From positions 5,508 to 69,507 of the forward strand of contig JAZNMZ010000061.1 in NCBI GenBank assembly GCA_045580005.1: a stretch of 64,000 nt of DNA. The letters are read 5' to 3'. Positions 1-64,000 of the stretch are shown piece after piece (within the stretch, counting starts at the first letter, position 1; every line of letters starts with the position of its first letter). Below the pieces are notes generated by a model, which saw only the letters and a program-made list of their open reading frames with translations, was not told the DNA's origin and did no database searches. Source of the DNA: Eubacteriales bacterium (GTDB lineage: Bacteria > Bacillota > Clostridia > Oscillospirales > CAG-382). The position numbers were made by a program, and so were the translations under genes.

Positions 1-38
1 CCATCTGTATCCGCAAGGGATATTTAGGAGAGAACACA

Positions 39-239
39 ATGCAGGTCATAAGTGTTACCTCTCCCGAATTTCAGTACGGCGCATCGGACACCGTAGGTTA
101 TTTCGGGAAGATCGAACAGATACTCCCTTACAGCCAAGCACTCAAGGAGCAGTATGTTTCGGGAGATCTGAGCGAAACTCTTCGGGATAAGAAGTACAAT
201 GCTGCACTTGAATCAATAAGAGTAAAGGTGGTGAAGTAA
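39..239 (+). CDS. small hypothetical protein upstream of Tad-type ATPase
   Basis: 66-aa ORF with a GGAG-type RBS. Its stop abuts the next start (239/241). It has no hydrophobic segment, so it is not an Flp-type pilin. Confidence 0.4.
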   Translation: MQVISVTSPEFQYGASDTVGYFGKIEQILPYSQALKEQYVSGDLSETLRDKKYNAALESIRVKVVK

Positions 240-240
240 T

Positions 241-1551
241 ATGCAGATAAAAATGGAAGATCTGCTGACCAAAACGCAGGAGATGATATCCCGCAAATAC
301 CCATCCGTACTTACGGACATAACAAAGCGCGGCGAGATGAAGAACTATATCTCGCAATATCTCTATGATACCGGCTATTCCGTCAAGGGCATAACGCCAA
401 AGGCGACCGTTGACCGTCTCTATGCAGAGATGGCCGAATACTCGATCCTTACGCCGTTTTTGAGTGATCCGAATATAGAAGAGATCAATATAAACGGATG
501 GGATGACATCGCCCTGACCTTCCTTGACGGTCGTATAGTAAAAAGCGAGGAGACATTCTTCTCTCCGAGCCATGCAACGGATATTGTCAAAAAGCTGTTA
601 CAGCACTCGAATATGACCATAGACAATGCCTCGCCCAAAGCCGAGGGACACCTGCCGAACAATACCCGTATAACGGTACTCAAAACTCCAATAGTGGATG
701 AGGACAGAGGCATCGCGGCCTCCATCCGTATGCTCCATCCGAAAAGAGTGGACAGAGAAGCGCTCCTCGCTTGCGATTCATTGACCGAGGAGATGCTCTC
801 ATTTCTTGAAATGTGCCTGCGCTACGGTGTTTCCTTCGTCACCGCGGGACGAACGAGCTCGGGCAAGACGACGGTCAATAATGTCATTCTCTCGTCCCTC
901 CCGGATAATAAGAGAATATATACCATTGAAAACGGCGCGCGAGAGATATTTCTCGTGAAGCGCGATGAGACCGGAAGAGTGGTAAACAATGTGGTACACA
1001 CTCTTTCGAGACCTTCCGAAAAGAGCGGCTCCAATATAACGCAGGAGAGCCTTGTCGTCACATCCCTCCGTTTCGACCCGGATGTGATCTGTATCGGTGA
1101 GATGCGAGACAGTGAGGCAAGCTCCGCTATAGAGGCAAGCTCGACAGACCATACTGTAATAACGACGGTACACGGCGCGGGAGGCAAGCACGCGCACCAA
1201 AGGATCGCCTTTCTTGCGCTCAAGGGCATGAAGACCGATGACATTCATATCGCGCTTCAGCAGACGGCGCTTGCCTTTCCCGTAGTTGTATTCGCCCATA
1301 AGCTCGAGAATAATGCCCGCAAGATCATGGATATAACCGAGTGCGTAGTCCATGATGACGGCGAGCTCGAGTACCGCGTGCTTTACAGATATAAGATAAG
1401 AAGCAATATTTACCGCGACGGTCAGTTTACTATCGACGGTGAGTTCGTCAAGGAAAACATTATTTCGGACAGCCTTTGCGAGAAGCTGTTGCGCGGCGGT
1501 GTGCCGACACCTCTTCTTGAAGGCTTTATGAGAAAGGAGCTTATAGCATGA
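241..1551 (+). CDS. cpaF: CpaF/TadA-family type II/IV secretion (Tad pilus) ATPase
   Basis: 436 aa with Walker A GRTSSGKTT, Walker B-like DPDVICIGEMRDSEA and His-box TTVHGAG. Typical length for the family, and followed by two T2SS-F-like membrane proteins. Confidence 0.9.
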   Translation: MQIKMEDLLTKTQEMISRKYPSVLTDITKRGEMKNYISQYLYDTGYSVKGITPKATVDRLYAEMAEYSILTPFLSDPNIEEININGWDDIALTFLDGRIVKSEETFFSPSHATDIVKKLLQHSNMTIDNASPKAEGHLPNNTRITVLKTPIVDEDRGIAASIRMLHPKRVDREALLACDSLTEEMLSFLEMCLRYGVSFVTAGRTSSGKTTVNNVILSSLPDNKRIYTIENGAREIFLVKRDETGRVVNNVVHTLSRPSEKSGSNITQESLVVTSLRFDPDVICIGEMRDSEASSAIEASSTDHTVITTVHGAGGKHAHQRIAFLALKGMKTDDIHIALQQTALAFPVVVFAHKLENNARKIMDITECVVHDDGELEYRVLYRYKIRSNIYRDGQFTIDGEFVKENIISDSLCEKLLRGGVPTPLLEGFMRKELIA

Positions 1552-2474
1552 TTTTTATTCAGTTGATCGCCTTTGCGCTATGTGTTTTGGGCATCGTATG
1601 GGCGCTCGGACTTACTCCCGAACAGATAAATAAAGATCTGTCACTATTCTTGGAAAAACGGGAATCGCTTGAGGATATGTCAAAGATGGCGCGAGGAAAG
1701 AAGAAGCAGAACAAGCTCCTTCTTGAACTTTCACGCATACGCCGAATACTTACCGAAACGGGAAAGGAAAAGAGCTTTTCGGTAGCTCTTACAGTCTCCC
1801 TTATTCTCATGGTTATCGGATGTATAGCTGCTATCCTTATGGATAATATCTTTCTTGCGCCCGTTCTCGCCATGCTCTTTGCCATGATGCCCTTTATGTA
1901 CCTTATGCGAAGCGTGAACAGCTACAATAAGCATGTGAGAGAGGACCTTGAAATGTCGCTCTCGCTTATAACTACCGCATATATTGACTGCGATAACTTG
2001 AAAACGGCTGTCACGCAGTACGCCGACGATCTCCGACCGTCAATGAAGGGAATCTTCAAGGAATTTCTCGGAGAGGTTGAAACGATCTCACCGAATACGG
2101 AGGAAGCGATCTACCATATGAAGAATAAAGTAGATAACGCCATATTTCGCGAGTGGTGCGATCAGCTCGTAGCTTGTCAGAGCGACGGCGGACTTAAAGA
2201 TACTCTCCCCGCGATAGTTTCCAAACTGCGCGATGAAAGACTTGTAAACTCCGAGCTTCGCACAATGCTTTCCGAGGTGCGCCGCGAATACTACTTCATG
2301 GTCGCATTTGTTGTAGCCAATGTCCCGATACTTTATTGCATCAATAAGGATTGGTATAATGCGCTCATGCACACCGTATTCGGTAAGCTCGTTCTCGGAG
2401 TGACCGGTATAGTCATCCTTGTCACATGGCTTCGCGTAAATAAACAGACAAGACCCATCGAATACGGAGATTAA
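1548..2474 (+). CDS. tadB: TadB-like type II secretion system F-family membrane protein
   Basis: 308 aa, polytopic, with an N-terminal TM, a cytoplasmic helical domain and C-terminal TMs. ATGA overlap with cpaF indicates translational coupling. Confidence 0.7.
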   Translation: MIFIQLIAFALCVLGIVWALGLTPEQINKDLSLFLEKRESLEDMSKMARGKKKQNKLLLELSRIRRILTETGKEKSFSVALTVSLILMVIGCIAAILMDNIFLAPVLAMLFAMMPFMYLMRSVNSYNKHVREDLEMSLSLITTAYIDCDNLKTAVTQYADDLRPSMKGIFKEFLGEVETISPNTEEAIYHMKNKVDNAIFREWCDQLVACQSDGGLKDTLPAIVSKLRDERLVNSELRTMLSEVRREYYFMVAFVVANVPILYCINKDWYNALMHTVFGKLVLGVTGIVILVTWLRVNKQTRPIEYGD

Positions 2475-2478
2475 TGAC

Positions 2479-3354
2479 ATGATAATTATTCAATTCTTAA
2501 TAGGGATCATCTTCGCCGTAGGTGCGGGATGTATCCTTATGGATATCTTTAAGATACCCACTATGAAGGTCAGCCGTGCGACCCACAACCTCGGCAGAAA
2601 AGGAGACAAGAGAGCGGGTGCGATAACCATCTTTCTTGAAGGAGTTTCAACCGAGCTTGCCGGCAGGATAAAGCTCAATGAGTGGAAGTGCAAGGAGCTC
2701 CGCGAAGACCTTCTCGCCGCGGGCATGGGAGATATAACTCCAGAGCTTTTTACCGCGAGAGCATTGTCGAAGGCATTGGCGATCGGCATATTTGCAATTC
2801 CGGCATTCTTTGTATTTAAGATACTCGGTCTGCTTATAGCCGCCTTTGCCGTATTTGTCTACTTCGGCGAGACCAAAGGTATTACAAGTAAGATCAAGAA
2901 GAAAAGGGAAGCAATAGAGGCGGAGCTTCCGAGATTTGTATCTACCGTAAACAACAAACTCACGCATACGAGAGATGTGATTGCCATCCTTGATTCATAT
3001 AGATCAACGGCGGGTGAAGCACTCAAAGAAGAACTGACCATAACCGTCGCGGATATGAAAACGGGAAGTCAGAGCGAAGCACTTACAAGACTTGAACAGC
3101 GTGTAGGCTCGGCACTCTTAAGCGAAGTCACACTAAAACTCAAGGCAGTGATCGAGGGCAATTACAGCGAAGCGAGCTGGACGCTCCTCGCGGGAACATT
3201 TTCACAGCTTCAAAAGGATGAGCTTAAGAAGCGAGCAAACAGCATTCCGCGTAAGGTACGAAGAAATTCCATGTTTTTGCTTATCTGCTTTATCATGATA
3301 TATGTAGTTGTTCTCGGTCAGGTGCTTATGGATTCTCTCGGCGCTATCTTTTGA
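2479..3354 (+). CDS. tadC: TadC-like type II secretion system F-family membrane protein
   Basis: 291 aa with the same TM / helical / TM layout as the preceding gene. Position is canonical after tadB. Confidence 0.65.
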   Translation: MIIIQFLIGIIFAVGAGCILMDIFKIPTMKVSRATHNLGRKGDKRAGAITIFLEGVSTELAGRIKLNEWKCKELREDLLAAGMGDITPELFTARALSKALAIGIFAIPAFFVFKILGLLIAAFAVFVYFGETKGITSKIKKKREAIEAELPRFVSTVNNKLTHTRDVIAILDSYRSTAGEALKEELTITVADMKTGSQSEALTRLEQRVGSALLSEVTLKLKAVIEGNYSEASWTLLAGTFSQLQKDELKKRANSIPRKVRRNSMFLLICFIMIYVVVLGQVLMDSLGAIF

Positions 3355-3364
3355 GAGGTGAGAT

Positions 3365-3775
3365 ATGCTTAAATTATTGAAGAATAAAAAAGCGGAAGGC
3401 TATATAGATATTGCGGTAACGGTACTCGTTATCGTTTTTCTTTTGGTCTTTTCCGTGGGTATCTTTTCAAAGATAGCAGTAAAGCAGGATCTTACTCATA
3501 TGTGCCATGAGCTTGTTGAAGCCGCAACGGCGAGCGGGCGCATCGGGCCGGAGGTCGAGGAGCGCTTCGAGCAGTTATGCGCCGAGGCGGGATTTGTACC
3601 TAATGTATCATTCAGTGCGGTCTATTTTGATTCATCGAGCGGAAAGGTACAGCTTGGTGATGTAATAACCTGCACATTGACCTATTCCACCGAGCTTATG
3701 GGCTTCGGAGGATTCAGCTTACCCTTTGATGTGGAAGTAACCGAATCGGGTCTGTCCCGTATCTATTGGAAGTGA
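3365..3775 (+). CDS. pseudopilin-like / DUF4320-like Tad-associated protein
   Basis: 136 aa. A short basic N-terminus (MLKLLKNKKAEG) is followed by a hydrophobic helix (YIDIAVTVLVIVFLLVF), as in TadE/F-type minor pilins. Confidence 0.5.
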   Translation: MLKLLKNKKAEGYIDIAVTVLVIVFLLVFSVGIFSKIAVKQDLTHMCHELVEAATASGRIGPEVEERFEQLCAEAGFVPNVSFSAVYFDSSSGKVQLGDVITCTLTYSTELMGFGGFSLPFDVEVTESGLSRIYWK

Positions 3776-3782
3776 GGTAAAA

Positions 3783-4262
3783 ATGAAAAGATCAAAAGAA
3801 GTCTTGGGTAACAAGAAAGGCTCGTCCTATATCCCCGTATGTATATTCACTCTTATCGTGGCAATGGTCATAGGAATACTTTTGCAGTATGCCTTTGTTT
3901 ACAATGTCATAAGAAAGCAGAGAGTAAACATTCAGCTTACCCTCGACAGCTTCATTACAAAGGAAGCCATCGAGTATTACGATGCTTTGAAGCAGGGCGA
4001 GCCATACAGAAAGTATATCGATGAGACAGAGCTTGTCAGAGGCGCATATTCAAGCATCGGATTTTCGCAGGCAAGTATTACGGAATATACGGCTACGGAC
4101 AACAGCTTTACGATGTACCGCCCGACAATAACCGCGCTTGCGGAAGACAGCGTAGGCGTGTGCGCTGTCTATACTTTGTCCGTACCTTTCGAACTATGGG
4201 GCAGAAAGGTAGCGGATATAACTGTCCCCGTAGAGATAATATCAAAATTAACGGAAAGGTAA
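3783..4262 (+). CDS. N-terminally anchored Tad-locus protein (possible minor pilin)
   Basis: 159 aa with a basic N-terminus and a single hydrophobic helix (SYIPVCIFTLIVAMVIGILL). Lies in the same operon. Confidence 0.4.
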   Translation: MKRSKEVLGNKKGSSYIPVCIFTLIVAMVIGILLQYAFVYNVIRKQRVNIQLTLDSFITKEAIEYYDALKQGEPYRKYIDETELVRGAYSSIGFSQASITEYTATDNSFTMYRPTITALAEDSVGVCAVYTLSVPFELWGRKVADITVPVEIISKLTER

Positions 4263-4270
4263 GGTTGAAT

Positions 4271-4603
4271 ATGACAAATAAGAACAATAAGATCATTTTT
4301 GGTGTGTGCATCGCTCTCGTTTCTCTGATTGCGGGAGCGGCAGTTATCGGCATTGTAAGTAATCGCGAAGAAGCTACGTCGGATGCCGAAACAACGAATG
4401 CCGAAACAAGTGATACCGTGGATATTCCGAGTATCAAACCGAACGAGAACGAGAGCGGAGCATCCGCTGACCGCCCCGGGGAGCTTACCGTCGATGTTAT
4501 AGGTGCAAACGGTAATAACGAAAGACCCAAAGAGCCGACTATCGAAGGCGAGCCTTTTATCGTGGACGGAAGAAAGGAGGCGGTGACGGATGAAGTGGAG
4601 TAA
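4271..4603 (+). CDS. membrane-anchored low-complexity protein
   Basis: ATG at 4271 follows AAGGT. MTNKNNKIIFGVCIALVSLIAGAAVIGIV is a TM segment, followed by an acidic Ser/Thr/Glu-rich tail. The 3' end overlaps the adhesin start by 14 nt. Confidence 0.45.
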   Translation: MTNKNNKIIFGVCIALVSLIAGAAVIGIVSNREEATSDAETTNAETSDTVDIPSIKPNENESGASADRPGELTVDVIGANGNNERPKEPTIEGEPFIVDGRKEAVTDEVE

Positions 4604-7600
4604 ATTTATATCGGTATTTCTTGTTATCGTTACACTTCTTCCGCTTGTAGCTACCTGCGTTTCAGCAAGCGGATATGCCTTGAAGGTAACGATCTATTAC
4701 AAAAGCGAATCGGGCGATACGCTGGCCTCTACGGTAAGCACAACGATAAACGCCGCCGATTCCAATAAACCCTCTTGGACTTCGCCGAGCATAAGCGGGT
4801 ATTACCTTAAAAACAGTAGCGATGCGGTGGTGACTTACTCGATGCTGACTATTACCTCCTTGCCGACGAACTATATCCGCGAGGGCTCGGCGACATATAC
4901 CGTTTATTATGTTAAGGAAGCATCCAAAACAGTGAATTATGTGTATAACCACAATAACGCTACCGCCGCTCCCTCAAAGACACAGACGGGTAAGATCGGC
5001 GACAGTTATTCGATCACATCGCCTACTATTACCGGCTATACACCGTCGGCGGCGGTCATCTCGGGAACATTTACTTCAACTACCTCAACAAGTGTTGTCA
5101 GGTATGCCGAGAAGTCATATACCGTCTCCTTCAATGCAAACGGAGGAAGCGGCGCTCCATCAAGCGTGAAAAAGTATTACTTTACCACTCTCGTACTGCC
5201 TACGGATACGCCGGTAAGATACGGCTATTCCTTTCTCGGTTGGTCGGGATCAAGTACGGCAACGAGCGCGGGATATTCCCCCGGTGGCTCGTTTACGTTG
5301 AACAGAGATATAACTCTGTATGCGGTCTGGTCTACAAACACCTATGCCGTGACATATAACGGAAACGGAGGAAGCGGTGCACCGTCAACGCAATATAAGC
5401 AATTCAATGTTCCGCTTACCTTGAGTACAAAAGTTCCGACGAGGAGCGGGTATGTATTCAGCGGTTGGGCAAGAAGTGCAACGGGAAGTGTTGCGTTTCA
5501 GCCGGGCGATTCCTACACATCGAATTCAAAGATGAATCTTTACGCGATCTGGACGGCGGCTCCCAAGCAATATACAGTATCGTATAACGCAAACGGCGGT
5601 TCGGGCGCGCCCTCGAGTCAGACAAAGACGGAGGGCGTGGCGCTTACGCTTTCAAGCACCAAACCCACAAGGAGTGGTTACACCTTCCTCGGCTGGGGAA
5701 CAAGCTCAAGCGCAACAGTTGCATCATATTCGGCAGGCGGTACTTACACATCCGATGCAAGTATAACGCTTTATGCTGTATGGAGTAAGATCCCCTCAAC
5801 TTATACCGTTTCATATAATGCGAACGGCGGCTCGGGCGCTCCCTCCTCGCAGACAAAGACCGAAAATGTAACGCTTACTCTTTCGTCCACTAAACCCACA
5901 AGGAGTGGTTATACCTTCCTCGGATGGGGCACAAGCAGTTCGGCAACTACCGCTGCATATTCTGCGGGCGGAAGCTATACGGCCAATGCAAGTATAACCC
6001 TTTATGCCGTATGGAGCAAGAATGTATCATACTATACGGTATCGTATAATGCAAACGGCGGATCAGGTGCGCCATCCGCACAGACCAAGACCGAAAATGT
6101 AACGCTTACTCTTTCGAGCACAAAGCCGACAAGAAGCGGCTATACCTTCCTTGGCTGGAGCTCGAGCAGTTCGGCGACCTCGCCCACATATTATGCGGGC
6201 GGCTCATATACGGCAAACGCAAGCGTGACACTTTATGCCGTTTGGAGTAAGGTACTTTCCACTTATACCGTATCGTATAATGCAAATGGAGGCTCGGGTG
6301 CTCCATCAAGTCAGACAAAGACAGAGGGCGCGGCTCTTACTCTTTCGAGTACCGTCCCAAGTAGGAGCGGCTACACCTTCCTCGGTTGGGGAACGAGCTC
6401 ATCGTCCACCTCGCCCTCTTATTCCGCCGGAGGAAGCTATACCATCGATGCGAGTATTACACTCTATGCTGTATGGAGTAAGAATACTTCGTACTATACC
6501 GTATCTTACAGTTCAAATGGAGGCAGCGGCGCACCTCTGTCGCAGACCAAGACCGAAGATGTACCGCTTACACTTTCAAGCACGAAGCCTACAAGAAGCG
6601 GCTACACCTTTCTCGGTTGGGGAACGAGCAGTTCTGCAACTTCGCCCTCATATTACCCCGGCGGAACTTATACCGCAAATGCAAGTATAACACTATACGC
6701 CGTGTGGAGCAAGGTTCTTTCGACTTATACCGTTTCTTACAATGCCAACGGCGGCTCGGGCGCACCGTCCGCGCAGACAAAGACGGAGGGTGTGGCACTT
6801 ACTCTTTCGAGTACAGTTCCTTTCCGAAGTGGATACTCATTTCTCGGTTGGGGAACAAGTTCATCATCTACCTCGCCTTCATATTCCGCGGGAGGTACTT
6901 ACACTGCCGATGCAAGTATTACGCTTTATGCTGTGTGGAGTAAAAACACTTCGTATTATACCGTTTCCTATAGCGCAAACGGAGGCAGCGGTGCACCGCT
7001 GGCACAGACCAAGACCGAAAATGTGGCGCTCACTCTCTCATCTCAAGAGCCTACAAGATCGGGCTACACTTTCCTCGGTTGGAGTTCGAACAGTTCCGCA
7101 ACCTCGCCTACCTACTACCCCGGAGGCACTTATACCGCAAATGCAAGCATAACCCTTTATGCTGTATGGAGCAAGATACTTTCGACTTATACCATATCGT
7201 ATAACGCCAACGGCGGCTCCGGCGCTCCATCAAGTCAGACAAAGACCGAAGGTGTAGCGCTTACTCTCTCGAGTACGATTCCTTTCCGAAGCGGATACTC
7301 CTTTCTCGGATGGGGAACGAGTTCCTCGTCTACTTCGCCTTCATATTCCGCGGGAGGAAGCTATACTGCCGATGCAAGCATTACCTTCTATGCCGTGTGG
7401 AGCAAGAACAATTCGTATTATACCGTTTCCTACAGCGCAAACGGAGGCAGCGGAGCACCTTTGGCACAGACCAAGACCGAGAATGTAGCGCTCACTCTTT
7501 CAAGCACCACTCCGACAAGAAGCGGTTACACCTTCCTCGGATGGGGAACGAGCAGTTCTTCAACATCGCCGTCCTACTATCCCGGAGGTATTTATACTGC

Positions 7601-10064
7601 AAACGCGAGTATAACACTTTATGCCGTTTGGAGTAAGATACTTTCCACTTATACCGTATCGTATAACGCAAATGGCGGCTCGGGTGCACCTTCAAGTCAG
7701 ACAAAGACCGAAGGTGTAGCTCTTACACTTTCGAGTACAAAGCCTACTCGGAGCGGTTACAGCTTCCTCGGCTGGGGAACAAGCTCGTCATCTACCTCGC
7801 CATCGTATTCATCCGGAGGTACTTATATCGCCGACGCAAGCATAACTCTTTATGCTATATGGAGTAAGAACGCCTCATATTATACCGTTTCCTACAGCGC
7901 AAACGGAGGAAGCGGTGCTCCCTCCGCGCAGACCAAGAACGAAAATGTGGCGCTTACGCTTTCAAGCACCAAGCCGACAAGATCGGGCTATACCTTCCTC
8001 GGTTGGAGCTCGAGCAGTTCCGCAACTTCTCCGACATACTATGCGGGCGGTACTTATACCGCCAATGCAAGCGTAACTCTTTATGCGGTATGGAGCAGAA
8101 ATGTATCATACTATGCGGTAAACTACTATGCAAACGGCGGCAGTGGAGCGCCCGAGGCGCAGGTGAAGATCGAGGATGTCGCGCTTACACTTTCATCGAT
8201 CTCTCCCTACAGAAGCGGATATATCTTTTCCGGTTGGGCAACAAGCTCAACTTCATCTGTTATTTCTTACTATCCCGGAAGCACCTTCAGCGGAAATTAC
8301 AGCCTTGATCTCTATGCGGTATGGCAAAGGAGTCTTGCTTCCTATACCGTAAATTATGATGCAAACGGCGGAAGCGGAGCTCCGTCCTCTCAAACAAAAA
8401 TAGAAGACACAGTGCTGACACTTTCGTCTACCAAGCCTACAAGGAGCGGCTACACCTTCCTCGGTTGGAGCTCGAGCAGTTCGGCAACTTCGCCCACTTA
8501 TTATGCGGGCGGCACCTATACCGCAAATGCAAGCATAACTCTCTATGCGGTATGGTCGCGTATAACTTATACCGTAAGCTATGATGCCAACGGAGGTAGC
8601 GGTGCGCCGTTCTCGCAGATCAAGTATTACGGTCAAGTATTGACCATAAGCAACACAGTCCCAACAAGAGATGGCTATACCTTTCTCGGATGGTCGGAAT
8701 CCTCATCGGCCGCATCGCCCTCATACTATGCGGGCGGTCAGTTCGGAGACGACCGCTCTGTGACCTTATATGCCGTATGGCAGGAGCACAACTACGATTT
8801 TTCAATATCCGCTCTCGAAGTCACTCCCGATACAGTTACACAGTATGAGACCGTCAATATTCGCTTCCGCATAGATAGCTGGGACGAATACAATAACTAT
8901 TCGGATATCCCCGTTGAGGTGCTCTTGAACGGTACCCAAATATATTATACCACCGTGTATATCTACGCTTACGGTGTGAAGTATATAGAATTCAACCTCA
9001 ATGTCGGCGAGATCGAAGGAATGCAGAGTCTTGTTGCGCGAGTGAATTGGGTGGATCACCACAATGAAACAAGAACGGGAAACAACTCGGTTTCCGCAAC
9101 ATTTACCGTTAAGAAAGCTATTGAAACTTCGGTAGATCAGACGGGCTTGAGCGGAGAATACATCGAGGGATTCGATGTCATTTCAAGTTTCTATGTGAGA
9201 AATGAGGGAAGCTCGGATGTTACGCCCGATGACGGAGTTACCTTTACGCTCAAAGTCTACTCTACTGCCGAGACGGTATTTGAGGGAACAAAGACAGTTG
9301 TGATCCCTGCGGGAGGTACAAATATAGTCTATTTCAAATGGACAGTACCCGAAAACAGCGCGGGAACGGTATATTGGTGTCGCGGCACTATATCCGAAAG
9401 TACGGGCGATGGAAACACGGATAATAATTCTACCGAGTTTTCAATAGTATCTGCTTCGCTTCCGAGCTCAACTACACCTAACACAAGATATGAGGAAAAA
9501 GCTCCCGCGACCTATGATCCGATGGTTACGCCTCCTTCCGATAAAGCCGGCTCGGCTTCATGGAATGAGTGGGTATATGAAAATGATTCATTTGTTCTCA
9601 AGACCTACGGCATAACCGTTTCGGGCGGCAATCCTATGCTTACACCGAGTGCAGGATGCAAGACGGCGGTCAAGGACGGAAGTCTGTGGAAGCTCGGTTC
9701 GGGTTACGGTGTATCGCTTTCATGGACACCCGTTATAATCTCATCGGGCGTATCCACACCATCGCGCGATTCATATACCGAGGCTCAATCCGTGTATGCG
9801 ACCTTTCCCGAATATGCATATGTGCTCGCGCAGAATAAATATGACACTCTCGATGATGTCGCAGGAACATTCATGTTCAAGCCCAACCCCGATGCTGACA
9901 ACACCGAAAGAGTACACTTTATACCGCTTTATGTCAAGGACGGACTGTACAGCGTATCTGTTTCCGCATCGTATATCTGGACACCTGCGGGCATGGTCAC
10001 GGCAACTAAAAGTGCATCGGTTATTATACGCGGAACAATGTATGACGATTGGTATCAAGGATGA
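4590..10064 (+). CDS. giant secreted adhesin with Listeria-Bacteroides (Flg_new/InlB-B-type) repeats and C-terminal CARDB-like domains
   Basis: 1824 aa. The RBS AAAGGAGG lies 9 nt upstream and the signal peptide is MKWSKFISVFLVIVTLLPLVATCVSASG. I counted 16 units carrying NGGSGAP...L(T/S)..P.R.GY.F.GW...LYAVW. These are followed by Ig-like/CARDB-like segments, and no LPXTG motif is present. Confidence 0.9.
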   Translation: MKWSKFISVFLVIVTLLPLVATCVSASGYALKVTIYYKSESGDTLASTVSTTINAADSNKPSWTSPSISGYYLKNSSDAVVTYSMLTITSLPTNYIREGSATYTVYYVKEASKTVNYVYNHNNATAAPSKTQTGKIGDSYSITSPTITGYTPSAAVISGTFTSTTSTSVVRYAEKSYTVSFNANGGSGAPSSVKKYYFTTLVLPTDTPVRYGYSFLGWSGSSTATSAGYSPGGSFTLNRDITLYAVWSTNTYAVTYNGNGGSGAPSTQYKQFNVPLTLSTKVPTRSGYVFSGWARSATGSVAFQPGDSYTSNSKMNLYAIWTAAPKQYTVSYNANGGSGAPSSQTKTEGVALTLSSTKPTRSGYTFLGWGTSSSATVASYSAGGTYTSDASITLYAVWSKIPSTYTVSYNANGGSGAPSSQTKTENVTLTLSSTKPTRSGYTFLGWGTSSSATTAAYSAGGSYTANASITLYAVWSKNVSYYTVSYNANGGSGAPSAQTKTENVTLTLSSTKPTRSGYTFLGWSSSSSATSPTYYAGGSYTANASVTLYAVWSKVLSTYTVSYNANGGSGAPSSQTKTEGAALTLSSTVPSRSGYTFLGWGTSSSSTSPSYSAGGSYTIDASITLYAVWSKNTSYYTVSYSSNGGSGAPLSQTKTEDVPLTLSSTKPTRSGYTFLGWGTSSSATSPSYYPGGTYTANASITLYAVWSKVLSTYTVSYNANGGSGAPSAQTKTEGVALTLSSTVPFRSGYSFLGWGTSSSSTSPSYSAGGTYTADASITLYAVWSKNTSYYTVSYSANGGSGAPLAQTKTENVALTLSSQEPTRSGYTFLGWSSNSSATSPTYYPGGTYTANASITLYAVWSKILSTYTISYNANGGSGAPSSQTKTEGVALTLSSTIPFRSGYSFLGWGTSSSSTSPSYSAGGSYTADASITFYAVWSKNNSYYTVSYSANGGSGAPLAQTKTENVALTLSSTTPTRSGYTFLGWGTSSSSTSPSYYPGGIYTANASITLYAVWSKILSTYTVSYNANGGSGAPSSQTKTEGVALTLSSTKPTRSGYSFLGWGTSSSSTSPSYSSGGTYIADASITLYAIWSKNASYYTVSYSANGGSGAPSAQTKNENVALTLSSTKPTRSGYTFLGWSSSSSATSPTYYAGGTYTANASVTLYAVWSRNVSYYAVNYYANGGSGAPEAQVKIEDVALTLSSISPYRSGYIFSGWATSSTSSVISYYPGSTFSGNYSLDLYAVWQRSLASYTVNYDANGGSGAPSSQTKIEDTVLTLSSTKPTRSGYTFLGWSSSSSATSPTYYAGGTYTANASITLYAVWSRITYTVSYDANGGSGAPFSQIKYYGQVLTISNTVPTRDGYTFLGWSESSSAASPSYYAGGQFGDDRSVTLYAVWQEHNYDFSISALEVTPDTVTQYETVNIRFRIDSWDEYNNYSDIPVEVLLNGTQIYYTTVYIYAYGVKYIEFNLNVGEIEGMQSLVARVNWVDHHNETRTGNNSVSATFTVKKAIETSVDQTGLSGEYIEGFDVISSFYVRNEGSSDVTPDDGVTFTLKVYSTAETVFEGTKTVVIPAGGTNIVYFKWTVPENSAGTVYWCRGTISESTGDGNTDNNSTEFSIVSASLPSSTTPNTRYEEKAPATYDPMVTPPSDKAGSASWNEWVYENDSFVLKTYGITVSGGNPMLTPSAGCKTAVKDGSLWKLGSGYGVSLSWTPVIISSGVSTPSRDSYTEAQSVYATFPEYAYVLAQNKYDTLDDVAGTFMFKPNPDADNTERVHFIPLYVKDGLYSVSVSASYIWTPAGMVTATKSASVIIRGTMYDDWYQG
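5113..8785 (+). repeat. in-frame tandem repeat array (unit ~231 nt / 77 aa, with a 462-nt two-unit super-repeat in the centre)
   Basis: 16 units are visible in the translation. Off-frame shadow ORFs recur at multiples of 231 nt, for example 6617 vs 7310 and 6106 vs 7492. Units alternate between an SSQTKTEG/SYSAGG type and an LAQTKTEN/TYYPGG type. Confidence 0.9.
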
Positions 10065-10094
10065 TTTATTGCAAAAGAAAGGAAAAACAAGATA

Positions 10095-10319
10095 ATGGCT
10101 ACTGTACACAACGGACACATTAATATCCTTCGCAAGCTCATTAAGCTCGGGTACACGGATAAGAAAGCGATAACCTCGCTCACTATATACGATGTTCTTA
10201 AGCTCCATCTCTCAAAGGGAGAGATGGAGAGCGTGTGTGAACTCATGGATGCCGTGAGAGATAACGACCTGCTCACATTCTTTATTGACAGCAGAGGAGT
10301 GGAAAGCGATGAAGCTTGA
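10095..10319 (+). CDS. small hypothetical protein
   Basis: 74-aa ORF whose stop overlaps the start of the next ORF. No recognisable motif. Confidence 0.45.
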   Translation: MATVHNGHINILRKLIKLGYTDKKAITSLTIYDVLKLHLSKGEMESVCELMDAVRDNDLLTFFIDSRGVESDEA

Positions 10320-11016
10320 AAGTCTTGCCATTTGGGATGAGAAAGAACTTTTTGAAGAATCCCGCGGATCGGACAAGGGATACAGAGGATATGCAAAATA
10401 TATCTTTGAGGGCGAGGGAATAACCCTCCGCGCAGATCGTATGAAGTTCATATCCATCGAGGAGCAGAGAGAGCTTGAGGAACTTTTTATCTTCCTCAAG
10501 AAGCCCGAGGCGGGATTCCTTCTTCGCAGTCTTGCGGATATGACCGTATGTTGCGAGGACAAAATGAACGATCACATCCCCTATTCATTCGACAGAGAAT
10601 GCTACGGATTCCGCGTTATAGGGGACGGTATTACTTGGTATATCTCCTGCACCGTCTGGAACGAAAGATGTCACTTTACGATTTATGCTTACGGCAGAGA
10701 AGCGATCAGAAAGCATCTTGCCGGAAAGCGCGGACTTCCCGATTTCTGTCACGGTATTTATCCCTTTACGGGCGAGCAGATAACGATCTGTTTTGGGGAG
10801 CGGAGCTTTCTCCGCTTCCCGCAGTTCGGCGGAAATGTAAGTGTGAACGAGCAGAGAGTAAACGAAGAAAATAAGCGCCTCAAGGTGACAAAGGCACAAC
10901 GGTCTGCTATGGAAAACGGCATCATTTACGGTTGGGACACGCCCGCCGCTAAAGTTGAGAATTATGACAGCGAGGGACGTTACTGTCCCGAAGAAAAGGA
11001 GGGAAAAAGAAAGTGA
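10309..11016 (+). CDS. hypothetical conjugative-element protein
   Basis: ATG at 10309 lies 10 nt after GAGGAG (the ORF track starts it at TTG 10285). About 235 aa, Cys/His-containing, with no family recognised. Confidence 0.5.
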   Translation: MKLESLAIWDEKELFEESRGSDKGYRGYAKYIFEGEGITLRADRMKFISIEEQRELEELFIFLKKPEAGFLLRSLADMTVCCEDKMNDHIPYSFDRECYGFRVIGDGITWYISCTVWNERCHFTIYAYGREAIRKHLAGKRGLPDFCHGIYPFTGEQITICFGERSFLRFPQFGGNVSVNEQRVNEENKRLKVTKAQRSAMENGIIYGWDTPAAKVENYDSEGRYCPEEKEGKRK

Positions 11017-11041
11017 AAACGGAAAGGAAAGGTGAAGATAT

Positions 11042-14000
11042 TTGAGAAAAATAGATGTTGTAACCGAGCTTTACAACAGAACATTGAAGGAGCTTACCTC
11101 AAGCCCTCGCGCATGGACGGATTTTCTTCATACTGCGGCGTATCAGTACAAGTATTCGTTTTCGGATCAAGTGCTGATCCATGCACAGCGCCCCGGCGCG
11201 ATAGCCTGCGCGGAGCTTGAGGTGTGGAACAGATTCGGAAGATGGGTAAACAGAGGATCGCATGGCATTGCGCTAATAAGGGAGCGTGGCAGCCGCTCAT
11301 CCCTTACCCATGTTTTCGATCTCAAGGATACACATCACAGAGACGATGTCCCCTTTAACATTTGGGATGCAACTCCCGAAACCTATAGCGATATTTCGGA
11401 AGCACTTGAAAACAGATTCGGACACCTGCCGAAAAGGGACTCATTTGAGAATGCCGTTATCTCTGCCTGCGATAATATCTGCGAGGATAATTATACCGAC
11501 TACTTGGAGAATCTTAAGATGTCCGTCGAGGGCAGTTTTCTTGACGGTTATGACGAAGATAATCTCCGTGTAAATTTTCTGCCCATCCTTAAGTACAGCA
11601 CCGCATATTCGGTACTGACCCGACTCGGATACAGAGGTGAGGACAGCTTGGATAAGGAAGATCTCGCTCCCTTGCGCGAGTTTAACACATCCGATGTTAT
11701 CAACATTCTCGGTACTGCATCTGCCGATCTATCGGAACTTTGCTTGCGAGAGATCGAGCGCACAGTTCGAGCATATGAGAAAAACAAAAATCGCACACTT
11801 GCGGCAAATGAAAATGTGCGGTATAATGATTCCGAAAATTCAAAAAATCATGAAAAAGGAGAAAAAGACAATGAGCATCGAGAAAATGCTGAATTACAAG
11901 GCGGACGGGGAAGTTCTGATCCCCGACCTCAAGCTGCCCGAACAGACGAACTATCCCCTCGGGAAGTACGCGAAAATGAGACTCGAATTTCTCAAGAAGC
12001 ATCGCAGGGGAACTTACACGACGCTCGTGACTCAGGCGAAGCTGAACGAGCATCTTCACGAGATCGAGGAAGCGGCGAAGATGCAGATCTCCGAGAGCAT
12101 ATTACAGATGGCACAGAGCCTTGGCGTGACGGAACAGATGAAAGCGGCAGATCAGATGAAGTGGGTACAGATGATGAGCAGCATCAAGCATTCGGCAGAG
12201 GAGGAAGTTTTGAAGAGCTTGATCTACGCTTGAGCGATGAAGATGACCCTTACTACTATGACGGCAAAGGGGTAGATCCCAAATATCTCGATACAGAAGT
12301 AAAGGGCGACAAACCAATGCCCGACGAGCACACAATGATACTCATATTAAGACACGGTGACTACCTGCGTAAGAGCAAGGAAGAAATCGTGTCTTTTTTG
12401 AATTCCGAAGAAGATGAAGCCAAGCGAGCCGTCTTCGTAAGAAAGGCATATGAGATGGGACTTACGGGCGAGTTTTATCGCCCCGGAACAAAGGAATATC
12501 TCGGTTATCATGTAGAGCCGAGCGGACTTCTTATGTATGAAGGACACTTTTCGAACAATACGACAGAGATCAAATTCACATGGCAGCTTGTAGCCGATCT
12601 CATTCACGCTCTTGCAAAAGACGGTAAGTATCTTGATGAGCCGAAAGAGAAGATATCGCTATCGCCGTCGGAGATTGAAGGTGCATCGCTTAAGATCATC
12701 GAGAAACCCGCCGTCAAAACGCGAAATGAATTCACTTTTCCACAGTCCACCATCGACGAGTTCATCCGTATCGGCGGTTGCACGAGAAAAAGCACGGAGC
12801 GAATTTACGGTTATTACCGCAGAGCAAATGATACCGCGGAGAATATTCAATTTTTGAGAGAAGAATATGAAACCGATAATGTAGGACTTGTCATTGACGG
12901 TCGTAAAATGGCGGCTTCTTGGAATGACGAAGGAGTTACTATCGCCGAGGGCGAGAAAGTGGCCGGTGCTTGGCGAACGGTATTTCTCACTTGGGAGGAT
13001 GTGGACAAACGGACACGCGAGCTCATAGAGCTCGGACAGTATATTTCGAGGGCTCAAGCGCAAACGGCAGAATCTATCTATGATGAGTCTGTAGCAAATA
13101 AGATAGCCGATCTGTATAGATATTATTTTAGTGACTTGCCGGATGAAAATAAAACCGCTTCAAGATTTGTTTGGCCGGAAATAACGGATTTTTATACAGA
13201 TATACTTCATGACTTTGATAAAGCGGAAGCTTTGTGCAATGAAATGGAGCGGAATATTAAAATCAAGGAGTCTCGAAACGCAAAGTATGCAAATATTAAT
13301 TCCCCAAGATATGTTCTGATGTTGGCCCGACAGTATTTGAGGGAGCCTATTGAGTTCAAAGAGGCCGATGAGTATTTATTACCGCAGAAGTTTTATATTA
13401 CTCAAGATAGGATAATGAGCGTTCTTGCGGGACATCATCCGATCAGCGAAGGTAAATTCCGCGTATATTCCTTCTTCCTTAAAAACAAGGATAATAAAAG
13501 CAGGGCGGATTTTTTGAAGAAGGAATACGGCATCGGCGGCAGTTATGACAGCAGAGTGAATAAGGAGTACAACAGCAAGGGACTTTGTATAGGGTATAGC
13601 AGTATTTTTGTAAATGAAAAAGTGCTGCTGAAATGGACTGATGTTGCAAAAAGGATCGATACCCTCATCCGAGAAGATAAATACTTGAGCAAGGAGGAAC
13701 AAAACCTTCTTGATTGGTATGAGAAATGCCAGATCGCAAGTGCTATTCAAGGCTTTTACAGTAATCGCGGAATAGATGTAGAACGTCCGTATAAATATGA
13801 TGACAAAGCATTTTTTGAGGATAAGAGAAAGGAGCTTCTTTCTCAAATAGATGCCCCCGAAAGGCTTGCGGAGATCTACAAAATGATGTGCGATGTTTTT
13901 GAAACAGACACTCCGGATTCATATAACTATAACTATTATAAAGAGTGCTTGAAGGATGTGAGGGAATATGTAGCAGGGACTTACAACTTGTTTCCTTTTT

Positions 14001-17000
14001 CTCATTACCGCAGGAAGGCCGTTGAAAAAGCAGAAGCATCTACGGAGGAAGTCGCTGAAGAAGATCCCGCGATTGACATTGATCTTGACTCGCTTGACTA
14101 TGATATAAGGCTCGGCACATGGGTCTATATAGACAATGATGAGCTTATCATACAGTCTATAACGAGTGAGGGCGTTGAGCTTGATGACGGCTCGATCTTT
14201 CCTGTAGAGCTTTCCTTTGATGAATTTCTTGAAAAGCTCCGCTCCAACCCCAAGAACGATCACTTGAAAAAGAGTGAAAATGTTGAGGTACTCGACGAGC
14301 CCGACCCTTCGAAAGAGAACACCGAGGCGTCCGAAAAGACAGACGAACTTGAAAGAGCAAAGCATCTTATTAACGATTACAGTATGTCTGAATTCGGATA
14401 TGAAGATACCTTTGAAGATCTTCATTCTATCGGTATCGGATATACCACAACAGAGGATGATGAGATATCCATTCAAGTCGAAGCCGACCTCATAGATTTC
14501 AATGTTAAGGTCTATCTCGGCGAAGATCTTGTCGTTACAAGGCAGTACGGATCTCTAAAAGAGCTTAACGATGTTGAACTTGAAAATCTTGATTTTGATT
14601 CTCTTATCTATATTGATGACGAGATCATAGAGGAATACAAGCGGAAACATGTAACTGAAACCGAGATCCCTGCAATGCAGGAAGCACCAAAGCCTATTGC
14701 CAAACGCGCGGGTGTTAAGTTTCATCCCGAGGTGGATGACGAGGACAGACTCGATCACAAGATCGACGCAAAGGATTTACCTTTGCGTGTGCCGAGCGAT
14801 AAATACAGTCGCAATATTCGAGCTATTCGCCTGCTTCATACCCTTGATGAGGAAAACAGACTTGCTACGGAAAGTGAGCAAAAGCTCCTCGCAGATTACA
14901 GCGGATGGGGAGGTCTTGCAAATTGCTTTGATGAAGGTAACTCAAACTATGAGGAGCTTAAGTCGCTTCTTACCTATGAGGAATATAAAGCGGCAAGAGA
15001 ATCGACATTGACTGCATTCTACACACCGCCCGTTGTTATCCAAGCGATATACAAAGCGCTCGCCAATATGGGATTTACTCGAGGCAATATCCTCGAGCCT
15101 TCCTGCGGTGTCGGTAACTTTATGGGACTTTTGCCCGAAAGCATGAGCGAAAGCAGAATATACGGTGTTGAGCTTGACGGTCTTTCGGGTAGGATCGCGC
15201 AACAGCTTTATCAAAAACAAAATATAACCATCGGCGGTTTTGAAGAAACGGTATTTCCCGACAGCTTCTTTGATGTCGCTGTCGGTAATGTTCCTTTCGG
15301 ACAGTTCAAGGTCGGGGATAGGAAGTATGATAAGTTCAACTTCCTTATTCACGACTATTTTTTTGCCAAAGCTCTTGACAAGGTTCGACCGGGCGGAGTA
15401 GTTGCTTTCATAACTTCAAAGGGAACTATGGACAAGGAAAATCCCGCAGTAAGAAAGTATATCGCGCAGAGAGCGGAGCTTATAGGCGCTATTCGCTTGC
15501 CAGACAATGCTTTCAAGAGTGCGGGAACAGAGGTCGTTTCGGATATCATCTTCCTACAAAAGAGAGACAGAGTGATCGAAACCGAGCCCGATTGGGTGCA
15601 TCTCGGTCAAGATGCAAACGGCATACCAATGAATCAATACTTCGTGGATAACCCCGAAATGATACTCGGAGATATTGTTATGCGTTCAGGCCCATACGGC
15701 CCCGAACCGACATGCAAGGCTTACGAAGGGCATGACCTCGGTGAACTCCTTTCGGAAGCAGTAAGCAATATTCATGCCGAAATATCCGAGGCGGATATAG
15801 CCGAGCTTGAAGAAGATCCGAACAGCATTCCCGCTGACCCCAATGTAAAGAACTACTCATACACCATCGTAGATGGCAATGTTTATTTCCGTCAGGACAG
15901 CGTTATGAGTAAGGTCGAAACATCTGTCACGGGAGAGAATCGCATAAAGGGCATGATAGGCATAAGAGACACCGTTCGCGAACTTATCGATGCTCAACTT
16001 AAAGATCTTCCCGATTATACCATAACGGGACTTCGGGAAAAGCTCAATTCACAATACGATGCTTTTACCGCGAAGTACGGCCTTATAAACAGCAGGGGTA
16101 ACGAGTCTGCATTTGAGGATGACAGCTCATATTTCCTCCTTTCCTCGCTTGAAATACTTAACGAAGATAAAGGGCTTGAGCGCAAGGCGGATATGTTCAC
16201 CAAGCGCACGATCAAGCCCTATGTTAAGATCGAACATGTCGATCTCGCGAGTGAAGCGCTCGCGGTATCACTTTCCGAAAAGGCAGGCATAGATATTGAA
16301 TTTATGTCCGTACTTACGGGCAAGACGGAGGATGAAATATATGAGGAGCTTAAGGGCGTTATCTTCCTAAATCCCGAAGAAAGTGCCATTTTGAACAAGC
16401 CTAAATACCTTACCGCCGATGAGTACCTCTCGGGCAATGTTCGCGAAAAACTCGCAAGAGCAAGACGAATGGTAGATGAAGGCTTTGAGGAATATTCGGT
16501 CAATGTAGATGCTCTTGAGGCAATTCAACCCAAAGATCTGACCGCGGCCGAGATCGGTATCAAACTCGGAGCAACATGGATACCACCCGAAATAATAAAG
16601 CAATTCGTGTTTGACCTTTTGTCAACTCCTTCGTGGGCAAGGTGGCACATTGATGTTAAATATCTCCCGCAGACTGCTCAATGGTTCATTACCGAAAAGT
16701 CGAGGGACGACGACAATGTTCGAGCCTTGACCGTTTACGGAACGAGCCGTGTCAACGCATATGAGATCATCGAGGAAACTCTGAATCTCAAAGATGTAAG
16801 GGTACTTGATAAGAAGCTATGCAATGACGGAGTCGAGCGGTATGTATTAAACAAGAAGGAAACCACGGTAGCACAGGGCAAGCAGGAGGAGATCAAACGC
16901 GCCTTTGAGGAGTGGGCGTGGAAAGACCCCGAGAGGCGTGAAAAGCTCTGCAAGCTTTACAATGAAAAGTTCAATTCCACAAGACCGCGTACTTATGACG

Positions 17001-19561
17001 GAAGCCATATAAAATACTTCGGTATGAATCCCGAGATCACGCTTCGCAAGCATCAGACCGACGCCGTAGCGAGAATAATGTACGGCGGAAACACTCTCTT
17101 GGGTCATGTAGTAGGCGCAGGTAAGACCTTTACTATGGTCGCGGCGGCGCAGGAAATGAAGAGACTCGGTCTGTGTAATAAGTCTATGTTTGTTGTTCCG
17201 AATCATCTCATTGAACAATGGGCGGCCGAATATCTCCAACTCTATCCGTCGGCCAATATTCTTGTTGCCACAAAGAAAGACTTTGAGAAGAAGAACCGAA
17301 AGAAGTTCTGCGCAAGGATCGCAACGGGCGATTATGATGCGGTCATCATAGGTCATTCGCAATTTGAAAAGATACCCGTTTCGATCGTAAGACAACAGAG
17401 GATGCTTCGGGAAGAGATCAACGAAATAGTAAAATGTATGTCGGAACTCAAGGGTCAGCGGGGAGAAAGAATTACCGTAAAGGCACTTGAAAGAAGCAAA
17501 AAACAGCTTGAGCATAAGCTTGAAAAGCTAAACGATCAGACTCGAAAGGACAATGTCGTATGTTTCGAGGAACTCGGAGTTGACCGTCTCTTTGTTGATG
17601 AAGCGCACTTCTACAAGAATCTTTTCTGCTACACCAAGATGCGAAATGTATCGGGAATAGCACAGACCGAAGCGCAGAAGTCTGCCGATCTGTATATGAA
17701 GTGCCGCTATCTCGATGAAGTTACGGGTAACAAGGGAGTCATCTTTGCAACGGGAACTCCAATATCCAACTCTATGGTTGAGCTTTATACGATGCAGAGA
17801 TATTTACAGTATGACGAGCTCAAACGGCGAGGTCTTTCGGCATTTGATGCTTGGGCATCCACCTTCGGTGAAACGATCACGGCAATAGAGCTTGCGCCCG
17901 ACGGTAGCGGTTACAGAGCAAAAACGCGCTTTGCGAAGTTCTTCAATATCCCCGAGCTTATGGCAATGTTCAAGCAGGTCGCGGATATCCAAACTGCGGA
18001 TATGCTCGATCTTCCCGTCCCGAAAGCAAATTACGGTATCGTAAAAGTTCCCGCTACGGAGATACAGAAGAAACTTGTGGAGTCGTTTGCAAAGAGAGCG
18101 GAGAAAATCCACAATGGGTTGGTAAGCAGCGATGAGGATAATATGCTTCTTGTCACCAATGACGGCAGAAAAGCCGCGCTCGATCAGCGACTTATAAATC
18201 CTATGTTCGACGATGACGAGAACAGCAAGGTAAACGCTTGCGTTCGAGAGATCTACGAAACATGGAAGAACGGCTCTGAAATGAAGCTGACACAGTTGGT
18301 CTTCTGCGACCAATCCACTCCGAAGAACGACGGGAAGTTCAATGTGTATGATGACATCCGCGAAAAGCTCGTAGCATTGGGTATTCCTCGTGATGAGATA
18401 GTATTCATCCATTCCGCCAAGACCGATGCGCAAAAGAAAGAGCTTTTCAAAAAGGTAAGGGCCGGTCAGGTAAGAATACTTATGGGTTCGACCTTCAAAA
18501 TGGGCGCAGGTACGAATGTGCAAAGGCTCTTGAAGCGGACGCATGACCTTGACTGTCCGTGGAGACCTTCGGATCTCGAACAGAGAGCGGGAAGGATCGT
18601 AAGACAAGGCAATCTCAATCCCGAGGTGGATATTTCGAGATATGTAACAGAGGGAACTTTTGATGCTTATCTGTACCAAATGGTAGAAACGAAGCAGAGA
18701 TTCATATCGCAGATCATGACTTCCAAAGACCCCGTAAGAAGTGCGGAAGATGTCGATGAAACGGCACTCTCCTATGCGGAGATAAAGGCACTTGCAAGCG
18801 GAAATTCCATGATAATAGAGAAGATGCAGCTTGATGCGGATGTTGCAAAGCTCCGTCTCCAAAGGTCTTCTTACAACTCGGGGATCTTCGATCTTCAGGA
18901 CAAGTTAAGCAAGGTGTTCCCCAAGGATATTAAAGAGGAGGAGGCCCGAATTTCGGGCTTGGAGGCGGACATTATAACAGCCCAAGAAAGTACCCATCCA
19001 AACGAAAAAGGCTTCTCTCCGGCCGTTATAATGGGCGTGGAGTACACTGAAAAGGCCGAGGCCGGCAAGAAAATTCTTGAGGTGTGCAAGCGCATCACCA
19101 ACCCAGAGGCAAGACCTCTCGGAGAGTATCGCGGGTTTCAAATGGAGATCGGATTCGATACAGCACAGAAGGAATTCTTCATTAAGCTCATAGGAAAGCT
19201 CCGATATACGATCTCTCTCGGAAACGATGCAAACGGTATCATTCAAAGACTTGACAACGGTATCGGCAGTTTGCAGGGAAGGCTTGAAAAGTGCCGCGAA
19301 GCTCTTGCAGAGCTTCATAAGCAGGTAAAGATAGCAGAGGAGGAGGTAACAAAGCCTTTCCCGCGCGAGGAGGAGCTTAACGAAAAGTTATCTCGCCTCG
19401 ATTATCTCAATTCTCAACTTAATATGGATAGGCGCGAAAATGAGATAGCCGATGAAACTCCCGAACAAGACGGAGCGGACGAAACCGCGCCCGAAGTCAA
19501 CGAAGAACCTACCGAAGAAAGAGAAGACAATGAGCGCGATTATGACCGCGACGAGAGGTGA
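11042..19561 (+). CDS. polyvalent anti-restriction-type protein with ArdC-N-like ssDNA-binding domain, N6-adenine DNA methyltransferase and SNF2/DEAD helicase
   Basis: 2839 aa with a TTG start. The N-terminus carries YSFSDQVLIHAQRPGA..WNRFGRWVNRGSHGIALI (ArdC-N-like). Methyltransferase motif I EPSCGVGNF is at ~15.10 kb and motif IV GNVPFG at ~15.29 kb. Helicase motifs are GAGKTF (~17.12 kb), DEAHFYKN (~17.60 kb) and QRAGRIVRQGN (~18.59 kb). Confidence 0.9.
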   Translation: MRKIDVVTELYNRTLKELTSSPRAWTDFLHTAAYQYKYSFSDQVLIHAQRPGAIACAELEVWNRFGRWVNRGSHGIALIRERGSRSSLTHVFDLKDTHHRDDVPFNIWDATPETYSDISEALENRFGHLPKRDSFENAVISACDNICEDNYTDYLENLKMSVEGSFLDGYDEDNLRVNFLPILKYSTAYSVLTRLGYRGEDSLDKEDLAPLREFNTSDVINILGTASADLSELCLREIERTVRAYEKNKNRTLAANENVRYNDSENSKNHEKGEKDNEHRENAELQGGRGSSDPRPQAARTDELSPREVRENETRISQEASQGNLHDARDSGEAERASSRDRGSGEDADLREHITDGTEPWRDGTDESGRSDEVGTDDEQHQAFGRGGSFEELDLRLSDEDDPYYYDGKGVDPKYLDTEVKGDKPMPDEHTMILILRHGDYLRKSKEEIVSFLNSEEDEAKRAVFVRKAYEMGLTGEFYRPGTKEYLGYHVEPSGLLMYEGHFSNNTTEIKFTWQLVADLIHALAKDGKYLDEPKEKISLSPSEIEGASLKIIEKPAVKTRNEFTFPQSTIDEFIRIGGCTRKSTERIYGYYRRANDTAENIQFLREEYETDNVGLVIDGRKMAASWNDEGVTIAEGEKVAGAWRTVFLTWEDVDKRTRELIELGQYISRAQAQTAESIYDESVANKIADLYRYYFSDLPDENKTASRFVWPEITDFYTDILHDFDKAEALCNEMERNIKIKESRNAKYANINSPRYVLMLARQYLREPIEFKEADEYLLPQKFYITQDRIMSVLAGHHPISEGKFRVYSFFLKNKDNKSRADFLKKEYGIGGSYDSRVNKEYNSKGLCIGYSSIFVNEKVLLKWTDVAKRIDTLIREDKYLSKEEQNLLDWYEKCQIASAIQGFYSNRGIDVERPYKYDDKAFFEDKRKELLSQIDAPERLAEIYKMMCDVFETDTPDSYNYNYYKECLKDVREYVAGTYNLFPFSHYRRKAVEKAEASTEEVAEEDPAIDIDLDSLDYDIRLGTWVYIDNDELIIQSITSEGVELDDGSIFPVELSFDEFLEKLRSNPKNDHLKKSENVEVLDEPDPSKENTEASEKTDELERAKHLINDYSMSEFGYEDTFEDLHSIGIGYTTTEDDEISIQVEADLIDFNVKVYLGEDLVVTRQYGSLKELNDVELENLDFDSLIYIDDEIIEEYKRKHVTETEIPAMQEAPKPIAKRAGVKFHPEVDDEDRLDHKIDAKDLPLRVPSDKYSRNIRAIRLLHTLDEENRLATESEQKLLADYSGWGGLANCFDEGNSNYEELKSLLTYEEYKAARESTLTAFYTPPVVIQAIYKALANMGFTRGNILEPSCGVGNFMGLLPESMSESRIYGVELDGLSGRIAQQLYQKQNITIGGFEETVFPDSFFDVAVGNVPFGQFKVGDRKYDKFNFLIHDYFFAKALDKVRPGGVVAFITSKGTMDKENPAVRKYIAQRAELIGAIRLPDNAFKSAGTEVVSDIIFLQKRDRVIETEPDWVHLGQDANGIPMNQYFVDNPEMILGDIVMRSGPYGPEPTCKAYEGHDLGELLSEAVSNIHAEISEADIAELEEDPNSIPADPNVKNYSYTIVDGNVYFRQDSVMSKVETSVTGENRIKGMIGIRDTVRELIDAQLKDLPDYTITGLREKLNSQYDAFTAKYGLINSRGNESAFEDDSSYFLLSSLEILNEDKGLERKADMFTKRTIKPYVKIEHVDLASEALAVSLSEKAGIDIEFMSVLTGKTEDEIYEELKGVIFLNPEESAILNKPKYLTADEYLSGNVREKLARARRMVDEGFEEYSVNVDALEAIQPKDLTAAEIGIKLGATWIPPEIIKQFVFDLLSTPSWARWHIDVKYLPQTAQWFITEKSRDDDNVRALTVYGTSRVNAYEIIEETLNLKDVRVLDKKLCNDGVERYVLNKKETTVAQGKQEEIKRAFEEWAWKDPERREKLCKLYNEKFNSTRPRTYDGSHIKYFGMNPEITLRKHQTDAVARIMYGGNTLLGHVVGAGKTFTMVAAAQEMKRLGLCNKSMFVVPNHLIEQWAAEYLQLYPSANILVATKKDFEKKNRKKFCARIATGDYDAVIIGHSQFEKIPVSIVRQQRMLREEINEIVKCMSELKGQRGERITVKALERSKKQLEHKLEKLNDQTRKDNVVCFEELGVDRLFVDEAHFYKNLFCYTKMRNVSGIAQTEAQKSADLYMKCRYLDEVTGNKGVIFATGTPISNSMVELYTMQRYLQYDELKRRGLSAFDAWASTFGETITAIELAPDGSGYRAKTRFAKFFNIPELMAMFKQVADIQTADMLDLPVPKANYGIVKVPATEIQKKLVESFAKRAEKIHNGLVSSDEDNMLLVTNDGRKAALDQRLINPMFDDDENSKVNACVREIYETWKNGSEMKLTQLVFCDQSTPKNDGKFNVYDDIREKLVALGIPRDEIVFIHSAKTDAQKKELFKKVRAGQVRILMGSTFKMGAGTNVQRLLKRTHDLDCPWRPSDLEQRAGRIVRQGNLNPEVDISRYVTEGTFDAYLYQMVETKQRFISQIMTSKDPVRSAEDVDETALSYAEIKALASGNSMIIEKMQLDADVAKLRLQRSSYNSGIFDLQDKLSKVFPKDIKEEEARISGLEADIITAQESTHPNEKGFSPAVIMGVEYTEKAEAGKKILEVCKRITNPEARPLGEYRGFQMEIGFDTAQKEFFIKLIGKLRYTISLGNDANGIIQRLDNGIGSLQGRLEKCREALAELHKQVKIAEEEVTKPFPREEELNEKLSRLDYLNSQLNMDRRENEIADETPEQDGADETAPEVNEEPTEEREDNERDYDRDER
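11871..12233 (+). CDS. tnpV: TnpV-like protein encoded in the +1 frame inside the polyvalent ORF
   Basis: 120 aa with ATG 9 nt after AAAGGAG. MSIEKMLNYKADGEVLIPDLKLPEQ..GKYAKMRLEFLKKHRRGTYTTL..LNEHLHEIEEAA..GVTEQMKAADQMKWVQMMSSIKHSAEEEVL..IYA matches my recollection of the TnpV family (Tn4451-type elements) in length and motif order. Identified from memory, not from a search. Confidence 0.6.
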   Translation: MSIEKMLNYKADGEVLIPDLKLPEQTNYPLGKYAKMRLEFLKKHRRGTYTTLVTQAKLNEHLHEIEEAAKMQISESILQMAQSLGVTEQMKAADQMKWVQMMSSIKHSAEEEVLKSLIYA

Positions 19562-19689
19562 AAAACCATATAGACTCATTTTGGCAAGCAGAAAAGGACG
19601 CTTCGGAAAAGCATTATGCGGGGAAAACTACCGTCAATGGTCTGATTTCATTTTGTTCAAAAAATATATGCTATTATGAGAATAACACC

Positions 19690-19718
19690 TTGACAAAAAG
19701 CAAATATTATGATAAAAT
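19690..19718 (+). promoter_or_regulatory. sigma-A-type promoter (TTGACA-17-TAAAAT) followed by an imperfect palindrome
   Basis: TTGACA at 19690-19695, 17-nt spacer, TAAAAT at 19713-19718. ATGATAAATCATAGATTATCAT follows immediately and may be an operator. Confidence 0.5.
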
Positions 19719-19759
19719 ATGATAAATCATAGATTATCATAAAATTCAAGGAGGACACT

Positions 19760-20986
19760 ATGGCATATATCACACGAGAGCTTGAAAGAAAGTTCTTGAA
19801 GCTCAATGATTTTTTTAAGGTCATTCTTGTGACGGGAGCAAGACAGGTCGGCAAAACAACGATGATGAAGCACTTGGCAGAAGGAACGGACAGAACTTAT
19901 GTAACGATGGACAATTCAATGGCAAGGGCGCTTGCGCAGTCCGATCCTGTTCTGTTCTTCCAAACCTACAAGCCGCCGATCCTCATTGATGAGGTGCAGA
20001 AGGCTCCCGAGCTTTTTGAGCAGATCAAGGTCATTTGCGACGAGAGTGACGAAAAGGGTCTGATATGGCTGACGGGTTCACAACAGTACAAGATGATGGA
20101 AAAGGTGCGTGAGACGCTTGCCGGAAGAATAGGAATTCTTGAACTGTACAGCCTATCGGCAAGAGAGAAGGCAGGACTTGTATTTGATGCGGAGTTGGAT
20201 TTTTCACTTGCCACCTTACAAGCAAGGCAACGCAGTCTTCCCAAGAATGATGTTGTGCAGGTGTTCAATCACATTTGGGAGGGCGGTATGCCGCAGGTGC
20301 AGGGTGTTGATGACGAGCTTCGGCAAGAGTATTTTAATTCCTATATTGACACTTATCTTATGCGTGATGTTGCCGAAGCGGGAGGCATTACCGATGCTGT
20401 ACGCTTCCGCAAATTCCTTGTCGGCTGTGCCTCGCTTGTTTCGGAGCAGGTCAATTATACAACACTTGCCGAATCTGCCGATATCGCACAGTCAACTGCA
20501 AAGGAATGGTTGAGGGTTCTTGTAGGACTGCATATAGTCTATTTGCTCGCGCCTTATTCAAACAATGAATTAAAGCGACTCAGCAAAACACCGAAGCTCT
20601 ATTTCTGCGATACGGGACTTTGTGCATTCCTCTCCATGTGGCTGACCGCAGACACATTGAGAAACGGTGCGGCAAACGGACATTACTATGAGAACTATGT
20701 AGTAATGGAGCTTGTGAAGAATTACGCCTATGCAAAGTCTAAAGTCAACATCACTTATTTCAGAGATTCCAACGCAAAGGAAATAGATGTCTTCGTTGAA
20801 GAAAACAATATTATTCACCCGCTCGAGATCAAAAAGAGTGCGTCCCCAGATCGCCGAGAAGTCAAGAAATACAGCGTGATCGACAAGGCATCCCTGATTC
20901 GAGGAAATGGCGGCATCATTTGCATGTGCGAAGAACCGATACCGATCGATGCGGATAACTGTTTTATCCCGAGTAATCTGATCTAA
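19760..20986 (+). CDS. AAA-family ATPase with DUF4143-type C-terminal domain
   Basis: 408 aa with Walker A ILVTGARQVGKTT and Walker B ILIDEVQ. The layout is the one usually annotated AAA_14 plus DUF4143. Confidence 0.8.
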   Translation: MAYITRELERKFLKLNDFFKVILVTGARQVGKTTMMKHLAEGTDRTYVTMDNSMARALAQSDPVLFFQTYKPPILIDEVQKAPELFEQIKVICDESDEKGLIWLTGSQQYKMMEKVRETLAGRIGILELYSLSAREKAGLVFDAELDFSLATLQARQRSLPKNDVVQVFNHIWEGGMPQVQGVDDELRQEYFNSYIDTYLMRDVAEAGGITDAVRFRKFLVGCASLVSEQVNYTTLAESADIAQSTAKEWLRVLVGLHIVYLLAPYSNNELKRLSKTPKLYFCDTGLCAFLSMWLTADTLRNGAANGHYYENYVVMELVKNYAYAKSKVNITYFRDSNAKEIDVFVEENNIIHPLEIKKSASPDRREVKKYSVIDKASLIRGNGGIICMCEEPIPIDADNCFIPSNLI

Positions 20987-21003
20987 CCGAATACAAACAA
21001 AAT

Positions 21004-21038
21004 GAAAGCATCTCTTCGCGAGGTGCTTTCATTATTTG
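21004..21038 (+). terminator. rho-independent terminator
   Basis: 11-bp stem GAAAGCATCTC / GAGGTGCTTTC (one G-U pair) with a 5-nt loop, followed by ATTATTTG. Confidence 0.7.
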
Positions 21039-21130
21039 AAAAACAACACGCATAAATATTTTTATCTCTTTGAACATTGACAAACGAGCGTTTGAGAAAT
21101 AAGCGTTTGACAATATTATATGAAAATCAC

Positions 21131-21171
21131 ATTATAAGCCAAACGGCAGGGCGATGTTGAATCGTCCTGCC
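21131..21171 (-). terminator. terminator of the polymerase/YolD operon
   Basis: 11-bp stem GGCAGGGCGAT / ATCGTCCTGCC with a 5-nt loop. On the minus strand it is followed by GTTTGGCTT. Confidence 0.6.
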
Positions 21172-21179
21172 GGCGGTAA

Positions 21180-21353
21180 TTATTCCTTCTTACCGAACCC
21201 CATTTTCTCGGTAAGATCGGTAAAACTCTTATCATACTGTGCTTGTGTAATGGCGTTATGTTCGAGTAGAGTTTTGAGCAACTCCACTTGATTATTGTAA
21301 AGCTCCTCGTTGGTGAGCTTGGTTGTATTAATGCTGTTGTTTGTAAGCTCCAT
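21180..21353 (-). CDS. small SHOCT-like protein (57 aa, below the ORF-track cutoff)
   Basis: My own translation is MELTNNSINTTKLTNEELYNNQVELLKTLLEHNAITQAQYDKSFTDLTEKMGFGKKE. The L..LL..N.IT..QYD pattern resembles SHOCT. It is the last gene of the minus-strand operon. Confidence 0.45.
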   Translation of the reverse strand: MELTNNSINTTKLTNEELYNNQVELLKTLLEHNAITQAQYDKSFTDLTEKMGFGKKE

Positions 21354-21373
21354 AATAGATCCCGCTGCTTTCT

Positions 21374-21805
21374 TTATTGAAAATCATATATCTTAAAGAT
21401 ATCGCCGCTGATATAAAGCACATCGGACATCGGTATCTTTTTCTTATTGGTAAGCGTTATTACGCACTCGACATCGTCGATATCGTGTACGATACCGCGA
21501 ACGGTTACATACTCGCCGCCGCTCTTTTTGGCGTCCGGTTTGAAGTATGTTATCTCGATCTCGGCCTCGCTGTCGAGGTTGGCCTTGATGAATGAGAGCT
21601 TGCTGTTGAGGTTTGCGATCTGCTCCTCGGTGAGCTCGACCTTAACTCCGGTGAGTCTTGCTTCTTCGTTGACAGCGGCATCGTAGCCGGTCAGCGCCGC
21701 AAAGGGAGCAAACTGCGCCGCGCGATTCATGCGCGACATCCGCGGATGCTTTTTTGACTCGTGATGAGGAAGGTCGATTATATCGTTATAATTGCGTTCT
21801 TCCAC
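21374..21805 (-). CDS. yolD: YolD-like protein
   Basis: 143 aa with MSRMNRAAQFAPFAALTGYD, characteristic of YolD. It overlaps the stop of the upstream Y-family polymerase by 1 nt. Confidence 0.8.
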   Translation of the reverse strand: MEERNYNDIIDLPHHESKKHPRMSRMNRAAQFAPFAALTGYDAAVNEEARLTGVKVELTEEQIANLNSKLSFIKANLDSEAEIEITYFKPDAKKSGGEYVTVRGIVHDIDDVECVITLTNKKKIPMSDVLYISGDIFKIYDFQ

Positions 21806-23325
21806 TACTTTTTACCTCCGTCATTTCCCGCCAGATGACCGCCGATCTGTGCGTTACGCTCTTTTGTGGTCGCTCCTTCTTCAAAGTTCATTCCCTTGAG
21901 GATGGCGTTCTTTCCGAACTGCTTTCGAAGCTCTATAATTGTATCTTGCCGCTTTCGCTCACGCGCTAACTCGGCATTTTCCTTATCGCGACGGCGTTCT
22001 ATCGCCTCATAATCGGTGAAGACATCGAGCTGCTCGAAGTCGTTACGATCGTCTTTCGCAAGGCTTTCGTCAACAACTTTACATGCGGTTACATTAACTT
22101 TCCGAATAAGAAGCTTGGGATTGGCGATACGATCAAAGAGCTCGAGAGCTGCCTTTGTGATGAGCTTGGTCGATGATGTTTGTCTGTCAAGATTGATCGT
22201 TCCGTGCGCGGGCTTCGGCGCTTTTCGACCGTAGAAATCGGTTACTATTTCGCCGTTATAGTCGGTATCCGTAAGCGATTCAACATCATAGGTCAGATCG
22301 AGAACTATCTGATTCGTGACGAGCTTTTTTTCAACAAGGTCAAGCACCAAGAGGTCTATCATCTCATGGACTATGAGGCGCGCCTTCTCAAAAGTATAAC
22401 CGTATGAGAGGACTTGTCCCGATGAAATGCTGTTCGACTCGGGCTTGTAGGCCTTAATTTCCGAGATAAGGCAAGGCTCCCATCCCCATGCATGATCGAT
22501 CAAGAGTTCCGCATTCACACCGAAAAGATTGTATAGGATGTCCTCATTAGTCAGCGAAACTCGGGCAACATCGCCCATCGTTTTAATGCCGCGTTCCTCG
22601 AGCTTTTTGGCAATGCCCTTGCCGACTCTCCAAAAGGAAGTAAGCGGAGTATGATTCCATAGCTTCTCTCTGTATGATCGCTCGTCAAGCTCCGCGATAC
22701 GGACTCCGTCCTTGTCCGCGGGCATCTTTTTTGCCATAATATCCATCGCGATCTTCGCAAGATAAAGGTTAGTTCCTATACCTGCGGTCGCGGTTATTCC
22801 CGTAGTTTTGAGGACATCGCGTATCATACGCAGAGCAAGCTCGTGAGCGGTGCATTTATACTTTCTCAAATAGCTTGTGGCATCAATAAAGACCTCGTCT
22901 ATTGAGTAAACATGAATGTCATCGGGAGCTATATATTTGAGATAAACGCTGTATATCTTCGTGCTTATCTCCATATATTTCGCCATCTGCGGCGGCGCAA
23001 CGATATATGAGACGGCAAGAGACGGATCGCTTTTCAGCGCTGTATCGCTGTAGGACTCACCGGTAAGGACACGGCCAGGAGCATGGCTTCGCCTTTGTGC
23101 ATTGGCCTCTTTGACCTTTTGAACGACTTCAAAAAGCCGCGCTCTGCCGGGGATGCCGTAGGATTTCAGCGACGGCGAGACCGCAAGACAAATGGTTTTT
23201 TCAGTTCTCGAAGAATCCGCCACCACAAGATTTGTGGTCATCGGATCAAGTCCGCGCTCCATACATTCAACGGAAGCATAGAACGACTTCAGGTCTATTG
23301 CAATATATCTTCTGTTTTCGTTCAT
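21805..23325 (-). CDS. Y-family (UmuC/DinB/ImpB-type) translesion DNA polymerase
   Basis: 506 aa. The N-terminal YIAIDLKSFYASVE is the catalytic motif of Y-family polymerases, and the classic pairing with YolD is present. Confidence 0.9.
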   Translation of the reverse strand: MNENRRYIAIDLKSFYASVECMERGLDPMTTNLVVADSSRTEKTICLAVSPSLKSYGIPGRARLFEVVQKVKEANAQRRSHAPGRVLTGESYSDTALKSDPSLAVSYIVAPPQMAKYMEISTKIYSVYLKYIAPDDIHVYSIDEVFIDATSYLRKYKCTAHELALRMIRDVLKTTGITATAGIGTNLYLAKIAMDIMAKKMPADKDGVRIAELDERSYREKLWNHTPLTSFWRVGKGIAKKLEERGIKTMGDVARVSLTNEDILYNLFGVNAELLIDHAWGWEPCLISEIKAYKPESNSISSGQVLSYGYTFEKARLIVHEMIDLLVLDLVEKKLVTNQIVLDLTYDVESLTDTDYNGEIVTDFYGRKAPKPAHGTINLDRQTSSTKLITKAALELFDRIANPKLLIRKVNVTACKVVDESLAKDDRNDFEQLDVFTDYEAIERRRDKENAELARERKRQDTIIELRKQFGKNAILKGMNFEEGATTKERNAQIGGHLAGNDGGKK

Positions 23326-23464
23326 GATGCACCTCCGTTTGAGTTTTTGCAGATCATACTCTGCGGTATCTTAATTATTATATCATAAATCGAGAAGTAA
23401 TTCAATTAAAAAAACAAAATTAATATACGATTACATAGCCGCATCTTTTCGGCGCGCAGGAAGG

Positions 23465-24460
23465 ATGCGGCTAAATCTATTTCGCAAGGAGGATGAATTT
23501 AATGTGAGATTTGTAACAACGGAAGAGATCCAAAACGCAAGGAAGATCGATGCGCTTTCTTACCTTAAAACCTACTGCCCCGATGAGCTTGTAAAGCTCG
23601 GAGAGGAGGAGTATTGCACGAGAAAACACGATAGCTTAAAGCTGTCAAACGGCAAATGGTTTTGGTGGTCGAGAGGTTTCGGCGGTGTCAGCGCTTTGGA
23701 TTATCTTGTCAAAGTTGAGAACACGGACTTCGTTGAAACGGTTCAAATGCTTAACGGTAAGGCGGGCTTCATCCCGCCTTCTTCAGTACCGAAAAGAGAA
23801 GAACCGAAGACGATCTGCATCCCGCCTCATAATTATGAGTGCAGAAAAGTCCGTGAGTATCTGCGAAAACGATCTATTTCGGATGAGGTAATAGACTTCT
23901 TTATCTCGAAGAAAATACTTGCCGAGGAGAATCAAACGGGATATTGTTTCTTCTTCGGCAACGATGAAAACGGTGAGCATAAGCAATGCTCGGTGAGGGC
24001 AACGGACGGCAGGGATTTCAAGAAAGAAATATACGGCGGCAACAAGGATTACTCATTCCACAATGTAAGTTTAAGACCGAGGGACAGCGTGAGAGTCTTT
24101 GAAAGCGCGATAGATCTGATGTCATTCGCGACACTTATGGAAGGCTCTGTATGGGATTTCCGCGAGGAAAACATGATGTCGGTCGCAGGGGTATACAAAC
24201 CGAAGAAGGACTTGGAGAACAGCAAAGTTCCCGCATCCCTGCTTCGGTTTCTTGATTTGAATCCGAATGTTAAGAGAGTTATCCTGCACTTCGATAACGA
24301 CAGCGCAGGAGTTCTCGCCGCAAAAGGAATCGCGGCAGCATTGCCTTCTCGGTATGAGGTAAAATTCGTTCCCCCGCCGAGCGAAAAAGACTTCAATGCG
24401 TACCTATGTGTTGAGAAAACCAAACAAATACGAAACGGAAAGCGAGGTGAAAGAGTATGA
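23465..24460 (+). CDS. DUF3991 and Toprim domain protein (conjugative primase-like)
   Basis: 331 aa. The C-terminal VILHFDNDSAG is Toprim-like. A likelier start is GTG 23504, 10 nt after AAGGAGG, giving MRFVTTEEIQNARKIDALSYL. Confidence 0.8.
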   Translation: MRLNLFRKEDEFNVRFVTTEEIQNARKIDALSYLKTYCPDELVKLGEEEYCTRKHDSLKLSNGKWFWWSRGFGGVSALDYLVKVENTDFVETVQMLNGKAGFIPPSSVPKREEPKTICIPPHNYECRKVREYLRKRSISDEVIDFFISKKILAEENQTGYCFFFGNDENGEHKQCSVRATDGRDFKKEIYGGNKDYSFHNVSLRPRDSVRVFESAIDLMSFATLMEGSVWDFREENMMSVAGVYKPKKDLENSKVPASLLRFLDLNPNVKRVILHFDNDSAGVLAAKGIAAALPSRYEVKFVPPPSEKDFNAYLCVEKTKQIRNGKRGERV

Positions 24461-24675
24461 AAAAGTACAAGGTAACGATTACAGAAATTCTTAAAAAGAC
24501 AGTCGAAGTCGATGCGGAAGATTATACAGAAGCAGTTGAAACTGTTGAAAGCGCATACTTTCAAGAGCAAATAATTCTGACCGCCGACGACTATTCCGGC
24601 AGCAATTTTGATGCCGAGGAGATACCTGCACAGACCGAAAAGACGGTGAAAAATCGTAAGGATTTTTCACGATAA
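24457..24675 (+). CDS. DpnD/PcfM-like small protein
   Basis: 72 aa. MKKYKVTITEILKKTVEVDAEDYTEAVETVE..ILTADDY resembles the PcfM/DpnD family. ATGA overlap with the previous gene. Confidence 0.55.
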   Translation: MKKYKVTITEILKKTVEVDAEDYTEAVETVESAYFQEQIILTADDYSGSNFDAEEIPAQTEKTVKNRKDFSR

Positions 24676-24777
24676 GACACCTAAAAACGAAAGGGGTTTT
24701 AGGTGTCGGTTGTTCATAACAAGCACAGATTTTGTATATACACAAAATCGAACCTATTAGGGAGACCCTAAAACCCC
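24676..24777 (+). other. candidate oriT (three inverted repeats plus a repeated CCTAAAACCCC motif)
   Basis: IR1 is 24676-24707 (11 bp, GACACCTAAAA/TTTTAGGTGTC). IR2 is 24728-24749 (GATTTTGT/ACAAAATC). IR3 is 24757-24771 (TTAGGG/CCCTAA). CCTAAAACCCC occurs at 24767-24777 and inverted at 24693-24703. The region lies directly upstream of mobC and the relaxase gene. Confidence 0.45.
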
Positions 24778-24796
24778 TGACTATGAAAGGAGAAAC

Positions 24797-25147
24797 ATGA
24801 GAACAAGAAATAATCAAATACTTCTTTGGCTGAATGATGAAGAGCTTGAAAGACTGAATAAGATCGTCGCGCGCTTACCGTACAGCCGACAGAGATATAT
24901 CCGTGAAGCGATCTTCGGCGCGGATATTTATGAAACACCGCCAGCAGAATACGGTGTAATAGTTAAGGAGCTTCGTGCCATCGGCAACAATGTGTATCAG
25001 CTTCTTCTCAAAGCCGTGCAGTTAAAATTCATTGATGAGGTCATGATCTGCGACCTTTACAACACCGTACTTGATATGGATGAGAAATTCAGCTCCGCCT
25101 TTGCTTCCAAGCGGTACAAGAAAAAGGTAAGCGAGCTTTGGCGGTAA
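24797..25147 (+). CDS. mobC: MobC-family relaxosome accessory protein (ribbon-helix-helix)
   Basis: 116 aa. RTRNNQILLWLNDEELERLNKIVARLPYSRQRYIREAIFG is a typical MobC N-terminus. The 3' end overlaps the relaxase start. Confidence 0.75.
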   Translation: MRTRNNQILLWLNDEELERLNKIVARLPYSRQRYIREAIFGADIYETPPAEYGVIVKELRAIGNNVYQLLLKAVQLKFIDEVMICDLYNTVLDMDEKFSSAFASKRYKKKVSELWR

Positions 25148-26514
25148 CAAAGATATGGGGCATCCACGGCACAGTTTATACCGTTACAAAATATACCGCG
25201 AATGAAGCAAAAACATGGAACAGCGAATACAGTTCTGCGGCGGTTTATCACAAGCATGATACAACGGTAGGCGCGGTAATGGACTACACAGCAGATCAAA
25301 TGAAGACCGAGAAGCAGCTCTATGTAACCGGTGTAAATTGCAGTAGCGAGCCCAAAGTTGCCGCCCGTCAGTTTTATATCACCAAGAATGCCTTCGGAGT
25401 TGATGATAACAGAAGCAAGACTCGTTTCGTTTGTATGCATGGATATCAATCCTTTGCTCCCGGGGAAGTATCTCCCGAAGTTGCGCATAAGGTCGGAGTC
25501 GAACTTGCCAAGCGAGTTTGGGGCGACAAGTATGAAGTCCTTGTTTCAACCCATTTGAATACGGGAGCTTGTCATAACCACTTTGTTATCAATAACATTT
25601 CCTTTATCGACGGCAAGAGATACTTGGATAATAAGGCGACTTACGGAGTTATGCGCAAGGAGTCGGATCAACTTTGTCGAGAGTACGGTTTAAGTATTGT
25701 TTCTCGTCCGACGCGCGATCACCCGCAGAGTGAGGGCGGATATATCAAAGCAGAGCTGCAGGGAGCTTATACGATCCGCGCCGCGATCAAACGCGACATC
25801 GACCTCGTTATAGATGCCACTCCCCAAGACTTTGATGAGTTTGCCTCCATGATCTCGCAACTCGGATACAAACTTGAACGCAGAGGAAAGGATATGCGCA
25901 TCATACCGCGAATAGGGAAGTGCAAGCCTCGAAGACTTCGTTCTCTCGGTGAGGGATATTCGGAGGAGGATATCACTTACCGTATCAAAGAACAATGGTG
26001 GGATCCTCAATATCCTTCGTTTAAGATCTATGAGCCGAGGAGATATGTTCCGTCATCACTTTACCGTCTGTATCTTCATTACTGCTACCTGCTCGGCATC
26101 TTTCCCGAAGAGAGACCAAGAAGCCACACCGTATGCGATGTGCTGAAGGAAGACAAGATGCGCGCTCAAAAGTATTCCGATGAAGCCGCTATGATGGGTA
26201 AGTACGGTATTGAGAATATCGAGCAACTGCAAGAGCATTATCTTGCAGTTTTTTCTTTGTCCGAGAAAAAGAAAGAAGAACGTAAAGCCCTGCGGTATAA
26301 ACTTCGCCGCATGAATGACGAGGACGAGATCGAGTCCGCAAAGACAAGAGTCAAAGCCTTATCCGAAGATATAAGGAAGCTCGACAGAGAAAAGCTTTTG
26401 TGCGAGGACATTACTTTCAGGAGTGCGGGTATCGCGGAGGTCGTCCGCTTGATCGAATTACCCGAAACAGAAAAACAAATTCAAAGAAAGGAAAGTTACA
26501 GAAATGAACGCTAA
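25138..26514 (+). CDS. relaxase / mobilisation nuclease (MobA/VirD2-type)
   Basis: 458 aa with a TTG start. The N-terminus is MAVTKIWGIH and the histidine triad region is HLNTGACHNHFVINN. Confidence 0.88.
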   Translation: MAVTKIWGIHGTVYTVTKYTANEAKTWNSEYSSAAVYHKHDTTVGAVMDYTADQMKTEKQLYVTGVNCSSEPKVAARQFYITKNAFGVDDNRSKTRFVCMHGYQSFAPGEVSPEVAHKVGVELAKRVWGDKYEVLVSTHLNTGACHNHFVINNISFIDGKRYLDNKATYGVMRKESDQLCREYGLSIVSRPTRDHPQSEGGYIKAELQGAYTIRAAIKRDIDLVIDATPQDFDEFASMISQLGYKLERRGKDMRIIPRIGKCKPRRLRSLGEGYSEEDITYRIKEQWWDPQYPSFKIYEPRRYVPSSLYRLYLHYCYLLGIFPEERPRSHTVCDVLKEDKMRAQKYSDEAAMMGKYGIENIEQLQEHYLAVFSLSEKKKEERKALRYKLRRMNDEDEIESAKTRVKALSEDIRKLDREKLLCEDITFRSAGIAEVVRLIELPETEKQIQRKESYRNER

Positions 26515-27388
26515 TTCCGATGCAGCCGATCAGGTTGTAAGAATAACACTCGAAGGAGCCGAGTTCGCCATACGCTTGGCAGGAAGCGGAGCAAAGCATA
26601 TTGCGGTCATGCTCATCGCTATGGCAAAACAGCAGCACAAAACAAGAGGAGCAACACGGCTCAACAGTATGCTCCGCTCGGGAAAGCCTCTTAAGGTCTT
26701 TACCTTTTCCGCAGAACACATGAAAAAATTTAAGGAAGTAGCCAAAGACTACGGAATACTCTACACGATTCTCAAAGAGAATGATAAGACCGGAGGTGTC
26801 TTTGATGTTCTTGTCCCCGCTGATGATGAGTCGAAGATCAACCGTATAGTTGAGAGGTTCGAACTTGTTAAGATCGATACTGCTTCCCTAAAGGCTGAAC
26901 TTCTCAAAGAGAAAGCCGCGAGGGATCAGAAGACAGAAGCGGATAACGACGGCAATTCAACACTACAGACCGCGAAAGAAAACGATTCCGAGAACGGTTC
27001 AGGTCAGCCGCCGCCCGAACAGTATCAATCGGCAGAAGAATACGAGGAGGGCGTGACCAATCAGCTCTTTTCAACCAACCCGCTTCAGAAGGATGAGGTA
27101 TCTGTCCAAAACCCCGAGGCGGCTCGGACGGACGAAAGCCCAAGACAGAGACGATCATCATTGGTGGAAACGAAGAGGGAGACGGAAACCGACAGTCTGT
27201 CCGAGCCAACATCGAGCGACTCAAAAAGGGAAGAGGTCTTAAATCACTCTTCCACACATGAACACGGAGGCAGAGAATCCGTGCGCGAAAAGATAGCACG
27301 CATTAAAAGAGAAAGAGCGGCGGCAGCTACTACCGCTCCCGTAAAAGAAACCGTTCACATTCCCAAACCCAAGTCCAAAGACAGATAA
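26504..27388 (+). CDS. PcfB/DUF3801-family protein
   Basis: 294 aa. The N-terminal ITLEGAEFAIRLAGSGAKHIAVMLIAMAK..KGKT-like region and the position after the relaxase match the PcfB family. The C-terminal half is low-complexity. Confidence 0.7.
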   Translation: MNANSDAADQVVRITLEGAEFAIRLAGSGAKHIAVMLIAMAKQQHKTRGATRLNSMLRSGKPLKVFTFSAEHMKKFKEVAKDYGILYTILKENDKTGGVFDVLVPADDESKINRIVERFELVKIDTASLKAELLKEKAARDQKTEADNDGNSTLQTAKENDSENGSGQPPPEQYQSAEEYEEGVTNQLFSTNPLQKDEVSVQNPEAARTDESPRQRRSSLVETKRETETDSLSEPTSSDSKREEVLNHSSTHEHGGRESVREKIARIKRERAAAATTAPVKETVHIPKPKSKDR

Positions 27389-27404
27389 CAGAAAGGAAAA
27401 CACC

Positions 27405-28328
27405 ATGAGTGAATTTGAAAAAGTTATTAAAGAAGCAACCGAACCCAAAACCGAAAAGAAAAGCTACGGAGAGGTAGTCCGCGAGCGCCGCGCCTCAATG
27501 AATACCATTACGGAGGAGGCATATGGTGCGATCTCCAAAGACCGAGCCGCGTTTGTCGGTATGCTCAACATCGCAAGCAGATTCCTTCGTAACTCCGAGG
27601 GAAACATCCTGCTCATCTACGGACAGAATCCAAATGCTACCGAGCTTCATTCCTACGGCGTGTGGAAGGAGAAGGGCAAGACGGTGAAAAAGGGAGAAAA
27701 GCCCGTCTATATTTTCAAGAGAAAAGACTATGTATCGGCTGATGGACATAACCGCTTCAGCTTTGATCCCGATCCCAAGTATGATGTCTTATCTACTGTG
27801 GACGGAAAGCCCACACCTGCACCGGTCTTTGATGATAAGATACTTGTAAGAGGTATCGTTCATTCGTCCCCGGTAAAGATCGTTGTCGATTCGGGATATC
27901 CGCAGAGCAACCCCGAAGGCGCGGCGTATATCGAGGATAAGAGCGAGATCCGATGCAAGTACGGTATGCCTACCGATGAGCTTGTTCCCACGATCCTCAA
28001 TGCGACCGCTCTTGCGGAGTTCTGCACCGCTAATGGCGATGCCCGCCCCTCGGATTATGAATTCAAGGCAAGATGCGTTGCATATATCCTTACCGCCAAG
28101 TACGGCATTTCTACAGCCAAGATCGGAATACACAGTATTCCCTCGGATTATCAGACGATGGATCCCGACCGATTTAAGGCGGAGATACACGATCTTTTGG
28201 AGACCGCAAAGAAGATCGACAATAGGATCGCAGAGATCATATTTCGCCCCAAAGCGCAGGTGAAGGATGCGGAGAAGTCAAACGAAACAGTTGCACAGAA
28301 GACCGATGAGGGAAAGGATGCGAGATAA
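27405..28328 (+). CDS. ArdC-N-like ssDNA-binding domain protein
   Basis: 307 aa. RFLRNSEGNILLIYGQNPNATELHSYGVWKEKGKTVKKGEKPVYIF parallels the N-terminus of the polyvalent protein (FSDQVLIHAQRPGA..WNRFGRWVNRGSHGIALI). Confidence 0.55.
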   Translation: MSEFEKVIKEATEPKTEKKSYGEVVRERRASMNTITEEAYGAISKDRAAFVGMLNIASRFLRNSEGNILLIYGQNPNATELHSYGVWKEKGKTVKKGEKPVYIFKRKDYVSADGHNRFSFDPDPKYDVLSTVDGKPTPAPVFDDKILVRGIVHSSPVKIVVDSGYPQSNPEGAAYIEDKSEIRCKYGMPTDELVPTILNATALAEFCTANGDARPSDYEFKARCVAYILTAKYGISTAKIGIHSIPSDYQTMDPDRFKAEIHDLLETAKKIDNRIAEIIFRPKAQVKDAEKSNETVAQKTDEGKDAR

Positions 28329-28525
28329 TGGAGAAGAGCGAAAGAAAAGTAGTCGTGCTTACAGACTATGAGTACCATGTTATGATAGGTGCGCTTGCGG
28401 AATTCCGCAACGATCTTCTCGAGGAAAACAGAGAGCCGCATGATGTAAGCGAGCTGCTTCTCAAGGTCATTGATGCTCCCGTTGTAGAGAACGGCAAGGG
28501 CAGATTTTTCAGGGGAAGCCGATGA
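28328..28525 (+). CDS. small hypothetical protein upstream of the coupling protein
   Basis: 65 aa. Start and stop overlap the flanking genes (ATAATG and ATGA). Confidence 0.5.
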   Translation: MEKSERKVVVLTDYEYHVMIGALAEFRNDLLEENREPHDVSELLLKVIDAPVVENGKGRFFRGSR

Positions 28526-30375
28526 AAGATCAAGAGAATGAGAAGCTGTTAAATATTATACTTTATGCAATGGGACTGATAGCTGTCATATGGCTTTCAG
28601 TCCTTTTTGCGCCCTGTATAGGCGGCGGACTTGCGCAGATGCTTCCGAAGCTGAGCGATGCGCTGGCTCATCCGTTTAGGCTTACCTTTTGCCATAACAC
28701 TTTCCCGACGGTCTTGACCTTGTCGCTCATCTATGTATTTGCTCTCGTTGTTTATCATTATACAAAGCCCAACTACCGCCGCAGAGAGGAACACGGATCT
28801 GCCAAGTGGGGAGATAAGAAAGAGATCGACAAGCGTTACAGACAAACACCCACGGAGAGCAATAAGATACTGACACAAAATGTGGCGATAGGGTATGATA
28901 CGCATGAGCACAGAAGGAATCTAAACACCATAGTAATAGGCGGTTCGGGATCGGGTAAAACGAGGTTCTACGGAAAGCCGAATGCCATGCAGGCAAATAC
29001 CTCTTTCTTTGCTCTTGACCCGAAAGGTGAGGTCGTGCGAGCGCTCGGAGGACTTCTTGTTAAGAAAGGTTATGTAGTTAAAGTGCTTGATCTTATCAAC
29101 ATGGAGAAGTCCGATTGCTACAATCCCTTTGCATATATCCACTCGGACAACGACGTGCAGAGACTTGTGACCAATCTTTTTAAGTCCACAACACCGAAAG
29201 GCTCGCAGAGCCAAGATCCCTTTTGGGATAATGCGGCAAGTATGCTCCTGTCCGCCCTCATCTATTATCTTCACTATGAAGCTCCCGTGTATGAACAGAA
29301 TTTCGCAATGGTCACAGAACTTCTGCGAGAGGGCGATGTAGATGAGGAAAAGGACAAACATGACAGTGTGCTCGATCTTCTTTTCAAGGAGCTTGAAAGA
29401 AAAGACCCCTATCACATTGCCGTGAAGTATTACAACGAGTACAGAAGCGGCGCGGCAAAAACATTGAAGTCGATTCAGATAACACTTGCGGCTCGACTTG
29501 AAAAGTTCAACCTTAACAGCCTTGCGGCTATGACGGTAACAGATGAACTTGAGCTTGACATGCTCGGGCAGAGAAAGACGGCGTTGTTTGCAATTATCCC
29601 CGATAATGACACCTCGTTCAATTTCCTTGTTTCAATACTGTATACGCAACTGTTCCAACAGCTCTTTTATGTTGCCGATCACAAATACGGTGGATCACTT
29701 CCCGTTCATGTGCATTTCCTTATGGATGAATTTGCAAATGTTTCGCTTCCCGATGACTTTGACAAGATACTGTCCGTCATGCGTTCACGCGGAGTAAGTG
29801 TTTCGATCATTCTGCAAAATCTCGCGCAGCTCAAGGCTCTCTTTGAAAAGCAATGGGAGAGTATAGTCGGTAACTGTGATGAGCTTATTTATCTCGGCGG
29901 CAATGAGCAGAGCACACACAAGTATATATCGGAACAGCTCGGTAAAGCGACCATTGATACCAACACCTACGGCAGAAGCGACGGTATGCGCGGTAATTTC
30001 TCGACCAACTTCCAGATCTCCGGCAGAGAGCTGATGACGCCCGACGAAGTCCGTATGTTGGACAACAAGTATTGCATCTTATTCATTCGAGGCGAGCGAC
30101 CTGTAATTGACTTGAAGTATGATATCCTAAAGCATCCCAACGTCAAGTACACCGAGGACGGCGGCGCAGAGCCTTATATTCACGGATTCGGTGAGATCGA
30201 GGGCCATCCTTGGAAGAAGGGAACTTCAAACACCGTTATTGACATTACTGATGAGATCATTGAACTCGGCAAGGAAAAGAAAGTCGGCGAGATCTTTGTC
30301 TTCGATGAAGAAGAATTCGGTATGCACCTTAAAAAAACAAAACAAACAAATAATACACAAACAGAAAAGGAGTAA
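28522..30375 (+). CDS. virD4: type IV coupling protein (VirD4/TraG/PcfC family)
   Basis: 617 aa with two N-terminal TM segments, Walker A VIGGSGSGKTRF and Walker B HFLMDEFAN. Confidence 0.92.
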   Translation: MKDQENEKLLNIILYAMGLIAVIWLSVLFAPCIGGGLAQMLPKLSDALAHPFRLTFCHNTFPTVLTLSLIYVFALVVYHYTKPNYRRREEHGSAKWGDKKEIDKRYRQTPTESNKILTQNVAIGYDTHEHRRNLNTIVIGGSGSGKTRFYGKPNAMQANTSFFALDPKGEVVRALGGLLVKKGYVVKVLDLINMEKSDCYNPFAYIHSDNDVQRLVTNLFKSTTPKGSQSQDPFWDNAASMLLSALIYYLHYEAPVYEQNFAMVTELLREGDVDEEKDKHDSVLDLLFKELERKDPYHIAVKYYNEYRSGAAKTLKSIQITLAARLEKFNLNSLAAMTVTDELELDMLGQRKTALFAIIPDNDTSFNFLVSILYTQLFQQLFYVADHKYGGSLPVHVHFLMDEFANVSLPDDFDKILSVMRSRGVSVSIILQNLAQLKALFEKQWESIVGNCDELIYLGGNEQSTHKYISEQLGKATIDTNTYGRSDGMRGNFSTNFQISGRELMTPDEVRMLDNKYCILFIRGERPVIDLKYDILKHPNVKYTEDGGAEPYIHGFGEIEGHPWKKGTSNTVIDITDEIIELGKEKKVGEIFVFDEEEFGMHLKKTKQTNNTQTEKE

Positions 30376-30380
30376 ACGCT

Positions 30381-30731
30381 ATGAAAAACAACAAGAACAA
30401 CCACCTCGTAACCCCCATGCCCGCAAAGGCAAAGAAGATCCTCTCTGTATGGATCGGTATGGTACTTATCTTTACAATGATGAGTGCATTGGCTCTTCCT
30501 TGCTTCGCGGAGCCTACCAAAGATCCTATCACGGTAGTTAACAACCTTTCCGACTTTATGTTCGGACTTGTAAGAGCCGTCGGTATGATAATGCTCGGCT
30601 TTGCTGTAGTGCAGATAGGTCTTTCCCTTAAGTCTCACGACCCCTCACAGAGAGCAAACGGTTTCCTTACACTTGCAGGCGGAGTTGTGATAACATTCGC
30701 AAAGGAGATCCTTACACTTATCACGGGATAA
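30381..30731 (+). CDS. Maff2-family membrane protein
   Basis: 116 aa. A signal/TM segment is followed by NNLSDFMFGLVRAVGMIMLGFAVVQIGLSLKSHDPSQRANGF, typical of Maff2 in Firmicutes conjugative elements. Confidence 0.75.
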   Translation: MKNNKNNHLVTPMPAKAKKILSVWIGMVLIFTMMSALALPCFAEPTKDPITVVNNLSDFMFGLVRAVGMIMLGFAVVQIGLSLKSHDPSQRANGFLTLAGGVVITFAKEILTLITG

Positions 30732-30759
30732 AAATTATTGAAAAATGTTTGCAAAACGC

Positions 30760-30788
30760 TTGCATTATGCAATACAATGTGGTATAAT
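30760..30788 (+). promoter_or_regulatory. sigma-A promoter TTGCAT-17-TATAAT with extended -10 (TGG)
   Basis: TTGCAT at 30760-30765 and TATAAT at 30783-30788, preceded by TG. Confidence 0.65.
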
Positions 30789-30827
30789 AATAGTAAAGAC
30801 AGAGTAATAAACAAGGAGGAACTGTAT

Positions 30828-31133
30828 ATGTCCAAATCTGCCACTGTTTTTACAAGAGTTGACCCTATGCTCAAGGAGCAAGCGGATGCAATACTGAATC
30901 AACTCGGTATTTCGATGTCAACCGCTATGGGAATGTTTTTACAGCAGCTTGTTTTGCAAAGAGGTATCCCTTTTGAGTTAAAGCTCCCGAAAGCTGCTCC
31001 GATTGCACTCGGAAACATCAGCGACAGCGAGTTTGATGCACTCATGACTGAAGCGCTACACTCCGTATCAGAGGGCAAAGGCATCCCCTTTGAAGAGTTT
31101 GACGCGAGTATGCGCAAGGAGCTTGGAATATGA
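30828..31133 (+). CDS. relB: RelB/DinJ-family antitoxin
   Basis: ATG at 30828 lies 7 nt after AAGGAGGA. MSKSATVFTRVDPMLKEQADAILNQLGISMSTAMGMFLQQLVLQRGIPFEL is a classic DinJ/RelB fold signature. Confidence 0.85.
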   Translation: MSKSATVFTRVDPMLKEQADAILNQLGISMSTAMGMFLQQLVLQRGIPFELKLPKAAPIALGNISDSEFDALMTEALHSVSEGKGIPFEEFDASMRKELGI

Positions 31134-31456
31134 ATGAATGGAAACTGACGGTTGCACCGGAGTTCGGAGACGATTTGAGGAATATCCATTCATATATTGC
31201 AAGTCAGCTTCTTGAGCCCGAAACCGCCAAAAGACTTACAGATAAGATATTGAAATCTGTGTCCGAGCTTTCTTCTTTTCCGCTCATTTATCCGATATAT
31301 GATAAAGAGCCTTGGGCGCAAAGAGGACTCAGAAAAATGTCTGTCGGAAACTATTTGGTTTTTTACTTGGCAGATGAAGGAGCAACGAGTGTTATCGTGA
31401 TGCGTGTGTTTTACGCGGGCAGAGACATCGAGAGATGTTTGAATGAAACATTATAA
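31130..31456 (+). CDS. parE: ParE/RelE-family toxin
   Basis: 108 aa with a 4-nt overlap with the antitoxin. Carries ..I..YI......P..A......I......L..FP..G...R......YLVFY. Confidence 0.8.
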   Translation: MNEWKLTVAPEFGDDLRNIHSYIASQLLEPETAKRLTDKILKSVSELSSFPLIYPIYDKEPWAQRGLRKMSVGNYLVFYLADEGATSVIVMRVFYAGRDIERCLNETL

Positions 31457-31522
31457 AGAATAATCACAAGCAAAAGCCATTCGCAAATGTCGAATGGCTT
31501 TTTGCATTGGAAAGGAGAACAA

Positions 31523-32359
31523 ATGTCAAATAATTGGGTAGTTGAAAACATCCAAAATGCTATTGACACTTGGAATGAAAAGTTCTCGGAAATATGGCGG
31601 CTGCTCTCGCAGTCGCCTGCCGAGTTCAAGGGCGGCACTATATGGTATGTTATGACAAGCATCAACGGCGCGCTGAAGGCGGTAGGATACGCCCTGCTCG
31701 TTCTTTTCTTCCTCATTGGTATAATGAAGCACTACAACTCAATGCAGGAAATAAAGCGCCCCGAGCAGGCTCTTAAGCTTTTCATCCGCTTCGTACTTGC
31801 AAAGGCGGCGGTAACTTGGGGACTCGATCTGATGCTTGCGGTTTTCGACATCGTTCAAGGCATAATATCCAAAATACTCATAGCATCGGGCGTAAAATAT
31901 TCGAGCAATATGTATATACCTCGGAGCATGGTAGAAACGATAGAGAACTGCGGCTTTTGGGAGAGCATCCCATTGTGGGCGGTAACGCTCATAGGCAGTT
32001 TGCTTGTGTGGGTGCTTTCCTTTGTCATGATACTGACCGTTTACGGACGATTCTTTAAGCTCTATATGTATGCGGCAATAGCGCCAGTTCCTTTGTCGAG
32101 CTTTGCAAGTGAGGAAACGAGCCAAGTCGGAAAGAGCTTTATTAAGTCATTTATAGCTGTATGCCTTGAAGGAGCCATTATAGTATTGGCTTGCGTCATA
32201 TATTCCAAGTTTGCAACTTCCTCGCCCTCGGTAGATATGAACGCATCGGCAATAACACAGGTATGGACTTATGTCGGAGAACTGCTGTTCAATATGCTTG
32301 TTCTTGTCGGAACGGTCAAGCTCTCGGAGCAGGTAGTTAATAAAATGATGGGTGTATAA
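31523..32359 (+). CDS. VirB6/TrbL-like polytopic membrane protein (CD0415/CD1112-type)
   Basis: ATG at 31523 follows AAAGGAG (the ORF track starts at 31487). Multiple TM helices, and the position before prgI/virB4 is canonical. Confidence 0.7.
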   Translation: MSNNWVVENIQNAIDTWNEKFSEIWRLLSQSPAEFKGGTIWYVMTSINGALKAVGYALLVLFFLIGIMKHYNSMQEIKRPEQALKLFIRFVLAKAAVTWGLDLMLAVFDIVQGIISKILIASGVKYSSNMYIPRSMVETIENCGFWESIPLWAVTLIGSLLVWVLSFVMILTVYGRFFKLYMYAAIAPVPLSSFASEETSQVGKSFIKSFIAVCLEGAIIVLACVIYSKFATSSPSVDMNASAITQVWTYVGELLFNMLVLVGTVKLSEQVVNKMMGV

Positions 32360-32369
32360 GGAGAAGTAC

Positions 32370-32696
32370 ATGGAGATCAAGATCAATCAGGAAATTAAAG
32401 AATACAATGAAACAATGTTTTTCGGCTTATCCGTAAGACAGTTTATCTTCTCAATACTCGCGTGTGGCGCGGCAGTCGGGATCTACTTCGGCTGCCGTTC
32501 ATTTTTGGACACGGAGACTTTATCATGGGTATGTATGATCGGAGCCGTACCCTTTGCGGCACTCGGCTTTGTAAAATACAACGGACTGCCGGCGGAGAAG
32601 ATACTCAAGGCATGGATAAGAAGCGAAATACTGATGCCCCGAAAGTTACTCTATAAGGGCGAAAACCTATACTCAAGGAAGGGAGAAAACAAGTGA
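32370..32696 (+). CDS. prgI: PrgI-family (VirB3-like) protein
   Basis: ATG at 32370 follows TAAGGAG. MEIKINQEIKEYNETMFFGLSVRQFIFSILACGAAVGIYF is typical of PrgI. Confidence 0.75.
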   Translation: MEIKINQEIKEYNETMFFGLSVRQFIFSILACGAAVGIYFGCRSFLDTETLSWVCMIGAVPFAALGFVKYNGLPAEKILKAWIRSEILMPRKLLYKGENLYSRKGENK

Positions 32697-35014
32697 GCAT
32701 ATTTTCAAAGAAAAAGAAAGTTATCCCGGAGGATGCTGTTCCCGCTACTGTGGAGCAGGCAATACCCATTCAGGATATCTATGAGGATGGCATATGTCTT
32801 GTGGGCAAAGATCTTTACTCAAAGACTTTCAAGTTCTCGGATATAAACTATGAGACCGCATCAAAGGAGGATAAAGCGAGAATGTTCCTCGGTTATTCGC
32901 AGATACTCAACTCTTTTGATACGCAGGCAGACACCAAGATCACGATCAACAACCGTCGAATGAACAGACAGACTTTTGAGAAGCACAATCTTCTCGAACT
33001 TCAGGGTGACTCGCTTGACAGATACAGATCGGAGTATAATCACATTCTTACCGAGAATGTGAGCCGATCAAACGGTATCATGCAGGATAAATACCTAACG
33101 GTAACTGTTGAAAAGAGCAGTTACGAAGAAGCGAGAAGTTATTTCAACCGTATCTTCTCGGAGTTCTCATCCTTGTTTGCATCTCTTGGCTCGCATATTG
33201 AGGAAGTCGGCAGGGAAGAAAAGCTTCGCATCATCTTCGATTTCTTCCATTACGGAAGCGAGGAAGATTTTCATTATAACGCCGAGCTCTATGAACAGCG
33301 CGGCTATCACTTCAAGGATGCAATAGCTCCCGACAGCTTTGAGTTCCGTTCCGACTACTTCAAGGTTGACGGAAGATATGGTAGAGTTATGTATCTGCGT
33401 GACTATGCGAATTTCATAAAAGACAGCTTCATGGCGGAGCTTACGGACATTGACCGCGGACTCATTCTCTCGATAGATGCAAGTCCCATTACCACCGAGG
33501 AAGCCATAAGACAGAGCGAAAGCAAGCTCCTTGCCGTTGAGACGAATATTTCAAATTGGCAAAGAAAACAGAATCAGAACAACAATTTTTCCGCGGCCAT
33601 TCCCTATGATATGGAGAGGCAGAGAAAGGAGAGCCGAGAGTTCCTTAACGATCTCGTTGCTCGAGATCAGCGTATGATACCCGCGCTCATTACGATAGTT
33701 CATACCGCTGATACAAAGGAAAAGCTCGATGCAGATACAGAATCCATTCGCCAATGCGCAAGGAAGAATCTTTGCGCGCTTAATGTACTTCGTTGGCAAC
33801 AGATCGAAGGACTTAATACAGTTCTGCCTTACGGCCCGCCGAAGCTGACCATCCGCAGAACGCTTACTACCGAATCACTTGCGGTGTTTATGCCGTTCAG
33901 AGTTCAGGAGGTATGCCACAGCAACGGTGTTTACTTCGGTAATAATGCCATAAGCAAGAATATGATATTTGTTAACCGTAATGAACTCCTTAACGGCAAC
34001 TCGTTCATAACCGGCGTTTCGGGTGCAGGTAAGTCGATCATAGCAAAGCATGAGATAATAGGTATTTATCTTACCGATCCGAGTGCCGATGTTATTGTTA
34101 TCGACCCCGAGAACGAGTACGACAAGATATGTGCCGCTTTCAACGGCGAGATGATAAGGGTATCCGCAACGAGTCCGCATCACATTAATGCTATGGACAT
34201 TAACATGGACTATGCGGACGGGCAGAATCCCGTAACGCTTAAATCCGAGTTTATGCTCTCCCTCTGCGAGCAGGCGGTAGCGGGGCTCGGCCCAAAGCAG
34301 AAATCTCTGATCGACCGTTGCACCGCCAATGTTCTCAATGCTTATATGCTGAACGGATTTAAGGGTAAAGCGCCCACTCTCAAGGATTTCAATGAAATGC
34401 TTAAGGCACAGCCCGAACCCGAAGCGAAGGATATTGCTCTTTCGCTCGAGCTCTTTACAAGCGGTTCTCTCGATACATTTGCCATCGAGACAAATGTAAA
34501 TACACAAAACCGTTTTGTCTGCTACGATATTCACGACCTCGGCAAACAGCTCATGCCCATCGGTATGCTTGTAGTCCTCGATAACATCCTCAATCGCATA
34601 ACGGCAAACAAGGCAAAGGGCAGAAAGACTTATATCTTTATTGACGAGATATATCTTCTTTTCAAGCATGAATACTCTGCAAATTTTCTTTTCACTCTTT
34701 GGAAGAGAGTACGCAAGTACGGTGCTTTTATTACCGGAATCACGCAGAATGTAGAAGATCTCTTGCAGTCCCATACCGCAAGAACCATGCTCGCAAATTC
34801 CGAGCTTGTAGTGATGCTCAATCAGGCGGCAACCGACCGCGCCGAGCTTGCAGATCTTATGCGCATCTCGGATAATCAGATATCCTATATTACCGATGTC
34901 GGAGCAGGTCACGGACTTGTTAAGATCGGTGCATCACTCGTTCCGTTTGTCAACCGTATTCCTAAAGACACGAGGCTGTATGAGCTTATGACAACAAAGC
35001 CGGGTGAAGGCTGA
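32693..35014 (+). CDS. virB4: VirB4-family conjugal transfer ATPase
   Basis: 773 aa with Walker A GVSGAGKS and Walker B YIFIDEIYLL. Overlaps both neighbouring genes. Confidence 0.92.
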   Translation: MSIFSKKKKVIPEDAVPATVEQAIPIQDIYEDGICLVGKDLYSKTFKFSDINYETASKEDKARMFLGYSQILNSFDTQADTKITINNRRMNRQTFEKHNLLELQGDSLDRYRSEYNHILTENVSRSNGIMQDKYLTVTVEKSSYEEARSYFNRIFSEFSSLFASLGSHIEEVGREEKLRIIFDFFHYGSEEDFHYNAELYEQRGYHFKDAIAPDSFEFRSDYFKVDGRYGRVMYLRDYANFIKDSFMAELTDIDRGLILSIDASPITTEEAIRQSESKLLAVETNISNWQRKQNQNNNFSAAIPYDMERQRKESREFLNDLVARDQRMIPALITIVHTADTKEKLDADTESIRQCARKNLCALNVLRWQQIEGLNTVLPYGPPKLTIRRTLTTESLAVFMPFRVQEVCHSNGVYFGNNAISKNMIFVNRNELLNGNSFITGVSGAGKSIIAKHEIIGIYLTDPSADVIVIDPENEYDKICAAFNGEMIRVSATSPHHINAMDINMDYADGQNPVTLKSEFMLSLCEQAVAGLGPKQKSLIDRCTANVLNAYMLNGFKGKAPTLKDFNEMLKAQPEPEAKDIALSLELFTSGSLDTFAIETNVNTQNRFVCYDIHDLGKQLMPIGMLVVLDNILNRITANKAKGRKTYIFIDEIYLLFKHEYSANFLFTLWKRVRKYGAFITGITQNVEDLLQSHTARTMLANSELVVMLNQAATDRAELADLMRISDNQISYITDVGAGHGLVKIGASLVPFVNRIPKDTRLYELMTTKPGEG

Positions 35015-36099
35015 TGGCAGACATTAAGACAAAAGAATCATTGCACACGGTCAAGTTCTTTGACCGTGTGCAAAACCTCGCCATGAAAACGCGCGAGGGT
35101 GTTGAAGAAGCGAAGCAGGGAATAGGTGATACTGTTAATTCTTCCGATAACGACGCAAGCGATTACGGTGCAAACAGACTTCAAGAATTCGAGGGCAGTC
35201 TTGCGGTATTTACAGCTTATGCCGCTAAAGAAACCGGTGAATGGGGGCTTCGTGAAACCGAAAAGAACATTCGCCGGATAAGGAATAACCGCAAGATTAA
35301 TCATACTGCAACTCCCAAATCCGTGAAGAATCCTATTAAAACGGCGCAGAATACCAAGGAAACGGCTCGAACGGCTGAAAAGACTGCAAAAGCCTCGAAA
35401 GCTGCGGCGAAAACAGCAAAAGAAGTGGTGAAGGCCACCGCTGAGTTTATAAAGGAAGCGGGGAAAGCAATAGTAGCTACTGTAAAAGCTGCTGTTGCCG
35501 CGATCAAGGGACTCATAGCGGCTATTGCCGCAGGCGGATGGATCTCTGTTGTCATCATTGTTGTTATAGTTCTCATAGGCGGACTTGTAGCCGCCACTTG
35601 CGAGATATTCGTCCCCGATGAGAACGGCGGATATTCCGTTGTCTATATGATGAATGCCTGCGAGAGCGAATACGGCGGAAAAGAGGCTGAAATAGTGAAT
35701 ACAGTTCCCCATGATTATCTTGTCATTCACGGAGAAGAAGCCGATATGAAGGACATTATCGCGGTTTATGCCGTCAAGTCAAAAGCTACGGGAGATAAAT
35801 TGCTTGTGGCTGACGAAAAGAATCAGGAGATATTCCGAGAGGTCTTTGACTATATGTATTCCATCTCATATCATCGCTCCGAGATTATTGAGTTTGTCAA
35901 AGTTGAGAAGGTTGACGAATCGGGAAATACAAGTTATGTTATCGAAGAAGTTCCTCGCATAATTCTCACTATTGAAAGAAAGACCAAATCTGCATACAGA
36001 GCTGCAGAGCATTTTGAGTTTAAGAAGCAACAAATGCAATACCTCGATACGCTCATGGATAGCGACTTCGATGAAATGTGGACGGCGTTGGTCGATTGA
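35014..36099 (+). CDS. 5' part of a CD1108-like T4SS protein, apparently truncated before its cell-wall hydrolase domains
   Basis: 361 aa with N-terminus MADIKTKESLHTVKFFDRV, a lysine/alanine-rich segment and one TM. The ORF ends at ..FDEMWTALVD inside a perfect palindrome, exactly where base composition shifts. No hydrolase motif is present. Confidence 0.6.
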   Translation: MADIKTKESLHTVKFFDRVQNLAMKTREGVEEAKQGIGDTVNSSDNDASDYGANRLQEFEGSLAVFTAYAAKETGEWGLRETEKNIRRIRNNRKINHTATPKSVKNPIKTAQNTKETARTAEKTAKASKAAAKTAKEVVKATAEFIKEAGKAIVATVKAAVAAIKGLIAAIAAGGWISVVIIVVIVLIGGLVAATCEIFVPDENGGYSVVYMMNACESEYGGKEAEIVNTVPHDYLVIHGEEADMKDIIAVYAVKSKATGDKLLVADEKNQEIFREVFDYMYSISYHRSEIIEFVKVEKVDESGNTSYVIEEVPRIILTIERKTKSAYRAAEHFEFKKQQMQYLDTLMDSDFDEMWTALVD

Positions 36100-36109
36100 C
36101 CAACGCCGT
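36082..36109. repeat. perfect 12-bp inverted repeat with 4-nt spacer at the backbone/island junction
   Basis: ACGGCGTTGGTC gatt GACCAACGCCGT. The stop codon TGA (36097-36099) spans the spacer and right arm, and no T-tract follows. Confidence 0.85.
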
Positions 36110-36255
36110 AATACATATATAATAATTATCCTTGCTTTGTATTGACAAAGATTTTTGGTTATGATAATATCGCGGGAGCAACTACTTACATAAGCAAAGG
36201 GAATCGATGGGTTTAATCGGTCGCCTTTGACTAAAATGAAAAGGAGAATACTGCT

Positions 36256-37194
36256 ATGTATTACAAAGAGTGGCTCTGCGATTGGTTGGAGCATTACATG
36301 AAACCTACTACAAAAGACAAAACATTTACGCGTTATTGTGAGATTGTCGAAAAACATTTAACGCCAAAGCTCGGAAATTACGAAATTGACGAGATCACCC
36401 CACTCGTCGTACAGCGGCAAATTAGCGAATGGCTGTCCTGCGGCAATCTGATTACAGGTGAAGGACTTTCAGCCAATACGGTTAATTCGTTTATATCTGT
36501 AATACAAAATTCGTTGAAAACTGCGAATATGATAGGTATTGCGGATAAATATGAGATGAATAAACTAAAAAGGCCCAAAATCAAGGAAAAGCAGGTTACA
36601 TGTTTTACACTTGAGGAGCAAAGACTAATTGAGAGGGCAGCTATGGAAGATAAACGTGTAAAAATGAGAGGGATTGTCCTCTGCTTGTATACCGGGTTAA
36701 GAATTGGCGAACTGCTTGCCCTTGAATGGCAGGACATCGATTTCAATAAATGTGAGATTTCTGTTGTTAGAAGTTGCCATGATTCAAAGGATTTAACCGG
36801 AAAACGTACTAGAGTGACTGACACCCCCAAAACAGAAACCTCTAAACGAGTAATTCCACTTCCCAAACCTATATTAAAAATGCTGAAAGACATGAAAAAG
36901 AACTCTGCTTCCCGGTATGTGATAGCTGACGGAAACAAAGTTCTGTATGTTAGGTCTTACCAAAGGAGTTTTGAACTGCTATTGAAAAAGTTGAAAATAT
37001 CGCATCACGGATTTCATTCCCTTCGTCATACTTTTGCAACAAGAGCTTTGGAATGCGGTGTTGATGTAAAAACATTATCTGAAATTCTCGGTCACAAATC
37101 TTCAACTATAACACTTAACCGATATGCGCACTCTTTAATGGATCATAAAAAGGATATGATGAATAAGATTGGAAAGATGTTTATCGTTTCATGA
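36256..37194 (+). CDS. tyrosine-type site-specific recombinase/integrase
   Basis: 312 aa. Catalytic region motifs are LYTGLRIGELLAL (Arg), HSLRHTFATRAL (H-x-x-R) and LGHKSSTITLNRYAH (His and Tyr). Confidence 0.9.
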   Translation: MYYKEWLCDWLEHYMKPTTKDKTFTRYCEIVEKHLTPKLGNYEIDEITPLVVQRQISEWLSCGNLITGEGLSANTVNSFISVIQNSLKTANMIGIADKYEMNKLKRPKIKEKQVTCFTLEEQRLIERAAMEDKRVKMRGIVLCLYTGLRIGELLALEWQDIDFNKCEISVVRSCHDSKDLTGKRTRVTDTPKTETSKRVIPLPKPILKMLKDMKKNSASRYVIADGNKVLYVRSYQRSFELLLKKLKISHHGFHSLRHTFATRALECGVDVKTLSEILGHKSSTITLNRYAHSLMDHKKDMMNKIGKMFIVS

Positions 37195-37310
37195 TATGAG
37201 CATCTGTTTCTATAATAGGTGGCGTTATTAGTAGTTATTATAGCAGAAAAGAAATGGATTGTCAATATTTAAGAGATATAATTGTACTTAATCTTGTGCA
37301 TTTCAAGTAA

Positions 37311-37389
37311 TTAGGTGCGCAATTGCTATGATTTGTGCACCTATTATAGAAATAGGTGTACAAAAACTTATAAAGAAAATACACCTAAT
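37311..37389. promoter_or_regulatory. four alternating-orientation copies of TAGGTG(C/T)(G/A)CA (candidate recombinase or repressor binding sites)
   Basis: TTAGGTGCGCA at 37311-37321 (+), GTGCACCTATT at 37335-37345 (-), ATAGGTGTACA at 37352-37362 (+) and TACACCTAAT at 37380-37389 (-). The inner pair forms an inverted repeat with a 7-nt spacer. Confidence 0.5.
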
Positions 37390-37431
37390 GGGTGGATAAA
37401 ACTATATGATGATCTATAATAAGGAGCCGTA

Positions 37432-37812
37432 ATGTTAATTCGATACGATTATTCCAATAATGATGAATGCAAGCCCGATACGACCGAAGTCAACGATTTG
37501 CCTGAATTAGAGAAAATTGCTAATAAGAATGACAAACAGAATTATGATCTTAATAAGTTGGGGATTTTAAAAGAATTACATTTAATTATTAACACAATAG
37601 CAGAGCAAAACTGTGATTTCTATGACTATGGATTCGATGAAATAAAAAGAGTGGGATACTTAAAGTATTACATCAGAAAAAGCGGTTATTTGGTCTCCAA
37701 GGATACGGGCGTAATTCAGCTATTGGAAATATTGCAAAAAGCTGATGTAATCAAAATTGAAACCATAGAGCACTATATCGCACTTTCCTTTTATGTTGTA
37801 GTAACAGAATAG
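37432..37812 (+). CDS. hypothetical protein
   Basis: 126-aa ORF with RBS AAGGAG upstream. No motif recognised. Confidence 0.5.
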   Translation: MLIRYDYSNNDECKPDTTEVNDLPELEKIANKNDKQNYDLNKLGILKELHLIINTIAEQNCDFYDYGFDEIKRVGYLKYYIRKSGYLVSKDTGVIQLLEILQKADVIKIETIEHYIALSFYVVVTE

Positions 37813-38323
37813 GAATGCGAATCATCTTTGTATTGTATTAAGTGACGAATAATCAATTTAGTGTTGTTATATTATACTGCCATAATATAGCAAACTAGGA
37901 TGTATTAAAGGGATTTACATAGAAATATGATAGATCCCTTTTTTCTATTGAGATAGCTTATGCGTTTTAATGAGAACAAAAAACGAAAAAATAAAATTTG
38001 CATATTATTGGAGAGTTTTTCATAATTAATTTGTTATATAGGTTGTAAGCCACCAATGTCATTGTGACAATGGTGGGCTTTTTTGTCAGATTAATTTACA
38101 AAATACAGCGATAGAAGTATTAAGGATAGCGATAATCAAATCACTTGTGTTATGGTGTGTTTGATGGATTTTGGAATAACATATATGCATTGTTATATTA
38201 TATGTTAATTTTGGATTTAGATCTTTAAGTATCTATTGAGAAAGGAATTCATTATTAACAATTCTTATTTGAATCTTGATGTAGTATATCGTAATTGTTT
38301 TAAAGAAGTGGAGGTCGAGAAAT

Positions 38324-38680
38324 ATAGGCCCTGCTGAAAGAAGACATAAGATTTTGGTATTGCTATGCAGACGTAGGCATGAGAAGATAAATGTTTTAGC
38401 AGCAGAGTTTAATGTTTCTCCAAGGACAATTGAACGCGATATTGCGATCTTAAGTCTCGATGAACCGATTTATACTCAATGTGGTAAATATGACGGAGGC
38501 GTATATATTGATGAATGCTTTACATTAAATCGCGTTTACATGACAGATATGGAGATAGAAGTACTTGAGAAGCTATATGACCAAGCTGTTAATTCACAAG
38601 TGCTACTAACAAGTGTTGAACAAAACACTTTGTATACTATTATCAGCGAGTATAGTAAGCCCAAAATAAATAAAATGTAA
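38324..38680 (+). CDS. HTH (DeoR/HTH_11-like) regulator, paralog 1, with ATA in place of the start codon
   Basis: Homology to paralog 2 (GPAERR..L..LCR.R.EK..VLA.E..VS.RTI.RDI..LS..EPIYTQCGKYDGGVY) begins at 38327. GGAGGT plus 8 nt precedes ATA at 38324, where paralog 2 has ATG. The first conventional in-frame start is TTG 38354. Confidence 0.55.
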   Translation: MGPAERRHKILVLLCRRRHEKINVLAAEFNVSPRTIERDIAILSLDEPIYTQCGKYDGGVYIDECFTLNRVYMTDMEIEVLEKLYDQAVNSQVLLTSVEQNTLYTIISEYSKPKINKM

Positions 38681-38842
38681 TCGTATGTATGTAACGATAT
38701 TTGCATAGTGGATATCGATCAAAAATTTAATATCTTAAATAGCTCCATATTAGAACTCGGATATGGAGGTGAGTTGTATTATAACATACAGTACATGGAG
38801 ATGTTTATGATATTGAATATAAAATAAAAAAAGGGGGACAAC

Positions 38843-40099
38843 ATGAGTAAAACATGTGAAACCAAAATTAAAGTAGAATTGTCTGCTTTAATTTTAATAA
38901 TACTGTTGATCTTATTATTAGTTTGCGGTTGTGATGATATCGGAAATTATGAAGCTGAAAATCCGACAAACAGCATAGACAATAATATGGATTATATGCA
39001 AGAAAGTGTTGACGCGCAAGGAGATATAACGCAAAATGTGATCTTTCCTCAAGAAACAAATGTTGCATCAACAAATGAAATCACAATCATTGATGATACA
39101 TCTGAAGGATGTGTTATAGTTGGCGTAAAATCAATGGTGTGTGTTTACGAAGATGATTCAAGGTATACCATTAATACTGCTCTGCTCGCGGGAGTTACAT
39201 TGTCTGGAGGGTGTGAATATGATGTCAAAGTTAAAATATCTGAATTAAGCAGTATAACGTCATTAAAGCCCGGATACTATGACTTGATTTATTATTGCGA
39301 GGATGAAACAATAAATCCTGTTTTAACAAAATTGCTGGTGAAACCTGCCGATAAGACTCCGCCCGTGATAAGCGGTACTGTGGATAAAATAGTCGTTATA
39401 GGAGATAGCGTTTCTTATCGGAAGGGTGTAGAGGTTACAGATAATGACGATGAAAATGTAAAGTTGATCGTAGATGCATCTCATGTCAATCTGACGAGGA
39501 TCGGGACATATACGGTTTCGTATTCCGCAACGGACAAGCGTGGTAATACCTCGAGTTTATCAATTAAAGTTACAGTTATTAATAGACCTGACAATTATAT
39601 CGGCAATAATGAGGTTTGTACCGAAGAAGAATTTCAAAAGCTGTGTAATGATATTTTAAAAGAAATAATATTTGATGGTATGACAGATTACGATAAAGCT
39701 GCGGCAATATATGACAGAGTTCATTCAATAAAATATGTAAGTACTACTGTGGGGGATGATAATTGGGTTACTGCCGCATATATCGGGCTTACTACAGGAC
39801 GCGGTGATTGTCAAAACTATGCAGCAGCGTCAAAGGCTCTTCTGTCTATGGCCGAAATCCCTAATTATGATATGGAGCGAGAGGGAGGAAAGTCAAAGCA
39901 CTTTTGGAATATCGTATATGTGAATGATGGGTGGTATCATTTTGATGCCTGTCCGACATTACCTCAGTATCCGATGAAAATATTTCTTCTTACAGATGAT
40001 GAGGCAATTGCTTATTCTAAAAGTTGTTTGGGCATACCCAATTATCTTATATATGATTACGAGGCTTGTCCATATGAAGTAGTTAAATCGCGAGATTAA
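38843..40099 (+). CDS. lipoprotein with Ig-like (DUF5011-type) and transglutaminase-like cysteine protease domains
   Basis: 418 aa with signal/lipobox LLVCGC. The Ig-like segment is DKTPPVISG..VTDNDDENVKLIV..GTYTVSYSATDKRGNTS. The transglutaminase core is GRGDCQNYAAA...HFWNIVYVNDGWYHFDA (Cys-His-Asp). Confidence 0.75.
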   Translation: MSKTCETKIKVELSALILIILLILLLVCGCDDIGNYEAENPTNSIDNNMDYMQESVDAQGDITQNVIFPQETNVASTNEITIIDDTSEGCVIVGVKSMVCVYEDDSRYTINTALLAGVTLSGGCEYDVKVKISELSSITSLKPGYYDLIYYCEDETINPVLTKLLVKPADKTPPVISGTVDKIVVIGDSVSYRKGVEVTDNDDENVKLIVDASHVNLTRIGTYTVSYSATDKRGNTSSLSIKVTVINRPDNYIGNNEVCTEEEFQKLCNDILKEIIFDGMTDYDKAAAIYDRVHSIKYVSTTVGDDNWVTAAYIGLTTGRGDCQNYAAASKALLSMAEIPNYDMEREGGKSKHFWNIVYVNDGWYHFDACPTLPQYPMKIFLLTDDEAIAYSKSCLGIPNYLIYDYEACPYEVVKSRD

Positions 40100-40111
40100 A
40101 GGAGATTAAAA

Positions 40112-40687
40112 ATGAAAAATTTATTAATTGCTATCATACTATTTGTCATATTATCAACATTGGTTTCTTGCTTGAGTTCGGAGAATTCAGAGATTTCAAG
40201 CGACATGATAAATACCGCTTATCAAATGGATAAAGTGGAAACTTCAAGTACCAAAGAGAGTAAATACTTGTTTAGCGTTGCAAGTGCTGACGGCTTTGTC
40301 ATATCGGTTAATATGGATATAAGAGATGTCTTAAGTCAATTGGGCGAACCTCTCAAGTATGTAGAATCCCCTTCATGCGCTTATATAGGTTTTGATAAAA
40401 CCTACACATATAGTGGCTTTGCTATTACTACACGGCCAGAAGGCGAAAATGATTATATAAATCTAATTATTCTAACCGATGATAGTGTTACAACTCCGGA
40501 AGGAATATTTATCGGAGATGATGCAAATAATATTAAAGCAGTATATGGAGTGCCTGTCAAGGAAAATGATAATCTAATAAGCTATAAGGATGGATATACT
40601 TTGCTTAATTTTGTTTTAAAAAGTGGAGAAGTAATCTCGATTGAATATTTATCTTTAGACGAGAGCGATGATATTATTGAAAACTGA
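40112..40687 (+). CDS. lipoprotein of unknown function
   Basis: 191 aa with signal peptide and lipobox LVSC. Confidence 0.6.
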   Translation: MKNLLIAIILFVILSTLVSCLSSENSEISSDMINTAYQMDKVETSSTKESKYLFSVASADGFVISVNMDIRDVLSQLGEPLKYVESPSCAYIGFDKTYTYSGFAITTRPEGENDYINLIILTDDSVTTPEGIFIGDDANNIKAVYGVPVKENDNLISYKDGYTLLNFVLKSGEVISIEYLSLDESDDIIEN

Positions 40688-40776
40688 AACTACAGAAACT
40701 ATATGATTATCTTTACTCTTAAATTATATTTTATTGGCATAATTAGCCGATTAAAGAAGCAGTAAATTACATGACG

Positions 40777-40822
40777 AAAATCCGCATCAAATGAAGTAGC
40801 GTTTGATGCGGATTTTGTTTTG
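40777..40822 (+). terminator. strong rho-independent terminator
   Basis: 15-bp stem AAAATCCGCATCAAA / TTTGATGCGGATTTT followed by GTTTTG. Confidence 0.85.
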
Positions 40823-40944
40823 AAACGAACCATTAAAACGATTTCAGATAAAATAATTTGCTCAAAGCACAAAACAGTTTTTAACTATGACATTACTTGT
40901 CATGGTTAAAATGTAGAATGGTGTCGAAATGGAGGTGCACCATT

Positions 40945-41337
40945 ATGGGACCGGCTGAGAGACGAAATGAAATAATGAGGATACTATGTCGTCAAAGATA
41001 TGAAAAGATGAGTGTGTTGGCAGAGGAATTGGGGGTATCAGTACGAACCATTGGAAGAGATATTTCAGCGTTAAGTATTAGTGAGCCGATCTATACGCAG
41101 TGTGGAAAATACGATGGCGGCGTGTATGTTGTAGACAGTTATTCTCTGAATCGTATTTATATGAAGGACAATGAAATAGAAGTTCTATGTAAAATACATA
41201 GGTGGGTGCTGATAACAAAAGGGGTACTAGATGATTCGGAAATCAATATTTTGAAATCTATTATTGATGAGTACAGGAAACCTCAAGGGGGAAATGTTAG
41301 CCATAAAGATAGTAAACCAGATAAAGTGAGCATATGA
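40945..41337 (+). CDS. HTH (DeoR/HTH_11-like) regulator, paralog 2
   Basis: ATG at 40945 lies 8 nt after GGAGGT. MGPAERRNEIMRILCRQRYEKMSVLAEELGVSVRTIGRDISALS... Confidence 0.7.
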   Translation: MGPAERRNEIMRILCRQRYEKMSVLAEELGVSVRTIGRDISALSISEPIYTQCGKYDGGVYVVDSYSLNRIYMKDNEIEVLCKIHRWVLITKGVLDDSEINILKSIIDEYRKPQGGNVSHKDSKPDKVSI

Positions 41338-41365
41338 AATATATTTGGACAGAGAGGATTTGAAG

Positions 41366-41659
41366 ATGGATTTTGAAAGTTTCATTAAGCCGGAATTACT
41401 TATTCTTGTTCCGGTGTTATATATTATTGGAATAGGATTAAAAAAGAGTAAAATATCAAATAGAGTAATTCCTATTACATTGGGAATTGTTGCGGTAATT
41501 TTATCTGCTTTTTGGGTAATAGCCGATTCGGATATTTACAGTTACAAGGATGTTGCTAATGCAATTTTTGTATCTTTTACTCAGGGGATGCTTTGTGCAG
41601 GAGCATCTGTATATGTGAATCAATTGATCGTTCAGGCAAAAAAGGATGAGCGAGATTGA
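41366..41659 (+). CDS. phage-type holin
   Basis: 97 aa from ATG 41366 (RBS GAGAGGA). Two or three TM helices and a charged C-terminus (QAKKDERD). Similar to holins of Firmicutes phages (..LLILVPVLYIIGIGLKKS...GMLCAGASVYVNQLI.Q). Confidence 0.6.
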   Translation: MDFESFIKPELLILVPVLYIIGIGLKKSKISNRVIPITLGIVAVILSAFWVIADSDIYSYKDVANAIFVSFTQGMLCAGASVYVNQLIVQAKKDERD

Positions 41660-41764
41660 AAATGGCATGTAATATTCAAATATTTTAATTGCAAAAAACA
41701 TTTCAACTATGACAGAAGTTGTCGTATTAGCAGTTTACAATAATAGCATAGCCAAGCAAAAGAG

Positions 41765-42064
41765 GTGATAATTTTGAAAGAAACGAAAATAGTTTTAGTT
41801 AAACATGAGCAGAGATTGAAATCACTCGAGAAAGATCTATCCGCTTTGATGGCGGTACAAACTGAAATACATGCTATGAATGAGAGCCTTGTGACATTAG
41901 CCACGGAAATTAAACATACAAACGAGCATTTGTCTAGACATGAGCAAAAAATTGCTGAATTAGACTCTAAACCTAAAATGCGAATGGACCAATTGGTGAC
42001 TGCAATAATAGCAGCTTTGGCAGGAGGCATAATTTCTGTGATTTTAGGATTGATTTTTAAATAA
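41765..42064 (+). CDS. xhlA: XhlA-like (hemolysin XhlA family) lysis accessory protein
   Basis: About 96-99 aa with an N-terminal coiled coil and a single C-terminal TM (LVTAIIAALAGGIISVILGLIF), as in PBSX XhlA. The start may be TTG 41774. Confidence 0.55.
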   Translation: MIILKETKIVLVKHEQRLKSLEKDLSALMAVQTEIHAMNESLVTLATEIKHTNEHLSRHEQKIAELDSKPKMRMDQLVTAIIAALAGGIISVILGLIFK

Positions 42065-42416
42065 TTCTTATGTCAAGGTGAATACTTTCGCGTAAACCAA
42101 TAAAGAAGATGTATTCTTTTATTTATTTAGCAACAAAGTGATTCTTAATATACAATGCAGATGAATTGTGAAATAAGCTTGGCTATATTTTAATACTTAT
42201 GACCGAGGCACTTCTTGCCTGGTTTGATTAATATAATAAAATCACAGCTGTGAATGATTGGGACGCCAATCAAGATAAGTAATGTACATAGTAGGAGGAT
42301 TGTAAACGATGTAGTACCAAACAACATGAGCTAAGAAATAAGAATAATTACGTCTGATTACGCAACAGAATTATACGCAGAAAAAATGACTTGTAAAATT
42401 AAAAGGAGAAAATATC

Positions 42417-43391
42417 ATGACAAGTAACGAAGTAAAAAACGAACTTATAGAATTAAAAAACGACCGTTTTAATACAACAAAGTATTGGAATGACCTCAAT
42501 GGTGGAGATGCAACTTTATCTAATTGGGGGCTTGCAGATAGTGAATCTAACAACGCCTCCAATAGGTATGGTGATGCAGAAGAATGCTATGGGTTTGCGT
42601 TGTTTTTGGCACACTATCTTTTTGGATCACAATTGGAATACGATAATATCAATGATACATGTGACGGTCATCCAGTGATTGGTGCGGGAGAGTGGACACT
42701 ATACAAGAGCGACCTTCAAAGCTTTCCCATTCAACCGGGAGATATTATTAGAACATACAGCGGACACTCGGCGATGGTAAGAGAAGTTTGTGGGGATGGC
42801 AATTTCAAGGTAGCAGAATGTTTAGGCAATGGTAAATGTAGAGTGGCGTGGGATTATTGGAGTGGCAACAATGAAGATCACCCTGTTAGCATAGCAACTG
42901 TTCTGGCCGATGCAAGATATATTTTGAAAGCGCCTACCGAGGATGCTATTGCTCCAGAAGTTGATAATACAACTTATAAAATTACGAATGTTGGAGCATC
43001 AAAATGTCTGAATATTAGAGGCAACAACCTGTTTATTCTGGATAATGCGATTAATGTTGTGTCGTGGCATGATACCGGATCTAACGAACAGAAATGGGTT
43101 GTCTATGAACTAGATGAAAATACACATATCAGATCGGCTATAGATAAGTCATTTGGTTTGAATGTTTATCGTTCTGGCAGCCCTTTCAATTGTAATATTC
43201 GCAAAATTGCAGGTAATGAAACAGATGCGAGTGTTGACATAATAGCTGACGGAGAATCGTATAAGGTTAAACTTCACAACTATGATTTGTATCTTACTGT
43301 AGGAAACAGTAATAACGATTCTAATATCTATTGGGATTCTGCTTCTGATAGTGATTATCAGAAATGGATTTTTACCGAGATCAATTTTTAA
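42417..43391 (+). CDS. leaderless Cys-His (CHAP/NlpC-P60-like) amidase/peptidase fused to a ricin-type beta-trefoil lectin
   Basis: 324 aa with no signal peptide. Candidate catalytic Cys is in EECYGFALFLAHYLFG and His in PGDIIRTYSGHSAMV. The C-terminus has QxW repeats (EQKWVVYE, YQKWIFTE). Confidence 0.65.
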   Translation: MTSNEVKNELIELKNDRFNTTKYWNDLNGGDATLSNWGLADSESNNASNRYGDAEECYGFALFLAHYLFGSQLEYDNINDTCDGHPVIGAGEWTLYKSDLQSFPIQPGDIIRTYSGHSAMVREVCGDGNFKVAECLGNGKCRVAWDYWSGNNEDHPVSIATVLADARYILKAPTEDAIAPEVDNTTYKITNVGASKCLNIRGNNLFILDNAINVVSWHDTGSNEQKWVVYELDENTHIRSAIDKSFGLNVYRSGSPFNCNIRKIAGNETDASVDIIADGESYKVKLHNYDLYLTVGNSNNDSNIYWDSASDSDYQKWIFTEINF

Positions 43392-43584
43392 TTAAAATCA
43401 CTATATATGATTCAATGGACTAAATATGGTGTGCTTAGCGTTTGAATTGTAGATAGTAAAGGCATGACGGTTTTGATTTTATGTCACAATCGTCATGCCG
43501 CATTTTAATTAAGATGTTTTGATAATTCTTGATTTGGTGGTTTCGTGTATTTATATTCGTGTTTTGTATATGTGGAATTTTCTC

Positions 43585-43613
43585 TTGCATTTTGTTAATT
43601 AATGTGATATAAT
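43585..43613 (+). promoter_or_regulatory. sigma-A promoter TTGCAT-17-TATAAT (extended -10 TGA)
   Basis: TTGCAT at 43585-43590 and TATAAT at 43608-43613. Confidence 0.6.
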
Positions 43614-43657
43614 AGTATTAAGAAAATTTAACCAAACACATGAAAGGGATATTTTGC

Positions 43658-44236
43658 ATGCTACCGATCATACTGGCGATCAGAGATGAAGAAGATAGAA
43701 ACTTTGTGTCCGGAATTTACGAAGATTACGGAAAGCAACTATATAAAACAGTTTTTAGTATTTTGAATAGTAACGAAGATGCAGAGGATTGTGTTCACGA
43801 TGTAATAGTAGCTCTCATCGATAATTTGGAAAAAATTAGAACATTCGAATCCAATCATCAAATTAAATATATTATAAAATGCTGTCGGAATATTGCTCTT
43901 AACAGGTATCGCGCAAATAGCGTTAAATCAAGTTCGGAGTTTTCAACATCATATTCAGAAGAAGAAGGGGAGATGGATATTCCCGATGATAATTCTGATG
44001 TTGCATTGCTGGTTGTTGATGCAGAAAACAATAAGCGACTGATTACTCTTATTCAAGATTTGCCGGAAATATATAGTGATGCGCTGTATTTTAGGTTTTA
44101 TATCGGAATGACAAATGGTGAGATAGCTAAAATGCTTGGAATTACTATTCACGCAGTAGAAATTAGAGTAAGCAAAGCCAAAGCAATGTTGCGAAAGATG
44201 AAAGGAGATGAGCTGAATGACATTCGCAGAAAATGA
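43658..44236 (+). CDS. ECF-type sigma-70 family RNA polymerase sigma factor
   Basis: About 192 aa from ATG 43658. Region 2 is EDAEDCVHDVIVAL..KYIIKCCRNIALNRYR. Region 4 is LPEIYSDALYFRFYIGMTNGEIAKMLGITIHAVEIRVSKAK. Confidence 0.85.
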   Translation: MLPIILAIRDEEDRNFVSGIYEDYGKQLYKTVFSILNSNEDAEDCVHDVIVALIDNLEKIRTFESNHQIKYIIKCCRNIALNRYRANSVKSSSEFSTSYSEEEGEMDIPDDNSDVALLVVDAENNKRLITLIQDLPEIYSDALYFRFYIGMTNGEIAKMLGITIHAVEIRVSKAKAMLRKMKGDELNDIRRK

Positions 44237-47177
44237 AAAATTAGAATGTTTGATCAAATTGACTTACATAGACGATGATATGTCCGATGTTAAGGCGTTT
44301 AAAGCTATGGATGTTTCTGATGTTGTTTTAAGTGATAAATTAAACAAAAGAGTAGATAAGCTGATTAATAAATCCAATCATAATAAAAGAATTATGATAA
44401 AGAAAAGTACAGTGAGACTCTTGGTAGCTGCAGTTATCATGGCTACACTGATTATTGCATCCATCCTTAGTATTTCCGCTGTTCGTGATGCAATAAGAAA
44501 TGCAATAGTTGATTTTTTTGAAGAATATGTGTCCGTTCACTTTATACCGCAAAGCGATAATGCTGAATCCACAAGCGATGAGTTACCTTCGGCAGATGCA
44601 ACAAGTGTTGAAACATTGTCTAATTTGAATTCAATTCAAGAATATAAGCGTCCAAAACTTCCTGAAGAATATAACATGGTTGAATTAATGAAAACCAGCG
44701 GCATGTATTGCTTTGAAATCTATCTGAATGATGTAGATTCGGTTAACGCGGATGATTTGTATTCGGTCACGATTGACAACGGAGACGGAACCCAGACAGT
44801 AAATATTTTTCAGCAGCCCATAAAGTATATTGACGAAGACGGCTCAATCAAGTTCCGCACAAATTCGTTGGAGCGAATTTCCTCAAATTCGATATTCTCA
44901 ACCAAGAATAGTACTTACACATACAAGAATGAAGAAGGCGAAGTAAAGACATATTATTCGGATAAAATTGAAAACGGCGTTAGCATAGTGTACAATGATT
45001 ATGCAATAGCAATTCAGCCGCTTACAGATTCATCAAAGTACCCAGATATAAGCACATTGATGGGTATAGAAGCGGTTGGAGAAGCCGTGGATACATCAAA
45101 GGCTGTTTCTATTGTTCCAACACAGGATGATGTAAAAACACAGGATGTGACTTTTTCATGCGATAATAGCAAGATAATGTACCATAATGTTTTAACAAAC
45201 GGAATTACATATGAATATATGCCCATTCCTAACGGAATCAAGGAAAATATTATTTTGAGTAAATACAGTGGTTTTAATGCCTTTAGATTCGTTATGAATT
45301 TCGGAGAATTGGTTCCGGAAGTACTCGCTGTAAGAGGAGACAGTATTAGATTGTATGATCCGAATGATCCTGATGCAGAAGGAATGATTATTTCCCCGAC
45401 ATATGCATATGATGCTGTTGGACGATTCTCCTACGATCATGCAATGTACTTGACGGAAACCGATGTCGAGGGACAGTATATTTTGACACTTGTAGTTGAT
45501 CGCGAATTTCTTGAAAGTGCTGACACAGTATACCCTGTTACAATTGATCCGACTGTATACCCCGAGCATACTGACGGTGTTGCAGATACCTTTATATCAA
45601 GCAATCATCCGACGATAAATTACAGTCATGCTGTGTTTATGCCCATTGGAAATGATGTGAACTATGCGCAATCTGAAGCATTTGTACAGCTTCAAAATAT
45701 AGAGAACTATAGTATTGATCCGCAATCTATAACAGAGGCAAAACTTGTTTTAAACTGTTATTTTACAACAGGAAATGAAAACAATCCGGTATTGATTTAT
45801 GGTTATAGTAACAACTCTAATGTAGATATATCTAATGTAACATGGGCGAATAGACCATCTAATGTATCCGGAACCCCATATGGATCTATTGCCGGAAATC
45901 CGCTCTCGATTCAAGGAACCAACCTCGTACAGATGCATATAACTGAGCTGGTTAGAGATTGGTTTTTATTTAAGAGCAATGATGGCGGACAGTCGTATTT
46001 GAATTCCATAAGGTTGAGGATGGAAAACGACACCACAGAAACTCATTATGCAACTTTCAGAACAACAGAATGGAATAATGGTAATTATCCGTATTTTTCT
46101 ATTACATATATGAATACGGCTCCTAACTTGATTAGCGGCAAGTATTATTATTTGAAGAATAAAATGACGGGGCAATATTTATCCATTCAAGACAACGTGA
46201 GTACCGATGAGGATATTGTACAAAAGTTTGATTCCGGTGACGATGGGCAGAAGTGGAAGATTGTTCTTATCGGGGAGAACGAATATAAACTGGTATCCAA
46301 ATTGCATTCCGGGAAAGCGTTGTGTGCGGCTACGGGCGATGATGTAATATTTAATACATATGTGAGTAACTCTAATGGAGATTTTATAATAGAAAGAAAC
46401 ACCGATGGTTACTCATACAGAATTATCGCGGCTAATATGCAAGGTGATATGGCGATTTCTGTCAATGGAGAGAATTACTCGGAAAATACCGAAATTGTAC
46501 TCATAGCATATGTTGATGGTCAAGAACTATCTGAATGGATATTTGAACCTGTAGATTATTTTTCAAAAGAACTTTTACTCCAATATGCGCTTAATAATGA
46601 TGATGACATACCTGAGAACGTTCCCGGTATGTATCCATGGCTCAATCAAAAGGATTCGAATATATTAACTCCAAATAGGTATGATGATGCTGACTGTGCC
46701 AACTTCGTTTCTCAGTGTTTGCTGGCAGGAGGAGTAAACTTCGAGGGTCGCTGGTGGATTTACAAGCTTAATGATGATAATCCCTATCCTACCCTAAGTG
46801 ATCATTTTAATAATAGTTGGAAAGTTGATGATTCTGATGATAATAATCCATGGATAAGTGCCAAAGGCTTTGATGAATATTGGAGAGATCGGGTAGCGCA
46901 TCAAGATTTTACTACAGGTCAGTTATTGGCAGATGATAAACCCGAGGGATTGTATAATTTTGAAGTGGGCGATGTTATTATGGTGATGGAAAATGGCATT
47001 GGTACTCATGCAATGATAATAACTCGCGCCCCGGAAGATTATAGAAATGAAGATGAAGTATTATATCTTTCGGGCCATACTAATTTCAGAATGGACGAGA
47101 GCTTTCGTGATATTTTAGAAGATATGAATACTAACACGGTATTCAGATTTTATAACTTCCATGATATAAAGGGGTAA
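44217..47177 (+). CDS. anti-sigma-like membrane protein fused to extracellular DNRLRE-like, ricin-lectin and Amidase_6-type domains
   Basis: 986 aa overlapping the sigma gene by 20 nt. A short cytoplasmic N-terminus is followed by one TM (LLVAAVIMATLIIASILSI). Extracellular motifs are ADTFISSNHPTINY (DNRLRE-like), a ricin-like segment with GQKWKIV, and C-terminal DCANFVSQCLLAGG...GDVIMVMENGIGTHAMII (Cys-His amidase). Confidence 0.7.
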   Translation: MTFAENEKLECLIKLTYIDDDMSDVKAFKAMDVSDVVLSDKLNKRVDKLINKSNHNKRIMIKKSTVRLLVAAVIMATLIIASILSISAVRDAIRNAIVDFFEEYVSVHFIPQSDNAESTSDELPSADATSVETLSNLNSIQEYKRPKLPEEYNMVELMKTSGMYCFEIYLNDVDSVNADDLYSVTIDNGDGTQTVNIFQQPIKYIDEDGSIKFRTNSLERISSNSIFSTKNSTYTYKNEEGEVKTYYSDKIENGVSIVYNDYAIAIQPLTDSSKYPDISTLMGIEAVGEAVDTSKAVSIVPTQDDVKTQDVTFSCDNSKIMYHNVLTNGITYEYMPIPNGIKENIILSKYSGFNAFRFVMNFGELVPEVLAVRGDSIRLYDPNDPDAEGMIISPTYAYDAVGRFSYDHAMYLTETDVEGQYILTLVVDREFLESADTVYPVTIDPTVYPEHTDGVADTFISSNHPTINYSHAVFMPIGNDVNYAQSEAFVQLQNIENYSIDPQSITEAKLVLNCYFTTGNENNPVLIYGYSNNSNVDISNVTWANRPSNVSGTPYGSIAGNPLSIQGTNLVQMHITELVRDWFLFKSNDGGQSYLNSIRLRMENDTTETHYATFRTTEWNNGNYPYFSITYMNTAPNLISGKYYYLKNKMTGQYLSIQDNVSTDEDIVQKFDSGDDGQKWKIVLIGENEYKLVSKLHSGKALCAATGDDVIFNTYVSNSNGDFIIERNTDGYSYRIIAANMQGDMAISVNGENYSENTEIVLIAYVDGQELSEWIFEPVDYFSKELLLQYALNNDDDIPENVPGMYPWLNQKDSNILTPNRYDDADCANFVSQCLLAGGVNFEGRWWIYKLNDDNPYPTLSDHFNNSWKVDDSDDNNPWISAKGFDEYWRDRVAHQDFTTGQLLADDKPEGLYNFEVGDVIMVMENGIGTHAMIITRAPEDYRNEDEVLYLSGHTNFRMDESFRDILEDMNTNTVFRFYNFHDIKG

Positions 47178-47593
47178 TGAAAATGAATAACAAGGTTAAA
47201 AAGAAGCACACCGTCACTCGTATTATTGTAATTGCAGCATCGTTATTGTTGGCATTGGCTATTATTGGGTTGCTTCTTCCTCTGATCTTCCTACCGATCG
47301 TTGATTACGGTGATTCTCAACTTTATTCAAAGACCGAAATGGATGAGGTCATTGATATGTTTTCGAATGGACTAGGCGTAGTTACAATAAAATACTTAGG
47401 GGATGAACGCTGTGAAAAGGAATTAGAACGCTACCAAGCTAAAGACGGTAAAGAATATACAGATTGTATGGTTTTTTATTACACATTTATCAGAGGGACC
47501 TTTCGGGATTTTCCTTTTTATGATTGGGCTGATATTGTTTTTCTCAAAGAAGGCAATAATGACTGGTTTCAAAGAAACGGCGGAAAGTGTTGA
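47177..47593 (+). CDS. N-terminally anchored small protein (possible cognate partner or immunity protein)
   Basis: 138 aa with a start overlapping the stop of the upstream gene (TAATG) and one TM. A degenerate inverted copy of its 3' end lies at ~52733-52800. Confidence 0.5.
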   Translation: MKMNNKVKKKHTVTRIIVIAASLLLALAIIGLLLPLIFLPIVDYGDSQLYSKTEMDEVIDMFSNGLGVVTIKYLGDERCEKELERYQAKDGKEYTDCMVFYYTFIRGTFRDFPFYDWADIVFLKEGNNDWFQRNGGKC

Positions 47594-47694
47594 TAGTGCT
47601 ATGTAAAATCAGAATCAAAGTTTTCACCAAATGGGTGATGTAATAGTAAAATGAATCTCTCGTCGAGAAATTGAATCCATCAATGCAATGATAT
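47591..47694. repeat. left arm of a long inverted repeat (partner 52545-52737)
   Basis: My hand alignment shows its reverse complement matches 52545-52593 and 52674-52737, with a few mismatches. Confidence 0.8.
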
Positions 47695-47866
47695 GGAGCG
47701 AGCCTTAAAGATCAGCCTTGCTCTCGAAGGAGATGATGAGTGATCCGCCCGTTCTTAGGATCGATTCGGAATTTGAGTCGATAATACCGCCTCTTGATGA
47801 GGAAGAATTCAGGCAGCTGGCAGATAATATTCTGCGTGACGGTGAGATATATCATCCTAACACTGA
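47690..47866 (+). repeat. direct repeat copy A (mazF 3' end plus parB-like 5' end; partner 58722-58898)
   Basis: About 175 bp with 6 substitutions relative to copy B by my hand alignment. Homology ends at 47866. Confidence 0.85.
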
Positions 47867-47930
47867 TCACGGTCGGAGATACGACTCGAAACAACTGCAC
47901 GCAGTCTGTATGAGAGCGCGGCGTTTTTGA
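47712..47930 (+). pseudogene. truncated parB-like gene fragment
   Basis: The first ~50 codons ([42 protein letters not shown]) match the intact gene at 58742. After that it diverges, lacks the DGHHR motif and stops. Confidence 0.7.
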
Positions 47931-48050
47931 TTTTCCGTTACGCTACGCTCCACTCCAAATCAAAAACGGATTATCTGTAATCTGAAAAAAATCAAAAAAT
48001 ATTATGTTTGTTTTGTCCATAAAAGGACGGAAAGGTCAGTAAATTATTCA

Positions 48051-48782
48051 ATGAAAAACATGAAATATGTAGTGCTTGTAAGTTTTATTGTTATGACCGT
48101 TTTTCTTACATCATGTAGTAATGTTGCAGGCATAGATGAATCTGTTTCGGTTGGAAATATGACAGTTACTGTAACCGATATATATACAGAAAATCAGTAT
48201 ACATATATGATAGCTCGGTTGACATTTAATACTCCGGGATCTTATATAGACGGAGTTTTTACAAGTTGTAATGTTGTTGGGAATGGCAATGGCGGTTATA
48301 GCTTTGATTTGATTGGATATAATAAAGAAGAACAAACTCAAACATATTTAGTTCAGTATCATCCAACACCCAAATCTAAAAAAATCGTCATGGAGCTTGG
48401 TTCCTACAGGTCACAAATAAATCCGTTGGAATTGATATCCGATGCAAGATTTAAATTCTCAATAGATCTTTCGGAAAGCAGTGTGCCCATAAAAACCGTT
48501 GAAATTAATGATCAAGTGATATCTCGAATTCAAATTTTCAGAGATCTTATTATTATTGAATCCGCAAGAATTGATAATAAATATGCCGATTTGAAGGGAT
48601 ACGATATCGAAGTGTGCAGTATCGACGATACTGAAATCGCTGTTGGCATTAATACTTTGGATTTGGATAAAAGCGCACATAAAGCATATTTGCTATTAAA
48701 TGACGAAGTTGAGGATCAAACTTCAATAGAAATCCTAATTAATGAAAAAACTTATTTAATTAACTTATCTGAAGGAGAATAG
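48051..48782 (+). CDS. lipoprotein of unknown function
   Basis: 243 aa with signal peptide and lipobox LTSC. Confidence 0.6.
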   Translation: MKNMKYVVLVSFIVMTVFLTSCSNVAGIDESVSVGNMTVTVTDIYTENQYTYMIARLTFNTPGSYIDGVFTSCNVVGNGNGGYSFDLIGYNKEEQTQTYLVQYHPTPKSKKIVMELGSYRSQINPLELISDARFKFSIDLSESSVPIKTVEINDQVISRIQIFRDLIIIESARIDNKYADLKGYDIEVCSIDDTEIAVGINTLDLDKSAHKAYLLLNDEVEDQTSIEILINEKTYLINLSEGE

Positions 48783-48784
48783 TT

Positions 48785-50305
48785 ATGAAATTGAGATCTA
48801 ATAAGTATATAAGAATTGCCACATTTCTGATAGCCGTAATTATGTGTATTCTGACAATTCCTGCTAATGCGCTTGATTCGGTTAGAATGGAAAAACAGTA
48901 TTATGCAGATATAGCATATGGAAAAATATTTATAGATGGGGTGAATCAACCGATAAGAACCAGCTCGCAGCTTGATACTCAAATAGAAAATGTCGGTATA
49001 TACAATCGTGATGATATGTATATATTGAAATTCGGTTATGAAAATACGGAGTTTGAAATCGAATGTAAATCGGTAGAAGCCAAAGCCAATAATGAAAATT
49101 CTGATCATTACTTGTTTTCACCCATTGGATTTTCTTCTGACATGTTTAATTGTGTTTCGATAAGCTTTACCACTTCCGCCAATATACATGATTTAATGTC
49201 AGTAAATTCTAACTTTGTCGGAACCCCGGTGCTGTCCATTATATTTGAAAATAAAGATAACTCCGATGTATATTATTGGCAAGCACAGTTACTTTCAACA
49301 TCAAGGACACTTATAAATATGAGAGTGAGCACTCTCACATCAGATATAGAAGCCGCTAACGAGTTCTATTATATCAAAGATACAGAGCGAATAGATAGTA
49401 TTGATATATCAAATTATGATGGTTTGGATATTGCCTCGGAAGAAAGATGCGATGAACTAAAAGAAGAATTAGAAGCAAACGAGAACTCAAGGGTATTAGA
49501 TTACGACAATCCCTATTTATCTTTGGGTATTCCTAATAGCATTTTTACAACTGCTACTGAAACTTGGAGATGGTTAACACCAGATCGAGATGAAAATGGT
49601 CAATATCTGCCGATTTATTATTATGCTTACTCGTATACGAAGTATGGTAATCCTAATATAATGACTCATATAATGATATTGGAGTGGTTGTTTAGAACGC
49701 CGGCGTCACATTCATATACAATCGAAAACGGAGTTACTTATGCTAGCTTTGAAGGAATGTTCAGAATTGAAATGTTTAGGGATCCCGATACCGTGGTCTA
49801 TTACACAGATACAGGACTATTTGACTATATGGAAGGAGGTAAGTTTTTGACACAAATCGATACCCCTTCTGTTGAGCTTAAAAAAACTAGCACCAACATT
49901 CCGCATGTTGTAACCGGACGATATGAATTTAGTAACGCTGATAACGCCAGTATTTGGCCATTGGCTAACTTGGTATTGAAAGATGTAATGGTTGGAATTT
50001 TGGATGCTACTGGTTATGGGTATTTAGGCGCACTTGTTAACATAGTCGATTTGATTGCAAATCCTAGTGATGCTATTGGCGCAAGTGAAGCCAGTGAGCC
50101 TTTTGAGGTATACTCAAGCAGTTTTTATGTTCAGCAACAAAGATATGGACATGCCATGGGAAGCATAAAATCGGCAGTAAATGGCTACTTGAATATTGAG
50201 GGCCATTTTTTAGGCAGTAGGGTTTGGTTTGCAACTCCAGAAACATACGGGGCGAGTGTAAAACAAATAACAGGAGTTGCTTATGTTTCTCCTTCTTATA
50301 CATAA
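48785..50305 (+). CDS. secreted protein of unknown function
   Basis: 506 aa with signal peptide ..LTIPANA/LD. Begins 2 nt after the lipoprotein gene stop. Confidence 0.6.
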   Translation: MKLRSNKYIRIATFLIAVIMCILTIPANALDSVRMEKQYYADIAYGKIFIDGVNQPIRTSSQLDTQIENVGIYNRDDMYILKFGYENTEFEIECKSVEAKANNENSDHYLFSPIGFSSDMFNCVSISFTTSANIHDLMSVNSNFVGTPVLSIIFENKDNSDVYYWQAQLLSTSRTLINMRVSTLTSDIEAANEFYYIKDTERIDSIDISNYDGLDIASEERCDELKEELEANENSRVLDYDNPYLSLGIPNSIFTTATETWRWLTPDRDENGQYLPIYYYAYSYTKYGNPNIMTHIMILEWLFRTPASHSYTIENGVTYASFEGMFRIEMFRDPDTVVYYTDTGLFDYMEGGKFLTQIDTPSVELKKTSTNIPHVVTGRYEFSNADNASIWPLANLVLKDVMVGILDATGYGYLGALVNIVDLIANPSDAIGASEASEPFEVYSSSFYVQQQRYGHAMGSIKSAVNGYLNIEGHFLGSRVWFATPETYGASVKQITGVAYVSPSYT

Positions 50306-50339
50306 ATAAAGTGTTTGTAGCTTAGCTTGTACTCTATAT

Positions 50340-50382
50340 AAATCTCCCACTAAATTGAAACTTCCAATTTGGTGGGAGATTT
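50340..50382. terminator. bidirectional terminator between convergent genes
   Basis: AAATCTCCCACTAAATTG / CAATTTGGTGGGAGATTT (18-bp arms with one mismatch), flanked by A- and T-rich runs. Confidence 0.8.
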
Positions 50383-50423
50383 ATTCACGCTATATTATCT
50401 ATGTCACAACCTCAAATTTATAT

Positions 50424-52025
50424 TTATAAAAGCACAAGCTCATCCTTACAATCTCCGTTTATATCCCCTATAGAATATCCATAAGACCTTTCTCTCGTCA
50501 GATTCAAAAGATTGGCTGCATCAAATATTGAATCGATCCACACAAGTTCTGTCTCATTTTCAAATTCAAAGCCATCAACATAGTTGCTCCATTCACCGAT
50601 AACATCAAGTTTTTTGAGAATTATATTTGTGATATCGGAATAAATGTTTAATATTGAATCATAACTGTTAAAATACTTGATTGCTGTATAATCATCGAAA
50701 GAGGACGTTTGATTATCGTCCGATTCAGATGTATTATTTTCAGTTTCAGTATCCGGAAGGACGGTATCGACGTAGACCCTTTCAATATCTTCTGCAGTTG
50801 AAGAAACATCTGCGTTTTCTGTAGTTTCCTCCGTATTTTCGTTCATGTCATTGCCATTGTCAACAGCACAGCCGACAACGGTTCCGACAACTATACAAAA
50901 AGCGAGAATAATCGTAATGAGCACGCGCCCTTTGAATTTGTTCTTCATATCGAGTATATTCATTATTCGAGTTTTGACGGCTTTTTTGTTTGGATTGAAG
51001 TGGGTCGTAAGCGCCGTGTTCTTTGGCTTGCATTTTCTTACTATCTCCAAAACAACATTTCCGTACGAACGGCGGACGGCTTCGTCCATTCCCCAAAGTA
51101 CACATTCATCGCAAGAAAGCTCCATCTCGTTATTGCAATGCTTTGCCGCGATATGAGCCAACGGGTTAAACCAATGTAATGTCCCCGCAAGCAGACAGAA
51201 CAGCTTCACCCAAATATCGCCGCGGCGGTAGTGGGTCAATTCATGCGCAAAAATGCCAGCAAGTGAATTTTCCGTAAGTTCGATATCGGGCAACAGTATC
51301 ACAGGCTTGAAATATCCGTAAAGAACGGGACTGTTCACATCGGAACACACATAAATACGCGGAGCTTTTTGGATCTTATATCTGCCGCACATTATATTGT
51401 AGACACTTTTTGTTTCAGCGGTGCAAAGGCTTTTCGCGCGATCGTACTTTCGTACGGTACTCAAATAACCTGCAATCCCGTATGTAAGGAAAGCAAGAGC
51501 CCCGACTTCCCAAACAATTACTATCAAAAGCGGTATATTGATCGGCTGCGGAATTTCGGGTATATCGGATGAGATAATCTTCGATTCCTCGGGAATTATT
51601 TCAACATCATCGGTCACCGTCGGAATATACGAAGGAAGATTTTCTATATTTTCATCAATGTTATTTGTTCCCTGAATGACGCCAAGCTGGTTATCGATCC
51701 CCGGCTGAACATCGGGAATAATAATATCCGGGTTTGAGATCTCATCATCAAAAACGGTGTGTGTATCGATTGGTTTCAAATCGCCTTTGGGAAGCTCGGA
51801 TGTGATCTCATCAAAATAAGGGAGATCGACTTGTACAACAAACAACGAAGGCATTTTAAACAAAACCACACCGATGCAAAGACTGAAGATCACTACCATC
51901 CATACACTGTAACGACATCTTGCAGAAAACTTATTTCCGAATACTCTCATAAACAACAAAATGAGCAATATTAAAGAAGACATGGCAGCAGTCAGCCATG
52001 TTAAATGAAGACAAAAATCAGTCAT
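50424..52025 (-). CDS. BlaR1/MecR1-family M56 peptidase signal transducer with a non-PBP C-terminal domain
   Basis: 533 aa with multiple TM helices and the zinc motif HELTHYRRGD. The extracellular C-terminus is acidic and low-complexity and ends ..GDINGDCKDELVLL. I saw no SxxK motif. Confidence 0.8.
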   Translation of the reverse strand: MTDFCLHLTWLTAAMSSLILLILLFMRVFGNKFSARCRYSVWMVVIFSLCIGVVLFKMPSLFVVQVDLPYFDEITSELPKGDLKPIDTHTVFDDEISNPDIIIPDVQPGIDNQLGVIQGTNNIDENIENLPSYIPTVTDDVEIIPEESKIISSDIPEIPQPINIPLLIVIVWEVGALAFLTYGIAGYLSTVRKYDRAKSLCTAETKSVYNIMCGRYKIQKAPRIYVCSDVNSPVLYGYFKPVILLPDIELTENSLAGIFAHELTHYRRGDIWVKLFCLLAGTLHWFNPLAHIAAKHCNNEMELSCDECVLWGMDEAVRRSYGNVVLEIVRKCKPKNTALTTHFNPNKKAVKTRIMNILDMKNKFKGRVLITIILAFCIVVGTVVGCAVDNGNDMNENTEETTENADVSSTAEDIERVYVDTVLPDTETENNTSESDDNQTSSFDDYTAIKYFNSYDSILNIYSDITNIILKKLDVIGEWSNYVDGFEFENETELVWIDSIFDAANLLNLTRERSYGYSIGDINGDCKDELVLL

Positions 52026-52028
52026 TTT

Positions 52029-52439
52029 CTACTTTTCCTTTCTGTTAAGAAGTTCGGTCAGCTCGTCGATATCTCCGTCCGATAAGTTGTCCGAGTCTAC
52101 AAGCGCCGCTATCAGCTTCTGCCACTTACCTCCGCATAGCTTGTCAACAAACGAATCAGCCTCTGCCGTACGGTACTCGTCTTCGGAGATAAGAGGAGTC
52201 AGTATCTTGTGACTCCTCTTATCCTGCGAATGTTCGATCCTTATGAATCCGCGATTACACAGACTTTCAACAAGCGTGTGTATCGCGGATTTTGAACATG
52301 GACGGATCGTCTGCAAATCATTGTATATATCAATGATCATTACCGGACGGTCGTATCTCCACATCACAAGCATGATATCAAGTTCAGCATCGGGAAGTCT
52401 TGCTATTTTTCGTTCTTTTTTCATGTTACACCTCGTCAC
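52029..52439 (-). CDS. blaI: BlaI/MecI/CopY-family transcriptional repressor
   Basis: 136 aa. The winged-helix N-terminus is LPDAELDIMLVMWRYDRPVMIIDIY..L......SKSAIHTLVESLCNRGFI. Located 3 nt upstream of the blaR1-like gene. Confidence 0.88.
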   Translation of the reverse strand: MTRCNMKKERKIARLPDAELDIMLVMWRYDRPVMIIDIYNDLQTIRPCSKSAIHTLVESLCNRGFIRIEHSQDKRSHKILTPLISEDEYRTAEADSFVDKLCGGKWQKLIAALVDSDNLSDGDIDELTELLNRKEK

Positions 52440-52479
52440 ATTATCTAATCTTTTAGATAATTATATCACAATTATCTAA
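52440..52479. promoter_or_regulatory. candidate BlaI operator
   Basis: Perfect palindrome ATTATCTAA tctt TTAGATAAT at 52440-52461, plus an extra half-site ATTATCTAA at 52471-52479. Both lie immediately upstream of blaI. Confidence 0.6.
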
Positions 52480-52544
52480 AGTTTTCAATAGTTTGAGAAA
52501 ATTTCATAGTGTAAACATATTATGAACAACAGACAGTTCTTCCT

Positions 52545-52737
52545 ATATCATTGCATTGATGTATTCAATTTTTCGACGAGAGATTCATTTTACCATACTA
52601 TCAAGGGAAGAGGTGCCGTTATCGGAAAAATCTGCCCGATAAAACCGATTGTGTTCTAATCTCTTCTTCCTACCATTACATCACCCATTTGGTGAAAACT
52701 TTGATTCTGATTTTAGATAGCACTATCACCCCTTTTC
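52545..52737. repeat. right arm of the long inverted repeat, carrying an ~80-bp insertion (52594-52673)
   Basis: See the left arm at 47591-47694. The inserted segment has its own short stems (GGAAGAG/CTCTTCC and ATCGG/CCGAT). Confidence 0.8.
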
Positions 52738-52817
52738 GCCGTTCCTTTGGTAACCCTCAAATAACCCCGCGTCTATAAAAATAAACCGTCCTCTGGTATA
52801 ATAATAGGTGTAAGCGG

Positions 52818-53195
52818 GTGCAAGAATCGAACCGCAAGGCGAAGACCGAATCCCGTATGTGGGTATACTGTGCGGGTAAATATGAGAATCATTCAAACAT
52901 TCTCTTTGAGTACTCTACTACAAGAAGCGGAGACAATGCACAAAAGTTTCTTGCCGGCGATCGCGGCTATCTTGTGTGTGACGGATACGATGGCTACAAT
53001 AAGCTGACCTGTGTCACCCGATGCGGATGCTGGGCTCATGCAAGGCGCAAGTTTGTAGAGGCATTACCGACGGACAAAGAATTACTTGCCACCTGTGCCG
53101 CCGCCAAGGGTGTTGAGATATTAAAATCCATCTCGCACCGTGGGGCTGTCTTATATACGCGATGTGTAACAGATGTTATCGTTTTGGATGTATGA
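52818..53195 (+). mobile_element. IS66-family transposase remnant (internal DDE fragment, pseudogene)
   Basis: SRMWVYCAG..LFEYSTTRSGDNAQKFLAGDRGYLVCDGYDGYNKL..RCGCWAHARRKFVEAL matches the central part of IS66 TnpC. N- and C-terminal parts are missing, and there are no tnpA/tnpB genes or terminal inverted repeats. Confidence 0.7.
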
Positions 53196-53576
53196 GTGAA
53201 TTCTACACTTCGATTCGAACATTTATTTCTTCGGTGCCTATTATGTCTTCAACATATTGACACAATACCAAATTATCTCTATTTTTTAATATATTATAAG
53301 ATATATATGTTTTCTTGGAATCTTTCATTTCAACTTTTTAGGTTGATTATATGTATGCAATTGTTCAATCTCGAGTTGCTCTAAATACATCGTGCTGTGG
53401 GCAACAAAAAGTTTGTTTTTGTTGAAATTATTGTTCCGAGTTTAATTTTTCCTTGTAGTGTCTTTAGTGATATTGTCATTAGACGCTATACGATCACATC
53501 TGCGGACAAATACTCGTGAAAATACGCACAGGTGGGTAGAAATTTGAGTATTTTCAAAATATTTTTTAAAAACCCA

Positions 53577-53605
53577 TTGACAAACCAATAAAAGCGTTGT
53601 ATAAT
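53577..53605 (+). promoter_or_regulatory. consensus sigma-A promoter TTGACA-17-TATAAT
   Basis: TTGACA at 53577-53582 and TATAAT at 53600-53605. It lies about 290 nt upstream of the next sizeable ORF. Confidence 0.6.
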
Positions 53606-53903
53606 ATTAGCATAGAAACAATCAAAAGCCAAAGGTGTGTTCGATAAAGGAAAGGGGCGTGATTTCATGAAGGGCGATGATTTGATTAACATCGCGAAGT
53701 TTGTAGAGATCTCTTCTATTGGGAAGAAAGAGAATAATAAAGAACTTTGACACCCTCACAATCCCAAATTCAAAAATTGTTGGAGGGTAGCGTATACATC
53801 TACCGTCGCGGCAGTGCTTATGCTGAGCCTCAACGGACGGTATTATAATGATGTAGATGCTTAAAAGGCTATATGCGCCTCCATATTAAGAATGGAGTAT
53901 AAT

Positions 53904-54602
53904 ATGAATAACAATCAGCAGCAAAATAAGGAAATAGATATTGGCTTCGATCAAGAGCAACTCGCCTATTTGGTTCGTAAATGCGTTGGCGAATTTTCTA
54001 TAGGTGATTACTCGAGATTGAGCGGCGTTTCAAGATCGTGGATATCAAAAAGCCTCGGAAAACGACTTGAAAGTACCCCTACACAGCGCATCTTGTCTTT
54101 GCTTTACCAGTCAAGTCAAGATCCGAATGTGAGGTTTGAAGAACTCCTTGAATGTTGCGGTAAGGCGCCGGACTTTGCGGCACTTGAACGTGCAACAGCT
54201 AATAGCATTATCAAGATTCAAGCGAAAAAGAATCTTATTCTCGATGTTGGTATCTTTATTAACGCACTTAATGAGATGGATAAAATCGTTAATGATTCGT
54301 TTGAATTAGCTTATCAATCCGATAAATATACTATTAAGACAGGGGATCATTCTTACTTGTGCTATAACGCCTTAATCTATGGGAATACAGATGATGAATA
54401 TAAGAAAAGAAAGCTTTACGATACTGTAATGTTCTTACTTATGTTCGAGGCTACTAAAACTACAGATAATACTACGGAGATATTTGTTCTAATAGACGAT
54501 CAAGAGATCGCCAATAATGTACAGACAGCATTGAAGGCAACTTCCAAGCCGATCTCAATACTATTTACGGACAATTATCTATCGGCATCGAAATTCAATT
54601 AA
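53904..54602 (+). CDS. hypothetical protein with N-terminal HTH-like segment
   Basis: ATG at 53904 lies 7 nt after GGAG (the ORF track starts at 53892). IGDYSRLSGVSRSWISKSLGKR is HTH-like. The C-terminal ~150 aa are unrecognised. Confidence 0.5.
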   Translation: MNNNQQQNKEIDIGFDQEQLAYLVRKCVGEFSIGDYSRLSGVSRSWISKSLGKRLESTPTQRILSLLYQSSQDPNVRFEELLECCGKAPDFAALERATANSIIKIQAKKNLILDVGIFINALNEMDKIVNDSFELAYQSDKYTIKTGDHSYLCYNALIYGNTDDEYKKRKLYDTVMFLLMFEATKTTDNTTEIFVLIDDQEIANNVQTALKATSKPISILFTDNYLSASKFN

Positions 54603-54647
54603 ATAATTGAATATAAATATCAATATCAATAAAGGAGAACATTTGTT

Positions 54648-55037
54648 ATGTGCCAGCATGATAATTATGATCTCCCGGAGCAGCGACATCCCAGCATGTT
54701 AGAAAATGCCCTTTACAATGATCCAAAACTTGAGGAAGCGAGAAAGGAATTTGCATTCTATTTGAAAAATGCAATCCGATGCGCAGAAAAGAGCGGTCGT
54801 TATAGTGAAATCTTGTTTAGAGAACTCACGGATGTGTTTGAAAAGAGTATATCTGTCGCTCAGGAAGGAATACTTGATTTCGTTACCAGTCCATATTTTA
54901 TTTGCTATATGCTTAAAACATGGCTTGAAGGAATTAAAGATGAGTTCCCTGCGGACGAATTTACAAGAATTATTAAGATGACCAATGATCTGATTGAAAA
55001 GGCAAAAGATAACGAAAATGCTGAACTTAACAAGTGA
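54648..55037 (+). CDS. hypothetical helical protein
   Basis: 129-aa ORF with RBS AAAGGAG upstream. No motif recognised. Confidence 0.5.
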   Translation: MCQHDNYDLPEQRHPSMLENALYNDPKLEEARKEFAFYLKNAIRCAEKSGRYSEILFRELTDVFEKSISVAQEGILDFVTSPYFICYMLKTWLEGIKDEFPADEFTRIIKMTNDLIEKAKDNENAELNK

Positions 55038-55724
55038 ATACATGTTCGATCTCGGGGGCAAAACTGCTGTAGCTCTGCAACTCTATAAGAGTTGCAGAGC
55101 GGCGGGTATGAGGTTTTCGAGTTCGAGATTACATAAAAAAGAAGGCGGATAGCCTTTCAAGAAGAGAAGGAGGACTTTGGTAAAGAATCGAAAGATGTTC
55201 TTACTCAAGAATATTATGAGTAAGTATTTGCGCATACATATATACTGTTCTGTTTAATTATTAAATTATCTTTTAAGCATCTAATGCAATATTGCGGGAA
55301 AGATTGCTGAAGGATGCGATCTTAAATTGGAGGTTCAATGAATGGATACAAGGTCTTGCGTGTTCCGAATGGGCTATCGGTATACAGCGAACCGGCTATT
55401 GTTGTATCCGGTCGTGTCAAAGACGAAATAGTTGATAAATGGTCTTTGATCCTGACTGAACTCTGCTAACTATGTACTCGGATTTACAGGGAATAAAGAG
55501 TGCGTAGGCGGAATTAATAGTTGATGGATTTATATGGGATACAACCATATAAATTGGTCGTAAAAAGCAATAATTTTCAGAAATTTACGAATGTACTCAT
55601 AGGTATCATGGGTATAGGATCGCAATAAACGCATTTCATTTATACAAGGATTGCGCCGAACAGTTTGAAGATAATCTTCGCATTGTTCGGCGCGATTAAT
55701 TAGAAACAAGAAGAAGGATGTGAT

Positions 55725-56183
55725 TCATACATCCTTCTTCTTATTAGCTTGCATATGACAATATTCTGCAAAAGACTTGGCTTGTGCGAGGAGCTGATCC
55801 AACTGATCGTCCGTCAGATTCAAAGAAGTAATCAAAACTGTCAATTGATTGATTATCTCTATTTGCTTTGCAGATGCGTCGGCAGAGGAGAGAGGGGATC
55901 CGGTATCGGTTAACGAATATCCCGAAAGCTCCAACAGCCCGTTAGGAGCAACACCCAAAACTTGAGCAAACTTAACAACCAAATCAGAATTGCTTACTCT
56001 GCGATGACCCATCTCGATTTTGGTTATCTGTGTAGGGCTGCAACCTATTTTCTCGGCAAGCTCTACAACTGTCATTTCTTGAGAGCGGCGAAGTTCCCGA
56101 ATACGGAGACCGAGGCGAGGATCAATATCCTTTCTTTTGATCTCATTACCGTTTTCATCATATAATTTGATTCGTTTAGGCAT
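55725..56183 (-). CDS. XRE-family HTH transcriptional regulator
   Basis: 152 aa. LRIRELRRSQEMTVVELAEKIGCSPTQITKIEMGHRRVS is a canonical Cro/C1 HTH. Confidence 0.85.
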   Translation of the reverse strand: MPKRIKLYDENGNEIKRKDIDPRLGLRIRELRRSQEMTVVELAEKIGCSPTQITKIEMGHRRVSNSDLVVKFAQVLGVAPNGLLELSGYSLTDTGSPLSSADASAKQIEIINQLTVLITSLNLTDDQLDQLLAQAKSFAEYCHMQANKKKDV

Positions 56184-56202
56184 GATGTTTTCTCCTTTTT
56201 AG

Positions 56203-56221
56203 ATAGTGAAAAAATCACTAT
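56203..56221. promoter_or_regulatory. palindromic candidate operator upstream of the XRE gene
   Basis: ATAGTGA aaaaa TCACTAT lies 20 nt upstream of the XRE start codon. Confidence 0.45.
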
Positions 56222-56654
56222 GGATATATTGTATCACAATTATAGTCAAAAGTCAATAGTATTATTCAAGAAAAATTACTTCTACGTACCAGAAAGTGCG
56301 AAAAAGTATTGACAAATGCATTTTTTAATGATAAAATATATATGAGCAGCTTTAAGCTAATTGTCCTCTTTTGTGAGGAACAATTTTTTACCTTTGTTGA
56401 TGACATAGAAGTCACGAAAGATGACAATCGACTTGGGCTGTAAATAAAATAATTTATGCCCGATTTAGCTATAAAGGCATGGATACTCATACGGCAATAA
56501 CTTGAGATAGTTATGTGAGTCCAAACAGAGTACCCTTTGTTTCTTATGCCTTAATTCGGGGATTGAGATCGGTGTGCATGTTTGAACCAAGCGCATCGAT
56601 CTTTGTTGTTGTGTGATATTCCTACCTTTTCGCTCGGGCGGAAAGGGAAAAATC

Positions 56655-57338
56655 ATGAAAAACGAAAACATCCGCAACCAAAACGAATTGACCCTCGAAG
56701 AACTCAAGAATATGCTCCCGAAAGTTGTGTGCGAGCGTGTTCCCAAAGCATCTGAGCTGATTAGATGTCAAAGCAATGTTATCGCATTAAAAAAAGTAAG
56801 AGATGTAACGCTGATAGTCTTTGAAAATGGCTTTGCTTTGTATGATGACGGCATTCATTGTACTGTCTTGATTCCCGCTCGCATCCACTATGCCTCTTAC
56901 AAGTATTTCCTTGACGATGAGGAAAAGAAAGAAAAGATAAATCTTAATCCGATTCCGTGGGATTCGGCTCTTATCATGATAGGAGATGAGAGAGTAGAGC
57001 AGGGTAATATGGAAAGGTCGTTAGAGCATCTATGGCTCGATACCGACTTGATCGTGTATAAAGATGATATAGGCGATTCTGTTCAGATCCCTCTTGAATC
57101 CGATGATGACATTCCTTATCAATATATTCGCAAGGAAGAACAAGCAGAGGCGCATCGCATAATTTCGCTACTTTGTTCCGGTCTTACGGAGCTTCAAATG
57201 GAAGTCCTTTATCGACATCTTGTTGAGGAAATGTCGTTCAATGCCATCGCTGGTGAAATGCGTCAATCAAAGCAGAGCGTGTATAGGATTTTTCATCGTG
57301 CTTTCGACAGAATTGAAAAAAATTCAAAAAAATTATAA
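56655..57338 (+). CDS. sigma-70 region-4-like / helix-turn-helix transcription factor
   Basis: ATG at 56655 (MKNENIRNQ). The C-terminal LTELQMEVLYRHLVEEMSFNAIAGEMRQSKQSVYRIFHRAFDRIEK resembles sigma region 4. No clear region 2 is present. Confidence 0.55.
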   Translation: MKNENIRNQNELTLEELKNMLPKVVCERVPKASELIRCQSNVIALKKVRDVTLIVFENGFALYDDGIHCTVLIPARIHYASYKYFLDDEEKKEKINLNPIPWDSALIMIGDERVEQGNMERSLEHLWLDTDLIVYKDDIGDSVQIPLESDDDIPYQYIRKEEQAEAHRIISLLCSGLTELQMEVLYRHLVEEMSFNAIAGEMRQSKQSVYRIFHRAFDRIEKNSKKL

Positions 57339-57339
57339 A

Positions 57340-57930
57340 AAACTCCCCAAAAGGGGGTGACGAAAACGGGGTCTCGACCTATATAGATAGAGGCAAATAA
57401 AAGGTCTCGAAAATAGGGCGGAAATCAACACGGAGAAGTTTGAGATTTTCTCAATTATCCCGTTGAGGTTTCCCTCACACGGAAAGTACGCCCTCCTTGG
57501 TCATTTGAAATTGAATACACATTTGTCAAGTACGTTACTCATATATGCCTCTGCGTAGGAGGGTTAGCCGTGAGATGGGTGCGCCACGAAACTTCCAAAG
57601 GAAGCGAGCGATAAAGCCTACATCAAATAAAATTTTGAAAGCAAGAAATTAGGGCGATGACATGTATGAGGGATAATGATACTTCTGTAGCTTTTATGCG
57701 CAGTTGCCGGAGTACCCGGACAAGGGTGAGATTCCCATGAGGTCGATTTGCAACCGACCGCTTGACAATTTCCCATATCAATATATTATTGATCGCATCA
57801 GGGGGACGAGGTCGAATATGGTGCGTAAAGGATTTCGGGGGTCAAAGGAACTTGCATGAGACATAGCAGGTACTCCCCGAACTCTCCTGATACATAAACA
57901 GACGGCAATAGATTTTGTCTGTAAAAAATT
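57340..57930. ncRNA. ORF-free ~590-bp region with many local and long-range complementary segments (candidate large structured RNA; strand unknown)
   Basis: The track shows no ORF of 60 aa or more on either strand. Stems include 57491-97/57557-63 (CCCTCCT/AGGAGGG), 57592-96/57600-04, 57704-10/57716-23, 57741-45/57755-59, 57834-40/57875-81 (TTCGGGG/CCCCGAA) and 57898-903/57917-22. By eye it is richer in G+C than its flanks. Confidence 0.3.
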
Positions 57931-57949
57931 AATTAAAGGAGAAATGGTC

Positions 57950-58366
57950 ATGACAAGAACAATTTATGAGATCTTGCGTAATTGCAAGGAAGGCGGAGAA
58001 ATCATGTCGCTGGATGATTTCATGCTTTGCATTAAAACCGTTGGTCAGCATATCAAACGCGCGTGTGAGTTTCCTGATGGAAGCATAATGTCCAAGCAAC
58101 ACTTTAAGTTTGCGGACGAGTTGTGTTTCGCAATTGAAGATTGCTTTTCGGACAGAAGCAGTAATCTCGTTAAGTGGTTTCGCGGAATGCCCTGTGAGAT
58201 AGGACATTCGCTTTCGGGTGAAACAATCAAGATCAAAGTTCGCGACGATATTGAAACGATTTACTTTTTCCTGCGCTACTGTATGCTGATAAATCTTCAG
58301 AAGCCGATAGAAAGAGAGGTTTTCAATCGTTTTGCTTCTTTGCTCTGTGCTTATGAGGACGACTGA
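57950..58366 (+). CDS. hypothetical Cys-rich protein immediately upstream of mazF (possible atypical antitoxin)
   Basis: About 138 aa. ATG at 57950 lies 8 nt after AAAGGAG (the track starts at 57944). There is a 23-nt gap to mazF, and no MazE/AbrB or RHH motif was recognised. Confidence 0.5.
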
Positions 58367-58389
58367 TATCAGCAAAAGGAGTATCGCTT

Positions 58390-58767
58390 ATGAGCCAATA
58401 CAAGACGAAAAAGGACACCATATGCCGCGGCGATATATACATGGCTAACCTAAACCCGTATAAGGGATCGGAACAAGGCGGCAAACGTCCCGTTATTGTG
58501 ATTCAAAACGATGTCGGCAATAAACATAGTTCTACAGTAATTGTTGCCGCTGTAACAAGTAGATTTTTCAAGAAGCGAACAATGCCCACCCACGTAAGCG
58601 TTATATCGCCTGCATTAGAGAAAAACTCGCAGGTGCTTCTTGAACAGATCAGGACTATCGACAAATCCCGTCTTATTATAAAATTAGGGCGGGTTTCTGA
58701 TGACGAAATGAAAGAGATAGAGCGAGCCTTAAAGATCAGCCTTGCTCTCGGTGGAGATGATGAGTGA
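58390..58767 (+). CDS. mazF: MazF/PemK-family endoribonuclease toxin
   Basis: 125 aa. [45 protein letters not shown]...[12 protein letters not shown] is a textbook MazF signature. Confidence 0.9.
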
Positions 58768-58898
58768 TCTGCCCGTTCTTAAGATTGATTCGGAATTTGA
58801 GTCGATAATACCGCCTCTTGATGAGGAAGAATTCAGGCAGCTGACAGATAATATTCTGCGTGACGGTGAGATATATCATCCTATTATTATATGGAATG
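58722..58898 (+). repeat. direct repeat copy B (partner 47690-47866)
   Basis: Spans the mazF 3' end and the first ~50 codons of the intact parB-like gene. Confidence 0.85.
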
Positions 58899-59752
58899 AG
58901 ACCATCGTAGACGGACATCATCGGTATAAGATACTGAAAGCCAATCCGACTTTAAAATACCGTATCGAAGAAAAGGTGTTTTCAAATCGGTATGATGCGA
59001 TTTCATGGATCTGCCTCAATCAGCTTGGGCGAAGAAATCTTTCTCCCATACAAAAGATAGCGCTCATGGGGCGCAGGTACAATGCCGAAAAGGAAAGTCT
59101 CGAAGTAGGACACAGATTTTTGGGAAACCAATACACAAGTTTGCTATGCCCTCAAAATGAGGGCATAGCAGATGGTCACAACAAAACCGCTAAACGGATC
59201 GCCAAAGAAATGGGAGTGAGCCATGCAACTGTTCAAAGAGCCAAAGAATTTGTCGATGGTATGGAGGCTGCCGAGGAGGTTCTTCCCGGCATATCGAGAG
59301 AAATCATATCAGGTAAGATAAAGCCGACTCAAAAGGCAGTTGCCGATATCGCTCGCGCTCCTTCCGAGGAACGAAGGGAGCTTGTAGAACGCTTGCGATT
59401 CAAGGAGCAACTTTCTGATGAACAAAGGGAAGTGCGAAAGCAACAAAGGCTGTTAATACAAACCATATCCGGCGCGGATCACAGACATAACTCGGTCAAA
59501 CGAGATCGCGTAAGTGTAGATAAAATGGTAGAGTCCCTCGCATATACGGTGGATATGATGATTTCCACTTGCGATATGTATTTTCGAGACTATCCCGAAA
59601 TGATAAGTAATCCCGATTACTGTAAAAGAGTGATTGGGATCTTTCTTGAATTTAAAAACTATATTGAAAAAATAGAAAGGAACGACTATGAACAATACAA
59701 ACCTCAAACTCAATTACGATCCGAAATACACGATGAGGATACTGATGAGTGA
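58742..59752 (+). CDS. ParB/Srx N-terminal-domain protein with C-terminal HTH
   Basis: About 330 aa. [44 protein letters not shown] carries the ParB-like DGHHR motif, and the HTH is [21 protein letters not shown]. The start is uncertain (TTG 58742, GTG 58751 or ATG 58757). Overlaps the mazF 3' end. Confidence 0.75.
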
Positions 59753-60485
59753 TGACCTTATTTTTGACAGAGAAGCATATCAAAGAGATAGTAACTATAC
59801 CAAAGTTGCAAAGATCGTGGCTGACTTCGATGAGTATGTTGCAAACGAGCCTAAAGTCAGCAAGAGAAACGGTAAGTTTTATGTCTTTGACGGACAGCAT
59901 ACTGTTTTGGCGCGTGAAACACTGGAAGGAAACAACTCTGTGCCGATCCTCTGTAAAGTATACGAAGATTTAACGATGTGTCATGAAGCAGAGCTTTTTG
60001 CGCGTCAGACAGGCGTTTCTTCTTTACCAACGCATGGGGAACGGCTAAGAGCCAATGTTCTTGCGGGAGATGATGAGTCCATTGATTTTTGCAGAGCTAC
60101 CGAAAGGAGCGGGATTCAAGTAGAGCTTACGGGAAAGAGATACGAATGGCATCTTTCGTGCATCGGAACTGCTATGGCTATGTATCGCCGTCTAGGCGCA
60201 GAATTGTACACAGATGCGCTAAACATAATCGCAGATTCATGGAAAGGGGAAAAGGATTCATTACGATATGAGATTATCAGGGCTGTTTGCGAATTTGTAC
60301 GGCTTTATAAAGGTGAATACAACAGAATGCGCCTCGTCGCTAAACTCTCCCTCACAGACCCTAAAAGCATATGCGATAATATTGCAATAGATCTTATTCG
60401 TCCGCGTAACAAGAAGTATGTTTATCAAATCTATAAAATATATAGCGGAAGCGGAAAAAGATATAAGTTGCCATTGAAGTTTTAG
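59688..60485 (+). CDS. second ParB/Srx-fold-like protein with DGQH motif (DndB/DUF262-like signature)
   Basis: 265 aa. NGKFYVFDGQHTVLARE resembles the DGQHR/DGQQR motif of ParB-like NTPase/nuclease folds. The 5' end overlaps the previous gene by 65 nt. Confidence 0.55.
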   Translation: MNNTNLKLNYDPKYTMRILMSDDLIFDREAYQRDSNYTKVAKIVADFDEYVANEPKVSKRNGKFYVFDGQHTVLARETLEGNNSVPILCKVYEDLTMCHEAELFARQTGVSSLPTHGERLRANVLAGDDESIDFCRATERSGIQVELTGKRYEWHLSCIGTAMAMYRRLGAELYTDALNIIADSWKGEKDSLRYEIIRAVCEFVRLYKGEYNRMRLVAKLSLTDPKSICDNIAIDLIRPRNKKYVYQIYKIYSGSGKRYKLPLKF

Positions 60486-60607
60486 CAACAGAGTATCGTA
60501 TGGCAAAGAAACACCACCGAAAATCTGTCTTGACCGGCAGGACCTGACGGTGGTGTTGTACATAGCCGAAAAACTTGAACAATTACCAAGTTTTTTCGAA
60601 AAAGCTA

Positions 60608-60636
60608 TTGCAATTATTCAAAATATATGGTATAAT
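60608..60636 (+). promoter_or_regulatory. sigma-A promoter TTGCAA-17-TATAAT (extended -10 TGG)
   Basis: TTGCAA at 60608-60613 and TATAAT at 60631-60636, about 40 nt upstream of the ATPase start. Confidence 0.6.
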
Positions 60637-60678
60637 TACTTCGTAAAAAGCGAACTAATAATTATATTGGAGGTAATT

Positions 60679-61803
60679 ATGATTGTTTTAGATGTGAAAC
60701 TGAATAATATTCTTGGGTTTACGGATTTCAATATCAATTTCTCTTATCCCAAAAAGATCGTCAATTCTATTATAGAAAACGAGCATCTTGCAGGCAGACC
60801 GAATTTCAGATATAAGAAGGTCGTGCTTTTGATGGGTGCTAATGCAACGGGTAAGACAAGTCTTGGTAAGGCGCTTTCTAAAATATTCAAGTATATCAAT
60901 TCGGGAAACACTGCTTTGTTGCTTGATATGGTGGAGCCGAATGAGACCGGATCGTTTACTGTTGACTTTGTAAATGAAGGATATATTTTGCATAGATTGT
61001 CTGCGACGATCGATTGCAAAAACTCCAATATTGAACTTCGTCACTCGCAAGCCACGATTGACGAAAAAGATTCGTATGAAAAGTGCGTGGTAAAGCTTTC
61101 TGAAAGTGTAGAGCTTGAAACCGATGCAAAGACACTTAAAATGATCTTCGGAGAATTAAATTATCGTTTTGCATATCCCGAGATCGAGTCTACGCTGAAT
61201 ATTTCCGGCGTTAAGAAAAACACCTTGCTTAAAACCTTGAGAGCTGTTATCGGAACTCTCGACCCCACACTTGCCGATGTTTCGGTTTCCAAAGATTTGC
61301 GTGACTCCTTCATCATTCGCAGACGAGGAACCGAGATCATAATTCAAGACGGTAAGCTTCTCAATAGAGAGGTGTTGTCAAGCGGTACGGCGGAAGGTAT
61401 CGACATTGCTATCTTCTTGGCTACCATTATGTCGGATACGAATAGTTTCTATTATTGTGATGAGCACTTCTCGTATATTCAATCGGATATTGAAAAGCGT
61501 ATCTTCGGTATTATGGCTGACTATCTGAAAGAGAACGAGCAGCTTATCTTCACGACACAAAATACAGATATGCTTGACTTAAATCTTCCCAAACACTCCT
61601 TTGCATTTCTTCGCAAAACCGTGGAAGACGGTGAGCCTCGGCAATCTGTGATCTTCGCATCTGAACTTCTCAAGAGAAACACCGACTCTATTCGTTGTGC
61701 TGTAGAGAACGATGTGTTTGACTCTATTCCAAATGATTCATTGTTAGATTCTCTTGAATGTGAAAAAAACTACAGATTCGACACAAAGCCAAAGCGTATC
61801 TAA
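60679..61803 (+). CDS. ABC/SMC-type (AAA_21-like) ATPase
   Basis: 374 aa from ATG 60679 (RBS GGAGGT). Walker A is LLMGANATGKTS, the signature-like motif is LSSGTAEG, Walker B is FYYCDEHFS and the H-loop-like motif is IFTTQNTDMLD. Confidence 0.8.
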   Translation: MIVLDVKLNNILGFTDFNINFSYPKKIVNSIIENEHLAGRPNFRYKKVVLLMGANATGKTSLGKALSKIFKYINSGNTALLLDMVEPNETGSFTVDFVNEGYILHRLSATIDCKNSNIELRHSQATIDEKDSYEKCVVKLSESVELETDAKTLKMIFGELNYRFAYPEIESTLNISGVKKNTLLKTLRAVIGTLDPTLADVSVSKDLRDSFIIRRRGTEIIIQDGKLLNREVLSSGTAEGIDIAIFLATIMSDTNSFYYCDEHFSYIQSDIEKRIFGIMADYLKENEQLIFTTQNTDMLDLNLPKHSFAFLRKTVEDGEPRQSVIFASELLKRNTDSIRCAVENDVFDSIPNDSLLDSLECEKNYRFDTKPKRI

Positions 61804-61967
61804 CTTTAAGACCGCATTTTGCAAAATGAAAGATTTGAGAGATCTGCTTGAACGCCATCAAATTGATGTCGGAAAGCTTTGGGCGACAAATCCTCCCGAG
61901 GTGTTTGCATTTGTGCCTCCAAACAGTGAGCTGATAAAGCTCACACCGAAGAAGTAAATAACTACTT

Positions 61968-62008
61968 AAAGCGACGAATCAAAGCAATTTGAACTCGTCG
62001 CTTTTATG
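61968..62008 (+). terminator. rho-independent terminator
   Basis: 10-bp stem AAAGCGACGA / TCGTCGCTTT with a 17-nt loop, followed by TAT. Confidence 0.5.
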
Positions 62009-62197
62009 CGCCACAAACCATTTTTCTATAGCCTATTATCGGTAACTTGAATCCCGAAATCGGGATAAATGTATTAAAAATGGTTGAAAATCCCGAAAAT
62101 TTATGAGCTTGAACCATGTTAGTTCTTTTCCTCAAAGATGCCGGTTGTCTGTGGAGATTCTGACAATTTACATAATAAAGAAAGAAGGAGAAGCATA

Positions 62198-62395
62198 ATG
62201 GAAACTATTTATAATAAGGAAGAAAACATTCGGAATATTGCGTTGGGGTCAAAAGTTAAAATCAAGGTCAACAGAACATTCGGAAGTCAGAATATTATTG
62301 ATGTCTATTCCGATTATGTTGCCAACAAGATTCAGCAGGATATTCGCAGTAGGGAAGCAGAGAAGGTTTTCAATATAGAGGCAATGGCAAGCTGA
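62198..62395 (+). CDS. small hypothetical protein upstream of the serine recombinase
   Basis: 65 aa from ATG 62198, 7 nt after AGAAGGAG (the track starts at 62138). Confidence 0.45.
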   Translation: METIYNKEENIRNIALGSKVKIKVNRTFGSQNIIDVYSDYVANKIQQDIRSREAEKVFNIEAMAS

Positions 62396-62419
62396 TATTA
62401 TCGGCTTGCCATTACATAT

Positions 62420-62448
62420 TTGACATTTGTTGCGGGCGGTGGTATAAT
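62420..62448 (+). promoter_or_regulatory. consensus sigma-A promoter TTGACA-17-TATAAT
   Basis: TTGACA at 62420-62425 and TATAAT at 62443-62448. Confidence 0.6.
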
Positions 62449-62489
62449 ATGATATAAACCATCGCTTTGCTCGGAAAGAGAGGTTTATA

Positions 62490-64000
62490 ATGAAAAAATA
62501 TGAGCAAAGCATTGAATACACAGGTATTTATGTAAGATTAAGTGATGACGACGATAATGACGGTACAAGCGTATCTATAGATACCCAAATCAAGATATTA
62601 ACTGATTACTGCCAAAAGAATAAACTGCCTATATATGATATCTACAGTGACGACGGATTCACAGGTACGAACTTCAATCGTCCTGCCTTTAAGCGCATGA
62701 TGGATGATGTAAAGGCAAAGAAAGTCAAGGTCGTGATCGTAAAGGATCTTTCGAGATTCGGCAGAAACTATCTTCAGGTAGGCACATATATAAGCGAGAT
62801 CTTTCCCGAAATGGGAGTTCGCTTTATTGCCATAGGAGACGATGTTGATACAAACAAAGGTAGCGTGGATTACGATCTTATGTTGCCGATAAAGAATGTT
62901 TTCAATGAGTATTACCCGGCAGACTGTTCGAGAAAGACGAAGCAGGCGTTTATTGCAAAGGCGATGAACGGAGAATACATAGGCGCATTTGCAACATATG
63001 GACTTAAGAAGTCTGCTGCGGACAAACACATTTTAGAGATAAACGAAGAAGTATCCGGGAATGTTCTTTGGATGTTTGAAATGGCCGCCTATCAGGGATA
63101 CGGTTATAACAAGATATCTCTTGTCCTTAAAGATAATAAGATACTTACTCCTGCAGCTTATCAAGCTAAAAAGAGTGGTAAGCCGTATCTTAAGGATCTG
63201 TATGATTGGAATCTAGCAACTGTCTATAAGATACTTAACGATAAGACTTATTTAGGTTTGTTGATTAGCGGCAAGCGCAGGAAGCCATCTTTCAAAAGCA
63301 AGAGGATCGTCAAGATGCCGGAAGAAGATTGGATCATCGTTGAAGGCGTTGTACCGCAGCTTGTTTCTCAACAGCTATGGGATGACGCTCATGCAAAACT
63401 TGATAGCCGAAAACGCGAAAGTACATCCGGCTTTGATAATATCTTTGCGGGACTGATCAAATGCGATAAATGCACTCATGCACTTGGTATTGCAAATGCT
63501 TCAGGTAGGAATAATTATTATGTATGTAATACCTACAAAAAGAAGGGGCCTTCAAAGTGTTCAAGTCATTATATAATGTATAAAGAACTGTATCAGGCTG
63601 TACTTAATGACATTAATGATGTGCTGTACATGATACGAAGTGACAAGGATGCTTTTATTCAGAAGGTCTTGGGCAAGGTGGAAAGTGCCGGCGCTTCAAC
63701 GGTAAAAAACATGGAAAACGAAATATTCGAACTGAAAAGGCAGATTGAAGATCTTGACAACAGATATGACCGTTTGTATGATGACCGTGTCAGCGGTTTG
63801 ATTTCTGACAGAAAGTTCAAAGAGCTTTCTTCAAAGTGCGAAGCCGATCAAGATGAGTTGAGAGAAAGACTTAAGATGCTGCAGAAAAGACTAAAGTCTT
63901 TGGATGCATCAGAATACGGTGTGCAGCAGTTTATTAAGATCGCAGAGAGATATGAAACCTTGACGGAGCTTGATAGGGAAGTGCTGAATCGAATGATCGA
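62490..64000 (+). CDS. large serine recombinase (resolvase domain, recombinase domain and zinc ribbon), 3' end beyond the window
   Basis: My own translation stays open from ATG 62490 to the window end, which is why it is absent from the ORF track. MKKYEQSIEYTGIYVRLSDDDDNDGTSVSIDTQ.. contains the catalytic Ser. Also present are DLSRFGRNY, ..LIKCDKCTHALG...YYVCNTYKKKGPSKCSSH (Cys4 ribbon) and a coiled-coil tail. Confidence 0.9.
   Translation, partial: MKKYEQSIEYTGIYVRLSDDDDNDGTSVSIDTQIKILTDYCQKNKLPIYDIYSDDGFTGTNFNRPAFKRMMDDVKAKKVKVVIVKDLSRFGRNYLQVGTYISEIFPEMGVRFIAIGDDVDTNKGSVDYDLMLPIKNVFNEYYPADCSRKTKQAFIAKAMNGEYIGAFATYGLKKSAADKHILEINEEVSGNVLWMFEMAAYQGYGYNKISLVLKDNKILTPAAYQAKKSGKPYLKDLYDWNLATVYKILNDKTYLGLLISGKRRKPSFKSKRIVKMPEEDWIIVEGVVPQLVSQQLWDDAHAKLDSRKRESTSGFDNIFAGLIKCDKCTHALGIANASGRNNYYVCNTYKKKGPSKCSSHYIMYKELYQAVLNDINDVLYMIRSDKDAFIQKVLGKVESAGASTVKNMENEIFELKRQIEDLDNRYDRLYDDRVSGLISDRKFKELSSKCEADQDELRERLKMLQKRLKSLDASEYGVQQFIKIAERYETLTELDREVLNRMI

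Follow-up and report, generated by a model that had tools for sequence, protein, structure and literature searches.

In Gram-negative bacteria, mating is promoted by type IV pili whose genes reside on conjugative elements (PMC9045228, PMC12857230). For pLS20, efficient conjugation requires an adhesin with a TED domain, the effect in liquid being about 1000-fold (PMC8092201). Tad pilus genes are carried by putatively conjugative linear plasmids of Cutibacterium acnes, where the plasmid pilin has been detected on the cell surface and the tad locus was read mainly as a host-adhesion factor, with a possible link to DNA transfer raised in the discussion (PMC5696575). With respect to the Firmicutes, we found no description in the literature of a Tad system combined with a giant adhesin on a conjugative element.

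Such an arrangement is seen in the 64,000-nt stretch of DNA analyzed here (the window). Positions 1–10064 cover about the last two-thirds of a block of genes for a Tad (type IVc-like) pilus, complete and of the monoderm type, and, judged by its sequence, this block together with the genes upstream of it is a Tad-type pilus set. It is also, on the same kind of evidence, a self-contained optional module occupying a “surface-adhesin slot” in a widespread family of conjugative elements from gut Clostridia.

Gene content of the Tad block

All of the block genes lie on the + strand, and their coordinates agree with those of the initial annotation (Table 1), as does the 14-nt overlap of the bitopic protein gene with the adhesin gene. 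An ORF at 39–239 was rejected as a separate gene, as it forms the 3′ end (79 codons) of the gene for a 249-aa TadZ/CpaE-like protein; the start of this gene lies ~510 nt upstream of the window (4842–5591 of L003 in identical contigs). The first two complete genes overlap by 4 nt, the next four junctions have gaps of 4, 10, 7 and 8 nt, and the adhesin gene is followed after 30 nt by a 74-aa gene, which overlaps a 235-aa gene by 11 nt; a further 25 nt separate the latter from the gene for a 2839-aa polyvalent protein. No terminator-like sites were found in the intergenic regions of the + strand, where site counts did not exceed those of shuffled sequences. Co-transcription of the block is suggested by this gene spacing only. 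In terms of the translational coupling previously proposed from cpaF through the adhesin, the single strand, the overlaps of 4 and 14 nt and the gaps of no more than 10 nt are as described. Of the three genes taken for pseudopilins, two have a prepilin-type motif. The third (4271–4603) was rejected as a pseudopilin and encodes a plain bitopic membrane protein without this motif.

Table 1. Coordinates of the Tad block, the adhesin regions and the downstream genes in the window
Feature	Position	Strand	Evidence or character
TadZ/CpaE-like P-loop protein, last 79 codons	1..239	+	GTPQSGKT; frame open from base 3
CpaF/TadA-family secretion ATPase, 436 aa	241..1551	+	Pfam T2SSE 2e-23
TadB-like platform protein, 308 aa, polytopic	1548..2474	+	Paralogy to next gene, AF2 fold, homologue names
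TadC-like platform protein, 291 aa, polytopic	2479..3354	+	hhalign to TadB-like family; homologue name
Minor pilin 1, 136 aa, DUF4320	3365..3775	+	Pfam DUF4320 5.9e-27; short leader, KKAEG/YIDIAV, hydrophobic helix
Minor pilin 2, 159 aa	3783..4262	+	Leader, KKGSSYIPV, hydrophobic helix
Bitopic membrane protein, 110 aa	4271..4603	+	N-terminal transmembrane helix, acidic Thr/Pro-rich linker
Adhesin head, residues 1–176	4590..5117	+	Sec signal peptide (~residues 1–27, by eye) and MucBP-like domain
Adhesin stalk, residues 177–1399	5118..8786	+	16 tandem 77-aa Flg_new (Listeria-Bacteroides) repeats
Adhesin base, residues 1400–1824 and stop	8787..10064	+	Two CARDB/DUF8194-like beta-sandwiches and DUF8195 (precomputed Pfam)
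Two small backbone genes: 74 aa; 235 aa, cytoplasmic, Cys-rich	10095..11016	+	After slot in Tad-bearing and Tad-less relatives
Polyvalent protein, 2839 aa	11042..19561	+	Pfam: ArdC-N-like N-terminus, methylase, SNF2 helicase; backbone marker of element family
DNA-processing module	23465..30375	+	DUF3991/Toprim, NikA-like, MobA/VirD2 relaxase, DUF3801, ArdC-N-like protein, VirD4 coupling protein
Mating-channel genes	31487..36099	+	VirB6-like (TrbL_2, weak), PrgI (VirB3-like), VirB4, 361-aa membrane protein

Among the motor genes, the TadZ/CpaE-like protein has no Pfam match, and its plasmid homologue is named “AAA family ATPase” by PGAP. The best NCBIfam matches of the CpaF protein are FlaI, VirB11 and TadA, all under the equivalog cut-offs; its homologues form >2871 clusters, one of which bears the name “CpaF family protein”. 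Neither platform protein matches Pfam T2SSF, even at E≤10. Their assignment as TadB-like and TadC-like is made because the two families are mutually paralogous (hhalign probability 78%, E 1.7e-5), because an AF2 model of the TadB-like protein (pLDDT 68.6), compared with PDB folds, has as its six best matches the cytoplasmic domains of PilC (N-domain), OutF and EpsF (target-normalised TM 0.71–0.74), and because two homologues of the TadB-like protein are named “Flp pilus assembly protein TadB” by JGI and the TadC homologue on plasmid pTPHSE1 is named “secretion protein F” by PGAP.

The Flp pilin and prepilin peptidase had been guessed to lie upstream of position 1, and public contigs 99.98–100% identical to the window indeed place there three Flp-like, Flp-sized DUF6133 pilins, an A24 prepilin peptidase and a CpaB/RcpC-like protein, all preceded by parB. 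The Tad loci of relatives contain up to five pilin genes in tandem. A prepilin motif, K-K-(A/G)-E-G/Y-(I/V)-D, is common to three protein families, namely the DUF6133 pilins and the two minor pilins, and over about 60 loci the motif of minor pilin 1 is shared with the DUF6133 pilins. Minor pilin 2 belongs to no Pfam family; it is found in nearly all loci, its relatives carrying NKKGFSY(I/V)LTCV or KRGEGY(I/V)STCV. Of the 48 loci examined, 46 encode a bitopic-type protein of 98–269 aa directly in front of the adhesin, and this protein is missing where the adhesin is missing (L033).

The adhesin itself (4590–10064, 1824 aa) is predicted to be Sec-exported. Its MucBP match covers residues 114–172 (3e-08), and the 16 stretches of Flg_new in the stalk score 1.5e-220 in Pfam, with the DNA copies of the repeat sharing 72–81% identity. 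No LPXTG motif was found, as the initial annotation had stated, and no other sorting signal; nor is there a transmembrane helix at the C-terminal base, which ends in ...WTPAGM...YDDWYQG. An AF2 model of this base is all-beta (pLDDT 82), and its fold matches are to generic Ig/MG domains only. Relatives of the base fall into 604 clusters at 50% identity, and in these proteins, 430–2472 aa long, the match is located at the very C-terminal end. Across the 44 loci with complete Tad-linked adhesins, the C-terminal motif is common to all with conservative variants, and every adhesin opens with a Sec-type signal peptide rather than a prepilin leader. The base is conserved at 39–64%; heads and stalk lengths vary widely (866 to 1824 aa for Tad-linked adhesins), and the head is swapped out in divergent relatives.

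The element and its surface-adhesin slot

Downstream of the block, the relaxase, VirD4, TrbL_2 (weak), PrgI and VirB4 genes reported earlier were all recovered. The claim that the block sits inside a conjugative element likewise holds: the interval separating the adhesin from the transfer genes contains neither an integrase gene nor an att site, and the backbone running from parB through the polyvalent protein, Toprim, NikA and relaxase genes is collinear in relatives. The alignment of the polyvalent protein (A6) includes 579 relatives in metagenomes. Many gut metagenomes of different studies contain the element with a word identity of 100% or close to it, an indication that it may have spread recently.

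The slot is bounded by parB and by the genes for the 235-aa and polyvalent proteins. Only 5 of the 57 backbone relatives with enough upstream sequence contain the Tad block there, so the module cannot be essential for transfer, and 41 of the 57 have parB but no Tad genes. In the four Tad-less relatives examined, the slot is occupied by a lipoprotein and an adhesin of 1426–1695 aa with a TED domain and 9–12 SpaA repeats; in three of them the TED domain was recognised, and these adhesins have the C-terminus of a sortase-anchored protein, with xPKTG, a transmembrane segment and a K-rich tail.

More widely, the same block in the same order was found in at least 80 species-level Clostridia genomes (CpaF identity 54–77%), and on plasmids of cultured Terrisporobacter and Clostridioides. 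Pilin, A24, RcpC and TadZ genes are present in 56 of the 57 loci with room for them, and the adhesin follows the minor pilins in 45 of 49. A PrgI-like gene and VirB4 directly follow the block in L009–L014, L025 and L037, VirB4 precedes it in L032, and DUF3852, TrbL and VirB4 follow it in L182/L183. Two circular plasmids, pTPHSE1 and C. difficile LIBA6289, have the block immediately upstream of VirD4 and pLS20_p028-type channel genes, and the adhesin base is present in 8 of 10 PLSDB plasmids with a CpaF relative (tblastn, E≤1e-30). The Tad block, often an immediate neighbour of VirB4/VirD4 genes, is thus co-inherited with T4SS genes on several different backbones, as the earlier proposal of a link to VirB4/VirD4 had anticipated.

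A possible attachment role in mating and its alternatives

Starting from the gene content, motifs, platform fold, synteny, modularity and co-inheritance with transfer genes, we infer that the block encodes an attachment device of donor cells that promotes mating-pair formation; this is the best reading, and one to which we would give about an even chance. Specifically, donor cells would assemble a thin fibre, and the adhesin, since it has no wall anchor, would be held through its conserved C-terminal base. Under one hypothesis for its display on the fibre, the base would dock on a minor-pilin complex at the tip, similar to PilY1 in type IVa pili; alternatively, the bitopic protein may tether it. 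Fibre and adhesin would then catch other cells or shared surfaces, and this capture would raise the chance of forming a mating pair through the neighbouring VirB4/VirD4 channel. New support for an attachment role in mating comes from the exchange within the slot, whose Tad-less occupant is a sortase-anchored TED-SpaA adhesin; the TED class is required for efficient pLS20 conjugation. Counting against this reading, the backbone can do without the module, the block has a single ATPase and no PilT-like gene, which leaves retraction putative, its RNA signal is confined to a few short contigs of one metatranscriptome, and a MucBP head is as compatible with attachment to host mucus as with attachment to bacteria. 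If the mating role is correct, Gram-positive conjugation may sometimes catch its partner cells with a pilus.

The main rival is that pilus and adhesin are colonisation cargo, attaching the host bacterium to mucus, epithelium, plant fibre or biofilm matrix with the element as vehicle. A colonisation role has been proposed for the Tad pili of Bifidobacterium breve. Consistent with such a role are the MucBP head and Listeria-Bacteroides repeats, the variability of heads and stalks, the optional nature of the module, the carriers (all gut, rumen or faecal Clostridia), and the interpretation given to the C. acnes plasmid locus (PMC5696575). Moreover, 21 of 46 long loci have no T4SS or relaxase gene within ±10 kb. 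Pfam scans of two of these loci revealed orphan methylases, LPD28, YodL/DUF3846 and YpsA, which are mobile-element genes, in L070 and a Dam-type methylase in L046, and wherever flanking genes are recognisable the block is always among mobile-element genes. Also arguing against simple cargo, the block occupies a fixed slot on the transfer strand, ≤30 nt from backbone genes, rather than a variable cargo region; on several backbones it is inside or abuts the channel gene cluster; and the slot of Tad-less relatives is taken by a class of adhesin with a demonstrated part in conjugation. Overall, we regard colonisation cargo as possible, if rather unlikely; a dual role, as for PrgB, is a possible variant by analogy.

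It is less probable still that an intact module is an inactive passenger, with no current transfer role, on an immobile copy of the element that is undergoing decay. Here the channel genes extend no further than VirB4 and the 361-aa protein, after which a tyrosine integrase with its own promoter-like site and low-GC DNA follow (GC falls from 46% to 35%). This junction is the same in every contig with an identical VirB4, and a RelB/ParE pair is encoded in the interval from VirD4 to the VirB6-like gene. The channel genes end in this way, no VirB1-like hydrolase was recognised up to ~36.1 kb, where the sequence takes on a different character, and this copy may not be self-transmissible, which also counts against the mating role. 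Against decay, the block genes are full-length open frames, identical across assemblies of several samples, the near-100% identity among metagenomes points to recent spread, and the integrase may be the element's own.

A DNA-handling pilus, serving DNA uptake or a hybrid transfer route with VirB4/VirD4, appears very unlikely. Precedents are the use of Tad pili for transformation in Micrococcus luteus (PMC5696575) and the hybrid type IV pilus route proposed for PAPI-1 (PMC12857230), and it would agree with the failure to recognise a VirB1-like hydrolase or VirB8-like protein beside VirB4 in the window. However, plasmid relatives have full pLS20-like channel sets beside the Tad block, including a C40 or NlpC/P60 hydrolase, most backbone relatives encode transfer without Tad, the block has no ComEA/ComEC-type genes, and DNA uptake would not be expected to involve a giant adhesin. 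Finally, the earlier suggestion that the adhesin is secreted through the Tad apparatus, which would then act like a type II secretion system, is highly improbable: the two machines are related (PMC6668835) and the adhesin gene overlaps its neighbour, but the adhesins have ordinary Sec signal peptides, the host is a monoderm with neither secretin nor second membrane, and the tandem pilin genes argue for a real fibre.

Comparison with known systems

With respect to canonical Tad/Flp systems (Aggregatibacter tad, Caulobacter cpa, Bifidobacterium breve tad), the block shares CpaF/TadA, the TadB/TadC pair, a short dedicated A24 peptidase, CpaB/RcpC, a TadZ/CpaE-like ATPase, a very small long-leader pilin and two minor pilins. 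It differs in its pilin motif (EG/YIDT(A/G)V versus G/XXXXEY), in its DUF6133 and DUF4320 families in place of Flp and TadE, in platform proteins too divergent for Pfam T2SSF, in lacking a secretin and TadD, and in its mobile-element location and linked giant adhesin. In type IVa pili, the tip adhesins of the PilY1/PilC type are large Sec-exported non-pilins that are encoded beside minor pilins and presented by docking on a minor-pilin complex. This docking is the model proposed, by analogy, for the DUF8195 base, although there is no sequence or fold similarity, the Ig-like beta-sandwiches here contrasting with a beta-propeller.

The C. acnes plasmids p15.1.R1 and pIMPLE-HL096PA1 similarly place a Gram-positive plasmid tad locus beside VirB4-, TcpC- and FtsK-like genes (PMC5696575). 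Their host is actinobacterial, however, no giant DUF8195 adhesin has been reported for them, and no C. acnes plasmid was among the tblastn matches at E≤1e-30. Elements of the PAPI-1/ICEclc type also combine their own type IV pilus with VirB4 and VirD4 on an integrative conjugative element (PMC12857230), but there the host is Gram-negative and the pilus is essential for transfer, whereas the module described here is optional.

In a way comparable to the role proposed for the block, pLS20 with its thioester (TIE) adhesin and pCF10 with PrgB encode, in the conjugation region, donor surface adhesins that promote mating-pair formation, a likeness extended by the TED-SpaA adhesin in the same slot of the examined Tad-less relatives. 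The pLS20 adhesin likewise has no sorting signal, its mode of anchoring being unknown (PMC8092201). In contrast to the block, these systems have no pilus machinery, and their TED and polymer-adhesin domains are unrelated to MucBP, Flg_new and DUF8195. The thin (type IVb) pilus of IncI1 R64 and IncI2 TP114, with its PilV adhesin, is again a type IV-filament cluster on a conjugative element, beside but separate from the T4SS, accessory and non-essential; its variable adhesins determine recipient specificity and are important in liquid and in the gut (PMC9045228, PMC3548315, PMC12857230). IncI hosts are Gram-negative and their pilus is of type IVb with a secretin, whereas the block is Tad-type, monoderm and without secretin. 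Moreover, in the IncI systems a shufflon varies the adhesin, itself a minor pilin, while that of the block is a Sec-exported non-pilin varied by replacement of its head and stalk.

Gene order and pilus machinery of the block

Genes on the plus strand run without interruption across window bases 1-11016 (see table). From the ATPase to the adhesin, the first two genes overlap by 4 nt, the next four junctions leave 4, 10, 7 and 8 nt, and the final pair, the bitopic-protein and adhesin genes, overlaps by 14 nt, which bears out the initial annotation. Two small backbone genes (p74 and p235) come after the adhesin: p74 begins 30 nt further on and overlaps p235 by 11 nt, and 25 nt separate p235 from the polyvalent-protein gene. 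The plus strand of the block has no conspicuous terminator-like site between genes; motif counts there equal those of shuffled sequence, and promoter and terminator scans of the region likewise did no better than shuffles. In one metatranscriptome, sparse short contigs at 100% identity span 1690-8426, a coverage too thin to define an operon.

Coordinates of features in the window and in related contigs
Sequence	Position	Strand	Feature
window	39-239	+	tail of 249-aa P-loop protein
window	241-1551	+	CpaF ATPase
window	1548-2474	+	TadB-like protein
window	2479-3354	+	TadC-like protein
window	3365-3775	+	DUF4320 protein
window	3783-4262	+	159-aa protein
window	4271-4603	+	bitopic protein, 110 aa
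window	4590-10064	+	adhesin, 1824 aa
window	5118-8786	+	Flg_new repeat array
window	11042-19561		polyvalent protein, 2839 aa
window	19690-19718		best promoter-like site of its region
window	19760-23325		AAA_14/DUF4143 ATPase; Y-family DNA polymerase (IMS)
window	30738-31456		RelB/ParE toxin-antitoxin pair
window	36100-50300		low-GC stretch
window	36256-37194		tyrosine integrase
window	50424-52439, 52818-53195	-	BlaR1-type M56 sensor peptidase; BlaI/Penicillinase_R repressor
window	58390-61803		MazF/PemK toxin, DUF6551 protein, SMC_N/AAA_21 ATPase
L001	927-1130		tRNA-Asn and partial copy
L002	551-754		tRNA-Asn and partial copy
L181	10001-11632		distant adhesin-base homologue, 543 aa

The exact ATPase sequence of the window is found on 17 public contigs, and three NCBI assemblies are 99.99-100% identical to window 1-11551 (99.96-99.98% against each other over ~16.9 kb). 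In these near-identical contigs, parB and two small genes open the block. Three DUF6133 genes (67-76 aa) come next, and after them the genes for a 198-aa A24 peptidase, a 252-aa protein with RcpC/SAF domains and a P-loop protein of 249 aa, whose tail is the first open reading frame of the window. The pilin and prepilin peptidase that, by the guess of the initial annotation, might lie upstream of position 1 are thus both present there. Of the Flp pilin with the G/XXXXEY motif that it proposed to look for, the upstream pilins have the size and not the sequence: they belong to DUF6133 and their motif is EG YIDT(A/G)V.

On its left side parB is flanked by a terminator-like hairpin and tRNA-Asn and, farther out, by 5S genes, tRNA-Lys and the 3′ end of a 23S gene. 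This neighbourhood places the element on the chromosome beside an rRNA operon and accounts for the assemblies breaking at this point. In two contigs (L001 and L002), a full tRNA-Asn just left of parB has a copy of its own 5′ half (~49 nt) 125 nt upstream of it, and the sequence upstream of this partial copy varies between assemblies. The duplication may be an attachment-site scar. The window itself holds no tRNA genes and no repeat of the 3′ part of tRNA-Asn.

With respect to the machinery, the ATPase matches T2SSE (Pfam, 2e-23) and is a CpaF/TadA-clade secretion ATPase; its homologues bear the name 'CpaF family protein'. Its best NCBIfam models are FlaI, VirB11 and TadA, all with scores under the equivalog cut-offs. 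TIGR03819, a model that ties a TadA clade to conjugal transfer in actinobacteria, is among these weak matches. A reading of this protein as the VirB11 of a type IV secretion system (T4SS) was rejected because pilin, peptidase and platform genes flank the ATPase at every locus. The TadB-like and TadC-like proteins, both polytopic, form a platform pair of the GspF/PilC fold, and hhalign shows them to be paralogous (probability 78%, E 1.7e-5). Neither has a match in Pfam at E<=10 or in PDB sequence profiles; only fold comparison was informative. The top six PDB fold matches of the AF2 model of the TadB-like protein (pLDDT 68.6) are cytoplasmic domains of PilC, OutF or EpsF, with target-normalised TM of 0.71-0.74 and probability of 0.87-1.0, but E-values of only 0.39-3.5. 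Homologues are annotated as 'TadB' (JGI) or 'secretion protein F' (PGAP).

The upstream peptidase (197-198 aa) is a dedicated short prepilin peptidase of the TadV/CpaA type, an A24 enzyme without a methyltransferase domain; its precomputed Pfam match is weak and a GGADIK motif is visible. Plasmid relatives have it as 'prepilin peptidase' or 'A24 family peptidase' in PGAP. The accessory proteins CpaB/RcpC and TadZ/CpaE are represented by the 252-aa protein, with RcpC and SAF domains, and by the 249-aa protein, which is assigned as TadZ-like by position and P-loop only. A secretin (RcpA/CpaC) with TadD, a feature of diderm systems only, was found in none of 80 loci, as is expected for monoderm hosts, and its absence does not argue against a monoderm Tad system.

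The DUF6133 pilins are Flp-like in size (76 aa, with a leader of ~28 aa and a mature part of ~46-48 aa) and carry the motif (A/G)EG YIDT(A/G)VKIIIGVVVG, with Tyr at +1 and an acidic residue at +3 rather than E+5/Y+6. The same motif follows a short leader in the DUF4320 protein (KKAEG YIDIAV) and in the 159-aa family (KKG(F/S)SY(I/V) or RGEGY(I/V)), and this prepilin motif is common to the three families across ~60 loci. Both the DUF4320 and 159-aa proteins have the pilin-type motif with a hydrophobic helix and lack a Pfam TadE match. Judged by sequence, DUF6133 is probably the major-pilin family, in 1-5 tandem copies, DUF4320 and the 159-aa proteins would be two minor-pilin families, and all three are presumably cut by the A24 peptidase. 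Where the initial annotation saw three pseudopilin-like genes, this description fits the first two; the third encodes a bitopic protein whose linker is acidic and Thr/Pro-rich, and which lacks a prepilin motif. In 46 of 48 loci examined, the gene just before the adhesin codes for a bitopic-type protein of 98-269 aa. Our literature search returned no paper mentioning DUF4320 or DUF6133.

The adhesin and its conserved base

Behind a Sec-type signal peptide, the adhesin has a MucBP domain and then 16 Flg_new repeats, each 77 aa long. Nothing at its C-terminal end (...IIRGTMYDDWYQG) resembles an LPXTG motif, and the end is likewise free of transmembrane helices and known wall-binding repeats. The proposal that it is a non-LPXTG protein is upheld, and extends to all 44 Tad-linked adhesins, none of which has a sorting signal (LPXTG-type motif, transmembrane helix and positive tail). 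At the DNA level the repeats are 231-bp copies, 72-81% identical, and contigs from one public run are joined irregularly within the array, with skips of 127 and 762 nt and one back-step of 201 nt; this may reflect variation in copy number or misassembly of short reads.

The last 425 residues (DUF8194/CARDB-like and DUF8195) form a base that AF2 models with confidence as beta-sandwiches (pLDDT 82). A PDB fold search with this base returned only generic Ig/MG-domain arrays (complement C3, transglutaminase, ICAM), so that its function cannot be read from its fold. An exhaustive search gave 604 clusters of the base module at 50% identity, and it stands at the extreme C-terminus of the listed full-length proteins (430-2472 aa). 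The 44 Tad-linked adhesins differ in length (866-1824 aa) and share a near-invariant end (WTPAGM...YDDWY). The base keeps 39-64% identity, whereas the MucBP head is replaced in divergent relatives. As the sequences present it, the pattern is that of a stalk carrying a binding head that varies, with the conserved base as the putative hold.

The most distant base homologue that we noted (L181; 28% identity, DUF8193-8194-8195) belongs to a different element with an integrase, where ParA, two ParB genes, an A24 peptidase and RcpC come ~8 kb downstream of it; its place is not downstream of minor pilins. Four loci (L033, L034, L052 and L092) have Tad genes and minor pilins and lack the adhesin. One of them, L033, also leaves no space for the bitopic protein, and bitopic protein and adhesin thus appear to be gained and lost as a pair.

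Co-inheritance with transfer genes and occupation of a shared slot

Family matches confirm that transfer genes lie directly downstream of the block, as the initial annotation had it. These are DUF3991/Toprim, NikA, MobA/VirD2 relaxase (PF03432, 8e-32), DUF3801, VirD4 (T4SS-DNA_transf, 8e-62), a VirB6-like protein (TrbL_2, weak at 8.6e-4 in our scan and unmarked in precomputed matches), VirB3-like PrgI (5e-33) and VirB4 (P-loop_TraG, 1.7e-19); VirB4, VirD4 and relaxase are thus together in one element. The RelB/ParE pair sits within this cluster, between VirD4 (with a small membrane protein) and the VirB6-like gene. Further upstream, the AAA_14/DUF4143 ATPase gene stands behind its promoter-like site, and the polymerase gene on the opposite strand breaks an otherwise one-strand element.

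After VirB4 and a 361-aa membrane protein, the tyrosine integrase gene follows behind a near-consensus promoter-like site, and at ~36.1 kb, right after the 361-aa gene, GC drops from ~46% to ~35%. This junction is identical in every contig with identical VirB4, and no direct repeat of at least 13 nt links it to elsewhere in the window. The low-GC stretch may represent an island distinct from the element or mark where the element itself ends; it encodes a transglutaminase-core/Ig-like protein, a holin, ricin-lectin proteins, an Amidase_6 protein of 986 aa and an ECF-type sigma factor. Between 28.5 and 36.1 kb, neither a VirB1-like cell-wall hydrolase nor a VirB8-like protein was recognised; a C40 or NlpC/P60 hydrolase is present in plasmid relatives. 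This particular copy may be impaired, given the integrase with its own promoter-like site, the GC step and the unrecognised hydrolase. Farther along the window, an IS66-family transposase fragment adjoins the BlaR1/BlaI genes, and the MazF/PemK toxin, DUF6551 and ATPase genes, in a row, may be a defence or addiction cluster.

Scanning a CpaF alignment against 185,579 species genomes gave 147 relatives, of which 80 loci (54-77% identity) were fetched. All are from gut, rumen or faecal Clostridia metagenome-assembled genomes (MAGs), except four MAGs with non-Clostridia taxon labels. Pilin, A24 peptidase, RcpC and TadZ are present in 56 of 57 loci with room for them, and an adhesin follows the minor pilins in 45 of 49. 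The block occurs on more than one backbone: one runs from parB to p235 and the polyvalent protein, as in the window, and another (L009-L014) has a PrgI-like gene and VirB4 directly after the block, with varying chromosomal genes on its left. Other arrangements include VirB4 upstream of the pilins (L032), Toprim-NikA-relaxase downstream of the block (L052) and DUF3852-TrbL-VirB4 downstream (L182/L183). The last two contigs also have a Phd/ParE pair between CpaF and TadB, and an adhesin gene in pieces of 333 and 384 aa.

The co-occurrence survey that had been proposed covered the 46 loci of at least 15 kb, read ±10 kb around each. A hard conjugation marker was found in 18, parB or p235 only in 7, and none in 21; two marker-less loci scanned with Pfam hold orphan methylases, LPD28, YodL/DUF3846 and YpsA (L070) or a Dam-type methylase (L046). 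Moreover, ten PLSDB plasmids, pHSJD-312 (MG973074) among them, have a CpaF relative, and 8 of these also have the adhesin base. In pTPHSE1 of Terrisporobacter petrolearius (48.9 kb, NZ_CP154620.1), VirD4 directly follows the Tad genes, and beyond it lie a pLS20_p028-type membrane protein, a VirB4-sized protein, a C40 peptidase and a MobP2 relaxase; the Clostridioides difficile plasmid LIBA6289 (NZ_MF547664.1) has a similar layout. Both sequences are complete plasmids from bacteria in culture. Nine of the ten plasmids are typed 'non-mobilizable' in PLSDB/MOB-suite, which exposes a gap in plasmid typing, as this label is given despite VirD4, VirB4-like and relaxase genes. We looked for a boundary between adhesin and transfer genes, and none separates them; nor is it the case that related conjugative elements never carry the Tad block, since several backbones and plasmids do.

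Metagenomes were also scanned with the N-terminus of the polyvalent protein, and the count covered 57 relatives whose upstream sequence extends for at least 5 kb. Tad or adhesin genes lie upstream in 5, parB lies 2-9 kb upstream with Tad absent in 41, and neither is within reach in 11. The Tad module is not essential. In the four Tad-less relatives examined (L118, L121, L122 and L126), the slot between parB and the p235/polyvalent-protein genes is filled by a ~230-aa lipoprotein and a Sec-exported surface protein of 1426-1695 aa, with 9-12 SpaA domains in all four and a thioester (TED) domain in three. The three TED-bearing proteins end in (N/T)PKTG, a transmembrane helix and a K-rich tail; the fourth, in which TED was not recognised, has VPKTG, a transmembrane helix and a shorter mixed basic tail. 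With an xPKTG motif and a helix near the C-terminus in 4/4, all look sortase-anchored. Two surface-attachment solutions thus alternate in one slot of one element family.

Readings of function and comparison with known systems

Taken together, these observations give good support to the Tad-plus-adhesin block as an anatomical and evolutionary unit of putative function. Efficient transfer of pLS20 depends on a TED adhesin encoded in its conjugation operon, with an effect of ~1000-fold in liquid and 15-fold on solid medium (PMC8092201). In our analysis, the alternation in the slot is the strongest argument that the block may serve mating-pair formation. A bolder reading, which is less likely than not, is that some Gram-positive gut conjugative elements make a true 'sex pilus' in the donor. 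It would be of Tad type and possibly retractile, with an exchangeable giant adhesin tip docked via a conserved DUF8195 base, and would find distant recipients; the adhesin head would set the recipient range, and sortase-anchored TED adhesins and Tad-plus-adhesin modules would be interchangeable in one slot. The adhesin could sit at the fibre tip on the minor pilins, in the manner of PilY1, or be tethered by the bitopic protein.

The main alternative is that the block is colonisation cargo, a reading favoured by the MucBP head, the gut habitat, the module's optional presence and the tad locus of a Cutibacterium acnes plasmid, which has been read as an adhesion factor (PMC5696575). By analogy with PrgB, mating and colonisation roles need not exclude each other. 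Export of the adhesin through the Tad apparatus, as initially suggested, is unlikely because of its Sec signal and the monoderm envelope; with Sec export, the Tad machine is not needed for its secretion. A DNA-uptake pilus or PAPI-1-like hybrid has little support, because the plasmid relatives have full channel sets.

Were the sex-pilus proposal correct, the picture of adhesins, not pili, in Gram-positive conjugation would be qualified by a pilus module widespread in elements of Clostridia. Clostridia dominate the gut, and how their elements find recipients in this fluid, crowded habitat is poorly understood. Recipient finding bears on the spread of resistance and metabolic genes in the gut. 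The prepilin motif EG/YID and the candidate docking domain DUF8195 offer handles, the uncharacterised families DUF6133, DUF4320 and DUF8195 now have a proposed role, and cultured plasmid-bearing hosts are open to loss-of-function tests; besides the non-pathogenic T. petrolearius, carriers of such plasmids include Oscillospiraceae MB08-C2-2 and Subdoligranulum variabile.

Adhesins are known in Gram-positive conjugation. Type IV pili are known on Gram-negative conjugative elements, namely R64, TP114 and PAPI-1 (PMC9045228, PMC12857230), and a tad locus on putatively conjugative C. acnes plasmids (PMC5696575). Reviews describe surface adhesins, not pili, in Gram-positive conjugation (PMC4027160), and a T4SS review of December 2025 gives pilus-T4SS hybrids for Gram-negatives only (PMC12857230). 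Our literature search found no paper on a Tad module in Firmicutes conjugative elements, and the December 2025 review has no such case; pili are not mentioned in the pCS1 conjugation-locus paper or in a C. difficile extrachromosomal-element survey. The TANB77 pilin paper was set aside as a precedent, as it concerns a different, chromosomal Tad locus with fused TadBC.

Compared with the canonical Flp motif, the block's pilins differ at the residues already described, and its adhesin has none of the anchoring features of sortase-anchored MSCRAMM/TIE adhesins. The IncI-type thin pilus (type IVb) has PilQ/PilR/PilN machinery, a PilS pilin, PilV minor-pilin adhesins and a shufflon recombinase, whereas the window block is without secretin or shufflon and its adhesin is not a pilin; the two are functional analogues only.

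Follow-up and report, generated by a model that had tools for sequence, protein, structure and literature searches.

We start with the largest gene of the locus. The window, a stretch of 64,000 nucleotides, contains a giant polyvalent-type open reading frame on the + strand at 11042..19561, which begins with a TTG codon just downstream of the sequence GGAAAGGAAAGGTGAAG and translates into 2839 amino acids. From its N-terminus the protein is laid out as an ArdC-like domain, a disordered linker and domains of unknown function, followed by an adenine-methylase-like region and then by a SNF2/ResIII helicase. The N-terminal folded domain occupies aa 1-254 (11042..11803, +), and the predicted disordered linker occupies aa 255-422 (11804..12307, +). 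The next folded domain (aa 423-533; 12308..12640, +), for which AF2 gives a pLDDT mostly of 82-92 and a mixture of helices and strands, has no match in Pfam or PHROGs.

The N-terminal part had been called ArdC-like in the initial annotation, and this label is supported by the predicted structure at the level of the fold only. In the AF2 model of the domain the pLDDT nowhere falls much below 80 and exceeds 90 in most blocks of 10 residues, and the model's best PDB matches in a Foldseek search are structures of the ArdC of plasmid R388 (6i89 and 6sna), with an E-value of 2.1e-3, a probability of 1.0 and a TM of 0.46, normalised to the target, for 6i89. The sequence searches do not carry the label: Pfam gives no match to the N-terminal 273 aa, with no ArdcN at an E-value of 0.1 or below, and a search of the PDB sequences with a profile of 50 N-domain sequences gives none either.

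Further along the protein, aa 1406-1484 and aa 1999-2523 provide the enzymatic signatures. The former (15257..15493, +) match an Eco57I-like N6-adenine methylase (Pfam PF07669, E=2.6e-4) with 21.6 bits, which is below the cut-off of 25.3; the relative at another locus (L081) has PF02384 (N6_Mtase). The latter (17036..18610, +) hold a SNF2/ResIII helicase core with Helicase_C, where ResIII (PF04851), SNF2-rel_dom (PF00176) and Helicase_C (PF00271) are each above the Pfam cut-off. The dyad of methylase and SWI2/SNF2 helicase that marks polyvalent proteins is present, with the Eco57I part just under its cut-off. Polyvalent proteins of conjugative elements were described with an ArdC-N header and a methylase-SNF2 dyad (Iyer et al. 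2017, PMC5512222), and the giant ORF resembles them in its N-domain, ArdC-like in predicted fold, its methylase-like region and SNF2-type helicase, as well as in its setting, as the window also encodes a relaxase, a T4SS coupling protein and a VirB4-like ATPase. Unlike that architecture, a second gene is hidden within the linker; the survey (PMC5512222) makes no mention of TnpV, overlapping frames or frameshifts.

This second gene, tnpV, lies at 11871..12233 on the same strand, in the +1 frame of the giant ORF, and encodes 120 aa followed by a TGA stop (12231-12233). The giant frame reads through the same 363 nt without a stop. A Shine-Dalgarno sequence, AAAGGAG, can be read directly from the DNA at 11855..11861, 9 nt upstream of the ATG. 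All of this had been proposed in the initial annotation and is confirmed. The resemblance to the TnpV family, also proposed there, is borne out by the profile search: the 120-aa protein matches Pfam TnpV (PF14198) with E=1.4e-36 and 125.3 bits against a cut-off of 27, and the alignment is full-length, from profile positions 1-111 of 111 to residues 8-118. It also agrees with TnpV proteins as small ORFs of about 110-130 aa with their own start and stop on mobile DNA. A further match is to PHROG 24764 (E=1.6e-34), a family of unknown function, and no matching model was found in NCBIfam.

The standalone tnpV of Tn4451/Tn4453-type mobilisable transposons has been suggested to have an excision role like that of the lambda Xis (PMC3158075). 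The nested gene shares with the standalone ones the PF14198 family, the length of about 115-130 aa, the Shine-Dalgarno sequence and ATG of its own, and the occurrence always on mobile DNA. The Xis-like role receives no support from the fold search with the AF2 model of TnpV (pLDDT 89): Foldseek finds no match with an E-value below 2 in the PDB or below 1.9 in BFVD, and neither an Xis nor a winged-helix fold is among the fold matches in these two sets. The TnpV profile likewise finds nothing significant among the PDB sequences (best E=0.052).

What does the giant frame encode over tnpV? The overlap corresponds to aa 277-397 of the giant protein, entirely within the linker, and its translation is NEHRENAELQGGRGSSDPRPQAARTDELSPREV...DEVGTDDEQHQAFGRGGSFEELDLRL. 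AF2 gives the linker a pLDDT of about 32 and no secondary structure, with confident domains on both sides. Arginine, aspartate, glutamate, glycine and serine are abundant in the linker, and arginine makes up 13.2% of the overlap vs 5.9% of the remainder of the giant gene. The initial annotation had seen the arginine codons CGA and CGT as uncommon elsewhere in the gene. This stands for CGA, which accounts for 8 of the 16 arginine codons in the overlap vs 23 of 161 elsewhere, but not for CGT, which shows no notable enrichment (2 of 16 vs 15 of 161).

We compared the locus with 80 related loci, which are the best matches among at least 573 relatives of the N-domain and come each from a different GTDB species. 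At all 80 of these loci, chosen with a query that itself included the read-through frame, a TnpV homologue of 37-64% identity sits at the same place, in the +1 frame relative to the N-terminal domain; past tnpV, the N-terminal frame is resumed by the downstream part. The giant frame is continuous across tnpV in 79 of the 80. The same nested layout is found in 29 of 80 IMG/VR loci that were reached through TnpV, in a Monoglobus record and in an E. faecalis plasmid (NZ_CP119161); the divergent Enterococcus copy of TnpV still matches the full Pfam model (E=1.5e-18). A combined set of 109 nested loci, made of 77 GTDB and window loci and 32 further nested ones, has TnpV identities down to 33% and nested ORFs of 113-153 aa (median 117). 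At the sequence level, the nested arrangement is conserved in more than 100 species-level lineages of several Bacillota classes.

This conservation bears on whether an assembly or sequencing indel could hide three genes in a row, with tnpV between an ArdC-like gene and a large one for the methylase-helicase, as the initial annotation had considered. Related NCBI records do show a free "TnpV protein" and a large gene that starts 1.9-2.9 kb downstream, and metagenome assemblies do contain variants with single-base indels. Against an error of this kind, the frame relationship is identical in 80 of 80 independent species-level assemblies, which include cultured isolates and complete genomes (AP025576, CP148031, CP181263). 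In two of the loci with such records the giant frame runs straight through tnpV: at L082 it is open from 5151 past the end of the locus, over more than 2397 codons, and at L167 it is open over 8175-17306, or 3043 codons. Because the giant frame is open through tnpV, the gaps in the NCBI records reflect a choice of annotation rather than stops. In standalone tnpV genes, the frame equivalent to the giant one is interrupted by 1-10 stops. The comparison refutes an indel, which we regard as extremely improbable.

The absence of stops can be put on a quantitative footing. The initial annotation had counted 14 codons ending in T in the tnpV frame, and 40 of 120 codons starting with AA, AG or GA, with no codon of the second kind directly after one of the first; these counts are exact, and the naive chance, claimed to be about 0.004, is 0.0034 by our computation. 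Homologues with stops in one of the two frames would have spoken against dual coding, and none of the 109 nested loci has a giant-frame stop across tnpV; in the TnpV frame, the homologous part is free of stops throughout the set of 77 GTDB and window loci. When synonymous codons are resampled with the TnpV protein held fixed, 7.1 giant-frame stops are expected per sequence and only 0.04% of the resamples are stop-free, while 77 of the 77 observed loci are. Among 51 standalone tnpV genes the corresponding (-1) frame contains 1-10 stops with a mean of 4.5. About 15 stops per locus interrupt the third frame. If the giant frame had no use, about 7 stops (from the resampling) or about 4.5 (from the standalone genes) would be expected, and none is seen. 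The nested copies, which are enclosed by a polyvalent gene, differ in this respect from the standalone tnpV genes, which lie between other genes and have stops in the -1 frame.

An open frame could in principle be tolerated while the large protein is not one chain, the N-domain and the downstream products being made apart from each other, as they would be if ribosomes also initiated internally beyond tnpV. In favour of such separate products, the PGAP model of the downstream gene begins at an internal start, and the locus in which the N-domain is frameshifted (L081) still has the giant frame open across tnpV. That locus is, though, one recent deletion away from a canonical one, the expected stops are missing in all of the nested loci, and the N-domain and the downstream part always share a frame. 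Separate chains are, on this evidence, very unlikely.

With both frames open, the next question is which of them is selected for its amino acids. The initial annotation had proposed to look for frame-specific constraint among homologues, and we did so with 18 independent pairs of sequences. Changes that are nonsynonymous in TnpV and synonymous in the giant frame occur with p 0.048, or 0.21 of the flank synonymous rate, while those that are synonymous in TnpV and nonsynonymous in the giant frame occur with p 0.192, or 0.85 of that rate; the flanks themselves have pS 0.227 and pN 0.037. The resulting omega is 0.24 (0.18-0.28) for TnpV and 0.96 (0.75-1.17) for the giant frame in the overlap. Identity by codon position also tracks the TnpV frame: it is 0.62 at position 1, 0.69 at position 2 and 0.48 at position 3. 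The TnpV protein is under purifying selection. No purifying selection on the giant-frame amino acids within the overlap was found in the 18 pairs, so that their sequence changes at close to the neutral rate, and over the overlap it is stop avoidance alone that is selected in the giant frame.

These rates also weigh on the idea that tnpV was captured once and is now only linker-coding DNA, with the TnpV frame untranslated and the resemblance to the family fading. The giant frame is clearly kept across the overlap, as such a relic would require, and some annotation, for instance that of the E. faecalis plasmid (NZ_CP119161), has the giant gene alone. A fading gene should not, though, have its TnpV-altering, giant-silent changes purged like the nonsynonymous changes of the flanks (0.048 vs a pN of 0.037). 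The homologous part of the TnpV frame is uninterrupted in the 77 loci, and the 32 further loci have ORFs within the range of 113-153 aa. The start codon, the Shine-Dalgarno sequence and the ORF length are retained at a mere 37-64% identity, and the full-model match of the Enterococcus copy argues in the same direction. A relic is very improbable.

Turning to the translation signals, 101 of the 109 nested loci have a Shine-Dalgarno core that precedes the ATG by 3-13 nt, with 8 nt as the commonest spacing, and 95 loci contain GAAAGG or AAAGGAG. The 8 loci outside the 101 have no clear core at the chosen ATG, and one locus (L055) has no ATG near the start of the TnpV homology. The leader RNA of tnpV is A-rich and predicted to be unstructured (single-sequence z=+0.65); around the Shine-Dalgarno sequence and the ATG, RNAalifold gives 0 conserved pairs. 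An Rfam search of the region returned no match, and a search of the + strand between the giant start and tnpV found no promoter-like site. Three antisense ORFs (11700-12059, 11548-11796 and 12102-12335) match no family and were treated as chance ORFs.

Upstream of the ATG, the tnpV frame is stop-free from 11637, as had been reported initially, so that it is open over 11637-12233 as a whole. The open stretch upstream (11637..11870, +) is not conserved among the related loci, where the tnpV frame is open for a median of 39 nt before the ATG and for 0-3 nt in eight of them: in three of these (L013, L014, L047) a stop stands directly before the ATG, and in the other five the distance is 3 nt. A tnpV-frame stop occurs within 39 nt upstream in 44 of 77 loci. 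From these sequences, the stretch 11637..11870 is most likely not translated in the tnpV frame.

The same observations decide on a programmed +1 frameshift or slippage, by which ribosomes would make a fusion of the N-domain to TnpV of about 390 aa beside or instead of free TnpV. What speaks for it is that 252 nt of the tnpV frame are open upstream of the ATG in the window, and that catalogue proteins of about 368-399 aa join the N-domain to PF14198 (13 listed: P0018, P0027, P0071, P0082, P0086, P0092, P0094-96, P0099, P0105-6 and P0109). The stops close to the ATG in the 44 loci speak against such a product, and there is a Shine-Dalgarno core with an ATG in nearly all loci while no shift site is conserved; nor is there an Rfam match or a conserved RNA structure. 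The three fusion loci examined for this, L081, L164 and L165, each have a different single-base deletion (alignment columns 744, 897 and 707), and in-frame fusions as a real clade, which had looked likely from the catalogue proteins, were rejected. L081 is 97% identical to L089, whose frames are canonical, and a candidate -1 slip site at L081 (GAAAAAAGG) is merely a lost G. At L166 (P0094) a larger deletion fuses the N-domain and TnpV, and one fusion contig has a coverage of 0.77x. Genes with programmed frameshifts (dnaX, prfB, the IS3-family transposases) make products with a common N-terminus and depend on a conserved shift site (PMC5009743). The tnpV locus is like them in that two frames run over one stretch of mRNA and would give two products; it is unlike them in that tnpV has its own initiation signals, no conserved shift site and frequent stops just upstream. 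The frameshift product, which the initial annotation had entertained, is thus highly unlikely.

Combining the evidence on the two frames, we consider it very likely that a Firmicutes-type conjugative element carries here a true nested pair of genes on one strand, with 11871-12233 decoded in two frames. Ribosomes that start at 11042 would read through tnpV in the giant frame, and this reading would yield a charged, disordered linker that joins the ArdC-like N-domain to the methylase-helicase remainder, as the structural model predicts. Other ribosomes, as the sequence signals suggest, would initiate internally, using the Shine-Dalgarno sequence at 11855-11861 and the ATG at 11871, to give a free TnpV of 120 aa. 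The initiation at 11871 would be independent of the translation of the giant ORF, and both products would be made. TnpV may act in the transfer or establishment of the element. Selection would keep the TnpV sequence, with giant-frame stops avoided through the choice of synonymous codons in tnpV. True overprinting and a tnpV that is read out of frame as a linker had been listed initially as two explanations; with both frames open in the 109 loci they amount to the same thing.

Which of the two readings came first? Since there are standalone members of the tnpV family too, the younger of the two layers is probably the linker reading, and the overprinted, newer reading is most likely the linker of the giant gene and not tnpV. 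A neighbour-joining tree of 148 TnpV proteins does not resolve the nested copies as one clade, the protein being too short for a conclusive tree. More tentatively, two genes that once flanked a standalone tnpV, an ArdC-like header upstream and a methylase-helicase downstream, may have been fused by reading across the -1 frame of tnpV. TnpV might then have become a dedicated partner of the giant protein (e.g., as an adaptor or a chaperone that helps to deliver it or assists it in acting on incoming DNA), with its synthesis set by the ribosome traffic on the giant ORF; we hold this scenario to be possible but on the doubtful side. If the fusion is true, a linker was overprinted on an older gene, which is the reverse of classic overprinting.

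Nested genes of this general kind are known. The spanins Rz/Rz1 of phage lambda consist of a small gene with its own start nested in the +1 frame of a larger gene on the same strand; both products come from one mRNA by independent initiation, both frames are constrained, the proteins interact, and the embedded gene is the lineage-specific one. The tnpV locus also has a complete small gene with its own start wholly inside a larger one in the +1 frame. It differs from Rz/Rz1 in that tnpV belongs to a widespread, independent family that also occurs alone, and in that its host frame is an unconstrained disordered linker, by the measures given above (omega 0.96, pLDDT about 32); TnpV and the giant protein are, moreover, not known to interact. 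In Bacillus subtilis, comS encodes 46 aa within srfAB, is confined to one lineage, overlaps a catalytic NRPS domain and is expressed along with the transcription of the giant srfAB gene. Like comS, tnpV is an out-of-frame gene for a small protein within a giant multidomain gene of the same orientation, and its expression would likewise depend on transcription of that gene. Unlike comS, tnpV encodes 120 aa of a Pfam family and overlaps an inter-domain linker only, and its layout occurs in at least 100 species-level lineages from several Bacillota classes.

Well-supported long overlaps on the same strand are rare in bacteria. A full nesting of 363 nt that is backed by a protein family, stop avoidance, selection and more than 100 lineages offers a clean natural model of frame sharing, in which one frame holds all of the amino-acid constraint and the other only stays open. 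It suggests that a giant multidomain protein can conceal, or come to engulf, an entire gene in one of its linkers. In the literature on TnpV together with polyvalent genes, overlaps or reading frames we found no earlier description of the arrangement. TnpV is common on resistance-carrying mobile elements; the layout links it closely to the machinery that conjugative elements use for anti-restriction and establishment, and provides a setting in which its role can be probed.

The public annotation is wrong here, as the records list one of the two genes. PGAP-type records (L082, L167) call tnpV and shorten the large gene by about 1,000-1,360 codons, other records, such as that of the E. faecalis plasmid, call the large gene and omit tnpV, and the metagenome catalogues also contain chimeric proteins of about 390 aa.

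We consider first the giant ORF of 2839 aa (11042-19561, + strand) and the small gene that lies inside it. An ORF scan finds the + strand open from 11637 to 12233 in the frame shifted +1 from the giant ORF, and this stretch contains the nested tnpV (11871-12233, + strand; ATG at 11871, TGA stop, 120 aa) with its own Shine-Dalgarno AAAGGAG (11855-11861, + strand) 9 nt before the ATG, as the initial annotation had described. That annotation placed the peptide in the TnpV family, and the match to Pfam TnpV (PF14198, E=1.4e-36, whole profile aligned) bears this out; PHROG 24764 (function not assigned) is matched as well. Translation confirms that the giant frame runs through the same 363 nt without a stop, with a reading there rich in R, D, E, G and S. 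The counts behind the suggested stop avoidance are exact (14 codons ending in T, 40 of 120 starting AA, AG or GA, none of the latter coming after one of the former; naive p=0.0034), while the claim that CGA and CGT arginine codons are unusually frequent holds for CGA (8 of 16 Arg codons in the overlap, 23 of 161 elsewhere) and fails for CGT.

Where prokaryote annotation contains long co-directional overlaps, the general verdict has been that they are spurious (bioRxiv 10.1101/724807), and a sequencing indel hiding three genes was one of the explanations proposed at the outset. When one genome per species is scanned, the ArdC-like N-terminal region (N-domain) has at least 573 relatives, from which the best 80 loci are kept. 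Each of the 80 has a homologue of TnpV, 37-64% identical, that is shifted +1 from the N-domain, with the downstream part back in the N-domain frame, and in 79 the giant frame spans tnpV. The one exception is a locus of Desulfosporosinus sp. Tol-M (JQID01000103.1), in which the N-domain meets a stop at ~4141 and tnpV is intact. This uniform layout, found in cultured isolates and complete genomes among others, argues against the indel; the hosts include Lachnospiraceae, Oscillospiraceae, Ruminococcus, Erysipelotrichia (Holdemania), Bacilli, Selenomonadaceae, Dehalobacter and Desulfosporosinus. A second scan, of IMG/VR with TnpV as the query, adds 29 nested loci, along with 51 tnpV genes that stand alone. 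In these nested copies the N-domain is always in the -1 frame, and the ORF is long with 0 stops in that frame; the standalone genes have no N-domain nearby and 1-10 stops in the -1 frame (mean 4.5). On this comparative sequence evidence, the nested layout is real and conserved, and no artefact.

The next question is how the two frames share the overlap. When each TnpV protein is held fixed and its synonymous codons are redrawn from the codon usage of the flanks, 7.1 giant-frame stops per sequence are expected and only 0.04% of the resamples have none. The real sequences have 0 in 77 of 77 loci, with 15 per locus in their third frame. Over tnpV this third + frame holds ~13-15 stops per locus when tnpV is nested, compared with ~7.5 in standalone genes, and it seems that the codon choice clearing stops from one alternative frame pushes them into the other. 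Identity by codon position in the TnpV frame (0.62, 0.69, 0.48) has a periodicity that tracks TnpV, so that the third position of the giant frame is its most conserved. In an OLGenie-style count over 18 phylogenetically independent pairs, the fraction of sites changed is 0.048 for changes nonsynonymous in TnpV and synonymous in the giant frame, 0.192 for the reverse, and 0.046 for changes nonsynonymous in both, with flank values of 0.227 (pS) and 0.037 (pN). The resulting omega is 0.24 for TnpV (95% bootstrap 0.18-0.28) and 0.96 (0.75-1.17) for the giant frame within the overlap; binned counts over all pairs agree. Motifs that giant proteins share in the overlap (e.g., VG.DDEQ..GG) therefore reflect the conservation of TnpV. 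Layout, absence of stops and TnpV omega together uphold the original proposal of a dual-coding segment, and we regard tnpV and the giant ORF, from their sequences, as a real nested gene pair.

TnpV had also been considered as a possible +1 frameshift product. In 44 of 77 loci the TnpV frame has a stop no more than 39 nt ahead of the ATG, and in eight the distance is 0-3 nt. A Shine-Dalgarno core 3-13 nt before the ATG is present in 101 of the 109 nested loci, its commonest form being GAAAGGAG with an 8-nt spacing. The leader is unstructured and rich in A, and no + strand promoter-like site is found between the giant start and tnpV. These features point to internal initiation on the giant-gene mRNA, by which tnpV would be made, rather than to frameshifting.

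In metagenome catalogues there are proteins of ~390 aa in which the N-domain is joined to TnpV. A real fusion clade is rejected for the loci L081, L164 and L165, each of which has a different single-base deletion (alignment columns 744, 897 and 707). L081 differs from the canonical locus L089, with which it shares 97% identity, by one missing G (L081 6733-6750), the source contig of L165 has a coverage of 0.77x, and in the catalogue proteins P0018, P0027 and P0071 the frame switches at yet other points. The fusions examined are thus best read as sporadic indels, either errors or recent mutations, with products all of ~390 aa because both frames are open. A larger deletion occurs in the locus L166 (ERZ922498 scaffold_123499, gene 1177-2316; protein P0094), where the N-domain is fused in frame to a TnpV part without about its first 12 residues, the Shine-Dalgarno and ATG being gone too. 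P0092 and P0095 are similar in size, and the three may be a small true fusion lineage or assembly artefacts.

The giant ORF carries a SNF2/ResIII helicase core and an Eco57I-like methylase signature (Pfam). Its aa 1-254 have a confidently predicted fold, and a fold search puts ArdC of plasmid R388 at the top of the PDB matches (6i89, E=2.1e-3, prob 1.0); Pfam and a profile search of PDB sequences do not detect ArdC there. With these parts it agrees with the account of polyvalent proteins on conjugative elements in Iyer et al. 2017 (PMC5512222), which makes no mention of TnpV, overlapping frames or frameshifts. In the AlphaFold2 model of aa 1-533, pLDDT is ~80 or more, mostly >90, for aa 1-254, mostly 82-92 for aa 423-533, and ~32 in between (aa 255-422), where the model has no secondary structure; the tnpV overlap (aa 277-397) lies wholly within the predicted disordered part. 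The domain directly after this linker (12308-12640, aa 423-533) has a confidently predicted helix-and-strand fold and is matched by neither Pfam nor PHROG. It is missing from relatives such as the catalogue protein P0048, which keep the tnpV overlap.

By gene content the window belongs to a conjugative element, with a MobA/VirD2 relaxase (25138-26514), a T4SS coupling protein (28522-30375), a VirB4-like ATPase (32693-35014), a cell-wall amidase (44217-47177) and, upstream of the giant ORF, a T2SSE-type ATPase gene. Just upstream of the giant ORF, 4590-10064 encodes a surface protein of 1824 aa that has a MucBP domain and ~16 Listeria-Bacteroides repeats; in the related elements L081, L082, L164 and L167 this place is taken by large surface proteins of SpaA or Flg_new type. 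The genes of a Y-family (ImpB/UmuC-type) DNA polymerase (21805-23325, - strand) and a BlaR1-type M56 peptidase sensor (50424-52025, - strand) are possible cargo.

Modelling of TnpV gives a confident structure (pLDDT 89) in which helices come after a beta-hairpin. No significant relatives emerge from fold searches of PDB and BFVD or from a profile search against PDB sequences, and the lambda Xis-like role suggested earlier, as quoted in PMC3158075, is unsupported by them. From the strict link to mobile DNA and the fixed place after the ArdC-like header, we infer a role for TnpV in transfer or establishment.

Embedded genes are known from Rz/Rz1 of lambda and comS in srfAB, and the proposed mechanism here is alike. 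Unlike in these systems, the embedded gene belongs to a probably older, independently occurring family, the host frame over it is an unconstrained linker, and the pair is conserved across >100 lineages. No earlier description of tnpV nested in a polyvalent gene was found in the literature.

Public records resolve the overlap in opposite ways. In L082 (NZ_OY725736.1) a "TnpV protein" is annotated and the SNF2 gene is begun 1.9 kb downstream, with the giant frame open for >2397 codons (5151 to past 12344). L167 (GCA_017632155.1, JAGBRZ010000240.1) likewise has the nested "TnpV protein" and a SNF2-related gene 2.9 kb downstream, and ~1,360 of the 3043 codons of its giant ORF (8175-17306) are dropped. 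The ArdC-like domain and ~1,000-1,360 codons of open giant ORF are thereby left unannotated in the two records. In contrast, the E. faecalis plasmid NZ_CP119161.1 has a 2101-aa SNF2-related CDS annotated (5373-11678) and its divergent nested TnpV (5995-6336, +1 frame; Pfam E=1.5e-18) omitted. This plasmid is mobilisable (MobP2 relaxase) and in a tractable host.

Follow-up and report, generated by a model that had tools for sequence, protein, structure and literature searches.

An ECF sigma-linked amidase gene in a ruminant-gut Clostridia element is probably a recent deletion chimera of two neighbouring genes

Introduction

The locus characterized here raises the question of whether a membrane-tethered cell-wall amidase serves as the sensor of an ECF sigma factor. 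A preliminary description of the window (the whole 64,000-nt stretch of contig JAZNMZ010000061.1 that was analysed) listed three consecutive ORFs, all of which are present: an ECF-type sigma gene (43640-44236, + strand), a 986-aa ORF (44217-47177, +) that overlaps it by 20 nt, and a 138-aa ORF (47177-47593, +) coupled to the 986-aa ORF through a TAATG stop/start overlap. The 986-aa product was proposed to be an anti-sigma-like protein whose amidase/lectin ectodomain would sense peptidoglycan or glycan status. Anti-sigma factors with CBM or GH ectodomains are known, namely the RsgI anti-sigma-I factors (e.g., RsgI-CBM3b) and Rsi24C-GH5 of Clostridium thermocellum (PMC10328401, PMC3526467).

Results

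The sigma factor matches Sigma70_r2 and r4_2 (Pfam) as well as TIGR02937 (76 bits vs. a cutoff of 43), and these profiles assign it to the ECF type (group 4). Its homologs (n = 50) are mostly 184-202 aa long, and its true start is likely Met7 at 43658, which has an SD. A housekeeping-type promoter (TTGCAT-17 nt-TATAAT with extended TG; 43585..43613, +) was recognized from the sequence and from sister loci, where TTGC-N17-TGnGATATAAT also lies upstream of the sigma genes in L004, L006, and L008. A 67-nt piece containing it (43569-43635) also drives orphan 138-aa cassettes in L012, L016, and L020. The start of the 986-aa ORF has a good SD (AAAGGAG, spacer of 9 nt); the internal Met60 ATG, a start that would yield a plain signal peptide, lacks one. 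In the 138-aa gene, Met3 at 47183 has better SD spacing than the overlap start.

The accessory block is low in GC and lies within a conjugative element of ruminant-gut Clostridia. Its upstream part (41345..43391, +; matches to phrog_1129, E 2.9e-22, and phrog_937, E 3e-9, and to Pfam) holds genes for a holin (41345-41659, +), an XhlA-like protein (41765-42064, +), and a leaderless 324-aa protein (42417-43391, +). The last had been described as combining amidase and ricin domains; the ricin domain was confirmed (PF14200), but the amidase amounted to a sub-threshold CHAP match (E 0.03). A terminator-like hairpin (GGCATGACG...CGTCATGCC, then GCATTTT; 43461..43506, +) lies 3′ of the 324-aa gene and divides it from the sigma operon. 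Self-comparison of the window placed a repeat block (47570..47859, no strand assigned) 3′ of the 138-aa gene. Its first ~125 nt (47570-47694) have an inverted copy at 52545-52749 (~90%), and 47682-47859 repeats 58707-58883, where a 336-aa gene at 58742 has its 5′ end, in direct orientation at 94%. The inverted repeat had been taken for a degraded second copy of the 138-aa gene's 3′ end; it exists, but includes only the last 24 nt of that gene plus downstream sequence.

By homology, residues 1-67 of the 986-aa protein (44217..44417, +) form the cytoplasmic module of a sigma-partner (putative anti-sigma) family, with 61% identity to the DUF4367 protein adjoining the closest sister sigma. A single TM helix follows at residues 68-89 (44418..44483, +; read from the sequence, with a helix at 40-83 in the model), and because K/R-rich residues precede it, the topology would be N-in/C-out. 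Residues 90-176 (44484..44744, +; low pLDDT), assigned by identity to P0096/L009, comprise a juxtamembrane motif, a linker, and a DUF4367 stub that corresponds to the first ~40 residues of the domain. The N-terminal module has 143 representatives, which match over the first ~120 residues; the longest is 736 aa, none is as long as the 986-aa protein, and all ten scanned, including the seven longest, carry DUF4367 only. At four sister loci (L004-L007) the sigma gene is followed by a ~250-aa DUF4367 gene and then by a gene for a ~140-aa secreted protein, the first two overlapping by 20 nt in L004 and L005 and abutting in L006 and L007; at L008, only the ~140-aa gene was seen after the sister sigma. 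The sister loci and the 143 representatives bear out the earlier assignment of this N-terminus to a single-pass family translationally coupled to this sigma family. Pfam and PDB searches matched no known anti-sigma domain, residues 1-67 resembled no solved one, and it is gene coupling and topology that suggest an anti-sigma role for the DUF4367 family. Domain searches of the 986-aa protein found no RsgI_N or SEAL-type juxtamembrane domain.

Residues 177-455 (44745..45581, +), where homology to P0001-P0014 begins, form the β-rich N-terminal trunk of a secreted enzyme family (pLDDT ~90), for which there was no Pfam match and no named family. The trunk is followed by a DNRLRE/CBM96 domain (residues 456-630; 45582..46106, +; NF033679, E 1.8e-16; PF24517 in homologs), a ricin-type β-trefoil (residues ~640-780; 46134..46556, +; PF14200, RicinB_lectin_2, E 7.9e-10), and a papain-like Amidase_6 tip of the NlpC/P60-CHAP cluster (residues 781-986; 46557..47177, +; PF12671 at residues 823-975, E 3.3e-19, 70 bits vs. 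a cutoff of 23). Foldseek matched the DNRLRE region to the CBM96 structure 8wab (TM 0.73) and the ricin region to the β-trefoil 3pg0 (TM 0.84). In the AF2 model, residues 180-780 are predicted with confidence; the tip was poorly modelled because its alignment is shallow. The three domain calls of the preliminary description were therefore right by profile match, and a catalytic Cys-His domain is present, with motifs C827, H931, and H954 that are kept in homolog P0001. The nine enzyme homologs whose sequences were read (P0001-P0006, P0008, P0010, and P0014) all begin with a cleavable signal peptide. The homologs have a conserved trunk, and their tips differ, being Amidase_6, HExxH metalloprotease, M23, Amidase_2, lipase, or RHS.

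Both parts of the 986-aa protein occur as separate genes. The left parent, P0096 (247 aa; L009), equals residues 1-176 apart from one substitution and then runs on as a complete DUF4367 domain; L009 and the window share 99.8% of their DNA sequence as far as 44745, the point at which they part. The right parent is a native 879-aa enzyme (L017, L019) with its own signal peptide, MKGKFLKQIIAIVLALAMCSSVFLSISA; its residues 70-879 and residues 177-986 of the 986-aa protein share 99.9% identity. A 17.9-kb contig from bovine gut (run X9, depth 29) carries both parents on one molecule, colinear with window positions 36000-44745 and 44740-48358 and with 1,122 extra nt between them. From L009, L017, loose-end sequences, and length arithmetic, we infer that these 1,122 bp hold the rest of DUF4367, a terminator, a ~140-aa gene, and the enzyme's 5′ end. 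Comparison of window, parent, and native gene locates the deletion breakpoint in an imperfect microhomology of 6 bp (44740..44745, +), which is CGGTTA in the window and the parent and CGGATA in the native enzyme gene. The parent reads GATTCGGTTA followed by TGTAT, the native gene TCTGCGGATA followed by ACGCG, and the window GATTCGGTTA followed by ACGCG. The junction falls within DUF4367, off any domain boundary.

The fused form is a minority allele, and most of the inspected metagenomes keep the parent genes apart. The fraction of junction-region words present was just 0.92-0.94 in 18 of 20 runs and 0.99 in two; the majority of runs with the locus thus lack the words of the fused junction. Unfused contigs were found in all five of these runs that were inspected (X3, X5, X6, X9, and X20); fused contigs were found in X1, which holds both alleles, and in X2, and the fusion also occurs in L002. 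The contigs that span the junction are 370 nt (X1), 911 nt (X2; depth 10.6 vs. 11-12 in the flanks), and 3,726 nt (L002), and the fused allele is present in at least 3-4 independent samples. A sister element (L003) also carries the chimera, from which a second in-frame deletion, of 2,382 bp, has taken most of the ectodomain, C827 included; the 138-aa gene remains. In metatranscriptome X25, a 3.6-kb RNA contig of depth 82 spans the 138-aa gene and the enzyme gene, including its native 5′ end, with the sigma gene at a depth of ~2; this transcript may stem from an L017-type context rather than a sigma-linked one.

The 138-aa protein (47177..47593, +), which homology and orphan copies make a candidate immunity protein, is anchored by a TM helix, and its L010 relative has a lipobox. 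Profile searches matched it to no family of known function. It is homologous to a 133-aa lipoprotein encoded after the Amidase_6-tipped P0001 (E 3e-13); read as unaligned translations, it does not visibly resemble the 244-aa lipoprotein encoded after the metalloprotease-tipped P0002. The partner gene thus appears to follow the amidase tip type. Identical 138-aa proteins occur in 99 collection blocks, and the gene is an orphan in at least six unrelated chromosomal contexts, in most cases accompanied by a Cys-less amidase tail of 83 aa and with flanks of 0.45-0.53 GC vs. 0.37 in the cassette.

Discussion

These comparisons indicate that the 986-aa ORF is a real gene, a chimera made by deletion from two neighbouring genes. 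We give a probability of roughly 0.85 to the reading that it is a recent in-frame deletion chimera and that the enzyme and the 138-aa protein are a Sec-exported effector/immunity pair. In its commoner and presumably ancestral state, the element would consist of two units. In the first, a housekeeping-type promoter would drive the ECF sigma gene and its conserved overlapping partner, the 247-aa single-pass DUF4367 protein (presumably an anti-sigma), up to a terminator. The second would encode a ~140-aa secreted protein, the 879-aa Sec-secreted enzyme (signal peptide, β-trunk, CBM96, ricin, and Amidase_6), and the 138-aa membrane-anchored partner. Illegitimate recombination at the 6-bp microhomology would then have deleted 1,122 bp and, with them, the final two-thirds of the DUF4367 domain, the terminator, the promoter region between the two units, the ~140-aa gene, and the enzyme's first 69 codons with the signal peptide.

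The ancestral sigma module resembles RseA/RseB (MucA/MucB) in pairing an ECF sigma with a membrane partner and a LolA-like sensor, here the DUF4367 ectodomain, which we take from its Pfam clan to have a LolA-like fold. However, the RseA/RseB sensor is a separate periplasmic protein, whereas the LolA-like domain of this module is part of the membrane protein itself; moreover, no anti-sigma domain homology was detected, and the operon promoter is housekeeping-type rather than an autoregulated ECF promoter. DUF4367 also occurs as an extra domain on Bacillus subtilis SsdC, which is orthologous to the LolA-like protein GerS (bioRxiv 10.1101/2025.01.13.632879).

The native enzyme is most likely a Sec-exported, cell-wall-targeting polymorphic effector, a predicted peptidoglycan amidase, with the 138-aa protein as its extracytoplasmic immunity protein. 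This agrees with the earlier remark that the coupled gene resembles effector/immunity loci, which the variable tips, the P0001-linked homolog, and the orphan copies support. Published work treats Amidase_6 together with Tae3, a peptidoglycan-amidase effector of the T6SS, and HHpred ties the T6SS effector TseH to Amidase_6 (PMC10318531, PMC4453574). Like Tae effectors, TseH, and bacteriolysins (lysostaphin, zoocin A), the enzyme would direct a papain-like or NlpC/P60-type amidase against rival walls, and like Tae/Tai pairs it is accompanied by a small extracytoplasmic partner encoded next to it and by orphan copies of the candidate immunity gene across genomes. Unlike T6SS effectors, it would be exported by Sec, and its immunity candidate is a TM-anchored or lipoprotein family without known homologs. 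Bacteriolysin immunity is usually a wall modification rather than a binding protein. The Sec-exported toxin WapA of Streptococcus suis has an N-terminal cell-wall module of signal peptide, unknown domain, and DNRLRE (PMC12704120). The enzyme family shares this plan of a DNRLRE wall-associating trunk with a variable C-terminal toxin, and includes an RHS-containing relative (P0042) that recalls WapA-type toxins. In contrast to WapA, the family lacks an Rhs cage, its trunk leading through a ricin lectin to a directly attached tip, and most of its tips are hydrolases that act on the wall or surface, not nucleases.

The immunity role is suggested by two linked loci and the orphan distribution. It is possible, albeit unlikely, that the 138-aa protein instead has an accessory role for the amidase, for example as a receptor in the membrane, a chaperone, or an activator, as it matches no family of known function and just two enzyme-linked occurrences were compared. 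Nevertheless, its gene is widespread without a functional enzyme, often beside a Cys-less toxin stub, a pattern that is classic for orphan immunity genes. Its product is also anchored outside the membrane, where a wall-acting enzyme needs to be blocked.

The fused allele preserves the reading frame, starts from a good SD, is translationally coupled, and reaches full local depth in X2. Together with its presence in at least 3-4 independent samples, this shows that it is tolerated, and a use for it may since have arisen. For example, the enzyme might be displayed on the surface or freed by regulated intramembrane proteolysis upon sigma activation, with the misfolded DUF4367 stub conceivably acting as a protease entry site; if so, effector release would be coupled to transcription. 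The intact catalytic motifs and the retained immunity-like gene suit such a scenario. We consider it quite improbable, as there is no sign of selection, the promoter of the highly expressed native operon was lost, and the secondary deletion in L003 discards the enzyme while keeping the 138-aa gene.

An evolved sensor, in which the ectodomain would read wall or glycan status and govern sigma release, is a highly improbable explanation. The layout fits, from the overlapping genes and cytoplasmic module to the TM helix and glycan-binding ectodomain, and the allele is in frame in several samples. Indeed, the chimera mimics the Firmicutes single-pass RsgI and Rsi24C proteins, which join a cytoplasmic sigma-binding N-terminus to an extracellular carbohydrate-binding or glycoside-hydrolase-derived module. 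Those are, however, old conserved families with SigI-type or sigma24 partners, whereas the chimera is very young, being ~100% identical to both unfused parents, and its N-terminal module belongs to a different family, that of the DUF4367 partner. RsgI has an autoproteolytic juxtamembrane domain, the counterpart of which was not detected here, and the GH5 of Rsi24C has lost catalysis, whereas the chimera's amidase looks catalytically intact. A junction inside DUF4367 that leaves a stub, the lack of any peer among 143 family representatives, the minority status of the allele, and the loss of the ectodomain in L003 likewise speak against the sensor proposal. Finally, mis-joining of two contigs at a short repeat is barely credible: despite the 6-bp repeat, the short-read assemblies, and the two alleles in X1, independent contigs span the junction in X1, X2, and L002, the L003 derivative can descend only from the fusion, and 6 bp is far below what collapses a 31-mer graph.

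A 1,122-bp deletion fused the front of a sigma partner to a neighbouring secreted amidase, and the chimera is therefore most likely an accident of evolution rather than a novel type of sensor. The mature enzyme would now be exported via the anti-sigma's signal-anchor helix and remain tethered N-in/C-out, and it would be transcribed from the sigma operon's promoter only. The sigma module would be left without its sensor domain and its third gene, and is therefore probably mis-regulated rather than newly wired.

Results

The sigma gene and its membrane partner

The ECF-type sigma gene (43640-44236, forward strand; Sigma70_r2 and r4_2, TIGR02937) probably starts at 43658. Its product carries sigma-70 regions 2 and 4 only (PF04542 and PF08281), scores 76.3 bits against TIGR02937 (cutoff 42.9) and is a member of the ECF (group 4) sigma factors. 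A homolog search returned relatives of up to 67% identity, and a related-locus search of representative genomes found none. Overlapping the sigma stop by 20 nt is the 986-aa ORF (44217-47177, forward strand), which has the Shine-Dalgarno sequence AAAGGAG 9 nt upstream of its start at 44217. An alternative start at Met60, which would give an ordinary signal peptide, was rejected because it lacks a Shine-Dalgarno sequence and the start at 44217 has both AAAGGAG and the sigma-stop overlap. The third ORF, of 138 aa (47177-47593, forward strand), is joined to the 986-aa ORF by a TAATG stop/start overlap. All three ORFs were present as the preliminary description had them, and HMM searches bore out each domain that it had named (ECF sigma, DNRLRE, ricin and amidase).

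A partner gene was found at 4 of 5 sister sigma loci. It overlaps the sigma gene by 20 nt in the window and at two of these loci (L004, L005) and abuts it at two others (L006, L007), the order at L004-L007 being sigma, a DUF4367 protein of ~250 aa and a secreted protein of ~140 aa. Sigma factor and single-pass partner therefore form a conserved pair of the co-transcribed type. The three-gene module of ECF sigma, DUF4367 membrane protein and ~140-aa secreted protein is conserved in L004-L009, where a DUF6514 protein often comes after it, and is absent from the window.

Residues 1-172 of the 986-aa protein align with the sister DUF4367 proteins (nearest, 61% identity) over the cytoplasmic segment, TM helix, juxtamembrane motif and first DUF4367 strands, ending at 'YLND'. 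A word-indexed search with the N-terminus recovered nothing beyond a deletion variant of this gene, and an exhaustive HMMER search (query residues 1-135) was needed to reach the wider family. Among its 143 cluster representatives nearly all are 225-290 aa long (longest, 736 aa), and the 10 that were scanned, the seven longest included, contained only DUF4367, in up to 4 tandem copies. The 986-aa protein keeps just the first ~40 residues of that domain and so falls outside the definition of a DUF4367 partner, whereas its parent (P0096, see below) has the full domain. No anti-sigma domain (ZAS, RskA, RsgI_N, DUF4179 etc.) was matched in the cytoplasmic module by Pfam at E<=5, and a profile of 28 N-termini of this module gave nothing meaningful against the PDB. 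Gene coupling and topology suggest that the DUF4367 protein could be the anti-sigma factor.

The enzyme portion and its relatives

Residues 456-630 match DNRLRE (NF033679; 60.6 bits, cutoff 34), and this region resembles the CBM96 structure 8wab (Foldseek TM 0.73); by profile and beta-sandwich fold it belongs to DNRLRE/CBM96. The protein also contains a ricin-type beta-trefoil lectin, matching RicinB_lectin_2 (PF14200; 39.7 bits, cutoff 25.6) and the beta-trefoil 3pg0 (Foldseek TM 0.84). The C-terminal tip (residues 823-975) scores 70 bits against Amidase_6 (PF12671, cutoff 23.2), and ADCANFVSQCLLAGG and the His residues are kept in P0001, a homolog of 47% identity; profile and conserved Cys/His place the tip in this papain-like family of the NlpC/P60-CHAP cluster. 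Structure prediction, which the preliminary description had proposed, yielded an AlphaFold model (56 sequences) that was confident at residues 180-780 and displayed the trefoil and CBM96 folds. The amidase tip reached a pLDDT of ~30 in the full model owing to a shallow alignment, and a sequence search of the PDB with the tip gave no match. The protein would insert into the membrane N-in/C-out, placing the enzyme outside.

Forty-four homologs share the trunk. Normal cleavable signal peptides stand at the N-terminus of 9/9 homologs read, and similarity to the 986-aa protein starts only at about residue 176, at 'NADDLYSVTIDNGDG'. The homologs read have a beta-rich trunk and CBM96 in common, and usually the ricin domain, while their C-terminal tips vary (Amidase_6, HExxH metalloprotease, M23, Amidase_2, lipase, RHS). 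A constant delivery trunk with variable tips is a polymorphic architecture. Amidase_6 lies within the NlpC/P60-CHAP cluster and has been treated alongside the T6SS effector Tae3, and the T6SS effector TseH has been tied to it by HHpred (PMC10318531, PMC4453574). These family links suggest that the enzyme is a peptidoglycan amidase.

The 986-aa ORF is a deletion product

Both parents of the 986-aa ORF were identified. The left parent, P0096 (247 aa, on the related contig L009), equals the chimera to residue 176 with one substitution and then continues into an intact DUF4367. At the DNA level L009 is 99.8% identical to the window up to 44745 and divergent beyond, where it holds a terminator and then a gene of the ~140-aa family. 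The right parent is a native enzyme of 879 aa (L017, L019) with its own signal peptide, whose residues 70-879 are 99.9% identical to residues 177-986 of the chimera. At the junction, GATTCGGTTA is followed by TGTAT in the left parent, TCTGCGGATA by ACGCG in the native enzyme gene, and GATTCGGTTA by ACGCG in the window. The join is in frame and lies at an imperfect 6-bp microhomology.

The undeleted arrangement was recovered on a 17.9-kb contig of a bovine gut metagenome (X9, depth 29), which is colinear with window positions 36000-44745 and 44740-48358, with an additional 1,122 nt separating these two stretches. As deduced from L009, L017 and length arithmetic, the missing 1,122 bp would comprise 71 codons from the end of DUF4367, the terminator, ~180 nt of intergenic DNA, the ~140-aa gene and, after a short spacer, codons 1-69 of the enzyme. 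A deletion between directly adjacent genes was partly wrong as an explanation, the ~140-aa gene having stood between them. The reverse polarity, an insertion that recreated two complete genes, is not credible because the family norms are secreted enzymes on one side and DUF4367-only membrane proteins on the other.

In metagenomes X3, X5, X6 and X20 contigs end at the junction; one loose end leads to the parent DUF4367 and the opposite one to the 5' end of the native enzyme. The fused junction is spanned by contigs from X1 (370 nt) and X2 (911 nt, full local depth) and by the related contig L002. The share of sampled window words present was 0.99 in 2 of 20 runs and 0.92-0.94 in 18/20 (at least 11 studies), the lower share fitting a loss of the junction-spanning words. 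The exact 25-mer left of the junction had zero matches in genome contigs and in metagenome contigs. Given the spanning contigs and the word shares across the 20 runs, the window allele is therefore real and circulating, but a minority deletion derivative.

In a sister element (L003) the chimera carries a second in-frame deletion, of 2,382 bp, joining residue ~117 to ~912; trunk, CBM96, ricin domain and C827 are gone and the 138-aa gene is kept. X2 also contains a minor joint (depth 5.5) from 43642 to 44740, by which the deletion junction abuts the beginning of the sigma gene with 1,097 nt skipped, and X1 has a loose end at 43642. Joint and loose end are further evidence of the segment as a hotspot of illegitimate recombination.

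Promoters and expression

A conserved housekeeping-type promoter (TTGC-N17-TGnGATATAAT; 43585-43613, forward strand) precedes the sigma operon, where no ECF-type autoregulatory promoter was found. The ~140-aa genes at 5/5 sister loci have in common an upstream motif, GNANNKTTTT-N9-TTTTGWWAT, which is a candidate sigma-dependent promoter; the window lacks the corresponding region upstream of a ~140-aa gene. Its sole match in the window, GGAGAGTTTTTCATAATTAATTTGTTAT (38010-38037, forward strand; 1 mismatch), compares with 0.04 expected, and 4/100 shuffles reached one match. This match lies ~320 nt upstream of an HTH_11 gene that precedes the transglutaminase-like gene. An ECF-type motif upstream of the genes at 41.3-44 kb, for which the preliminary description had suggested looking, was not found.

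In a metatranscriptome (X25) a 3,567-nt RNA contig (depth 82) spans both the enzyme and the 138-aa gene and reaches 737 nt into native upstream sequence, while sigma depth is ~2. If X25 has the arrangement of X9, the RNA 5' end, estimated by arithmetic only, would lie shortly 3' of the motif, ~11 nt ahead of the start ATG of the ~140-aa gene. The transcript may instead stem from an L017-type context rather than the sigma-linked one.

The 138-aa protein and its orphan copies

We considered whether the 138-aa protein was the ~140-aa third gene of the sigma module. The two aligned poorly, and the protein matched instead (E 3e-13) a 133-aa lipoprotein gene 3' of P0001, the other Amidase_6-tipped enzyme. 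No similarity was seen to the 244-aa lipoprotein that follows the metalloprotease-tipped homolog P0002, the translations being read by eye rather than aligned. Both partner versions are anchored on the membrane's outer face, through a TM helix in the window and a lipobox in L010.

In the collection, 99 blocks list a protein identical to the 138-aa product. The chromosomal surroundings of the orphan copies are of at least 6 unrelated kinds, with neighbours such as valS, thyA/folA, a thioredoxin gene and pgk/tpi, and several of these surroundings recur in independent assemblies. Their flanks have a GC content of 0.45-0.53 vs. 0.37 for the cassette, and nothing but an 83-aa Cys-less amidase tail usually stands before the orphan gene; in one lineage the 67-nt sigma promoter is attached directly to the 138-aa cassette. 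Cassette boundaries vary by context (L011, L012, L015, L016, L018, L020-L024). A partner gene retained next to a defunct toxin stub is characteristic of orphan immunity genes, and the 138-aa orphans look like such a gene spreading among ruminant-gut Clostridia. The candidate gene appears to co-vary with the tip, at the two tip-linked loci compared, and has orphans, as in effector/immunity systems. The 138-aa product is probably the immunity protein of the amidase, and the varied tips, the P0001-linked partner and the orphan copies lend support to the earlier hint of an effector/immunity-like locus.

The conjugative element and its accessory block

The window element encodes a relaxase, T4CP, VirB4, a large adhesin and a 2,839-aa SNF2-helicase/Eco57I-type methylase fusion (11042-19561), a kind of fusion typical of conjugative elements. 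At 4590-10064 is the gene of a 1,824-aa surface protein that bears a MucBP domain and 16 Listeria-Bacteroides repeats. A phage origin was rejected, as megablast gave no match in phage records and the window is a conjugative element with relaxase, T4CP and VirB4.

GC content steps down from ~0.46 to ~0.34 precisely at a tyrosine recombinase gene (36256-37194) that follows directly on the T4SS genes, and the low-GC accessory block may have entered the conjugative element as a secondary insertion. Besides the sigma locus, this block contains genes for a transglutaminase-like protein, an HTH regulator, two secreted proteins and a BlaR1/BlaI pair, and an IS66 transposase fragment (52818-53195). Three further genes of the block, at 41345-43391, form a lysis-cassette-like trio, encoding a phage-type holin (phrog_1129), an XhlA-like protein (phrog_937) and a leaderless ricin protein of 324 aa that has a weak CHAP-like N-terminus; the variant contig L009 lacks the whole of 38891-43400. 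By BLASTP the 324-aa and 986-aa proteins share only weak ricin similarity (E 0.04), and a single-sequence AF2 model of the former was unusable (pLDDT 39).

Downstream of the 138-aa gene is a repeat block (47570-47859) with counterparts at 52545-52749 and 58707-58883. The counterpart at 52.5-52.7 kb is inverted, and between it and the block lies a 5-kb segment with 243-aa and 506-aa secreted proteins and BlaR1/BlaI. Part of the block directly repeats, at 94%, the start of a 336-aa gene (58742) and leaves a truncated 70-aa ORF (47718-47930). Further on are a PemK/MazF-family toxin gene (58390-58767, E 6.7e-35) and, downstream of it, a DUF6551 protein (59688-60485) and an AAA_21/SMC_N ATPase (60550-61803).

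Discussion

In the current study, a striking multidomain ORF was traced to a recent deletion. The preliminary description had read it as a tethered amidase/lectin serving as the sensor of an ECF switch, a view that found no support: the chimera arose by recent deletion, is rare and has decayed in the sister element. A related reading is that an anti-sigma factor of the RsgI or Rsi24C kind is here caught at its origin, its new CBM96/ricin/amidase ectodomain binding or cutting peptidoglycan or glycan and so gating intramembrane proteolysis of the anti-sigma module. If true, the element would have gained a switch responsive to wall status, or one that releases an effector on firing. In look the chimera is indeed like the RsgI-CBM and Rsi24C-GH5 anti-sigma factors (PMC10328401, PMC3526467), but it lacks the features that define them and is not a product of selection. 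A Pfam scan detected neither an RsgI N-terminal domain nor an autoproteolytic juxtamembrane domain, the N-terminus being that of the DUF4367-partner family, and we consider this reading very improbable. Most likely the deletion lowers and redirects expression of the enzyme and cripples the sigma switch, with no sensor created.

The lesson for annotation is that a striking 'anti-sigma-enzyme' ORF can be a very young deletion product, and that comparison with near-identical metagenome alleles quickly exposes such cases. The chimera is a ready-made natural construct for asking how an anti-sigma factor fares once a large folded enzyme stands in place of its sensor.

The enzyme family itself resembles amidase effector/immunity pairs and the Sec-exported polymorphic toxin WapA of S. 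suis, which combines a signal peptide, an unknown domain and a DNRLRE cell-wall trunk (PMC12704120). Sec-exported enzymes with a CBM96-ricin trunk and swappable hydrolase tips look like a Gram-positive polymorphic bacteriolytic toxin system. The parts worth following are the sigma/DUF4367/~140-aa module beside an effector operon and the immunity-like gene that is so widely dispersed as an orphan. The module is uncharacterised and widespread in gut Clostridia, and in this element it stands directly upstream of a highly transcribed effector operon. The spread of the candidate immunity gene, at ~100% identity, to many chromosomal sites suggests strong selection by the effector in the ruminant gut.
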